IMG/VR virus record: IMGVR_UViG_3300040733_000115
Coordinates: 1 to 40,502 of that record
Reading direction: 5' to 3' (one strand)
Source: a virus
Lineage: Duplodnaviria > Caudoviricetes
DNA length: 40,502 nt
The position numbers and the translations under genes are program-made. The notes under the pieces are model-generated. The model was not told where the DNA came from. It saw only the letters and a list, made by a program, of their open reading frames with translations, and did not search any database. Of the stretch, positions 1 through 40,502 are shown piece by piece. Each line of letters starts with the position of its first letter. Position 1 is the first letter of the stretch.

Positions 1-219
1 ATGCTTGCAATCACAGAGAGTAAGCACGGCTATGAATGGATGGCCAGGGGAGGGAAGTGGATCCCGGTGGAAAAGATGAATAACCAGCACCTGGTCAACG
101 CGATAATGAAGCTCGAACGCACACAGAAGACTGCCACGAAAAGCTATTCTGTACTGATAGAAGAAGCACAGCGGAGGCACCTTGATACGAAAACAAAGTT
201 ACCCTTTTGCACATGTTAG
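1..219 (+). CDS. Hypothetical phage protein (72 aa)
   Basis: ORF overlapping the next gene start; no recognisable motif. Confidence 0.6.
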   Translation: MLAITESKHGYEWMARGGKWIPVEKMNNQHLVNAIMKLERTQKTATKSYSVLIEEAQRRHLDTKTKLPFCTC

Positions 220-695
220 TGTGCGCCAGGTGCGATAGCCCGAATATAGCGCCCCGCTATGATCCGACTGAGCGCAGGGCAATAGATACCTGCCTTATGT
301 GCGGTTCAGAAAAATTTAAGGAAATAGAAAAGGAGGCAATCATGACACATAAACGGTGTTCAACCCCGGGATGCGAGAAGCAGGCTGTTAAAGATGGGCT
401 CTGTACTAAATGTTACAGAAAAAAACATGGTCATGGCCCATATGAAAAAAAGGATAATAAACCGGCTCAACCCAAGAAAGAAAGGAAAATAAACATTAAG
501 GTTAAAGGTAATGTGATTGACCAGGGTAAGCTCGCGGGGGCAATTGCGGGGGCAATAAAGGTCAATGAGCATACCGTTACCATAGATTTCTCTGATCATA
601 TGGATCTGCATCGTGTTATTGAAAAGAAAGCAAAAGAAGAGTTTCGTACTGTCTCCGGGCAGATCCTTTTTTGCATGAATGCAATTCATGAATAA
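213..695 (+). CDS. Zn-ribbon protein with C-terminal Arc/ribbon-helix-helix-like DNA-binding domain
   Basis: CxxC..CxxC and CxxxxC..CxxC clusters; C-terminus VTIDFSDHMDLHRVIEKKAKEEFRTVSGQILF resembles Arc-type RHH; alternative start at 342 with AGGAGG RBS. Confidence 0.6.
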   Translation: MLVCARCDSPNIAPRYDPTERRAIDTCLMCGSEKFKEIEKEAIMTHKRCSTPGCEKQAVKDGLCTKCYRKKHGHGPYEKKDNKPAQPKKERKINIKVKGNVIDQGKLAGAIAGAIKVNEHTVTIDFSDHMDLHRVIEKKAKEEFRTVSGQILFCMNAIHE

Positions 696-930
696 TCCTC
701 TCTTTCTCAAATTCCGCGCCCTGATAGCCTGGTGCGACCAGCAATTTGACAAGACCCAGGTGTCAATAGGGGATGTTATAGACTGCCTGCCTAACTACGG
801 CCGCGCTATCAAACATATGATTAACGAGATGGAGCAGGCCTATTTTTCAGACAATCCCCACGCCATGGACGAGGCCACGGAAAAAATCAAGAGGCTCTAT
901 CTCAAGGGCGCAGCGAGGATGCCATCATGA
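688..930 (+). CDS. Hypothetical protein
   Basis: ORF overlapping both neighbours (ATGA overlap at 927-930). Confidence 0.6.
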   Translation: MNNPLFLKFRALIAWCDQQFDKTQVSIGDVIDCLPNYGRAIKHMINEMEQAYFSDNPHAMDEATEKIKRLYLKGAARMPS

Positions 931-1568
931 AAGAGCTGAAACATTTCAATGCCGGCCACGTATGGGGCAAGGTCATCAAGGCCGAAGAGAAAAAGACAAA
1001 GGACAAGCATACACCTTTTATCGATCTGGAGATCGACTGCGGCCACCCCGAGCACGGCAATGTCCATGCATACGGCCGCCTGTGGGGGAAAGAGAAGTGC
1101 GCCGCCTTCATGGATTATCTTAAGGACCATAAAGACTTTGTCTTCCGGTTCAAGGGATATTACGGCCAGTATATCGACCATGACAAGCGATACAGCAGCT
1201 ACACGTTTTATGACTTTATACGGCCTGATGAAATTTTTAAGACAGGGACAAAAAATAACGAGCCAAGGGCTGCATTTATTCTGACCGGCGAGCTCATCGA
1301 GAAGGGATTAGATGCCGACGCAGATCCAAGGCTGATGATGAATGTGGTCCGGTCAGGAAAAGAAACGTCCTCTGAGGACTCCCTGGAGGTTTTCCTTTTC
1401 GAGCTGGATGGTTTTTACGACATCGAGCCGGGAGATCTCATCGAGGTCCGCGGAGTCCTCAGGAAGAGATCCGCGGAAGATTTTTACGGCGGATCCACCG
1501 ACGACACGATCAAACCATACGTCATGTTCCTGAAAAAGAGGCGGAGCGGTGAGAAAAGTGCGGTATGA
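927..1568 (+). CDS. Putative single-stranded DNA-binding protein with two OB-fold-like repeats
   Basis: Two SSB-like halves (NAGHVWGKV..RLWG..FKGYY; AAFILTGEL..PGDLIEVRGVLR); lies upstream of the primase. Confidence 0.6.
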   Translation: MKELKHFNAGHVWGKVIKAEEKKTKDKHTPFIDLEIDCGHPEHGNVHAYGRLWGKEKCAAFMDYLKDHKDFVFRFKGYYGQYIDHDKRYSSYTFYDFIRPDEIFKTGTKNNEPRAAFILTGELIEKGLDADADPRLMMNVVRSGKETSSEDSLEVFLFELDGFYDIEPGDLIEVRGVLRKRSAEDFYGGSTDDTIKPYVMFLKKRRSGEKSAV

Positions 1569-1631
1569 AAAAACAGGACGCTCAAATTTGCATTGTAGAG
1601 CGTTTTTAAGGGGAGGGGGGCTACTACACCA

Positions 1632-1847
1632 TTGATACCATCTAGAAAACGCGAAACTGAAAAGGTAGCGATCCGGCAGCCGGCAAAACGCATGGCAATT
1701 GTCAGGAGTATTTTAGGCCAGGTGAAAAAATTGAGCGATACGGCCGGGAAGATGGGTCTTGTCGTGACGGTGGTGTTCCGCTCCAAAGACGGCAGACAGA
1801 CACACCTGCAGATAGGAGGCAGAGTCAATGACCGACATAGTATATGA
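1632..1847 (+). CDS. Hypothetical protein (start uncertain, possibly 1692)
   Basis: Fills a gap in a co-oriented cluster; no motif. Confidence 0.35.
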   Translation: MIPSRKRETEKVAIRQPAKRMAIVRSILGQVKKLSDTAGKMGLVVTVVFRSKDGRQTHLQIGGRVNDRHSI

Positions 1848-2025
1848 AGATCGTAAAAAGTTTTTCGATGAAGGTTGCCCGTTCTGTAAATCGAAATCAT
1901 TTTTAGAAGGCCCTCATGGAGGGCTATCAATCAATTTTAAGTGTGCTAATCCTGAGTGCGGAGCGGTATTTAACGATATGGGGCTATTTGGGGTAGAGCT
2001 AATAGAGGAACCGATACGACCATGA
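1828..2025 (+). CDS. Small Zn-ribbon protein
   Basis: CPFC...CANPEC; AGGAGG RBS upstream. Confidence 0.65.
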   Translation: MTDIVYEDRKKFFDEGCPFCKSKSFLEGPHGGLSINFKCANPECGAVFNDMGLFGVELIEEPIRP

Positions 2026-2252
2026 GTTTTACAGAGCCTAAATTAACGGAGGCCATGAAGTCGTTTATGCAATGGCGCCGGTATCGCATCCGTCACGTCC
2101 CAACCAATAGGTGGTGGGAAGGTCACGCACAATCGCCTGAGGATGCCGTCAGGTATGCGAGAGAGGATAACAGGATTTTCCGTGAAGGAGAGCTCGACAT
2201 TAAAGTGAAAACCCGCAACGGCTGTGGAGGATGGGCAAAGGTACGTGTCTGA
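2022..2252 (+). CDS. Hypothetical protein
   Basis: ATGA overlap with the upstream gene; stop overlaps the primase start region. Confidence 0.6.
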   Translation: MSFTEPKLTEAMKSFMQWRRYRIRHVPTNRWWEGHAQSPEDAVRYAREDNRIFREGELDIKVKTRNGCGGWAKVRV

Positions 2253-5250
2253 TTTTGAAAGGGTAAAAGAACGACTCGACATCCAGCAGGTCATCGAGGA
2301 GTCGACCGGCTTCGCGATGAAAAAGCATCATCTCGAGGAGTGCCCTTTTTGCGGCGGTCATGCATGTTTTAGTATCGACCGCGAGAAAGGCTTCTATAAG
2401 TGCTTCCAGTGTCCCGCCACCGGTGACGTCTTTACCTTCCTGGAAAATTACTACAATGTAGACAAAGCGGAAGCCCTCCGGAGAGCTGCGGAGCTCGCTG
2501 GCATTGCGCTCACCGAAAAGAAACATAAAGACCCGAAGCTCACAACAAAGGAGAGGATCTTTCTCACAGCCGCAGAGTATTATCACACCCTTGCCGTCTC
2601 AAACGGCGGCAAAACCTATTACATCGAACAGCGCGGCCACAGCGAGGAATCTCTTAAGGCCATGAAGGTAGGATGGTCAGACGGTGGCCTGGCGGATCAC
2701 CTGGCGCAAAAGGGATTTGCTCCGGGAGACATTAAAGCCTCCGGACTTGTAAAAAAGACGTCCTCGAACGGCTCCGGCCTGGTTGACTTTTTCGCGCGAA
2801 ACCTCGCCGTATTTCCTCACTGGCTTGACGGCCGGGTCCTCCACTTCACGATGAAGGACCCGCAAAAGAAGCATATGTATCAACTCCCTGCAGAGGCTCG
2901 CGCGAAGGAATGGCGGTTTTACAACCAGGGAGCGCTCGCGCGATTCGGCGAGGTCATCGTTGTCGAAGGGGAGAACGATCTCCTTTCCGTGCTCGATGCC
3001 GGCATCGGTCATGTCATCGGCCTCATAGGCCAGCCCTCAGATGATCAGATTAAGACGCTGCGGGTACATTGCGCCAAGAAGCATATTTACCTATGGCTCG
3101 ACAACGACGAGGATCCTGAGAAGCCTCTGACGAAAGGGAAAGGCTTCGTCAGGAAGATCTGCACCGAGCTCGCCGGCGAACAGAATATACACATCATCAC
3201 CTATCCGGAGGAATATAAAGATCCGGACGATTACATCAGGGCATATACAGGCGATCGCAAACGCGAGATCAAGCGGCTCCAGGAAGAAGCTGTCGATTAC
3301 ATCACATGGGAGATTGCAGAGATCGCGAAGCTGGAGGGGCTTGATAAACGACTAACGGCACTGGAAGGCCGGAAGGTTTTCGCGGCGCTCGCGGAAATGA
3401 TGGAGGTGACCCAACTCGTTTACATCGAAAAGCTCGAAGCGATCGGGTTCACCCGGAAGGCTATCCAGGAAAAGATCGAGGTGAGCCACGAGCTGGGGCG
3501 CGCCCTCGAGCTCTACTTTCATACCCTTCAAAACAAGAGGGAGGGAGATCCTAACCTTGTCGCGCAGATCGTCTTCAAACACCTGAGCAAACAGGGGCGT
3601 TTTTTCCGGGACAGCGAGCATAGGACATACCTGTTCTACCAGCACTTTATCTATGAGATCGGTAACAACAGGCCGTTCAACGCCCTGATGAAACGGACGA
3701 CGAAACTGCTTCCGACAAAGGAGCCGGGGCGATCGGTCTGGGAAAGCATTGCATCGGAGGCATACAACGCCGGGACCAAGATCGACCTGGAAGGATGGAT
3801 CCACACGGACCGTAATACCGACACGCTGTTCATAAACCTGAACGGCGTGAACAATTCCATACTCAAGGTCTCACGTGAGTGTATTGAGGAGATCCCGAAC
3901 GGGCTGAACGATGATGGGATATTACTCCGGTCTTCCCGGAAGATCCTGCCGCTCAACTTTCTTCCCGATGTGTCCGTAAAGGAAGGCATGCAGGCCCTGA
4001 AAGAGACCGTCTTCGATAACCTGCCTTGTGAGCGGGAAAACAGGTATCTGGTCCTTTGCTGGTTTATGACTGCCTTCCTGCTCGACTTCGCGCCGTACAT
4101 GGCGCTGATGAAATTTTCAGGCCCCACTAACTCCGGCAAGACGACGGCGGCAAAGCTTCTTTCGCTGTTGATCTACGGCAGCGAGCACCTGGGTGATCCG
4201 AGCACTGCGGCGATGTATGCGGTGAGCTCGCAGAATCCGCTTTTGATCGTCGACAACCTGGAGAGTGACGACATCACAAAAAGCGGCCTCAAGTTCCTTC
4301 TGCTCAGTGCGACAAAAGGCGGCAAGGAGAAGCGCACCCAGGGAACCGAGACGGGGACGACAGAAGAGGTCCCGAAGGCCCTTGTGCTGATCACGGCGAT
4401 CGAGCCATTTACGAAAGCGGAGCTGATCAACAGGACCTATGATGTCGAGTACAGCGCAAAATTCAAAAGTGACGATTTTATAGAGGACGAGGTTATCAGA
4501 CAACTCGTGAAGAAGCGGGACCTCATACTGAGCGCTATCATCAGGTTCATTCAGAAAGACGTCCTTCCAAACCTCGCAAAGAGAAGGGACTATATTACCA
4601 TCCTGAAAAAAGAATATAAGGGTCATGCCAAGAACAGGACCGACGAGTTTATGGCCTTGCTCATGCTGATCCTGGAAAAGCTGGTGAAGTATATCCCTTA
4701 TTACGAAGAGGGGAATGTGTTTTATGGTCTTGAGGATGGAGACGACGATATACATAAAGCGTGGATCGAGTATCAGGATGCGAAGGCAAAGGATACAGAG
4801 ACAGCTACAAACTCAATTATTAAGATGCTCGACGGGCTGGTCTCTGAGTGTTTATTAAGAATGAAGTCTCTGGAAAAGATCGATACGGTGGATCACAAAG
4901 ACTATGTGGAAGAAGTCTATATCTACCAGCACCCGGAGTACGGCCTTGAGATCATCAAGACAAAGCCTGAGGTCTGTACTGATGAGGACGGGCAGGAATA
5001 TATGAAAACATTTGTCGAGTTCATCACCACGCCAAAGGACTTAGTTATGGCCTTTGACCGGTTCTGTAGGAACAACGGCATCCGGAACCCATACAGTACG
5101 GCAGGGGTTTTCGGGCAGCGGTTGAAGAACGACCGGCATCTATTCACCAAAGGAAATTGGGAAATTATTAGCCAGGAAGGGCATGAGCCATACTGGAAGG
5201 TTGTAAAAGGAGAAAGGTTTTGGAGATTCAGAAAGACGATCATTCGATAG
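2245..5250 (+). CDS. dnaG: DnaG-type primase (Zn finger + TOPRIM) fused to a P-loop NTPase/helicase (about 1000 aa)
   Basis: CPFCGGH..CFQC zinc finger; VEGEND, LDND and KDPDDY TOPRIM motifs; Walker A GPTNSGKT, Walker B-like LLIVDN; likely GTG start at 2245 (ORF open from 2224). Confidence 0.9.
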   Translation: MSDFERVKERLDIQQVIEESTGFAMKKHHLEECPFCGGHACFSIDREKGFYKCFQCPATGDVFTFLENYYNVDKAEALRRAAELAGIALTEKKHKDPKLTTKERIFLTAAEYYHTLAVSNGGKTYYIEQRGHSEESLKAMKVGWSDGGLADHLAQKGFAPGDIKASGLVKKTSSNGSGLVDFFARNLAVFPHWLDGRVLHFTMKDPQKKHMYQLPAEARAKEWRFYNQGALARFGEVIVVEGENDLLSVLDAGIGHVIGLIGQPSDDQIKTLRVHCAKKHIYLWLDNDEDPEKPLTKGKGFVRKICTELAGEQNIHIITYPEEYKDPDDYIRAYTGDRKREIKRLQEEAVDYITWEIAEIAKLEGLDKRLTALEGRKVFAALAEMMEVTQLVYIEKLEAIGFTRKAIQEKIEVSHELGRALELYFHTLQNKREGDPNLVAQIVFKHLSKQGRFFRDSEHRTYLFYQHFIYEIGNNRPFNALMKRTTKLLPTKEPGRSVWESIASEAYNAGTKIDLEGWIHTDRNTDTLFINLNGVNNSILKVSRECIEEIPNGLNDDGILLRSSRKILPLNFLPDVSVKEGMQALKETVFDNLPCERENRYLVLCWFMTAFLLDFAPYMALMKFSGPTNSGKTTAAKLLSLLIYGSEHLGDPSTAAMYAVSSQNPLLIVDNLESDDITKSGLKFLLLSATKGGKEKRTQGTETGTTEEVPKALVLITAIEPFTKAELINRTYDVEYSAKFKSDDFIEDEVIRQLVKKRDLILSAIIRFIQKDVLPNLAKRRDYITILKKEYKGHAKNRTDEFMALLMLILEKLVKYIPYYEEGNVFYGLEDGDDDIHKAWIEYQDAKAKDTETATNSIIKMLDGLVSECLLRMKSLEKIDTVDHKDYVEEVYIYQHPEYGLEIIKTKPEVCTDEDGQEYMKTFVEFITTPKDLVMAFDRFCRNNGIRNPYSTAGVFGQRLKNDRHLFTKGNWEIISQEGHEPYWKVVKGERFWRFRKTIIR

Positions 5251-5263
5251 GTGCTCAAGGCTG

Positions 5264-5598
5264 GGGTGCAAAGCTCCAACCGAAAGCGATCGATAGAGAT
5301 TCTAATCAAAAAGCACTCTTTAACGCTGATATTTATAACTCATTAATATTATTGAATATATATTTTTTACCTTTCCATCAGGAAATATTTTTGAAACAAC
5401 TATCAAAAACAGCTGCACCTTTGCACCCTTTTAACCTTAAATTCTTTATTATTAATAAGTTAAGTGGGGTGTAATGGATGGTGCAGCAGGGTGCAAAGGG
5501 GTGCAAAGGTGGTGCAATAGACAGCCATCTCGGAGCTTTGCACCCTGACCTAAATCAGCCATCATCAAGGGTTTACCCCCAAATGGTGCAGTGGTGCA
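5264..5598. repeat. Iteron array / putative replication origin (10 copies of GGTGCA in both orientations around AT-rich DNA)
   Basis: GGTGCA at 5265, 5480, 5490, 5500, 5511, 5585, 5593; TGCACC at 5414, 5422, 5539; perfect 14-bp inverted repeat 5264-5277/5532-5545; directly follows the primase-helicase gene. Confidence 0.75.
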
Positions 5599-6094
5599 AA
5601 GGTAAAAAAGGTATCATAACAGTTTTTTTACCTGGGATCCTGCTGATTGAGTATAAAAAAAAGACATTGTTTATACTTAGTTATTTAATAGTGCTGATAT
5701 GCGGTTCATGCAGGCCAGTTAAGGGTTTACGTTACCCTCGCCTCTCTCTCTGTCAACCAGTTTTAGTCATGTGGTTAACGAGACAGACGAAAGGACGAAA
5801 TCAGAGAGCTTGTTTTACTGCACATAATTATAAACTATGCGATAAGAGGTTATTACCATCACCTATTTTCAATTACTTAGGAAGGCCAGTTTGTAAGAAA
5901 ACTGCGATTAAAATTAAATTCATTCTGTTCCTGGAGATCTGTTCGGTCCTCCGATGCCTACCCCCCCATGAAAAAAACCAGTTTTGCCCTGATTCGTCCC
6001 CCCCATTACCGCATATAAATTGTAGCATATCCCAAAACCCCTTTTTGTCTTTAGGTCCGTCTTTAGTTTCTCAGGAAAAGGGGGGCTTGGGGGG

Positions 6095-7060
6095 ATGATG
6101 TCCGGAAAGCTTCTTTCAGACTTTGCCCGCCATTTGAAGGTATTGCAGGCCCTGTCCGATAGCAGCGTGAATGTCTATCTGCAGAAGATCAACGAGTTCC
6201 TGGACTGGCTTACCTCACAGAACCGCCAGCGCATCACGAGAAAGGATATTGAGGACTATCTCGAAGCCTGTTTTTATCACGGCAACTCGAACGCTACGCG
6301 CCTTTCGAAGCTCGTCGCCATCAAGAAGTATTTCCGGTACCTCATATATGCCGGGATTGTCCAGGAGGATCCCACTGAAGAGATCCCGCGCCCCCGCCGG
6401 CGCAAGAAGTTTATAGCGATGTTTACAAAAAATGAGGTCCTCCGGATCTTCGCCGCAATAGATATTAAAACAGAGACTGGTTTGCGTGATGCCGTGATTT
6501 TTATCCTTGCGGTTTTCTGTGGCCTCCGTGCCGGCGAGATCTCCGGTCTCACCCTGCAGGACATCATCGATGTCGGGAAATCGCTTGACGTGCATATCAC
6601 CGGCAAGTTCGACAAAGAAAGGCAGGTCTATCTCTGGAAGGTACCATCGGAACATATCCGCCAGTGGCTCGCCGTACGGATGTCGCAACATGCCCGCGCC
6701 GCCGATCCGCTGATTATCTCCTATCGTCGCGGCGGGCGTCCGCAGGGTAACCGGCTGACCCTTTCAATGCTTGACCGTATTTGTAAAAAATACGCCCAGC
6801 TTGCCGGGATCCAGAAGCCGAAGATCTCGATGCACATGTTCCGCGCGACCCACGCGAACGACCTCAGGTCTGTTGAAGGTTATGACACGCCGGCGATCGC
6901 GGAGCGCCTGGGACATGAGAACATAGCTACAACAAACAATTACATCTCCACGCGCGGCAGGATCCACAAGACGTATCCGAGCCTTGCGGCATACTGGAGA
7001 GAGTTCAACGTAATATGGAGGGAGAATGATGGAGATGACCCTGGGGGGATCAATGCCTAA
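6095..7060 (+). CDS. Tyrosine recombinase (XerC/D-like, no arm-binding domain)
   Basis: Core-binding N-terminal domain; catalytic R (GLRAGE), K (GKFDKER), HxxR (HMFR), H (LGH), Y (TTNNY). Confidence 0.92.
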   Translation: MMSGKLLSDFARHLKVLQALSDSSVNVYLQKINEFLDWLTSQNRQRITRKDIEDYLEACFYHGNSNATRLSKLVAIKKYFRYLIYAGIVQEDPTEEIPRPRRRKKFIAMFTKNEVLRIFAAIDIKTETGLRDAVIFILAVFCGLRAGEISGLTLQDIIDVGKSLDVHITGKFDKERQVYLWKVPSEHIRQWLAVRMSQHARAADPLIISYRRGGRPQGNRLTLSMLDRICKKYAQLAGIQKPKISMHMFRATHANDLRSVEGYDTPAIAERLGHENIATTNNYISTRGRIHKTYPSLAAYWREFNVIWRENDGDDPGGINA

Positions 7061-7340
7061 ATCCGAAAACCGGGCCGCTTTGGACGGACTTTTTCAACGG
7101 CTGTGCTCGGATTTCGGCGAGGCATCTGGATTCTCGATCATCAAAACGATCGTCGAGGAGCTCGGAGGCCTCCGCGTGAGCATACCTGATCTGCAGGATC
7201 TCGAGCGTGAGGAGCGCGATCGCCGGATCACGAGCCTTTTTAACGGCAGGAATTATGCCGAACTTGGCGACCGGTTCGGGCTATCGCCCCGCCAGGTACG
7301 TCATATTGTTGATGGGAAAAGGAGAAAAAGTGAAATTTAA
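7053..7340 (+). CDS. mor: Mor/C-family transcription activator
   Basis: LGGLRVSIP...RDRRI...FNGRNYAELGDRFGLSPRQVRHIV matches the Mu Mor/C signature; overlaps the recombinase stop. Confidence 0.85.
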   Translation: MPKSENRAALDGLFQRLCSDFGEASGFSIIKTIVEELGGLRVSIPDLQDLEREERDRRITSLFNGRNYAELGDRFGLSPRQVRHIVDGKRRKSEI

Positions 7341-7536
7341 CCCTGTAATCGTGATTCTTTTATTTGGCCTTGCCGGTGTCGTACTGAACATTTTTCAGAG
7401 TGTCTGGGGGTATGTGCTGTGGATTCCGACAAACCTTTCCATGGCATACCTGAATCGCAAGAAATGGCCCATAGCCGCGCTTTTTATTGTGTACACGATA
7501 TCGTGCATATGGGGAATCGTGAAATGGAGCAATTGA
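7330..7536 (+). CDS. Small membrane protein, PnuC-like
   Basis: Hydrophobic segments with WGYVLWIPTN and IWGIVKW pattern; GTG start overlapping the mor end. Confidence 0.55.
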   Translation: MKFNPVIVILLFGLAGVVLNIFQSVWGYVLWIPTNLSMAYLNRKKWPIAALFIVYTISCIWGIVKWSN

Positions 7537-7760
7537 CAGAAGTAAAAAACCAGCTCAAAACAGCATTGGTTTGTGCGGCACGTCTCGCCCTTGAAGCCCG
7601 GCTTCTCCGCGAGGCTTCTGCCGACGATAACTTTTCCATGAACTCCATGGACGTCCGCGCTCTCGCAGAAAATTTACAGCAATTGGCGGACCGCACCAGG
7701 GAAGCCATTATTTTTCTCACCCGGGAATTATCCCGGACGAAAAATGAGTTTGTGCAATGA
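7524..7760 (+). CDS. Hypothetical helical/coiled-coil protein
   Basis: ATG at 7524 overlapping the upstream gene. Confidence 0.55.
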   Translation: MEQLTEVKNQLKTALVCAARLALEARLLREASADDNFSMNSMDVRALAENLQQLADRTREAIIFLTRELSRTKNEFVQ

Positions 7761-7790
7761 TCTGCCAGACCGTTTCACGACGGAATGGTA
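7753..7790 (+). promoter_or_regulatory. Putative Mor/C-activated late promoter, copy 1
   Basis: TGCAATGATCTGCCAGACCGTTTCAC-N7-TGGTA; near-identical copies at 18548 and 23498. Confidence 0.7.
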
Positions 7791-7802
7791 TGAAATAGAA
7801 GA

Positions 7803-7892
7803 CGGACAGTAGTCCAGGGAGTTCGCACCTCCCTATTAGACCATGCGTTATAGCGCATGACGGGATAACCCGCTACCATCCGCGTAGTCAGT
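7803..7892 (-). ncRNA. Putative structured antisense RNA (four-way junction)
   Basis: Minus strand: 10-bp closing stem CGGAUGGUAG/CUACUGUCCG (2 G-U pairs) enclosing three hairpins (CGGG-UUAU-CCCG; CAUGCG-CUAUAA-CGCAUG; GGGAG-GUGCGAA-CUCCC); promoter directly upstream. Confidence 0.6.
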
Positions 7893-7898
7893 CGCGAA

Positions 7899-7927
7899 AT
7901 TGTAGCAGGGAAACCCGCCCAGGTCAA
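7899..7927 (-). promoter_or_regulatory. Leftward sigma70-type promoter
   Basis: Minus strand TTGACC (7927-7922), 17-bp spacer, TG-n-TACAAT (7904-7899). Confidence 0.7.
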
Positions 7928-7940
7928 ACGGGAGGTGCCC

Positions 7941-9242
7941 TTGTCATTCGTTGGCTCAATCAATGAAAAACTGAGGAAGTTCTTTTATACCCACGCCGGC
8001 GTCCTTGCGGACCGCAAATGCTATATAGGCTGTTCCGGGAATTTCACGATCGAGCAGATCATCACCCGTCATTGCGCGAGCGCGGAGATCTACAGCAATG
8101 ATGTTTCCCTTTATTCCTCTGTTATCGGTTATATGCTCGCCCATGGGCGCACCCTTCCTATGGAATTCATAAACCCGGAGCTCTCCTGGGCTAATAAATA
8201 TATTTCTCTTGGTCATGCCGAGGCTGTCGCCACGGTCCTCCTGGTGCTTGAGCTCCTGAAATATGAAAAGCGAAAAAACCCCTATTCAGAAAGAATGTGG
8301 CAGGCGTACCTGGTCAATTTTGATTTGCTCCATGAAAAGACCCTCAAAAGGGTACGGGCTGCAGCAGAGCATATCCATATCAGGGAATATACAATGACGG
8401 ACGTATACGATTATTATCCCCGGCAGGACGGCGTGAGCATCGGATTTTTGCCTACCTATGCTGGCGGGTACGAGAAGCTTTTCGCCCGTCTCGAGGAGTC
8501 CGTAGCGTGGGACAAGCCCGCCTATCTCATGCTGACGGAAGAGCGCCGCGAGGCTACGATAGAGAAGATGACCCATGGCGAATATATCCTTTATGATGAC
8601 CGCGAGCGTGGAGATCTGCCATGCGTCGCCCGCGTCGACCTTTTCGGCAAGCATACCGTTTTCATTTACAGCAACCTCGAATTCGGGCGCGGCCTTTTCC
8701 GGAAGAAGATCAACGAGAAGATCTCGCCGTACAACCTTCTCATGCCCGATGAAGAAATGCCCGCTGCAGGAGTCAGCGTCATCGAGGCGGATCTCCCGAC
8801 GATCAACCATTACCGAAACATGTTCCTGAGCAAAAAGATACAGCCTGGATCCGGGGGCCCTTGTTATCTTGTATTCACCGGCGAGAAGCTTTTTGGCTTT
8901 CTGATCTTCCAGGCATACTCGCAAAAAGGAGGTCCTAAAGACGAGATTTACCTGTTGTCTGACTTTGTGGTCCCGAGCGCGAGGCATCGCCGCCTTGCAA
9001 AGCTCCTGCTCATGGTAACACAGTGTAAGGACATGAAAGAGGTCCTCTCGGAGAAGATCGTCCGGGACTATAAAGGGATCCTCACGACAGCTTTTACAGA
9101 TCAGCCTGTCAGTATGAAATATCGCGGCGTCTATGAGCTCGCTAAAAGAGGGAAGGGTTTTCTCAATTACAGGACGGAATTCAAAGACTTCACTTTCAAG
9201 GAGGTAGTCAGGATATGGATGAAAAAATACGAGAAACGATAA
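7941..9242 (+). CDS. Putative DNA base-modification enzyme: divergent adenine-methyltransferase fold + C-terminal GNAT/Mom-like domain
   Basis: Motif I-like YIGCSGNFTIE, SNDVS, motif IV position FLPTY (not DPPY); C-terminal YLLSDFVVPSARHRRLAKLLL and TTAFTDQPVSMKYRG; TTG start after GGAGG. Confidence 0.6.
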   Translation: MSFVGSINEKLRKFFYTHAGVLADRKCYIGCSGNFTIEQIITRHCASAEIYSNDVSLYSSVIGYMLAHGRTLPMEFINPELSWANKYISLGHAEAVATVLLVLELLKYEKRKNPYSERMWQAYLVNFDLLHEKTLKRVRAAAEHIHIREYTMTDVYDYYPRQDGVSIGFLPTYAGGYEKLFARLEESVAWDKPAYLMLTEERREATIEKMTHGEYILYDDRERGDLPCVARVDLFGKHTVFIYSNLEFGRGLFRKKINEKISPYNLLMPDEEMPAAGVSVIEADLPTINHYRNMFLSKKIQPGSGGPCYLVFTGEKLFGFLIFQAYSQKGGPKDEIYLLSDFVVPSARHRRLAKLLLMVTQCKDMKEVLSEKIVRDYKGILTTAFTDQPVSMKYRGVYELAKRGKGFLNYRTEFKDFTFKEVVRIWMKKYEKR

Positions 9243-9940
9243 ACCAGCTGAACCAGTTTTTACAGAACATGCCTTACAAGATCGATATCGTAAGCCCGCG
9301 CGAGATCCTTCTCCTCGAGAAGAACGCCCGTTATATGTCCCAGGAGATGTTTCAGAACCTTGTAGAAAACATAAAAAAGGACGGCGCCCTTTCTTCGCTT
9401 CCGCTCTGCTATCGTGAAAAGGACGGCCGTCTTATCGTCCTGAGCGGCAATCACAGGGTACAGGCTGCCACTCATGCGGGCCTTCAGGAGATCATGGTGC
9501 TTATCATCGACAAAGAGCTTTCTCGCCAGGAACAGGTAGCGATCCAGCTTTCCCATAACGCCATCGAAGGAAAAGACGACCCGGTCATATTGAGAGAGCT
9601 CTGGTCAGAAATAGAAATTATCGACCTCAAGGTGTATGCCGGCCTTGATAGCGAGCTGGTCCGTGAGCTGGAAAAGATGGAGTTTGCCTCAATCGTGGAG
9701 GCCCGCCCAGACTATAAACACTTGATGCTGCTCTTTTTACCGGAAGAGGCTGAGCAGATCCGGAAGACCCTCGAGGAGATCGATCTGCTATTTTCCGGTG
9801 ACGAGAACTACATCCTTTCAAGGAAGAACTACGACGACGTCTTCCGCCTCCTGGTCGACATAAAGGACAAGTACAACATCATCAACAACCCGACCGCCTT
9901 CATGAAGATCGTGGAGCTGGCAAAGGCAAATTTAGATTAA
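9215..9940 (+). CDS. ParB/Srx-fold protein, probable partner of the modification enzyme
   Basis: KNARYM..LVENIKKDG..P..VLSGNHRVQAA ParB N-terminal signature; overlaps the upstream gene. Confidence 0.8.
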   Translation: MDEKIRETINQLNQFLQNMPYKIDIVSPREILLLEKNARYMSQEMFQNLVENIKKDGALSSLPLCYREKDGRLIVLSGNHRVQAATHAGLQEIMVLIIDKELSRQEQVAIQLSHNAIEGKDDPVILRELWSEIEIIDLKVYAGLDSELVRELEKMEFASIVEARPDYKHLMLLFLPEEAEQIRKTLEEIDLLFSGDENYILSRKNYDDVFRLLVDIKDKYNIINNPTAFMKIVELAKANLD

Positions 9941-9973
9941 AAAATTATTTCTAAACTTCAATATTATTTTACA

Positions 9974-10002
9974 TTGCGATTTTTATGGAGCAACGGTATG
10001 AT
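9974..10002 (+). promoter_or_regulatory. Putative sigma70 promoter for the RM cassette
   Basis: TTGCGA-N17-TATGAT in AT-rich intergenic DNA. Confidence 0.5.
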
Positions 10003-10064
10003 ATTTAAAAATAGGAAATTACCAAGGGTATTATCAGATCCCATAAGCGCCGTTTGTGAATTGA

Positions 10065-11171
10065 ATGACCGTGAAAGAGAAGAACCGCAACCTGCATCAA
10101 GCGAAAAGCTCGAAGAAGGACGAGTTCTACACCCAACTCGCCGACATTGAGCGAGAGTTGAAGCACTACAAACAGCACTTCAAGGGCAAGGCGGTGTATT
10201 GCAACTGTGACGATCCGCGTGTGAGCAATTTCTTCCACTATTTCTCATACAACTTCGAGAAACTGGGTCTCAAGAAGCTCATCGCCACCTGCTACAAGAA
10301 CCAGGACATGGATCTGTTTAGCAGGAACGACTCTGAACAGGCCATTTACCTCGAATATGAAGGGGACAAAAGCGGAAACAATGTCCCCGACCCCGAGGAA
10401 ATAGGCATTATGCACCTGAAGGGTGACGGCGACTTCCGGAGCGATGAAACGATCGAACTCTTGAAACAAGCCGACATTGTAGTGACAAATCCGCCCTTTT
10501 CGCTGTTTCGCGAGTATCTCGCTCAACTGATCGAATACGACAAACAATTCCTGATTATCGGAAACGTAAACGCGATTACTTACAAGGAAGTCTTTTATCT
10601 GATAAAGGATAATAAACTGTGGCTTGGTCCAAGCATACGAAGCGGCGACAGGGAATTTGGCGTCCCTGATGATTATCCACTAACCGCAGCGGGATATAGG
10701 ATTGATGATCAAGGCAAGAAATACATTCGCGTCAAGGGTGTCCGCTGGTTTACTAATCTGGACTACAAAGAACGTCACGAGGATATGATTCTCTACAAAA
10801 TCTATAGCCCAGAGGAATATCCGACTTACGACAACCATGATGCTATCGAAGTCAGTAAGACAAAAGATATTCCATCAGATTACGACGGTGTGATGGGCGT
10901 GCCGATTACTTTTCTGGATAAGCATAATCCTGCCCAGTTTGAGATCGTCGGGATTACTAAGACATGGTTTGGTGCGGCGACAAAGACTTATCCACCCCAA
11001 ACACAAGTAAGCGTAAATGGTCAGAAAAGCATTGTGACAAAACTGAACGACGGGGCCACGCTGAAGATATGCTCACCTCCGCATGGGCAAACATATTACA
11101 TGGTCAGAAAGAGCTACTACGTTCAACTGTATGCCCGTCTACTTATCAGACGAAAGAGGGAGAGTAAATGA
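10065..11171 (+). CDS. Adenine-specific DNA methyltransferase, EcoRI family
   Basis: KDEFYT, YCNCDDP, GDGDFRS, VTNPPFSLFRE, GVMGVPITF motifs. Confidence 0.9.
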   Translation: MTVKEKNRNLHQAKSSKKDEFYTQLADIERELKHYKQHFKGKAVYCNCDDPRVSNFFHYFSYNFEKLGLKKLIATCYKNQDMDLFSRNDSEQAIYLEYEGDKSGNNVPDPEEIGIMHLKGDGDFRSDETIELLKQADIVVTNPPFSLFREYLAQLIEYDKQFLIIGNVNAITYKEVFYLIKDNKLWLGPSIRSGDREFGVPDDYPLTAAGYRIDDQGKKYIRVKGVRWFTNLDYKERHEDMILYKIYSPEEYPTYDNHDAIEVSKTKDIPSDYDGVMGVPITFLDKHNPAQFEIVGITKTWFGAATKTYPPQTQVSVNGQKSIVTKLNDGATLKICSPPHGQTYYMVRKSYYVQLYARLLIRRKRESK

Positions 11172-12268
11172 AGATCGAACTCAAGGAGATCACCGTCCGT
11201 GAACTGACCGACTGTTATGAGGACAACGCTGAAGGGGGCGTTGTCGGTTACGGTGGTAAATTAGATATTCGCCCACCCTTTCAACGGGAATTCATCTACA
11301 AGGACAAGCAGCGCGATGCCGTCATTGACACCATCACCAAGGATTTCCCGCTGAACGTAATGTACTGGGCGGTGCGTGAGGATGGCAATTTTGAGGTCAT
11401 CGACGGGCAGCAGCGCACTATCTCGGTTTGTCAATATGTCGAGGGCGATTTTTCGGTAAAGGTCGGCAATTTTCCCGAAAAGAGGGCGTTCCACAACCTG
11501 CAAAACGACGAGCAAGAGCAAATCCTGAATTACAAGCTCATGGTCTACTTTTGTAACGGCGCGGATAGCGAAAAGCTCGAATGGTTCAAGACCATCAACA
11601 TTGCGGGCGAGAAACTGGCTGAACAGGAACTTAGAAATGCCGTGTACTCCGGTCCGTGGGTGACAGATGCAAAGCGGTATTTCAGCAAAACTCATTGTCC
11701 CGCTTACGGATTAGGCGGTGACTATCTGAACGGCACGGCCATCCGCCAAGACTACCTTGAAACGGTGATCAAGTGGATCAGCAAGGACGACATTGAGGGC
11801 TACATGGCGACAAACCAGCGCAAGTCCAATGCCAACAGCCTGTGGCTGTACTTTCAGTCAGTTATGGCTTGGGTTCAGGCCACCTTCCCGACGTACCGCA
11901 AAGAGATGAAGGGCCTCGAGTGGGGCGAACTCTACAACGCGTTCAAGAATCAGGAATATGACCCGAAGAAGCTCGAAGCCAAGATTTCAAGGCTCATGGA
12001 AGATGAGGACGTTACCAACAAGAAGGGCATTTACTCCTACGTGCTGGACGGGAAAGAAAAACACCTGAATATCCGGGCTTTCAGCAACAACCAGAAGCGG
12101 GAGGCCTATGAACGACAGAAAGGCGTTTGCCCTGTCTGCAAAGAGCATTTCGAGATTGAAGAAATGGAAGGAGACCACATAACGCCTTGGCACGAAGGCG
12201 GGAGAACAAGTGGCGAGAATTGTCAGATGCTCTGTAAAGAAGACAACAGAAGAAAATCGGGGAAATGA
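11168..12268 (+). CDS. DUF262 (GmrSD-like) + C-terminal HNH endonuclease
   Basis: RPPFQREF, VIDGQQR, FKTIN DUF262 motifs; CPVC..EGDHITPW..GG..NCQMLC..N HNH; ATGA-coupled to the MTase. Confidence 0.88.
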   Translation: MKIELKEITVRELTDCYEDNAEGGVVGYGGKLDIRPPFQREFIYKDKQRDAVIDTITKDFPLNVMYWAVREDGNFEVIDGQQRTISVCQYVEGDFSVKVGNFPEKRAFHNLQNDEQEQILNYKLMVYFCNGADSEKLEWFKTINIAGEKLAEQELRNAVYSGPWVTDAKRYFSKTHCPAYGLGGDYLNGTAIRQDYLETVIKWISKDDIEGYMATNQRKSNANSLWLYFQSVMAWVQATFPTYRKEMKGLEWGELYNAFKNQEYDPKKLEAKISRLMEDEDVTNKKGIYSYVLDGKEKHLNIRAFSNNQKREAYERQKGVCPVCKEHFEIEEMEGDHITPWHEGGRTSGENCQMLCKEDNRRKSGK

Positions 12269-12401
12269 AAAGGGTCTAAACATCTCTCCCCTATAAAATT
12301 TTTCATACCCGCCATTTAAGCGTATTTTTACGTATCGCAACGATCAGCCATCTTTAAACCTTAAAACATTCATAAGTCATTGATATTAAAGGTTATTTTT
12401 G

Positions 12402-12430
12402 TTGACAAAATATATATTGTGAATTAATAT
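12402..12430 (+). promoter_or_regulatory. Sigma70 promoter of the accessory operon, with an IHF-like site upstream at 12373-12385
   Basis: TTGACA-N17-TAATAT; TAAGTCATTGATA is the reverse complement of WATCAANNNNTTR. Confidence 0.6.
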
Positions 12431-12475
12431 TATACTATAACATATTGAAATTATTGGTAAATAAAGGAGGCGCAT

Positions 12476-12625
12476 ATGAGTAAAACAATCGAGTATGAGG
12501 ATCAGAAATATACTGCAACAAACTTAGAAGATGGAACCGTACAGATTATGGATTCCGAGGGTCTTGCAGTTATATGCCTTTCCATCGAAGATTTTATAGC
12601 CGAGCTAAACGGCTGTGAATGTTAG
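12476..12625 (+). CDS. Small acidic protein (49 aa; absent from the ORF track)
   Basis: AAGGAGG RBS; MSKTIEYEDQKYTATNLEDG...NGCEC*. Confidence 0.7.
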   Translation: MSKTIEYEDQKYTATNLEDGTVQIMDSEGLAVICLSIEDFIAELNGCEC

Positions 12626-12670
12626 AAAGGAGGTGATGACGTGATACGGGCAAAAAAGGAGGTGATGACG
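12626..12670 (+). repeat. 16-bp direct repeat AAAGGAGGTGATGACG x2 (extended Shine-Dalgarno)
   Basis: Copies at 12626-12641 and 12655-12670. Confidence 0.85.
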
Positions 12671-12679
12671 AACTGAAAT

Positions 12680-12748
12680 TTAAAGCCCCTCTGTCTGCGG
12701 ACACAGGCATGAGGGGCGAACCAAAAACACCACGGAGGTATTTAAGGC
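12680..12748 (-). ncRNA. Putative antisense sRNA covering the RBS of the 12749 gene
   Basis: Minus-strand TG-n-TATAAT at 12763-12755; ends in hairpin 12685-12717 followed by UUU on the minus strand. Confidence 0.5.
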
Positions 12749-13159
12749 ATGGAAATTATAACACAGAACACAGGAACCCCACAAGCAACAAAAGAACCGC
12801 AAAACACACCGAGCTTAAAAGCCGAGCTGGCACACTTCACGGGAACGTCCGGGTGGTATCGGTATAGTCTTTTCTCAGCCTTACTGACAGACGGTACTCT
12901 TTATCTCGCAGAAAAGGCCGGTGCATATTGGCTGATGGATCTTATAGCCAGCTACCGCCGTAAGCTCCAGGGAGAACCCTTCCAGGTATGGGACCTGAAA
13001 GTATCAGACCATGAGGGCATAGTTACCTGCGAAGACGGGAACAGCAACAAGCTCGTGGAGCAAAAGATCAAATATACGGACTTCCCACTACCTGAGATAA
13101 AGCTTTATGCAGTTTTGGACAGCGGGCGCACAATCATCCTGCTGCCTTCGGAATATTAG
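12749..13159 (+). CDS. DUF6876-like protein
   Basis: FTGT..WYR..LTDG..YLAEKAGAYWLMDLI..FQVW..YTDFPL..LLPSEY pattern. Confidence 0.65.
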   Translation: MEIITQNTGTPQATKEPQNTPSLKAELAHFTGTSGWYRYSLFSALLTDGTLYLAEKAGAYWLMDLIASYRRKLQGEPFQVWDLKVSDHEGIVTCEDGNSNKLVEQKIKYTDFPLPEIKLYAVLDSGRTIILLPSEY

Positions 13160-13168
13160 GAGGCCGGC

Positions 13169-13399
13169 ATGAAAGAAGCTACCCTGAGCCAGTACCGGCA
13201 GTTATCACATTCACTATCGGCACGCGAAAAGCTCCAGGTCGAAATACATCTGAAAAACGACCGGGTTCTTGCCGCGCTTTATGACCCCTTCTTTAATACT
13301 GTCACTATCGGGGGAATCACCATTCCTGCGGCAGAGCTTTCCTTCTGGACAAAGCTCTGCTGGGGATCGAAACCAAAAAAGATCACAAAAAAACTTTAA
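13169..13399 (+). CDS. Hypothetical protein
   Basis: AGGAGG RBS, within operon. Confidence 0.65.
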   Translation: MKEATLSQYRQLSHSLSAREKLQVEIHLKNDRVLAALYDPFFNTVTIGGITIPAAELSFWTKLCWGSKPKKITKKL

Positions 13400-13409
13400 G
13401 GAGGCACTC

Positions 13410-13667
13410 ATGGCATTTGACGAAAAGAAAGATAAGAGGATTCTGGAAGTAAAGAACGAGGAAACCGGTCTTTGGTTATCGCTTTGCAGTTACGACGGAG
13501 GCGAGCCGAAGGTACAGATCGGACCCCGAGAGATCGAGAAGAAGAACGGCGAAACCATGTACATCAAGGCGGGCCGCCTGAGCCTGGACGAATTCGAGTG
13601 GTCGATCAGCGTCTATTCCACTCAGTTCAAAAAGATTGCGCCCCTAAGCGCGAAAGCGGGAGGTTGA
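13410..13667 (+). CDS. PC4/YdbC-like ssDNA-binding protein
   Basis: LSLCSYDGGEPKVQI..R....G...KAGRLSLDE pattern; AAGGAGG RBS, ATG at 13410. Confidence 0.55.
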   Translation: MAFDEKKDKRILEVKNEETGLWLSLCSYDGGEPKVQIGPREIEKKNGETMYIKAGRLSLDEFEWSISVYSTQFKKIAPLSAKAGG

Positions 13668-13670
13668 TCC

Positions 13671-14297
13671 ATGGGAAACGTAACGGCACTGAAAAAGAAG
13701 AAGGAAGAGTTCAGCCTTGACGATATCCTTTCATCGGCACAGACCACAAAGGAGAAATCATCATCGACAAAGGTCCCGATACTCACAGTATCAAAAGAGA
13801 CCCAGGAGAAAGTCTCGCGCATCCGGGAGCTGAAAGACCAGCTTGACAGCCTCACGAGTGAATTTGAGGTTGTCTCTGCGGAAGTTATAGAGGAGATAGA
13901 TTCTCTCCGCATGGACGTTCTTAAAAAACAGGGATACAGTTCTTCGGTTAAAGTCCCGGATTCAAAGGGAATGAGCATTATGCTCTCCTGGAGCGCGAAC
14001 TATTCCAAGGTCCCTATCGACAATAAAGACGCCCTCAAACTTATCGCGAAGGACCGTTTTGAAGGCTTCTTCGGCACGGAGATAGTCATCAAGGTAAAGG
14101 ATGTCAGCGAGGAATCTCTTAAAGAGCTTGTATCTACAGTCGGCCCCGAGCAGTTCGCAAGGTTCTTTGAAGTAGAACGATGGATAAAACCGACGAAGCG
14201 GTACACGGAAGAATTCGTCACTGCCTTCACGGATGCCGAGAGAGAAAAGCTCTCCGCGATCGTGAAGCAGTACAAACCGAGCATCAAGGTGAAGTGA
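13671..14297 (+). CDS. Hypothetical protein with N-terminal coiled coil
   Basis: GGAGG RBS; within operon. Confidence 0.75.
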   Translation: MGNVTALKKKKEEFSLDDILSSAQTTKEKSSSTKVPILTVSKETQEKVSRIRELKDQLDSLTSEFEVVSAEVIEEIDSLRMDVLKKQGYSSSVKVPDSKGMSIMLSWSANYSKVPIDNKDALKLIAKDRFEGFFGTEIVIKVKDVSEESLKELVSTVGPEQFARFFEVERWIKPTKRYTEEFVTAFTDAEREKLSAIVKQYKPSIKVK

Positions 14298-14887
14298 TGA
14301 GGTACTATTACCCCTGCAAGCCAAATGAGATCAGCGCAAATAGCCGCTATTTCGAACAACTCGACAATGATGTCCGGTGGATTGCGGAGGTTAAAAAGAA
14401 CGGCTGGCGGTGCCTCGCCGATAAAGAGGCCGGCAGCTTCGTTCTCTGGACCAGGCACAAGACGTTTATCGTGGATCCGTTAAAAGATCTGCGGTCGGCA
14501 CTTTTGTCAATGCTCCCGAATAATACGCGCATCGACGGCGAGCTGATCAACAACAGGACGAAGGACGTCAAAGGCATCTATTATGTCTTTGACATTCTCG
14601 TCTACAAGGGAGAAACACTGTTTAACCTTCCTCTGCGCGAAAGGAGGGAGATTCTGGAAGGGGCTATCAAGCCCCTTCCATTCATCGAATTAGCACAGCA
14701 GTTCACGACCGGGAAAAAAGAGCTTTACTCGAAAGCGATCCTTAACGAGGTCAATGAGGGAATCGTCATGAAAAAGCTCGACAGCCGGTATCTTGCATCA
14801 CAGACGCGTTGTCCGCAAAACCCTTACTGGCTAAAGGTAAAAAGGCCAGAAAAACACATCTATACTAAAAAAGGAGGAACCACATGA
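14297..14887 (+). CDS. ATP-dependent ligase-family nucleotidyltransferase (adenylation domain only)
   Basis: Motif I EVKKNGWR, III IDGEL, IIIa YVFDIL, IV EGIVMK, V WLKVK; ends about 14 aa after motif V; TGATG overlap. Confidence 0.85.
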   Translation: MRYYYPCKPNEISANSRYFEQLDNDVRWIAEVKKNGWRCLADKEAGSFVLWTRHKTFIVDPLKDLRSALLSMLPNNTRIDGELINNRTKDVKGIYYVFDILVYKGETLFNLPLRERREILEGAIKPLPFIELAQQFTTGKKELYSKAILNEVNEGIVMKKLDSRYLASQTRCPQNPYWLKVKRPEKHIYTKKGGTT

Positions 14888-16086
14888 AAACAATAGTAAG
14901 GATTGAAAACGTAGGAACGGAGGTCATTTTAGGCAGGTGCACGGTGAGAGAAGCTATGTCTATCCTGGGTCTCGATCATCGCGAATGGAAAACACACAAG
15001 ATAAAAGAGGATGAAAAGAAGGTCGAGTATCAGCTGACACAGAAACCCGCGCCATTCGTCCCGAAGAAGATTTCCGTATCCCGCAGGGAGATAGAGGACG
15101 CCCTCAAGGTCGCTGCGGATTTTACAGCGACAGGTCCCCTGCCTCTTCTCCAGAGTGTGCGCATCACAACGGCGGGGACATCACTCACGATCTGCGCGAC
15201 CGATCTTGAGCGGAGCTGGTGCAAGACCATCCCCGTTGCCGGCGATGCAGTCGATATATGTGTACCCTTGAAACTCCTTTATTCGGAGATCAAGGCGCTC
15301 CACAGCAATATCACCATTGTTGAAATTGAACGATCGGAAAAGGCGATATCGGTTAATGGCCGCTGCCAGCTTAACGTATCAAGCGCCGAGGAATTCCCTG
15401 AATTTCCCGTTGTGGGCGGCGAAGCGGTCTCTATTCATGAGCTGGACCTTAAACTGAAAAAGGTCATACCCGCTGTCTCGAAGGATGAAACGCGGTACAC
15501 CCTCACCGGCGTCTTCTTTGATTTTGAAAAAGGGAAGCTCGTGGCCACGGATGGTTTCCGGCTCCATTATGAAGAGATTGAAGCAGCGCCGCTCAAGGGC
15601 GTTATCGTCCCGCGCAAGACCGCCGCACTCATCGTTAAGTATCCCGGGACGGAAGAGATAAATGTCAGTGAGAAGCACATATCATGCAGGTTTAAAGGCG
15701 GCGAGATGGTATCGCGCCTGATCGACGGGCAGTTTGCGGAATATGCCAGCGTCCTTGAAGGTGCGAGCCCGGGCAATACCTTTGAGTTCGATTCAAAGGA
15801 GTTCTTCAAGGTCCTCCAGGGCGCTATACCTGTTGCAGACTCCAAGGCGATAATTCTCACTGTCAACGGCGCCCTGCAGATCGAGACGAGCAACGAAAAC
15901 GGTACATATAAGTGGCAGATCCCCTGCAAGTCCATGAAGCCCACCACTATCAGGTACAATTTTGCATTTCTCGCCGATGCGATCAACGCGTACGCCGGAG
16001 ACGGAAACGTGGTTATCGGCTTTCCAGATACCTACGGCGCGACGATCGTCAACGGTAAGGCCCTCGTGATGCCGGTAAGGATTTAG
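14884..16086 (+). CDS. dnaN: DNA polymerase III beta sliding clamp homologue with about 60-aa N-terminal extension
   Basis: ATDLE, AEEFP, DETRYTLTGV, VATDGFRL, VIVPRK, SRLIDGQF, LVMPVR motifs. Confidence 0.9.
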   Translation: MKTIVRIENVGTEVILGRCTVREAMSILGLDHREWKTHKIKEDEKKVEYQLTQKPAPFVPKKISVSRREIEDALKVAADFTATGPLPLLQSVRITTAGTSLTICATDLERSWCKTIPVAGDAVDICVPLKLLYSEIKALHSNITIVEIERSEKAISVNGRCQLNVSSAEEFPEFPVVGGEAVSIHELDLKLKKVIPAVSKDETRYTLTGVFFDFEKGKLVATDGFRLHYEEIEAAPLKGVIVPRKTAALIVKYPGTEEINVSEKHISCRFKGGEMVSRLIDGQFAEYASVLEGASPGNTFEFDSKEFFKVLQGAIPVADSKAIILTVNGALQIETSNENGTYKWQIPCKSMKPTTIRYNFAFLADAINAYAGDGNVVIGFPDTYGATIVNGKALVMPVRI

Positions 16087-16095
16087 GGGGCTCTA

Positions 16096-16503
16096 ATGAT
16101 TTACTCCATAGGATACGAAAAGATCACGCTCCCGGACCTCAAAAGGGTCATGAAACAATACCATATCGGCCTGGTCATAGACGTGCGCTCGATACCCTAT
16201 GCCCGCGTCGCCAAGCAGGAGTTTAACAGGAACAAGCTTGCCGAACACTTCGGCCCTCGCTATGAATGGAAGGGGAATATCCTGGGCGGGAAAACAGGCC
16301 CCGCCCTTGAGGCCGGCATAGAATACCTGATGAGGCAGAACGGGAAAAAATCCAATATCCTTCTCTGTGTTGAAAACGACCCGAAGAGGTGCCACCGTTT
16401 TTATGACATCTCCGTCAGGCTTCTTGAAAGAGGGATCGAGATAATCCACATCTACGACGGCAGGGCGGTCAGTACAACAGAGTTGAAAAAGGAGGCCATA
16501 TAA
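16096..16503 (+). CDS. DUF488 family protein
   Basis: IYSIGY..VIDVRSIP..LGG..LLCVE.DP.RCHR. Confidence 0.85.
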   Translation: MIYSIGYEKITLPDLKRVMKQYHIGLVIDVRSIPYARVAKQEFNRNKLAEHFGPRYEWKGNILGGKTGPALEAGIEYLMRQNGKKSNILLCVENDPKRCHRFYDISVRLLERGIEIIHIYDGRAVSTTELKKEAI

Positions 16504-17340
16504 ATGCGATTATCAATTGAAAAACTTTATCCGAACCCGAACCAGCCACGAAAAGATTTTGACCAGACAGGGCTTGAGGAGCTCGCTATGTCGATAAGGC
16601 AATATGGAGTCCTTGAGCCTCTTGTGGTTACCAAAAGGGGCGACCGCTATATGATCGTTGCAGGAGAGAGGCGTTTCCGCGCCTCTCTCCTTGCCGGTAT
16701 GAAGGAAGTACCGGTTGAAATCATCGAGGCAGACGACGCCCTGGTCGAAGAGCTGGCTCTGCTTGAGAATATCCAGCGTCAGGACCTGAACATTATCGAG
16801 GAGGCGAAAGGCTACCAGTCATTACTTGACCGGGGCTGGACAAAAGAAGAGCTTGCCCGGAAGATGGGATTCAAGCAGGTATGGAGGATAGACGAGCGCA
16901 CAAGCCTTTTGAACCTGACTCCAGAGCATCAAAAACTTGTCATTAACGGCACTATCGGCCATTCACAGGCATTTGAGATGAGCAGGGTAGCGCCCGACCG
17001 GCAGGCGCTTATCTTGAAGAAGATCCTCGCCGGCGAGCTCAATTCATACAACAAGCTCCGTTCATTTGTGGACGGGCTTATCCTGATAGAACAGCAGGGG
17101 AACATCTTTGAGCTGAACATGTTGACCGAGGAACAGAAGAAGGCCCTGAATGATTTCGATTCGCTCCTTACCGGTATCGAGAGATTCATCAGGAAGGCCG
17201 ACGACCTGGAACATTTCAAGAAGGCGGTCTTCCATTCAAACATCAAACCCGAGCGTCTTGACCTCATCATCAAGCACCTGATGAAGCTGAGGAAGCTCGT
17301 CCTGACAGGAAAAGGCGTCAAAGACGCCCTCGCGGCATGA
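16504..17340 (+). CDS. parB: ParB/Spo0J-family protein
   Basis: PNPNQPRKDF, IVAGERRFRA, LLENIQRQDLN, followed by an HTH. Confidence 0.9.
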   Translation: MRLSIEKLYPNPNQPRKDFDQTGLEELAMSIRQYGVLEPLVVTKRGDRYMIVAGERRFRASLLAGMKEVPVEIIEADDALVEELALLENIQRQDLNIIEEAKGYQSLLDRGWTKEELARKMGFKQVWRIDERTSLLNLTPEHQKLVINGTIGHSQAFEMSRVAPDRQALILKKILAGELNSYNKLRSFVDGLILIEQQGNIFELNMLTEEQKKALNDFDSLLTGIERFIRKADDLEHFKKAVFHSNIKPERLDLIIKHLMKLRKLVLTGKGVKDALAA

Positions 17341-17360
17341 AATTTGCTTCATAGATAAAG

Positions 17361-17384
17361 GAGGGGAGGCGCAAATCTCCCCTC
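17361..17384 (+). terminator. GC-rich hairpin after parB
   Basis: GAGGGGAGG-CGCAAA-TCTCCCCTC; weak U tract. Confidence 0.5.
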
Positions 17385-17444
17385 TACTATCAGAATAATC
17401 AATAATATCAAGTAGTAATTAAAAGATAAAAATTAATAAAATCC

Positions 17445-17518
17445 TTGACAAAAAAACGGACAAGCTGTTTAATATCTATATATAGTGAAGTTTTTTTTAT
17501 TTTTACTATATATAGTAG
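17445..17518 (+). promoter_or_regulatory. Putative promoter with two palindromic operators (CTATATATAG, NrdR-box-like)
   Basis: TTGACA at 17445 and AT-rich -10 near 17468-17475; CTATATATAGT at 17476 and 17506. Confidence 0.5.
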
Positions 17519-17554
17519 CTCGGTGGAGGTTTTATGGTTTATTGAGTTTGAACA

Positions 17555-17632
17555 TTAAAAAGCCCCAAATGTTTGCGGCATTTGAGGCTTGCCCATCATT
17601 CGGTCGATGGGAACTTGATAGAAACTCTTGAT
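17555..17632 (-). ncRNA. Putative antisense sRNA with intrinsic terminator
   Basis: Minus-strand TTGACA (17668-17663)-N18-TAGGCT with extended TG; ends in AGCCUCAAAUG-loop-CAUUUGGGGCU followed by a U run. Confidence 0.45.
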
Positions 17633-17705
17633 GAGGCAAGCCTAACATACCTCTGAAAAATCTGTCAAGCTGAAAAATCCGGGCCGAAAAAGGAAGGTGA
17701 ATAAT

Positions 17706-17822
17706 ATGGGTAAGACAACAAAGATCGGTCGGGATGCAGGCACAGGGAAATTTATCCCGGTCAAAAGGGCAGAAAAAGACCCAAAACACACCACTGTAGA
17801 GACAATCAAAAAAAAGAAATAG
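17706..17822 (+). CDS. Small basic protein (38 aa, GRDAGTGKF motif; absent from the ORF track)
   Basis: AGGAAGGTGA RBS; MGKTTKIGRDAGTGKFIPVKRAEKDPKHTTVETIKKKK*. Confidence 0.7.
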   Translation: MGKTTKIGRDAGTGKFIPVKRAEKDPKHTTVETIKKKK

Positions 17823-17833
17823 CAGGGTCGCTC

Positions 17834-17862
17834 ATCCCCCCCGCCCTCAAGCGGGGGGGGAT
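17834..17862 (+). terminator. GC-rich hairpin
   Basis: ATCCCCCCCGC-CCTCAA-GCGGGGGGGGAT. Confidence 0.5.
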
Positions 17863-17944
17863 AATTTCAGATAAAAGGTAGGGATGATCGATGGATAAAC
17901 CAATTGATCGTTGCAAGCAGCCCAAACAAAAGAAGGAGCTTAGT

Positions 17945-18547
17945 ATGTGGAACAATTTCAATATTAGTATGCTAATAGCCACTGCGGTGATCGCCGCCGC
18001 GACTTGCGTGTACGTTTTTTATGCTTACAGACAATGGAATATCATGTCCGAGCAGCTCAAACAAAATCAGCCTCTTCCCGGTGTCGCAAGAGTTAATGTT
18101 AACACGGTGGCAGAGGAAGTCAGACGGATCTCCGTAGATATAAAGAATTTTGGTAAAACTAGTGCAAAACATGTTTTGATAGGATGGAAGGTGGACAGAC
18201 TGCAGAGGAATGTTGATAAAAGTACGAATCCAGTAACAGTAACAGTAACCGAACAAGAAATAAAAGGCGTTTCTCCCCAATGGTATTGGTCGTCCCATCC
18301 TATTTCTTTGTTCCCTGAGCAGGAGCTTAACAATGTCATAGTTATGCTCTCTAAGGACTTGTTTTTTTCGGTGACTCAGGGATATGATGCAATTCGAGTA
18401 ATGCTTGCCGTGAAGTATCAAGACATAGGGAATTCCAAACCCCAGCTTGATTTATGTACTTACCTGATCACAAGGATGGCAAGTTCAAAACAGCAGGATC
18501 CAGATATTCAGCTGATTGAGACTGCAGAGGGAGAATTGATAAAATAA
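17945..18547 (+). CDS. Low-GC moron membrane protein with a single N-terminal TM helix
   Basis: AAGGAG RBS before ATG 17945 (ORF open from 17891); hydrophobic LIATAVIAAATCVYVFYAY; AT-rich codon usage. Confidence 0.7.
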   Translation: MWNNFNISMLIATAVIAAATCVYVFYAYRQWNIMSEQLKQNQPLPGVARVNVNTVAEEVRRISVDIKNFGKTSAKHVLIGWKVDRLQRNVDKSTNPVTVTVTEQEIKGVSPQWYWSSHPISLFPEQELNNVIVMLSKDLFFSVTQGYDAIRVMLAVKYQDIGNSKPQLDLCTYLITRMASSKQQDPDIQLIETAEGELIK

Positions 18548-18585
18548 TGCAATGATCTGCCAGACCATTTCACGGTTTTGTGATA
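18548..18585 (+). promoter_or_regulatory. Putative Mor/C-activated late promoter, copy 2 (packaging operon)
   Basis: TGCAATGATCTGCCAGACCATTTCAC-N7-TGATA. Confidence 0.7.
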
Positions 18586-18595
18586 ACCGTATGGC

Positions 18596-19459
18596 ATGGC
18601 GGAACACGTATACACCCCGGAAATCATCAAGGCTGCCTTAACCGTAGAAGAGCGTATTCAATACAACGCCCTTCTCGATATATTGCTATCCAAAAAGATC
18701 CTGAACCCGTCGGAACAGAAGAAGTACGACGATTACAAGGCGAAAATAAACAAATACATTGACGGCCAGGCCGCCGCATCTTCAGGGCGGCCCCCATCAG
18801 GAGAACTCGACGAGCCAGGCATCCCCGTGGAGCTGCGTGTCAGGCGTCGCTATACCATGTCTCCGGAGGCTCTCGCCCAGCGGAAGGCCGCCGGTAATTC
18901 ACCTGCCAAGTCCGACAGCATGAAAGGGAACCGCAACGGCTGGAAGCATGGCCGGTATGCGGACGATTTTATCAATAAGATCAAGCCCTGCAAATCGACG
19001 TGCCCGCAGTATCCGTGTTCGCTCGTCTCCGAAGGCGAGGTTGAACCGGGCGACGACTGCCTTGACAAGGTTGAAGTGATCAAGTTCTTCCGGGCGGTGC
19101 ATAACGCCGTGAAGGACAAGAATTATGACGACTTCAATGAGCTGGCGGCCCTGCAGATCGCGAACACGATCAAGGTCATAGACATGCTCATCGAGGATAT
19201 TATCAGGGACGGCACTGTTTTGAAACGCGAGAAACATGACGCTAAAGATAATCTCATCGTTGAATATGTGACCCACCCGTCGCTGCTCGCCCTCCCGAAG
19301 CTTATCGCGGATCTCGGTCTTAATCCAACTGAATTTATGATTACGCCCCGCGCGATCGCACGGGACAAAAACGAAAGGGACGTCGGGAAGACCCTCGCCG
19401 AAATGATGTCCCGCGCCGGCAGGGGGCTCAAAAAGAAAGACCATGAAGAGGATGATTGA
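18596..19459 (+). CDS. Putative terminase small subunit
   Basis: Immediately upstream of the large subunit; GNRNGWKHG motif, Cys cluster, C-terminal HP...LGLNP pattern. Confidence 0.7.
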   Translation: MAEHVYTPEIIKAALTVEERIQYNALLDILLSKKILNPSEQKKYDDYKAKINKYIDGQAAASSGRPPSGELDEPGIPVELRVRRRYTMSPEALAQRKAAGNSPAKSDSMKGNRNGWKHGRYADDFINKIKPCKSTCPQYPCSLVSEGEVEPGDDCLDKVEVIKFFRAVHNAVKDKNYDDFNELAALQIANTIKVIDMLIEDIIRDGTVLKREKHDAKDNLIVEYVTHPSLLALPKLIADLGLNPTEFMITPRAIARDKNERDVGKTLAEMMSRAGRGLKKKDHEEDD

Positions 19460-21321
19460 TGCAGGTCGCTTTTTCGCGTTCTGCGAATGACGCGGTTCCC
19501 GAACCCGCACGTTTGAGGGATCTCGAAAAGAGCATCCTCGTTCCCCGTCCTGACTTCGAATCCTGGATGCAAAGATATGACTGGACCACCCACCAGCTCG
19601 CCCGCAGGGAATACCCGCCGGGCTATACATCGCTCGAAGAGTTTCAGCTCGGGTGCATCTGTGCTGACCCCTATCTCTGGTGTTCCTTTTTCCTCCGCGA
19701 GCCGGAGGACCCTGACCATGACGAGCCTTACGGTTTTTGGGATTATCAGATCGTGTCCCTGCGTTACCCGGGCAACGTGATACACAAGGATGCCGCTGAA
19801 GTGGGGAAGACCCGCGAGCTCGTCGCCTGGGGTCTCCATAAAGCCTTTACGGTGCTCAACGGCTCCGGCCTGGTCGGAGCGCCCCTCCAGACCCACCTGG
19901 ACGAGATCATCGAGGCAATGCACGACCAGCTTACCTGGAACGAGGACCTTGGTCGTTCCCTTGTGCGCTGGAAGAAGCACCCTCACCACGCCTTTTATTT
20001 TTCGAACCACTTCAAGATTGATTTCCGCCCCTCGGGTTTCGACGGCATCGCATACAGGGGTGTTCACGCGCGTACCTTCGCGATCAAGGACGAGGCGGCG
20101 AAAGACAAGAATACAAAGCAATGGAGCGAGTTCTGGCGCGCCATAAAGCCCGCCTGTGTCGCCCGCATCTATTCCGTGCCGGACGGAGACCGTTCCTGCG
20201 AGTTCTTTAAGCTCGCGGAGCGTGCGAAGGGCAGCAAAAAATCCCAGGACACCGAGATGGACTCCCTGAAAGATACCGCCGCCCACGTGAAAAATATGGA
20301 ATTCAAGATATTTCAATGGCCGAAATCGTTAATGCCGCCCCCATTCTGGACACCGGAGCGGAAACGGTTCTACATAGAGCAATATGGCGGCGAGGACGCG
20401 CCCGCCTACAAGCATAATGTCCTCGGAGAGGACGGCGACCCCGAGAACACCGTCTTCCCGTGGGAGCAGCTCAAATACTGCATCAAGGATGTCCCTGAAT
20501 ATCGCTGCTTGAAGATCCTCGTCAATGAATCTCACAATGAGGTCATTATCACCGGATACCGCATAGAATACTCAGGCGAGACCGGCCCGGCCGGCCAGGT
20601 GAGGTATCTCATCGACGAGACATGCAGGAAATCGACCTTCTTCGATTTTGACGGCGCCGGCGAGTCCGAATTCCGCCGTCTCATCAAGAGTTTTTTCATT
20701 TCGGCGCCCGGCTTCAAGCGCGGAGGAGGGGATCTCGGGTTCTCCGGCGATGAAACAGAGATCATCATAAAGCTTATCCTCGGCAAGCGCGAGCGGCTTG
20801 TGGCCCGCCTGCACCTGAAACACGTTACATACGATCAGCAGTGTCAGGCCCTCGACGCCATCGATGACATCTACGGCCCCATGGAATCGCTCTGTTGGGG
20901 CACGGATTTCGGCAACGCAGGCAGCGCCGTCGCCCATGACCTGCAGGGCCTGCAGATCTACAGGAACAAGAATTACGACGACCGGCTTAAGGGGTTCATG
21001 TTCGAGTCCACAATGGATAATATCGACGAGACCGGCGAGCCGATCATTGACGCGAAGACAAACAAACCGGCAAAGATCACGCTTAAAGAGCTGTCTACTG
21101 ATGTCCTCACAAAAAAGATGCAGCGTCAGGACCTTGAGTACCCTGCCGATCCCGACATCATTCTTTATTATACGAACCACACGGTAAAGTCAGGCGGGAA
21201 GCATCGCATTTACAAGAAGGAAGATGACCATCTCATTGATGCAGACCGGGCCCAGGAGCTTGCCGGTCTCATGATGGTCGAAGCCGACGATCTCTTTTCG
21301 TCCGGGACAAACAGGAGGTGA
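19459..21321 (+). CDS. terL: Terminase large subunit
   Basis: Walker A-like AAEVGKT, Walker B IKDEAA, nuclease acidic residues GGDLG, TDFGNAG, DDHLIDA. Confidence 0.85.
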   Translation: MQVAFSRSANDAVPEPARLRDLEKSILVPRPDFESWMQRYDWTTHQLARREYPPGYTSLEEFQLGCICADPYLWCSFFLREPEDPDHDEPYGFWDYQIVSLRYPGNVIHKDAAEVGKTRELVAWGLHKAFTVLNGSGLVGAPLQTHLDEIIEAMHDQLTWNEDLGRSLVRWKKHPHHAFYFSNHFKIDFRPSGFDGIAYRGVHARTFAIKDEAAKDKNTKQWSEFWRAIKPACVARIYSVPDGDRSCEFFKLAERAKGSKKSQDTEMDSLKDTAAHVKNMEFKIFQWPKSLMPPPFWTPERKRFYIEQYGGEDAPAYKHNVLGEDGDPENTVFPWEQLKYCIKDVPEYRCLKILVNESHNEVIITGYRIEYSGETGPAGQVRYLIDETCRKSTFFDFDGAGESEFRRLIKSFFISAPGFKRGGGDLGFSGDETEIIIKLILGKRERLVARLHLKHVTYDQQCQALDAIDDIYGPMESLCWGTDFGNAGSAVAHDLQGLQIYRNKNYDDRLKGFMFESTMDNIDETGEPIIDAKTNKPAKITLKELSTDVLTKKMQRQDLEYPADPDIILYYTNHTVKSGGKHRIYKKEDDHLIDADRAQELAGLMMVEADDLFSSGTNRR

Positions 21322-21325
21322 CGCC

Positions 21326-23491
21326 GTGAAGTTATTCGGGTTTGATATACACCGCGCGAAGGCCACCGAGGACGTTGCAACAAAGCCGCTATTTACGCCG
21401 CATAATCCGCAGGGTCCTCTGACGTCCTGGTTCCAGGATTATGTCTTTAGGAAGGTCTCGGGCGAGTTCTACGAGGTCCTGCGCGAAGCGATACCGATCA
21501 TCGACAGCGCGATCCGCCGCCTCATATCCCTTAATGGCACGATAAAGATCATCGGCGACAACGCAGTTCTTGTCCGGGAGCTGGAGGATTTTTGCACCAG
21601 CGTTCCTGTCAATGACATGCAGCACGGGATACAGGCGTTCCTGGAGAACTCATGCAACGAGGTATTCGAGCAGGGTTTCGTCATTTCCGAGTTTGTCCTC
21701 ACGAAGGATCTGAAAGACATCGCGGGTCTGCGCGTCGCCGACAGCAAGCAGATATTTTTCCGCCGCAATACCGAAGGCATAGCGGAACCGTGGTACCGGT
21801 ACGGCGGTTTTCAGACGCCCACCCTATGGTCGCGCCCCGAGTCCGCGATCCAGAAGATCCTCACGGCTACCTATAGCCAGCCGGTCTATCTCAACGGCAT
21901 GTGGGAGATCAGGCTTAATCCCGACAACAAGCTGTATTTCTCCATCAATAACGAGAACACCGACCCGCACGGGGTATCAATGATGCGCTCCCTGGAATTT
22001 GTTTCAAAGGTACTCGTGACGATGCAGAATTCCGTCATGAATGTCTGGGAGCGTTTCGGAGATCCCATCTACCACGTGAACTATAAGACTACGAAGCGGG
22101 ATCTCGGAGGCACGGAGATCGAGGCCCGCCGTAAGAAGATCGAGACGGATTTCAACGCAGCTATCGCCGCGAAGAGGACGGGCAAAAGCGCCGATTTTGT
22201 CACCGCCGTCAATACCGATGCGTCGATCGAGATCAAGGTCATAGGCTCAGACAACCAGGTGCTGGCCCTTGATGTTCCCGCCCGCCATATCCTCGAGCAG
22301 ATCATCTCAAAGACAAGCCTCCCGGCCTGGATGCTCGGCATCTACTGGAGCACGACGGAGCGCATGGCGACCCTCGAAATAGAGGCCGCCCTGCAGGACG
22401 CGAAGATCCGCCAGCTCGCCATGGTCCCGGAATTTATCCGCCTCTTTTCAATGCTTCTCAAGGCTCACGGCCGCTCATGGAAGCAAGTCACCACAGACCC
22501 GAACAAGCCGGGCGACTGGGGTTTTATCTTCGAGACGCCGAACCTCCGCGACCTCGTTGCACAGGCGCAGGCGAGGTTCCTGAACGCCCAGGCGGACATG
22601 ATGGGAGCGGCAGGGAGCCAGACGCAGACCACCGTCAATGTGGGCGCAGCGGGGGCGACCTTCGAGATCACGACAAAGAACGTTGATCCCGGGAAAAAGA
22701 AACAATGCGATTGCGCCACGCACAAAGAGACATCCCGTCCGAAAGATTGGCCCGCGCTCGACAAGGTCGAAGAGGAATACGAGAACGAACTAAAATTCGA
22801 CTGGAAAGAATTCAGGGACAGGGTCTTTACGATCCTTGGCTTCGTTCCCGTCGCCGGCGCGTCAGCACAGGAAACTCAGAAGGATCTCTTTTCGTCCGGT
22901 AAATTTGAGTTTACCGACGAGCAGCGCAAGGCCATCGAGAAGGCGCTTGCGAAATACATCGGTCAATACGATCCCGCTGATCTCGACTCGGCCGTGCGGT
23001 ATTACTACGCCCAGGCCTATTCTCTGGGGGTCATCGAGGCCGCCCTGTTTATCGGCAAGCAGAGGCCGGTCCTTGACATCATCAAGGCGAAAGAGATCTT
23101 TGACAGGCTCTGCGATATCGGTTTCGAGCTGGTGCGAAACGATGCCACAAGAGCAATGAAAGACCGGATCATCCCGGAGATGGAAGCCCAGATGATCGCC
23201 GGCGCGAACCCGGTCAATGTAGCCGCACGCCTTGAGAAACTCTTCGGCGACGTCAACAGCGACTGGGAACGCCTCGCGCGGTCAGAGATGACGATGGCAG
23301 CCGAATCGGCAAAGCTCGACGAGTGGACGGAATGGAAGATAAAGACGGTGGAATTCTCCCCCGCGCCTGATGCATGTCCTGTCTGTGTAGCCCTTGCAGG
23401 AGACTATCCCATTAAAAAATGTCCTGTTCCGGTCCGCGACACGCACCCGCGCTGCAGGTGTTCGACGCGTCCCGCCGCGAGCGAGGCATAA
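21326..23491 (+). CDS. Portal protein fused to a Mu gpF/SPP1 gp7-like minor head domain
   Basis: Follows terL; portal-like DPHGVSMMRSL..ERFGDP; C-terminal ERLARSE..ACPVC..HPRCRC. Confidence 0.8.
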   Translation: MKLFGFDIHRAKATEDVATKPLFTPHNPQGPLTSWFQDYVFRKVSGEFYEVLREAIPIIDSAIRRLISLNGTIKIIGDNAVLVRELEDFCTSVPVNDMQHGIQAFLENSCNEVFEQGFVISEFVLTKDLKDIAGLRVADSKQIFFRRNTEGIAEPWYRYGGFQTPTLWSRPESAIQKILTATYSQPVYLNGMWEIRLNPDNKLYFSINNENTDPHGVSMMRSLEFVSKVLVTMQNSVMNVWERFGDPIYHVNYKTTKRDLGGTEIEARRKKIETDFNAAIAAKRTGKSADFVTAVNTDASIEIKVIGSDNQVLALDVPARHILEQIISKTSLPAWMLGIYWSTTERMATLEIEAALQDAKIRQLAMVPEFIRLFSMLLKAHGRSWKQVTTDPNKPGDWGFIFETPNLRDLVAQAQARFLNAQADMMGAAGSQTQTTVNVGAAGATFEITTKNVDPGKKKQCDCATHKETSRPKDWPALDKVEEEYENELKFDWKEFRDRVFTILGFVPVAGASAQETQKDLFSSGKFEFTDEQRKAIEKALAKYIGQYDPADLDSAVRYYYAQAYSLGVIEAALFIGKQRPVLDIIKAKEIFDRLCDIGFELVRNDATRAMKDRIIPEMEAQMIAGANPVNVAARLEKLFGDVNSDWERLARSEMTMAAESAKLDEWTEWKIKTVEFSPAPDACPVCVALAGDYPIKKCPVPVRDTHPRCRCSTRPAASEA

Positions 23492-23497
23492 AAATAA

Positions 23498-23535
23498 TGC
23501 AACGATCTGCCAGAACATTTCACACTTTTTTGGTA
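23498..23535 (+). promoter_or_regulatory. Putative Mor/C-activated late promoter, copy 3 (head/tail operon)
   Basis: TGCAACGATCTGCCAGAACATTTCAC-N7-TGGTA. Confidence 0.7.
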
Positions 23536-23576
23536 CACGATAGGGAAATGGCACACAAAACCTCACGGAGGTCTCT

Positions 23577-23813
23577 ATGGCTAAAAAGAAAAAACAGGGC
23601 GAAGTAAGCGAAATAACCCAAAAGGCAGAACCGGTTATAACCCAAAAACCTGAGCCTGAATTTAACGCCCCCGAACCGGAAGTGAAAAAAGAGGTTAAGC
23701 CGGCGAGCTCCATCCTTACGCATCGCGACGGCGGCGTGAAAAGGATCTTCTTCGATGAGCGGGGCAAAGAGATCGGCTGCGAGGATCCTTTCAAGCCGGC
23801 AGGCAGAAAATGA
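23577..23813 (+). CDS. Hypothetical protein
   Basis: GGAGG RBS; short internal repeat ITQK. Confidence 0.65.
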   Translation: MAKKKKQGEVSEITQKAEPVITQKPEPEFNAPEPEVKKEVKPASSILTHRDGGVKRIFFDERGKEIGCEDPFKPAGRK

Positions 23814-24913
23814 AAAATAAAACCTTTATTCTCCGGAAGGCGTTTGGCGACACGTCGCCTGCTGAGGACCGTCTCGAAAAGATCAACAAGTATGCCCTCG
23901 TCTCTCTCACAGAAGAGCAGGTCTACGCCCGCCGGTATCTCATGGCGCATAATGCCATCGACCGCGACGTCGAACGGTTCAACGAGGATCTCCTCGAGGA
24001 TTTCGCCCGCACACTTCCCGGAAAGGGGTTTTTCGTCGAAGGGCACCCGTCGTCCTGGAACGGCAAAGGCGGCCCCGGAGAGGGTCGTTTTTACAACGCC
24101 TATACCGAAACGATGACGCCTGAGGCCTTCCGCGAGCTTACCGGCGAAGAGGTAAAGCTTCCCGACAATATCACGAGTGTAAAGGTCCTCTGGGGAGAGT
24201 CTTACATCCTGCGGCTTGAGAGCAACGGCGATACCATCGCCAAGATCGACGCGGGGATCTATTCATTTACGTCCATAGGGTTCAAAGCGCCATATGTGGA
24301 GACAACCGATGACAGAGGCAACTTTCTGTACGGTGAGTATACATCGAAAGGCGAGGCTCTGGAAGGCTCGCTTGTCTGGCTCGGGGCGCAGCCTGGGGCC
24401 ATGGCGAAAGAACATTCACATACACATGAAGAACCGCAAAAAGGAGGAAAAGAAATCATGAAAGAATTTCTCGAAAAACTGAAAAAAGCATTCGGCAAGA
24501 CCTTCTCCGAAGAGGGCGTTGTCGAAGAGATCAAACAGATGATCGACGAGAAGGATCAGAAGGTCCGCGAGCTGGCACCGCTTGCCGATGAGGGCAAGGC
24601 ATACCGGAAATCCCTTATCGACGACACGATCCGCTTCGGGACCATGATAGATGAGATCAAGACCGACGCGGAAGAGCAGAAGAAAGAGGCCGAATTTCTC
24701 GCTACGCTCCCGATCGAGAGGCTTAAGACCATGCGCGAAAAGTATGAGAAAACCGCCCGGGATAAATTCCCTGACAAATTCACCTTCAAGGTGAAGGACA
24801 CGGACGATCGCCAGAAACAGGGCGACGGCGCGCAGCAGAAACGGCAGACAACCGGCAAAAAAGACTATACCGATCCGTCGCAGAACGAGCTTTTTACGAC
24901 GCTCGGGAAGTAA
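23810..24913 (+). CDS. Prohead protease + scaffold-like protein
   Basis: IDRDVERF..GH..SIGF..EGSLVWLGAQPGA protease-like N-half, charged helical C-half; internal RBS AAGGAGG + ATG near 24458. Confidence 0.7.
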   Translation: MKNKTFILRKAFGDTSPAEDRLEKINKYALVSLTEEQVYARRYLMAHNAIDRDVERFNEDLLEDFARTLPGKGFFVEGHPSSWNGKGGPGEGRFYNAYTETMTPEAFRELTGEEVKLPDNITSVKVLWGESYILRLESNGDTIAKIDAGIYSFTSIGFKAPYVETTDDRGNFLYGEYTSKGEALEGSLVWLGAQPGAMAKEHSHTHEEPQKGGKEIMKEFLEKLKKAFGKTFSEEGVVEEIKQMIDEKDQKVRELAPLADEGKAYRKSLIDDTIRFGTMIDEIKTDAEEQKKEAEFLATLPIERLKTMREKYEKTARDKFPDKFTFKVKDTDDRQKQGDGAQQKRQTTGKKDYTDPSQNELFTTLGK

Positions 24914-24945
24914 ACGCTTAACGAAAGAAGGATAAGGAGGAAACC

Positions 24946-25929
24946 ATGGGAGTAAAAATAAGAGACGCACTGAACCTTATACGGACTATGCCATATACCC
25001 ATTCGTCAGCGACGGTGAAGGACACCGTTTATCTGCTGAACGGGAGGCCGATGCTCGCCCTCGAAAGCAAGGATGCAAACGTCGAGAACACCTTTCTCGT
25101 CTCCGGGCTGATCGAATATGCAAAAGCAACAGGCGCCGCTTGGACCGCAGGCGATACCCTTTGCTGGGATAACAGCGCTGGCAATTTCACAAAGGTCTCG
25201 GTCGGCAACACGCCGGCGGGCATCGCCCTGGAAGCCGCGGAAAGCGCGGACACTACGGGCTTTGTTCTGCTGCTTGTTGCCGAGCAGAGGCTTCTGCTTG
25301 GCGCCAAGCTCCATGACGGCGATCTCTTCGGCAGCGGGAAATCGTCAGACCCGTATACCTATGCGGGTAATGCGAAGATGGCATCGTTCTACACGAAAAC
25401 AACCGGTACAGGGAGCGTCGAAGGCATCTACTGGAGGCATTATATCGCGGGAGCGGGTTCCAGCGGCGAGGCCGCACGTTTCTTTGCAACCGTCAATGGT
25501 GTTGCCGCAGCGAACGCGAGAGGCGCCCATATATCCCTTGGTTTCTCTGCCTACGATACATCGTATATCACCGGCGAGGGCAGGGCGATAAAAGGAACGC
25601 TTCACATTCCATCGGGCGGCGCCATGCCGGCAGGCGGGACATACTCGGCGCTGCAGGCTGAGGTTTACTGCGACGGCAACGATTCTGACCCGTCTGCGGT
25701 CACGGAACTTTCGATCATGGACTTCACGGTCCAGGGCGGGAACGCAACAGCGCAGGGGAAGGTGAAGAACCTGATGTCGCTGCACGTTCCTACCGGCGAA
25801 GAGGCCGCGGGCAATATGCACGTGAGCACGATCACGGCGGCCACGATGAACGCCGCATGCACGGAAGCCCTGAGGGTTGTGGTGAACGGCAATGTCAGGT
25901 GGATACCTCTGGCGACAGCGATAACGTAA
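24946..25929 (+). CDS. Head decoration (DUF2190-like) domain fused to a fibre-like C-terminal domain
   Basis: N-terminal AWTAGDTLCWD..T..S.GNTPAGIALEAA; Gly/Ala/Ser-rich extension ending LRVVVNGNVRWIPL. Confidence 0.6.
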   Translation: MGVKIRDALNLIRTMPYTHSSATVKDTVYLLNGRPMLALESKDANVENTFLVSGLIEYAKATGAAWTAGDTLCWDNSAGNFTKVSVGNTPAGIALEAAESADTTGFVLLLVAEQRLLLGAKLHDGDLFGSGKSSDPYTYAGNAKMASFYTKTTGTGSVEGIYWRHYIAGAGSSGEAARFFATVNGVAAANARGAHISLGFSAYDTSYITGEGRAIKGTLHIPSGGAMPAGGTYSALQAEVYCDGNDSDPSAVTELSIMDFTVQGGNATAQGKVKNLMSLHVPTGEEAAGNMHVSTITAATMNAACTEALRVVVNGNVRWIPLATAIT

Positions 25930-25975
25930 AACAGGGGGGGTCATCAGCCCCCCTCCATAACAAAAGAGAGGTTCT

Positions 25976-26164
25976 ATGCTCACAGCAGACCAGGTTGCAG
26001 CAAAGATAGAGGAGCTGGAAAATCAGGAAAAAAAGTTGTGGGGTGACTTCAACAAGGTGCTCGGAGCGAAGGCCGCATACACGGCAATCTATCAGGAGAT
26101 GATAAAACCGGAAGAAGCGCCAAAGGATAGCAACAACACACCAATCGAGGAGGGAAAGAAATGA
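25976..26164 (+). CDS. Small coiled-coil protein
   Basis: GAGAGG RBS; ATGA overlap with the capsid gene. Confidence 0.6.
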   Translation: MLTADQVAAKIEELENQEKKLWGDFNKVLGAKAAYTAIYQEMIKPEEAPKDSNNTPIEEGKK

Positions 26165-27201
26165 AAAACACAGTGAAGATCTTTACGAGAGAAACCTGCC
26201 AGAAGCTGGCAGCCATGGATATCAATGAACGCAGGGCGAAGCTTGCGGGAGTGATCACCGCCTTTTTCCAGGGCAAGCTTCCCATTCCAGCGCCCGCGAC
26301 GGAGATCGCGAAAGAGGCCGGAGTCGACGAAGAGCTTGTCATGAAGGTCCTTGCGATCATGGTGCAGAAAGGCATGACCGGCCCATCGGACGCGCCGGAC
26401 CTGATGAACAGGGGCACTCCTGTTACCGCCGCCGTGTTCTACAAGAGCATCATAGACCCTCTCGCCGATTTCGGGTTTGAAGAGATCTATGATCTCGTCG
26501 ATATGCGGCAGTCGCAGCAGACGTCCTTTGACATTATCGACGTGACGAACGCGATCACCTTCGCCGAAGTAAAAACAGGCGAGCGCATGAAAGTCTACGG
26601 CATCAGCACCACAAAAAGCACGGTCACAAAGATGATCATCGCCGCCGCGATAGGCATTCTCGACGACTGGATCAACTACGCGCAGTTCTGGAACCTCAAT
26701 CAGGCCGTCAGCGAAGCCCGCTCAAAATACTACGACAAGATGGCCACCGACCATTACGCGCTTCTCGCCGCCATCACCTCCGACCAGAACCAGGCATTTT
26801 CCACTGACGACATCACGACCATCAACAATGCCTGCGGGCAGATCTTCTCAGACTGCGCCGGCAAGGGATTTGTTTTGACCGGCAATGAGCGTTTTATCCT
26901 CAGGGCAAATCCCACCCTCAAGTCACGCATTGAAAAAGCCTTTGCCCTAACATTCAACGGCATGTCCACGGCGCCGAACCAGATCGTCTACAACATCGAC
27001 CGGATGTACACGACAAAGCTCGCAAATACGAGCTACTATGTCGGCCTGCCCGGCAGGAAGGCAAAGCGCGGTGTCTGGACGGATCTCACAGCAGAGACTG
27101 ACAGGGATATCCTGCTTCGCGGCACCGATGTTGCGTACTCGGGCGAATATAACTGCGCCATAGGCGAAGAAGACCAGTTCCGGAGATGCGCTCTCTCGTA
27201 A
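26161..27201 (+). CDS. Major capsid protein
   Basis: 346 aa; position after protease/decoration genes and before the adaptor; HK97-fold-like pattern. Confidence 0.75.
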   Translation: MKNTVKIFTRETCQKLAAMDINERRAKLAGVITAFFQGKLPIPAPATEIAKEAGVDEELVMKVLAIMVQKGMTGPSDAPDLMNRGTPVTAAVFYKSIIDPLADFGFEEIYDLVDMRQSQQTSFDIIDVTNAITFAEVKTGERMKVYGISTTKSTVTKMIIAAAIGILDDWINYAQFWNLNQAVSEARSKYYDKMATDHYALLAAITSDQNQAFSTDDITTINNACGQIFSDCAGKGFVLTGNERFILRANPTLKSRIEKAFALTFNGMSTAPNQIVYNIDRMYTTKLANTSYYVGLPGRKAKRGVWTDLTAETDRDILLRGTDVAYSGEYNCAIGEEDQFRRCALS

Positions 27202-27209
27202 AAAGTTAA

Positions 27210-27249
27210 GGTGAACGGGAATACGGGGCAACCCGCAGGCCCGTTCACC
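27210..27249 (+). other. Stem-loop downstream of the capsid gene
   Basis: GGTGAACGGG/CCCGTTCACC 10-bp stem, internal loop, CGGG-GCAA-CCCG GNRA hairpin. Confidence 0.65.
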
Positions 27250-27268
27250 ATTCCTCTGGGTAGGTGAC

Positions 27269-27694
27269 ATGGCGAAGACGACAGTACAGAACATACTCGA
27301 CATGGGTTTCAAAAAGGAGCTTTTTCAGAAAGATACCGATGCCCTGTTCGAGACGCTTATCGAAGAAGTGATAGCCGAACAGGCCGCGATCCTCGAAGGC
27401 CGCATCGGTTCGACGCTGTATGCCTCGACCACATCCCCGCAAAAAGAATATGTGCAGCGTGCCGAAAAGGTTATGGTCGCTGCCGAGCTGGTGCAGCGCC
27501 GCATCAACATCGTGCTCGGCAACGCGGTCGGCGCGGGCCAGGAACTGGATATCAGCAGCGAGAAAAAACAGCAGAAGGATTACGCCGGCGAAGCAGAAGA
27601 CTTGATAATGAAACTTACGACCTATGCAAGTAATTCCGGGGACGTTGCCTTTGGCGTTATTATGTCGTCCCATTTTGGAGATGACGATGCCTGA
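27269..27694 (+). CDS. Head-tail adaptor/connector
   Basis: Size, helical pattern and position after the capsid gene. Confidence 0.6.
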   Translation: MAKTTVQNILDMGFKKELFQKDTDALFETLIEEVIAEQAAILEGRIGSTLYASTTSPQKEYVQRAEKVMVAAELVQRRINIVLGNAVGAGQELDISSEKKQQKDYAGEAEDLIMKLTTYASNSGDVAFGVIMSSHFGDDDA

Positions 27695-28160
27695 GCTTAT
27701 CGTCACTGTAAACGGAGATAAGAGGCTTGTGCAGAACCTTAATACATTGGCGGGAGGCATTGAGAAAGCCATCTCTCGCGGGCTTGAACGCATCGCAAAA
27801 GGCATCCACAGCGCAGCCTATGAATTCCTTTCCGGCGCCGGCGCGAAAGAGTCGAACGTCCCCGCAGGCGGCTACCCGGTGCCTGTGCGTACGGGCCATC
27901 TCCGTCAGATGCTTGACTGGTTGAAACCCGGGGAATCGAAATCTACGGGGGGCATGCCCGTCACCGCCGCACGAAACGAAGCTGTAATCTACGATATCAC
28001 CGAATATGCTGTACCCATCCATGAGGGTACAGGAAGTTCACAGAAGTTCGGTCCCCGTGCATATCTCACAGACGGTCTCAGAAAATTTAATACAGGCGAT
28101 CGTATCGCGGGGATCGTTAAGGAAGAGATCGCCGAAGAAACAGCAAGAGCGGGGTTGTGA
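27687..28160 (+). CDS. Neck/tail-completion protein (HK97 gp10/Mu gpG-like)
   Basis: VPVRTGHLR..YAVPIHEGT..PRAYL motif. Confidence 0.7.
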   Translation: MPELIVTVNGDKRLVQNLNTLAGGIEKAISRGLERIAKGIHSAAYEFLSGAGAKESNVPAGGYPVPVRTGHLRQMLDWLKPGESKSTGGMPVTAARNEAVIYDITEYAVPIHEGTGSSQKFGPRAYLTDGLRKFNTGDRIAGIVKEEIAEETARAGL

Positions 28161-28348
28161 TGAACGAACCGACATTGTTGTGGATCCTTGGCGGGTTGCA
28201 GATGGTAAATTTGCTGCTCCTCGGATGGATCAAGATCGACATAAAAGAATTATGGAAGCGGGCGAACACCCACGGACACAAGATAGAATGTGATGGTACC
28301 GGGTGCAAGCCCAAAACGACGGCCGTGATCCTCCATGAGTCGCAATGA
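28160..28348 (+). CDS. Small single-TM protein (lysis-associated)
   Basis: LLWILGGLQMVNLLLLGWI hydrophobic helix. Confidence 0.55.
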   Translation: MNEPTLLWILGGLQMVNLLLLGWIKIDIKELWKRANTHGHKIECDGTGCKPKTTAVILHESQ

Positions 28349-28553
28349 ATTCAACCTGCTCGAATACGTGTGGGACTTCAGTGACGACGGAGAAAGGAGA
28401 GAATTCCTGTCCCGGCTGGAGAAAGAAGGGATTATAAAAAAATGCCAGGAGGGCGAGCATGTACGGTTTTATCATCGTATTTTTTATAGGTTTTGCAATC
28501 GGTATCTTCGCAGGCATCCTCTTCGCGAAGCGCAACCCGGCGATCGTCGATAA
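28335..28553 (+). CDS. Hypothetical protein
   Basis: Fills the gap but overlaps the holin by 95 nt. Confidence 0.35.
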   Translation: MSRNEFNLLEYVWDFSDDGERREFLSRLEKEGIIKKCQEGEHVRFYHRIFYRFCNRYLRRHPLREAQPGDRR

Positions 28554-28953
28554 GGTCAACGCCGCCTACCTGAAAGGTAAAAAGGAGGCCGAAGAGGAGT
28601 TGGAAGAGAAGCTCGCCCAGGCAGAGAAACTTATACGGTCGAAGACGGGAAGCGTCGAGATCCCGCAGATCAACGTCAGCGCGGCAAAAAAGTATCTTCT
28701 CCGCTTCGTCCCTCCACTCGCCGCCCTGATGCTTTTAATAGCCCTGCTCAGGCCCGGCAATATAGAGGTCGTGCTGTACAAGCTCTGCCTCGTTCTTATC
28801 GCCATGATCCTGGCGGAGTCCGTCTGGATCCTGTTCTTTAAATCGGTTTTCGGAAAAGTCGAGGAGACAAGGTCTTATGACAAAAGGTCTATCCTTATCT
28901 TTCGCGGCGCTCTGTACGCTGCTATTATTCTGGCAGTATGCCTCGGATTGTAG
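28459..28953 (+). CDS. Putative holin
   Basis: Several TM helices; C-half P..IEVVLYKLCLV..R..LYAAIILAVCLGL resembles holins of Mu-like phages; precedes the endolysin. Confidence 0.7.
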   Translation: MYGFIIVFFIGFAIGIFAGILFAKRNPAIVDKVNAAYLKGKKEAEEELEEKLAQAEKLIRSKTGSVEIPQINVSAAKKYLLRFVPPLAALMLLIALLRPGNIEVVLYKLCLVLIAMILAESVWILFFKSVFGKVEETRSYDKRSILIFRGALYAAIILAVCLGL

Positions 28954-29491
28954 CGCGGGCACACAGACCGCTACGATCAACCGTTGCATGAAATACCGCC
29001 CCCAGGTGATCAGGGAGGCGCGTTACCACATCGGCATGGATGCGCCGCACCATCTGTTTCTGGGACAGATCGAGCAGGAAAGCAGGTGCAACGAGTCCGT
29101 CACCGCCTTTGATGGCGGCGAGGGGCTGGGGCAGTTCATGCCGGCCACAGCCGGGTGGATCCACGGGAAGGAAGAGGAGCTGCAGGAGATCTCTGCCAGG
29201 CCGGCCCCGTATGACCCCATGTGGGCGATCCGCGCGCTTATTCTCTATGACCGCTGGCTTTATGGCGTTGTTGCCTGTCCCGGCTGGTATTTCGTCTTCC
29301 GTGGATACAACGGCGGCTGTGGGCAGCTCAACAAGGAGATCCGGCTCGCGGGGTCCTGCGACTATTATCTCGTCGAGAATCAATGTAAGCGGAAGATCGT
29401 CCGGCTCAAATCCGGCAGTTACCTCGATATGTGCCGGGTCAACATCGAATACCCATACCTGGTATTCGAGAAAGGAGAAAAGTACCGATGA
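28877..29491 (+). CDS. Endolysin, lytic transglycosylase (SLT) with N-terminal signal/SAR-like segment
   Basis: QIEQES (catalytic E), GLGQFMPAT, YNGG motifs. Confidence 0.88.
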   Translation: MTKGLSLSFAALCTLLLFWQYASDCSAGTQTATINRCMKYRPQVIREARYHIGMDAPHHLFLGQIEQESRCNESVTAFDGGEGLGQFMPATAGWIHGKEEELQEISARPAPYDPMWAIRALILYDRWLYGVVACPGWYFVFRGYNGGCGQLNKEIRLAGSCDYYLVENQCKRKIVRLKSGSYLDMCRVNIEYPYLVFEKGEKYR

Positions 29492-29826
29492 TGGAATTAG
29501 CCGACGGTCTGGAGAGATTATTTGTATATGCGCCCATTATCATTTTGTTCATTGTCTTGAGCATCCTCGATTATATCACAACAAGAAAGGTCCTCAAGGC
29601 AGGCGGCTACGAGATAAATAGAATTCTCAAATGGTGTATCGAGAAAAAGATCTTCACGCCGTGCAAGATCGTGCTGACGTTTTTTGTAGCACTCATCATA
29701 TGGCATTATGGCCCGCGATATCCTTTCAAAATTATCTTCATAGGCGGGTACATATGTGGCGGGTATACGTTCGTCGTCTGGAATAACGTGAGGCAGCTAT
29801 GTATTTTGAAACGAAGCTCAAAATAA
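29488..29826 (+). CDS. Membrane protein, DUF5658-like
   Basis: ILDYITT...GGYEIN motif, three TM segments; AAGGAG RBS. Confidence 0.6.
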   Translation: MMELADGLERLFVYAPIIILFIVLSILDYITTRKVLKAGGYEINRILKWCIEKKIFTPCKIVLTFFVALIIWHYGPRYPFKIIFIGGYICGGYTFVVWNNVRQLCILKRSSK

Positions 29827-30368
29827 TCGCCGGCGTTCTCGCCGCGATCCTTCTTCTTGTCCTCGCTTCGGCGATCTACGCCTGGTTGAAGAAGCCTGCC
29901 TTTCTCACCACCACGGAGTATATCAAGGTCCCGGAGATCAAGGAGGTCGTGAAGGTAAAGCGCGTCAACGTCCCCGGGCCCAAGGAGATCGTCACGATCG
30001 AGAAGCCCGTAATCGTCGAGAAGCTCAAGTTTCCCGACTCCATTGCCAGGGACGAGAACAAACAAATCACGGCGACAGGCGAGATCCCGCCCTATGAAGG
30101 AAAAACGAACGTCGTGGCAATCATGGACACACAAGCCGGAACATCAGAGATCGTCGCGAAACAGCAGCCTTTGCCCTTTTTTGCCTTCAAGAACGAGAAA
30201 GAGCTCGGGATCAGAGCAGGCCTGGACACGATAGAAGGCAAGCGCGGGGATCTGTACGCTCGCTGGACCTTTTTGCGTATCGGTTCTGTGCATTGTGCGC
30301 TCTACGGCGAGGGCAATACGCGCCCCGAAGGCAAGGCGATGCTCGATATCTCTTACAGGTGGAAATGA
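29799..30368 (+). CDS. Membrane-anchored lysis accessory (spanin-like) protein
   Basis: N-terminal TM, Val/Lys/Glu-rich linker, amphipathic beta C-terminus ending SYRWK. Confidence 0.5.
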   Translation: MYFETKLKIIAGVLAAILLLVLASAIYAWLKKPAFLTTTEYIKVPEIKEVVKVKRVNVPGPKEIVTIEKPVIVEKLKFPDSIARDENKQITATGEIPPYEGKTNVVAIMDTQAGTSEIVAKQQPLPFFAFKNEKELGIRAGLDTIEGKRGDLYARWTFLRIGSVHCALYGEGNTRPEGKAMLDISYRWK

Positions 30369-30799
30369 TGGGGAGCTTCAACGACGTCCTTGACTCAATA
30401 AAAACGACCCTCGAAGGCGATACCGCCCTGCAGACCTTTTGCGCTTCCAATTTCAGCGCCGCGCTAACCGTAAAAAGAGTCTTCAAACGCCGTACCGGAA
30501 TATCTGCATTCCCGGTTATCCTTATCACCCGTCCGGAAGTCAAAAAGATGTTCCTTGTGGGCGCCCGCGACGGCACACATACCATGAGGCTTTATTGTGG
30601 ATTCCAGCAGCCGGACAGGGAAAAGGCCCAGGATAATATCGTTGAGTTTGAAGAACTGATCGACGACGCCCTTTTAAATCCAGAACCGGCAGCTCTATCT
30701 GCAATGAACATAAAACCAACAGTATCCGTCAATGACGAGGGGATGTATCACCCTTATTATTTTATCGTCATGGATGTGGAAGTGCATCACAGAAGGTAA
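30365..30799 (+). CDS. Tail terminator/completion protein
   Basis: Size and position before the tail tube; FPVILI pattern. Confidence 0.6.
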   Translation: MMGSFNDVLDSIKTTLEGDTALQTFCASNFSAALTVKRVFKRRTGISAFPVILITRPEVKKMFLVGARDGTHTMRLYCGFQQPDREKAQDNIVEFEELIDDALLNPEPAALSAMNIKPTVSVNDEGMYHPYYFIVMDVEVHHRR

Positions 30800-30810
30800 A
30801 GGAGGAATTT

Positions 30811-30966
30811 ATGGATAGACCATCAGGAGCATATATACAGGACCCGAAGACTGGTGAGATCACGCCGGATCTTTCTGATGAGGCGATGAAAAACCGGCTT
30901 GCAGCCGAAAAGCAGCCTGAAGAGCAGGAAGAAACGGATCAACCGGATAAAAAGAAAAGGAGGTAA
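30811..30966 (+). CDS. Small protein (51 aa; absent from the ORF track)
   Basis: AAGGAGG RBS; MDRPSGAYIQDPKTGE...KKRR*. Confidence 0.65.
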   Translation: MDRPSGAYIQDPKTGEITPDLSDEAMKNRLAAEKQPEEQEETDQPDKKKRR

Positions 30967-30972
30967 ACGAAG

Positions 30973-31899
30973 ATGTTAAAGACACGTGCAGTCATACTGG
31001 CAAAAATAGAATCGGTATACGGAACGGACCCTACGCCCGTAGCAGCATCAAATTCGATCCTCTGCGAATCCCCGGAGCTCGAGGTGGTCCAGAAGTTCCT
31101 GGAGCGGAAGAACACCCGGACCTATTACGGGGCGGTGGCCGGCGTCTCGATCGGCGAGGCGGTCAAGATCAAGTTCGCCACGGAGCTGAAAGGCTCAGGA
31201 ACCGCAGGGACCGCACCGGAGATCGATCCTCTCTTCCGCGCCTGCAACTATACCAAGACGAACACACCCGGGACAAAGGACGACTACGACCCGAACAGCA
31301 ACCAGTCAACCGGCGAGAGCATCACGATCTATTTCTACCAGCACGATGTCGTCCACAAGATATCCGGATGCCGCGGCACCTTCACCGTCGACCTTACCGC
31401 CGGCGAGTACGGAAAGATAAACTGGGAATTCACCGGGATTTATACCGCTGCAGCGGACGGCTCGATACCGGCGATCACCGTCAACGCGACCGTTCCCCCG
31501 CGTTTCCTCTCGGCATCGTTCGCCATAGACACCTATGCCGCGATCATCGAGAAGATCAAGATCGATGCGGGCAATGAGATCGGGAGGCGTCCCAGCGCAA
31601 ACGCGTCGACGGGAATCCTCGAGTATTTCATCAAGGAACGGAAGATCACCGGCGAGATCGATCCCGAGGTTGTCGCCCTGGCGACAAAGAGCTTCTGGGG
31701 GATATGGGCCGCTAACACTCTTGTGGCGTTCACTGCCACGGTCGGCTCTGCTGCCGGCAACCGCTGCGTCATAACGGGCCCGAAGATCCAGTTATCGGAC
31801 GTGAAATACGGCGAACGTGAGAGCCTTCTCATCCACGCGCTGAAGCTCAATTTCACCCCGAGCACCGGCAACGACGAGATAAAGTTCAGCTTCACGTAA
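30973..31899 (+). CDS. Major tail tube protein
   Basis: ILAKIESVYGTDPTP..ELKGSGTAGTAPE..GCRGTF..GNDEIKF siphoviral tube pattern. Confidence 0.8.
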   Translation: MLKTRAVILAKIESVYGTDPTPVAASNSILCESPELEVVQKFLERKNTRTYYGAVAGVSIGEAVKIKFATELKGSGTAGTAPEIDPLFRACNYTKTNTPGTKDDYDPNSNQSTGESITIYFYQHDVVHKISGCRGTFTVDLTAGEYGKINWEFTGIYTAAADGSIPAITVNATVPPRFLSASFAIDTYAAIIEKIKIDAGNEIGRRPSANASTGILEYFIKERKITGEIDPEVVALATKSFWGIWAANTLVAFTATVGSAAGNRCVITGPKIQLSDVKYGERESLLIHALKLNFTPSTGNDEIKFSFT

Positions 31900-31984
31900 C
31901 CGGTGAGGAGCGGGAGGCAAAGAGCAAAGAGTTTAAAACTCTCATCTCTTCGTTCTCAGCGCTCAGCTAAATTAAGGAGGTTTT

Positions 31985-32422
31985 ATGTTTGATCTTGAAC
32001 GAAGCACAAAAAATCTACTGGTAATCGCAGACAGCCGCTCCGGCGAGAGCCTCGGCCTGTATTACCGGACCCCCACGCCTCAGGAAGAAGTGGCCTACCG
32101 GTCGAAAGTATTCAGCAGGAAAGGAAAAAAACTTCTGATAAACGTAAAGCTGAAAGCTCGCTTCGCCCTCGATATCCTGACCGGTCTCAGGGAAGGGGAC
32201 TGGGGATACCAGGGCAAGGCAATATCATCAGAATCGACAAGCCCGGACTATCGGGAAGACTGGAAAGATCTTCTGAACGAGACGGCACAGCATATCCTGA
32301 TTGTCTTAGCAGAGGCCATCTTTGAGGGCACAAGGGTAGACGCCAGCGATAAAGTGGACATGGAAGCCCTTGTGGTGGAGGAGGATGAGGATATCCCTTT
32401 CGCGAAGAGCTCGAGCGAATAA
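31985..32422 (+). CDS. Tail assembly chaperone (gpG-like)
   Basis: Between tube and tape measure; slippery heptamer near its 3' end. Confidence 0.75.
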   Translation: MFDLERSTKNLLVIADSRSGESLGLYYRTPTPQEEVAYRSKVFSRKGKKLLINVKLKARFALDILTGLREGDWGYQGKAISSESTSPDYREDWKDLLNETAQHILIVLAEAIFEGTRVDASDKVDMEALVVEEDEDIPFAKSSSE

Positions 32423-32709
32423 AGAAACACCACTGCGGCCCCGAACAAAAAAAGAAGTGCGCCGCAGGCTGCGGGCAGAACCTGAAAGCCGTATGCGCCA
32501 CCTGTGAGCGCAGGGAGCCCTATGAAACAAGCGTTTGGTTTAATCATATCTGGTTTTTATATACCCTGCAGCGCGCCGGTTATCCGTTCGGGCGAAACGA
32601 CCTTACCATGGAAGAATGGCAGGACCTGGGAGAAATGAAGCAGGAGATGGAAAAAGATGAAACGAAATTGCTCTTAACGAGCATTATGGCAGCGTCCCAT
32701 GGCAAATGA
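32395..32709 (+). CDS. -1 frameshift extension of the tail chaperone (gpGT-like)
   Basis: C CCT TTC at 32395-32401; -1 frame open to TGA 32707-32709 (FREELERIKKHHCG...AASHGK). Confidence 0.75.
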   Translation, partial: PFREELERIKKHHCGPEQKKKCAAGCGQNLKAVCATCERREPYETSVWFNHIWFLYTLQRAGYPFGRNDLTMEEWQDLGEMKQEMEKDETKLLLTSIMAASHGK

Positions 32710-35113
32710 AAATCGCGTACAGATCATCATAACAACAGACTCTACCGGAGCGGTTACGGGCATCCGGGGGGTTGAACAGGAGACGAAGCGCTCTGTATCT
32801 GAAATGGAGAGATACTGGCTTCGACTCGGCACGGCCATCGCCGCTGCATTCTCCGCGTATAAGGCCGTCGATATAATCAGGGATTCGACAATGATCGCTT
32901 CTCGCGTGGAGACCCTGGGCGTGGTCATGGAGGTAGTTGGCAGAAACGCCGGGTACAGTAAGAAGGAAGTGGAGGCATACAGCGAAAGCGTGAGGCAAAT
33001 GGGTATTACGACTCAGGAATCCCATCAAACGATTATCAGGATGATGCAGGCGCAAATGGACCTTAATCAGGCATCAAACCTCGCGCGTGTGGCACAGGAT
33101 GCTGCTGTTATCGGCAATATCAATTCAAGCGAAGCGCTGGGAAGAATGATACAGGGGATCCAGCGGGGCGAAACGGAAATCATGAAGACCATCGGCCTCA
33201 ATGTAAACTTTGAGAATTCCTATAAGCTCCTCGCCGCGCAACTCGGGAAAAATACCGATAAATTGACAGAAGTTGAAAAGGTACAGGCGAGGACAAACGT
33301 CACATTGGAAGCCGGCGCGCGGATCGCCGGGACATATGAAGCTGCTATGGGGACAGCAGGAAAGCAGTTGCTTTCATTGGATAGATATATCGAGGAGGTA
33401 CAGCTTAAACTCGGTAAGTTGTTTACTCCAACTTTATCGGTGGCGATACAGATCACAACGCAAGCGCTCCAGGATCTGAATAAGCAATTTGATGAGTTTA
33501 ATGAATCGGGGGAGCAGGCGTCCTGGGCGTATGGTCTTGCCGAAGGCATGAAGGCACTTGCGGTCTATGCAATAGGAGTTGCGGCTGCATTTGACATTGT
33601 GGGCACAGCGGTAGGAGAGTTCTTTGCTAAAGTTGCGCAACGAGCCAAAAACATGGTAACAAGCCCCGTTCAGTATTTTAAGAATATTTTTAATGGCGAA
33701 ACAGGAACCCCTGGTTATGACCAAACTGCAGCGACCCTCGATAAATATGCAGCCCTCATGGACAAAATATGGAAGATCGGCGCCGGAGGAGGCGCCTCTA
33801 AAACAGAAACATCCTCTGCGATAGCCGATGTCGGTACTGCCGCCGGGATGACCGCAGAGGAAATCAAAAAACTCACAAACGATATGAATTCATGGCGCAA
33901 TAAAATCGACCTTCTCAACCCCGGACTCGATGAGCATGAAAGAAAACTCGCCGCCCTCGAGGCAGAGGCGGCAAAGCTCACCCAGGAATACGGGAACCTT
34001 GCCTGGATTACAGAAGGACTCGCAAAAGGTAAATATTTTCTTGAGATCTCCCGGCAGATCGAGGAGTCAAAAAAGGCGATCGAAGAGGAATCAAAGCTAT
34101 GGGAGGAAAGGGCGAAGGCGGAGCATCAATATAATGACCAGATGGAGGTGCTCAGGGCAGATGTGATACAGAGAAGGATCCTCGGCGAGGAGGCGGCAGC
34201 CCGGCAGATAAAGGATATCGCACACAAGGCATCGGCTACTGTCGAGGAGTACCTCGAAAAGGAAGCGCAGATAACGGAATTATACGAGCAAAAGAAGCTC
34301 GCCATCCTCGATGAATACAGGATAAAGCGTGAGAAGGAGGTCTACGAAAAAGAAGCCGCTGCACGTGAGCGGATCATGCAGATGAGCATGTCCGGGACAG
34401 GCGAGGCAGGAGAGCTCCAGGCAGGCCTCCAAATGTTCCAGAAGGGTATGTGGGGGTTGTTCAACCAGGCACAAGGGGCTGACCCCTATTCGATAGAATT
34501 AGAACGCTTGAGGCTCTTCTGGGAGGAAAAGACAAACCTTTATCTACAAGGCCAGGCGATGATCGCTGAGGTCAATGATGCATGGAACGCATATAACCTC
34601 ATGCAGGACCAGCAGACAAACATGATGCGGCTACAGTCAGCGCAGTATATGACGCAATCGATGATGGGCATCATGTCCATGCTCTATAATGCAACCGGGC
34701 AACAATCGCAGGCATTGTTCTATATGATGAAGGCGGCGGCAGTCGCCCAGGCGTTAGTTAATGCATGGCTCGCATATACTCAGGCTCTTGCAACGCCGAT
34801 GGGTGTATGGAGCGCAGGTGCTTATGCAGATATGATTCTCGCCATGGGCCTTGCCGGAGCTGCGGCAATTGCGGCAACTGCATTCATGAGCCCTTCTACG
34901 GGCGCAGGAGTGGGAGGCACCGCGACCGGGGGAACCGCTCCGGTAGTACAGACCATTCCAGCGGCAACCGCGGCAACCGCAGAGAAGGAAGATACGAAGC
35001 GACCGATGAAGATCAATATCTACGTCCAGGGGAATATCGTGGACCAGGATAAGTTCGCGCGGGAACTGGTGCCATCAATCACCAAGGCGATAAGGGACGG
35101 AGTGGCGGCATGA
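32699..35113 (+). CDS. Tape measure protein
   Basis: 804 aa, Ala/Gln-rich helical; position; C-terminal INIYVQG. Confidence 0.88.
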   Translation: MANENRVQIIITTDSTGAVTGIRGVEQETKRSVSEMERYWLRLGTAIAAAFSAYKAVDIIRDSTMIASRVETLGVVMEVVGRNAGYSKKEVEAYSESVRQMGITTQESHQTIIRMMQAQMDLNQASNLARVAQDAAVIGNINSSEALGRMIQGIQRGETEIMKTIGLNVNFENSYKLLAAQLGKNTDKLTEVEKVQARTNVTLEAGARIAGTYEAAMGTAGKQLLSLDRYIEEVQLKLGKLFTPTLSVAIQITTQALQDLNKQFDEFNESGEQASWAYGLAEGMKALAVYAIGVAAAFDIVGTAVGEFFAKVAQRAKNMVTSPVQYFKNIFNGETGTPGYDQTAATLDKYAALMDKIWKIGAGGGASKTETSSAIADVGTAAGMTAEEIKKLTNDMNSWRNKIDLLNPGLDEHERKLAALEAEAAKLTQEYGNLAWITEGLAKGKYFLEISRQIEESKKAIEEESKLWEERAKAEHQYNDQMEVLRADVIQRRILGEEAAARQIKDIAHKASATVEEYLEKEAQITELYEQKKLAILDEYRIKREKEVYEKEAAARERIMQMSMSGTGEAGELQAGLQMFQKGMWGLFNQAQGADPYSIELERLRLFWEEKTNLYLQGQAMIAEVNDAWNAYNLMQDQQTNMMRLQSAQYMTQSMMGIMSMLYNATGQQSQALFYMMKAAAVAQALVNAWLAYTQALATPMGVWSAGAYADMILAMGLAGAAAIAATAFMSPSTGAGVGGTATGGTAPVVQTIPAATAATAEKEDTKRPMKINIYVQGNIVDQDKFARELVPSITKAIRDGVAA

Positions 35114-37287
35114 ACCCGATCATTCTCTATGATAACCGCTTTCTCGATGGCGAGCTTACTGCCACGGACACCGCCGACGGATCCCATGTAGACAATATCA
35201 AAGACAGGAATGCAGATACGTTCTGGAAGGCCGCCTCGGCAGGGACGAAATACATCACCGAGGCTCCGCTTGCCAAAGATACGCTCGCACAGCAAGAGAT
35301 GCGCATCTCCCCTGCCGCCGGATATGCTGGGTTGTATCTACCATCAACACTCGACGTTACACCATACCTCGGCGACAGGATTGTATGTCTCGATTCCGCG
35401 CTAAAAAAGCATATCGGATATCTTAAATCCATCGAGAGTACCAAGGCAGTTAATATGACCTATGCAGCGTCCGGCAGCAATGGCATAATGGTTGCCGATA
35501 ACAATAATATTGATATGGGAACTAATAATTTTACACTTATCTGGAAAGGTGCATTACCGGACTGGACACCATCGGTTGACTCGATGTTAATTGTCAAAGT
35601 TAAATATAGTGCACCTAATTATACTGGATATGCTTTGTTCGTCCATACCGATGGGAAGCTATATCTTAGAACATATCCAACATCTCCATCATACAACACA
35701 TATATTAGCACCGTAGCCCCAACATTGATTGATGGTACAAATCATTCCATTGTCGCAGTTGTAACGAGAGAATCAGCATCAACAGCTGGTTCCGTTGTGT
35801 TTTATGTTGACGGTGCTAAACTGGGTGACTCGGTCGCAATAACGGCAGGTGCGCCACCGAATTTAAATAATACTGATGCTCTTTATTCATCAGGATATAC
35901 TACATATAGGAACGCTGGAATAGTAAATAAAGCTATTGTTTATAACCGTGCCCTTACCGCCGCAGAAGTCACCGACCTCTACAATAACGGCATCAACTTT
36001 GCCGACCAGTATGGCAATCAGGCCACGGCAATATATACCTCTGATTTCTCCGCTGGGGTGGATAGCTGGGGGGGAACGGCAGGCATGGTCCTAACTGGCA
36101 ATACAGATGGTATCAACGGTTCGGATGATTGGTTAAAGGTTGAGAGGACTGGCGCAGCTGGCAGAATGGATATTAGCAGGAGTAATTCTCTTACAGCGAG
36201 TAAGACTGCACATGTTAAGCTCACGATTTACAATCACCCAAGTAGTACCATTCAGTACTTCAATACAGTGTTCGGTGGGAGTACTCGAATTTCTACACAG
36301 GTCATGGCAGTGCCAGCGGGCACAGAGGTGACTGCTACTCTTGATTTTCCAATATCATCCGTTTATAGTTCAACCACACTCTACATTTACCCATGTACTT
36401 CTGGGGGTGCTCTACTCTCTTCGTTGCCTACCGGTACTATATATTATGTAAAAAATATCATAACCCATCAGGCTGGCGCCACCCTCGCCCTCGAGGAATC
36501 AGGCATCGGCGATACAGACTGGCAGGACAGCAGCACAAACGACCTCGATGCCGCTTATCCTGCCTCCGGATCCGCCGTTGTGCTGTTCAATAATATCGTG
36601 TCAACCCCTGGAGGATCCACATACAACTGGGAGTCAAAAGAGGCGGGCTACAACCATGAGGACGCCGCCGGCTACGCATACAAGATCTCTGAATCGGACG
36701 CCTGTGACACCCTCTTTCTCTTCGGGCATAATCTCGGCACCGCCGGAGCGAGCGTATCGGTAGAATCCAGCGACGATGAGTCGACCTGGACGGAGAGACT
36801 CGCGGTGTTCTCACCGACGGATGACCTCGCGGTCATGAAGCTCCTGACATCCTTCAGGGCAGCATCGAAGCGCCTGAAGATCAACACCACATCCATAGCC
36901 CCATACATCGCCGAGGCGATCCTCGGCAACCGGCTGGAGATGCCCTATCCTCCCGATACCCCCATGACGGCATACGAGGAAGGCATAGAGAGCGAGATGA
37001 CGCTCTCCCGAGGTGGCAGGCCCCTCGGGGTTGTCACGAGCTATTTCCCGATCGACATCCAGCATCGCTTTTCCAATATCCTCCGTACCTGGGTCACGGA
37101 CAACTATGTGCCATTCTGGGAGTACGCAAAATATTTCAATGCCTTTGCCTATGCCCCGGATCTGGACACCTGGCCGGATGACGCATTTTTCTGCGTCATA
37201 TCTCCTGACATGAAATTCAGGCTGCCCGTGTCAATCCTGCTCTACGTGGATTATATCGACCTCATCATGAGAGGGTACCGGTCATGA
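35110..37287 (+). CDS. Distal tail protein with inserted LamG/concanavalin-like and other beta-sandwich domains
   Basis: Follows the tape measure; NFTL..W..HSIVAVV..FYVDG..IVYNRALTAAEV LamG signature; core resumes at DTLFLFGHNL. Confidence 0.7.
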   Translation: MNPIILYDNRFLDGELTATDTADGSHVDNIKDRNADTFWKAASAGTKYITEAPLAKDTLAQQEMRISPAAGYAGLYLPSTLDVTPYLGDRIVCLDSALKKHIGYLKSIESTKAVNMTYAASGSNGIMVADNNNIDMGTNNFTLIWKGALPDWTPSVDSMLIVKVKYSAPNYTGYALFVHTDGKLYLRTYPTSPSYNTYISTVAPTLIDGTNHSIVAVVTRESASTAGSVVFYVDGAKLGDSVAITAGAPPNLNNTDALYSSGYTTYRNAGIVNKAIVYNRALTAAEVTDLYNNGINFADQYGNQATAIYTSDFSAGVDSWGGTAGMVLTGNTDGINGSDDWLKVERTGAAGRMDISRSNSLTASKTAHVKLTIYNHPSSTIQYFNTVFGGSTRISTQVMAVPAGTEVTATLDFPISSVYSSTTLYIYPCTSGGALLSSLPTGTIYYVKNIITHQAGATLALEESGIGDTDWQDSSTNDLDAAYPASGSAVVLFNNIVSTPGGSTYNWESKEAGYNHEDAAGYAYKISESDACDTLFLFGHNLGTAGASVSVESSDDESTWTERLAVFSPTDDLAVMKLLTSFRAASKRLKINTTSIAPYIAEAILGNRLEMPYPPDTPMTAYEEGIESEMTLSRGGRPLGVVTSYFPIDIQHRFSNILRTWVTDNYVPFWEYAKYFNAFAYAPDLDTWPDDAFFCVISPDMKFRLPVSILLYVDYIDLIMRGYRS

Positions 37288-39176
37288 GCACATACGATGA
37301 ACTGCTCGCCGCGCCCTGCCGGACGCCGATATGGCTGGTGATCCTCACGCTCGATTTTTGTGAGAACACCTTCGGGGTCTCCCCATGCACTGCAACGGGC
37401 GAACCTTGTTACAACACATATTGTACCTGCCGGGACAAACTCAATTTCGTGCGCGGGACAAAGGATTACATGTACACAAATTTCAACGCTCCCCTCCCGT
37501 TTCCCGGTCCGCGCCGGTTGATCTCCAGCCTGGATTTTTATCCGACCGAGATCAAGACGTCTTTGACCGTCAGGAATCGCATCAAGGTCGGGTTCGTAGA
37601 CGAAATTGAAAACGATATCGGGATCGATCCCTATGTGGCGTCCAGGGACAGCGTCCAGGGCACGCACTTCAAGAAGCTGATCGCGCGGAACGAGGGCAGC
37701 TACAAGGGCCGCCCTTTTAAGGCATATCACGGCTTCCTCGGTATGACCCTGGCGGAGTTCCTCTCGCAGGAAGAACACCTGCTCGCATTGGATAATATAA
37801 AGATAGATTCGGGCGGCGGCATAACCGTCGAGGCGGTGGATCTGCTTGCGAAGCTATCCGATACATATATCCCCCCGAAGCTTGCCATCAAGCTGATGGC
37901 GGATATCGCAGTCTTAACCAGCGGGACGCTTACAGTAGGTGAGACATATCGCATTGATACCTACGTCACGGGGGACGATTTCACCAACGTGGGCGCGGCG
38001 TCAAACGAATCCGGTGTTGAGTTTGAGGCAACCGGCACGACCCCTACGACATGGACAAATGAGAGCTCGCTCAGGGCCACCGGATCGGCGACGCTGAGCG
38101 ACACCTCCGACCTGCCTGCCTCCGGATATGTCCGGATCGGCGACGAGGTGATCGGTTATGCGAGTAAGAACGATACGACCAACCAGATCATCGGCCTTAC
38201 ATTCGCGGCATATGATACAGAGCCGGAGGAACATTCAGTAAAAGACAAGGTCACACTTTGCTATCTTTTCGCCCCGGATAATCCCTACGAGCACGCAAAG
38301 ACTATATTGTCGGAGGCAGATATTGCCTCAGCAAATGTTGACACGGCTGCATACGATGCCCTCGAGGCGTTCCCGGAGCCTGACATCGATTACTGGGCAA
38401 TTGTCACAAAGCCGACAAAGGCGGACACGCTGTATTTTGAACTGATGAAACATTTAGATTGTAAGTCCTGGGTCAATGAGAATCTCAAGGTGACTGTCTC
38501 AAAAGGCTCCCTGCCGAATTTACCAGGCAGGACCTATACGGATATCACCGATGACGGCAATATCGTCACAAAGACCGGCGAGATTGATCTCAACCAGGAT
38601 AGCCAGGTGACGAGATATTACCTGTTTTACGACCTCGTCACGAACGGCAGCATGGAGGAGCCTGATGATTTTGATTCCGTGGCGGTATCCCCTGACGCAG
38701 AGGCAGAAAGCGAGAATGAACTGGATAAGGCAGTGGAGGAAGTAATCTATTCGCGGTGGATCCACACGGATCCGCCCGGCTATACGGAAGAAGAATTCGA
38801 GGAATACGTGGAGCTCCTTGTCTCGAGGCTCACCCGCGCCCATAGGGACGCACTGCACCTCGTACCGCTATCTGTCGAGCTGAAGGATGCAGGACTCAAG
38901 ACCGGGCATTATGTTCGCCTGGCAAGCGACATCATGCAGAATCCGGACGGAACAGCGCTCAGCTATGCGCCTCATCAGGTCGTGAAGCGCGAGCCAAAGG
39001 ACAGCTCTATGATCGCGCTTACGCTGATGGCGGTCCCGAAGAAGCGGATCGCTTACTGGGCGGATGATGCCCTGCCAGATTACGACGATGCAACGCAGGA
39101 TGAACGGGAATATGGATTCTGGGCGGATGATGCCGGCTACATGTCCGACAGGTCGCCCGGATATCATTGGTACTAA
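37284..39176 (+). CDS. Tail tip/hub protein
   Basis: N-terminal C..TFG..PC.A...CYNTY.TC cluster, GYVRIGDEVI motif; position. Confidence 0.7.
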   Translation: MSTYDELLAAPCRTPIWLVILTLDFCENTFGVSPCTATGEPCYNTYCTCRDKLNFVRGTKDYMYTNFNAPLPFPGPRRLISSLDFYPTEIKTSLTVRNRIKVGFVDEIENDIGIDPYVASRDSVQGTHFKKLIARNEGSYKGRPFKAYHGFLGMTLAEFLSQEEHLLALDNIKIDSGGGITVEAVDLLAKLSDTYIPPKLAIKLMADIAVLTSGTLTVGETYRIDTYVTGDDFTNVGAASNESGVEFEATGTTPTTWTNESSLRATGSATLSDTSDLPASGYVRIGDEVIGYASKNDTTNQIIGLTFAAYDTEPEEHSVKDKVTLCYLFAPDNPYEHAKTILSEADIASANVDTAAYDALEAFPEPDIDYWAIVTKPTKADTLYFELMKHLDCKSWVNENLKVTVSKGSLPNLPGRTYTDITDDGNIVTKTGEIDLNQDSQVTRYYLFYDLVTNGSMEEPDDFDSVAVSPDAEAESENELDKAVEEVIYSRWIHTDPPGYTEEEFEEYVELLVSRLTRAHRDALHLVPLSVELKDAGLKTGHYVRLASDIMQNPDGTALSYAPHQVVKREPKDSSMIALTLMAVPKKRIAYWADDALPDYDDATQDEREYGFWADDAGYMSDRSPGYHWY

Positions 39177-39188
39177 GGAGGAGAGATC

Positions 39189-40151
39189 ATGCCAGGATGG
39201 GATCCACCAGATGCGCCTACATTAGGCAATCCGATACCAAAAACCTGGGGGCAAAAGGTGCTCGACTGCCTGCTATGGCTCTATGGGCAGATAGGCTCGT
39301 CATCGCCCTCGGGCATCCCGAATGGATCGGCAGAGATCGATTCCGATGCCGATGGCATCCCCGACAACTGGGATTATGATGATTATCCTGGAGGGACAGG
39401 AGGGATAGATACATCCACTCCCGCGCATGGCGCGGCTGGGTTTTACTGCACGCACCCGGGAGGAGCGGGCAACGGCGGCCGGGCATGGGAGAGCGATTAC
39501 GTGGAGATCTCGGAGGACATCTCGCCGCTCCTGATGCTCTTCCTGTGGGCAACGGCGGCCGGGATGAAGGTCATCGTCCGCTTCAAATATTACGACAAGG
39601 CAAAATCACATATATCTGATGAAGATATCTACTCCTCGACGTCAAACCCTACAACGCGGACAGCTTTCACATTGTGGGGCATTCCTCCCGCAACTGCGCG
39701 GTATTTGAAGGTCGTCCTGATCGGCGGGTATACCGATACAGACGTCGCCGGCACGGTCTACTTCGACGGCCTGGTATTTGATGCCATGCCAAGGATGTTA
39801 TATGGTAATTACACAATAACGGAAGGATCACACAATAACACTACCTTTACGGATGTTGGCAGCGTCGCCATTACGGTCCCGAAGGGTTTTACGATTGCGT
39901 TCCTGCCGGTCAGCATTACCAACAACAATGTACCGACAGGAACTCGTGCGAGATATAGGGTATCTACAACCTATTCGACAGAATTTGTAGCATGTTCTAC
40001 TGACTCCGGATATCCTCAAAACGATGTAGAGCTGGACATTTCCGCCATATCGGGATCACAAACGCTGTATTTGCAGGTCGCAGATTGCTCCGCCGGTTAC
40101 ACCTCATACGGCAAAAAAGATAACAGCAGGGTGACATATATCAGGGAATAA
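39189..40151 (+). CDS. Tail fibre/receptor-binding protein with a carbohydrate-binding-like module
   Basis: NGSAE.D.D.DGIPDNW..PPATARYLKV..GTVYFDG pattern; AAGGAGG RBS. Confidence 0.6.
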   Translation: MPGWDPPDAPTLGNPIPKTWGQKVLDCLLWLYGQIGSSSPSGIPNGSAEIDSDADGIPDNWDYDDYPGGTGGIDTSTPAHGAAGFYCTHPGGAGNGGRAWESDYVEISEDISPLLMLFLWATAAGMKVIVRFKYYDKAKSHISDEDIYSSTSNPTTRTAFTLWGIPPATARYLKVVLIGGYTDTDVAGTVYFDGLVFDAMPRMLYGNYTITEGSHNNTTFTDVGSVAITVPKGFTIAFLPVSITNNNVPTGTRARYRVSTTYSTEFVACSTDSGYPQNDVELDISAISGSQTLYLQVADCSAGYTSYGKKDNSRVTYIRE

Positions 40152-40163
40152 GGGGGAATTATT

Positions 40164-40502
40164 ATGCTGATATTCCATACGGACCATAACATATTGATGA
40201 TATTACTCGGCGAGGAAGTATCCTCAGCCGGCGAGCACATCCGGAATGGATACCCGGAGCTGCTCGAGGACTGGGAGGCCAACAGGATCCGCGCGACAAA
40301 GCTCGACAAATTTATGCCGGCGAAATGCCTGATCATGGATGCCGGCAAGCCCCGCCCCATGACCGACGAGGAGATCAAGGCCCATGACGCTGCCCTCGCC
40401 TCGCAGACCTCCGAGCAGGCCGCCGCAACCGACCTTGAGGCAAAGATCCAGGCCGAGCTCCGCGCCATGGCCATCGAACGCCTGGCAACTAAAGAGGTTT
40501 AA
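40164..40502 (+). CDS. Tail-fibre-associated hypothetical protein
   Basis: RPMTDEEI pattern; follows the fibre gene. Confidence 0.5.
   Translation: MLIFHTDHNILMILLGEEVSSAGEHIRNGYPELLEDWEANRIRATKLDKFMPAKCLIMDAGKPRPMTDEEIKAHDAALASQTSEQAAATDLEAKIQAELRAMAIERLATKEV

Follow-up and report, generated by a model that had tools for sequence, protein, structure and literature searches.

The prophage analyzed here carries a two-gene unit, probably expressed late, that encodes a fusion of a methylase-shaped domain with a Mom-like acyltransferase, together with a ParB-type partner. This unit likely attaches a glycine-derived group to the phage DNA and thereby evades restriction; what suggests such a group is the glycine-tRNA-like RNA that many relatives have of their own next to the unit. 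The window examined is the 40,502-nt stretch IMGVR_UViG_3300040733_000115, a record that is 67% complete. In its full form, our reading is of a late-expressed anti-restriction system that would move glycine from tRNA-Gly onto a DNA base and would be silenced until late by an antisense RNA and by a helix masking the Shine–Dalgarno (SD) sequence, and toward this version we lean only slightly. The box preceding the unit, both protein folds, the loss of the DPPY motif, a near-obligate ParB partner, the tRNA-Gly-like neighbors of relatives and a conserved two-strand leader are directly seen or computed, and the tRNA link, the predicted antisense RNA and the late box occur together at this locus. 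The protein families are already known from Pfam (PF22555 and PF22559, whose source papers we take to be Iyer 2013, Nicastro 2023, and Burroughs and Aravind 2023); neither a function nor a donor was found in print for them. A literature search of article texts found no description of the fusion, the tRNA link or the leader RNA; the supplements of PMC5737381 (224 RNA motifs) and of PMC13219725 could be relevant to how new these are.

The reading made from sequence alone had held that the box preceding the terminase and head operons also precedes this locus, and three copies were indeed recovered: at 7753..7778, in front of the unit; at 18548..18573, upstream of a probable terminase–portal operon; and at 23498..23523, upstream of head genes. 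With up to three mismatches allowed, these are the only matches in the window, and none were found in 100 shuffles. The 26-bp box is an imperfect dyad, 19–20 of its 26 positions matching its own reverse strand, and a weak extended −10-like site lies at the same distance 3' of every copy (about 7786–7794 for the first copy). Twenty-two nucleotides past the second copy begins the open reading frame at 18596, which is followed by the genes for a terminase-large-subunit-like protein (ESM feature score of 0.98 to Terminase_6N clusters; no match in Pfam, PHROG or NCBIfam) and the portal. A Mor/C-family late transcription activator is encoded nearby on the plus strand (7026..7340; PF08765, E 8e-14; PHROG 532, late transcriptional activator). 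The locus has the features of a Mor/C-type late promoter, namely a Mor-family gene nearby and a dyad that lies 5' of a weak −10 and recurs at late operons, binding being predicted. It is probable that the Mor-family protein reads the box as its activator site and activates the three boxed promoters. The box is also found in the closest relative (L080), which is alone in this among 297 loci.

The structured mRNA leader proposed earlier stands in that the whole leader folds at −61.7 kcal/mol (z −3.9), but the conserved cloverleaf of greatest stability belongs to the minus strand rather than to the mRNA. From folding, we predict two elements: an mRNA anti-SD helix, and an opposite-strand cloverleaf RNA of 90 nt with its own sigma-70-like promoter. 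The predicted antisense RNA (7796..7888, minus strand, approximately 90–95 nt; folding z −4.6) has a 10-bp closing stem and three hairpins, and its 3' end consists of a terminator-like stem (7816..7803) with a U-rich tail; its promoter (7899..7927, minus strand) combines a −35, a 17-nt spacer and an extended −10, with 10 of 12 consensus matches plus the TG. On the plus strand, a hairpin at 7816..7834 holds the anti-SD (7825–7833), which is complementary by folding and pairing to the SD region (7930..7938); the closed hairpin is the predicted ON state and the SD-paired form the predicted OFF state.

The same promoter–cloverleaf layout is found in members of the leader family. Across 15 members, seven pairs have changed on both sides (0 of 500 shuffles), while an earlier alignment of eight sequences gave no significant covariation; the minus strand folds more stably in all 15, cognate anti-SD/SD pairs outdo permuted ones (0 of 20,000), and the SD is most open when the local hairpin is closed in 13 of the 15. 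For the window alone, SD masking does not go beyond shuffles (21 of 200), the cognate duplex ranks sixth of 14, and the score of 93 bits against the leader model arises by construction; one relative (L294) has the promoter and the cloverleaf without the cognate pairing. We are fairly sure that the antisense RNA exists, and find it slightly favored that it acts as a repressor.

A DNA-modification gene follows the leader in 14 of the 15 members; of 19 further model matches, 13 are followed by one and six are not. In other phages, the RNA precedes Dam (D12 methylase), ParB–methylase and TAGT glycosyltransferase-operon genes. The RNA cassette is portable and, of 97 related enzyme loci, only 2 have it, so that it does not belong intrinsically to the enzyme system; a variant in L002 and L088 was not detected by the leader model. 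No Rfam 15 family matches the element, and at the leader neither the RF02950 (D12-methyl) covariance model nor C4-type RNAs gave a match. A riboswitch reading was set aside, since the conserved wobble pairs agree with a minus-strand fold and Rfam yields no match. In the P1 C4, P4 CI, P22 sar, lambda OOP and type I antitoxin systems, a small structured RNA is encoded opposite a leader in which the ribosome-binding site is masked by the leader itself. The present RNA resembles these in its placement, as their mechanisms are generally understood, but differs in being complementary to the anti-SD rather than to the SD and in lacking an Rfam match.

How this RNA would act admits another answer, which we consider possible while leaning against it: it may be an activator that substitutes for Com by pulling the anti-SD out of the OFF helix, or transcriptional interference may be the sole effect of the minus-strand promoter. 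The RNA is a perfect complement of the anti-SD, the OFF fold leaves the middle hairpin loop exposed, no PF10122 (Com) match exceeded the cut-off in the 67%-complete record, and in 10 of the 15 members the SD is more open after removal of the 5' half than it is in the full leader, as fits an activator. In the window, however, this removal lowers the SD opening energy only from 10.8 to 9.4 kcal/mol, compared with 5.5 in the local-hairpin state; moreover, with a sigma-70-type promoter the activator would be present in the lysogen, a state in which the gene ought to be silent, and interference alone needs no conserved cloverleaf. If the RNA is instead a repressor, the nascent mRNA would form the local hairpin first, with the SD freed, and then relax to the SD-paired OFF helix, while the constitutive antisense RNA would pair with the 5' half of leaky transcripts, exposing a second local anti-SD and yielding a long duplex for RNase III, so that only strong late transcription would give protein. 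The unit would thus be kept silent by the antisense RNA and the SD-masking helix until the Mor-type activator fires. The com–mom operon, whose Mom-type genes are toxic and tightly controlled, shares the late activator-type promoter and the SD-masking leader (PMC3299994, PMC7261163); an anti-restriction role, probable for the unit, is a further common trait. Of the earlier reading of the unit, the architecture, the late-type control and the analogy to Mom are supported; the RNA control is not of the Com type, no Com homologue having exceeded the cut-off in the record and an antisense RNA being predicted on the opposite strand.

The fusion gene (7941..9242, plus strand) encodes 433 residues from a TTG at 7941; residue numbers given here are based on a GTG at 7935 (435 residues). 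Its product is a full member of both PF22555 (DAM-like-phage1; E 3e-57, 194 bits against a cut-off of 27) and PF22559 (GNAT-phage-like; E 4e-38, 131 bits against a cut-off of 27), families with DUF488-N3a (PF22751) and ParB neighbors; matches with E up to 1e-30 comprise 826 clusters at 50% identity. It contains the motifs YIGCSGNF, SNDVS, FLPTY and SDFVVPSARHRRLAKLLL. When the two halves were checked for their folds, residues 1–250 of the model proved to be a Dam-class Rossmann domain and residues 277–418 a GNAT domain, bearing out the SAM-binding-like N-terminus and the GNAT-like C-terminal segment that had been recognized in the sequence; the arrangement of the domains is uncertain, as the pTM is 0.60. 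We consider it probable that the fusion modifies DNA.

Residues 1–250 best match the D12/Dam amino-methyltransferases (PF02086; Hia5/Hin1523 occupy the mom position), with Z scores of 12.8, 12.1, 11.6 and 11.5 to Mcbe1, E. coli Dam, DpnM and T4 Dam, and members of this group have the same leader RNA in other phages. Unlike these enzymes, the fusion has CSGxF as motif I, gives no PF02086 match and lacks the catalytic (D/N/S)PP(Y/F/W) motif: FLPTY, previously placed at motif IV of N6-adenine methyltransferases, belongs to a family-wide (F/Y)xPTY without D/N/S, position 171 being F or Y in 47 of 50 diverse members. In these 50 members and in an unbiased set, there is hardly any variation at G35, D56 and D156 of the SAM pocket or in the PTYxGGYE loop; among the related enzyme loci, which were chosen by PTY and PVSMKYRG patterns, conservation of those two patterns is inflated by that choice. 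The Dam-like half would retain a SAM/adenosine pocket and an aromatic stacking residue without the D/N/S that activates N6; its most likely role is DNA binding and base flipping, in place of the helix–turn–helix (HTH) insertion of Mom.

This half may, furthermore, add a second, SAM-dependent step. That both domains are catalytic, with glycyl transfer followed by addition of a methyl or aminocarboxypropyl group to the new amine, giving a base other than the 6-NcmdA of Mom, seems to us unlikely. An aliphatic amine would need no activation by DPPY, the pocket and loop are conserved as described, and in one relative (L155) an intein sits directly after PPTY, inteins being known to favor active sites. 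However, the conservation also fits a binding or base-flipping role, and in DndH the degenerate Dam domain is proposed to be a DNA binder, although both motifs are eroded there (PMC10853773).

The GNAT half, the part of the fusion richest in invariant residues, resembles Mu Mom (8BV8) with Z 10.6 and rmsd 3.1 over 134 residues; this is marginally the top GNAT match, generic GNAT structures following at Z 9.8 and thus within 1 Z. A feature comparison, which is a lead only, also places a Mom-containing cluster as the nearest named one (0.88). Sequence similarity was not detected: hhalign gives a probability of 0.2% against Mom, Pfam Mom (PF25680) does not match at E 0.1, and a search of the PDB sequences with the fusion profile found nothing. 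In a by-eye motif register, Y159 of Mom falls on Y396, while R111 and S124, which with D149 and R151 are essential in Mom (PMC13219725), fall on the invariant D343 and K356; the chemistry may therefore differ. The fusion also departs from Mom in having a direct strand hairpin (400–415) with no helical, HTH-like insertion, and in its fused Dam-like domain, ParB partner and relatives with dedicated tRNA-like RNAs. The phage itself, with a tyrosine integrase and a P4-type primase, is not transposable as Mu is.

Divergent tRNA-Gly-like RNAs, the basis of the proposed donor, gave 64 matches in 63 of 165 related loci, 37 of them outside the 27 sequences on which the model was trained, and are present in 16 of 27 enzyme clusters (50% identity), the flanks examined for the other 11 having none. 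Of the 64, 62 are co-oriented, 48 lie within 700 nt and 27 within 100 nt, often 13–19 nt 5' of the start codon. Both acceptor strands are present, so that the RNAs are whole, and, partly by construction, a CC in the middle loop is kept in 63 and U73 in 60. Many have 5-nt anticodon loops, which would make them unfit to replace a translating tRNA. In a control anchored on DUF488, loci with the enzyme had 13 Gly-like and 3 Glu-like RNAs among 42, compared with 3 of 38 loci without it (Fisher p 1e-4 and 0.0016, from loci that lack independence, with 6 of the 16 matches on contigs used before); those three sit in large tRNA arrays, none being solitary. The three Glu-like RNAs accompany enzymes without the SDF/PVSMKYRG signature, which the present protein has, and the type of RNA tracks the GNAT subfamily.

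As Mom uses Gly-tRNA-Gly as donor (PMC13219725), these neighbors make glycyl transfer to DNA likely, and by analogy Gly-tRNA is probably the donor for the fusion as well; the non-methyl adduct envisaged earlier gains from the tRNA link of the relatives, which points that way. Through its GNAT domain, the fusion would move glycine off charged tRNA-Gly to a DNA base that is likely adenine, the base modified by Mu Mom. No tRNA-Gly-like element was found in the window, and the present phage would use host tRNA, the 67%-complete record holding no tRNA-like gene. The cloverleaf of the window was rejected as a tRNA-Gly donor, since it has no conserved CC loop, does not match the tRNA model and also precedes ordinary methylases.

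That the substrate of the GNAT domain is a protein or the charged tRNA-Gly, as for a TacT-like toxin or in host shutoff, with the tRNA-like RNAs as decoys or substitutes, is improbable. Tight antisense control is typical of toxins, and the Mom residues are not evidently kept. GNAT toxins do acetylate Gly-tRNA-Gly (PMC13219725), but here the GNAT domain is fused to a Dam-class domain with a recognition subdomain, the unit lies in ParB–terminase neighborhoods, genuine DNA methylases and a TAGT glycosyltransferase operon have the same leader, and many of the RNAs would be unfit as translating tRNAs. Least probable is an ordinary orphan methyltransferase of atypical motif IV with an accessory GNAT and tRNA-Gly pieces as attachment-site remnants: its Dam-class fold, the leader shared with true D12 methylases and the common use of tRNA genes as integration sites would fit, but the absence of D/N/S at motif IV, the greater number of invariant residues in the GNAT half, and RNAs that are whole, co-oriented, often just 5' of a start codon and of a type that follows the GNAT subfamily argue against it.

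The partner gene (9215..9940, plus strand) overlaps the fusion gene by 28 nt, and its ParB/Srx fold, as suggested before, is supported by an SGNHR motif, profile matches to ParB structures (E 4e-5), PHROG 7405 and PF02195 (E 2.7e-5, below the cut-off). G78, H80 and R81 are invariant across 52 sequences and a GxxR (P) motif is present; a model built without an alignment was unusable (pLDDT 35). In a neighborhood survey, this partner followed the fusion in 136 of 140 relatives, terminase genes being frequent neighbors. In relatives, DUF488 is a usual neighbor of the cassette; here, its gene (16096..16503, plus strand; identified by domain match) lies 6 kb off, so that its membership is uncertain. 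The partner may bind an NTP, whose identity in this fold is not predictable from sequence (PMC12704722), and may assist in loading the enzyme onto DNA under replication or packaging, or in driving it there; of the whole mechanism, this step is the weakest.

The most far-reaching version, which we regard as rather unlikely as a whole, combines these elements: a DNA base not yet described would be made by tRNA-dependent glycyl transfer and a SAM-dependent step in one polypeptide, its amino acid set by tRNAs that are private to the members and unsuited to the ribosome (for Gly in the present case, for Glu in a sister subfamily). Expression would be gated by an antisense RNA, a portable and as yet undescribed switch that takes the place of Com and is exchanged between unrelated DNA-modification genes of phages.

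To our knowledge, Mom was until recently the sole enzyme known to modify DNA with a charged tRNA. If our reading is true, a widespread, differently built family (826 clusters) with its own tRNA-like donors would make this chemistry general, and it may yield new bases relevant to restriction evasion and DNA labeling. As to how phages without Com silence toxic DNA-modification genes, the leader, which defines an RNA family absent from Rfam 15, offers a small answer that can be tested directly.

Open reading frames 7941-9242 and 9215-9940 agree with the sequence-only reading, and in the first of these, numbered here in the 435-aa frame starting at 7935, Pfam places PF22555 over residues 5-248 and PF22559 over residues 280-432, both far above cut-off; no NCBIfam model matched. 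The family comprises 446 matches among scored candidates, and 826 representatives at E values up to 1e-30. The claim that the protein joins a Rossmann methyltransferase fold to a GNAT fold was borne out by its predicted structure (pLDDT 88, pTM 0.60), in which residues 1-250 aligned best with the Dam-class enzymes Mcbe1, E. coli Dam, DpnM and T4 Dam (Z 12.8-11.5), and residues 277-418 with Mu Mom (Z 10.6, rmsd 3.1, 134 residues), which is only marginally ahead of generic GNATs (9.8). Foldseek searches with the model returned a mixture of methyltransferases and GNATs.

Among 50 members sharing less than 70% identity, G35, D56, D156, P173-T174-Y175, D343, K356, T384 and S393-G398 are near-invariant, and D, N or S never precedes PTY; the counts for PTY and SMKYRG are inflated by the search patterns used to collect members, and a pattern-free alignment gave the same conservation. 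The fusion works like Mom at most, and is neither a member of the Mom family nor a canonical Dam, because sequence comparison revealed no similarity to Mom, no HTH insertion was present in the model, no D/N/S stands before PTY, and, in a by-eye register, Mom R111 and S124, both described as essential in passages of PMC13219725, fall on D343 and K356. In one related locus (L155, 4627-6816), an intein lies right after the PPTY of the Dam-like domain, and several long homologues among the 826 representatives are split at the same position.

In relatives, tRNA-Gly genes and worn tRNA-like elements adjoin the cassette, as upstream sequences and ARAGORN runs showed. A model trained on 27 manually chosen elements gave 64 matches in 63 of 165 loci, 37 of them new; 62 are co-oriented with the cassette, 48 lie within 700 nt of it and 27 within 100 nt, one being an ordinary tRNA 5.5 kb off and another doubtful. 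GCG/CGC acceptor ends (64 of 64), CC in the middle loop (63) and U73 (60), counts that partly follow from the construction of the model, are GlyRS identity elements. In many of these RNAs the anticodon loop has 5 nt and the D and T arms are eroded. Of the 27 enzyme clusters formed at 50% identity, 16 include a tRNA-Gly-like RNA. For comparison, 80 viral loci anchored on DUF488 were divided by presence of the enzyme: 16 of 42 enzyme-positive loci had a match versus 3 of 38 enzyme-negative loci, all three in arrays of 12-23 tRNAs (Fisher p = 1e-4 when solitary Gly-like matches are counted and 0.0016 when all matches are, with loci that are related and six positives that are contigs used before). 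Three of the 16 matches were Glu-like, and the enzymes beside them have no SDF/PVSMKYRG, the Gly-type signature carried by the window enzyme; the tRNA-Glu-like (CUC) RNAs, at 6842-6916 in L171, 2651-2726 in L176 and 1721-1796 in L177, stand beside a divergent enzyme subfamily without it. Since Mom takes its glycine from Gly-tRNA-Gly, according to passages of PMC13219725, the simplest reading by analogy is that the window's GNAT would do likewise. A search of the window found no tRNA-Gly-like RNA, and this phage would draw on host tRNA.

The partner encoded at 9215-9940 has an invariant GxHR and profile matches to ParB. The gene-neighbourhood survey proposed earlier placed it directly after the fusion gene in 136 of the 140 loci that extend far enough downstream, and found DUF488 neighbours in two clusters (83 and 30 loci) and frequent terminases. 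DNA modification at packaging is predicted for ParB-terminase loci in passages of PMC4738411, and those of PMC12704722 describe ParB-fold nucleotide specificity as not predictable.

The record is a provirus, 67% complete by CheckV, whose genes include primase, integrase, a Mor-family activator, terminase, portal, head and tail. The 26-bp box said to be shared by this unit and the terminase and head operons was located at 7753, 18548 and 23498; it is an imperfect dyad, occurred in none of 100 shuffles, and among 297 fetched loci recurs only in the closest relative, L080. A weak extended -10-like site lies downstream of the copies at equal spacing, a layout that, judged from sequence, would be expected of activator-dependent late promoters, and the Mor-family gene at 7026-7340 encodes the obvious candidate activator of these predicted sites. 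Primase, tyrosine integrase and Mor-family gene follow one another at 2224-7340, and in L162 and L164 an integrase and then a Mor-like gene likewise lie upstream of the cassette. Between activator and box, 7330-7536 encodes a small membrane protein weakly similar to PnuC/NMN transporters. Directly 3' of the unit, 10065-12268 is probably a restriction-type moron, with an EcoRI-type adenine methylase, a GmrSD/HNH nuclease and AT-rich borders. The unit-to-terminase interval (12749-17340) encodes DUF6876, an ATP-dependent DNA ligase, a sliding-clamp (Pol III beta) homologue, DUF488 and ParB-HTH. A 621-aa terminase-like protein (19456-21321) was recognised by language-model features only; Pfam, PHROGs, NCBIfam and PDB sequence searches gave no match.

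Folding of the leader's plus strand indicates two alternatives for an anti-SD (7825-7833): it may be sequestered within a local hairpin, or it may form a long helix by pairing with the SD (7930-7938). The minus strand forms a predicted cloverleaf (7796-7888), more stable than its plus-strand complement and flanked by a terminator-like stem and, upstream, by a sigma-70-like promoter match (7927-7899, minus strand). Pattern scans yielded a family of 15 members including the window (L165 and L295, as duplicates, and the degenerate L290 are not counted). In all 15 the minus strand is the more stable, and a promoter-like site matching 7-11 of 13 positions, a score without shuffle control, lies 16-39 nt upstream. 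Seven pairs show two-sided change, a level reached in 0 of 500 shuffles, and six consensus G-U pairs would read A-C on the plus strand; with the first eight sequences alone, covariation was not significant. Cognate anti-SD/SD duplexes were better than 20000 permutations (13 members), with the exceptions that L294 fails cognate pairing and the window duplex ranks 6 of 14. L294 keeps a near-perfect promoter with no cognate SD helix; L308 keeps the cloverleaf before a methylase and has lost the promoter spacer. A second leader type (L002 2697-2860, L088 5858-6010) has a minus-strand cloverleaf, an extended -10, and a middle hairpin that pairs with the start-codon region, with matching changes in both; it follows the same logic.

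Opening the window SD costs 10.8 kcal/mol in the full leader, a value that 21 of 200 upstream shuffles attain. The cost falls to 9.4 when the 5' half is taken away to mimic antisense binding, and to 5.5 when the local hairpin is closed, a state in which SD opening is cheapest in 13 of 15 members; other window genes require 0.8-5.7. Repression by the predicted antisense RNA is favoured over the alternative that it acts as an activator. Under repression, a transient fold would be the ON state, and the antisense RNA would remove leaky transcripts.

A DNA-modification gene follows the leader in 14 of 15 members: this fusion in five, D12 methylases in six (one truncated, by its start), ParB-like/TAGT operons in two and a truncated ParB-methylase in one. 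In L159, L163 and L165 the leader precedes an 83-aa ORF, a ParB-like ORF (called by eye, no Pfam match) and a TAGT glycosyltransferase, after the gpA terminase. A model built from the 15 members had matches in 14 of 96 genomes from one class and, in a sample of the phylum, in 1 of 151. Nineteen further matches precede D12 methylases (11) or an N6_N4 methylase (1), repeat L161 (1), or have no modification gene (six: L301, L312, L313, L314, L316 and L318). Only 2 of 97 enzyme loci have the predicted leader RNA, which is therefore a control cassette of the portable kind. The element matched no Rfam family, RF02950 included, and passages from the main text of PMC5737381 do not mention it.

The unit resembles the Mu com-mom operon with respect to its fold, its likely donor, and a predicted late promoter and SD masking. 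Differences lie in its fused Dam-like domain without DPPY, its active-site residues, the ParB partner, the private tRNA-like RNAs of its relatives, and predicted antisense control in place of Com, which was searched for in the record and not found. Passages of PMC3299994 and PMC7261163 describe Mom as toxic and expressed late, and Com as paired with Mom or with a methylase in Mu-like phages. The fusion's protein families are already catalogued in Pfam; in the papers covered by the literature search, neither the fusion, nor the tRNA link, nor the RNA is put to any test. The locus unites late box, predicted RNA switch and fusion in one testable unit of 2.2 kb.
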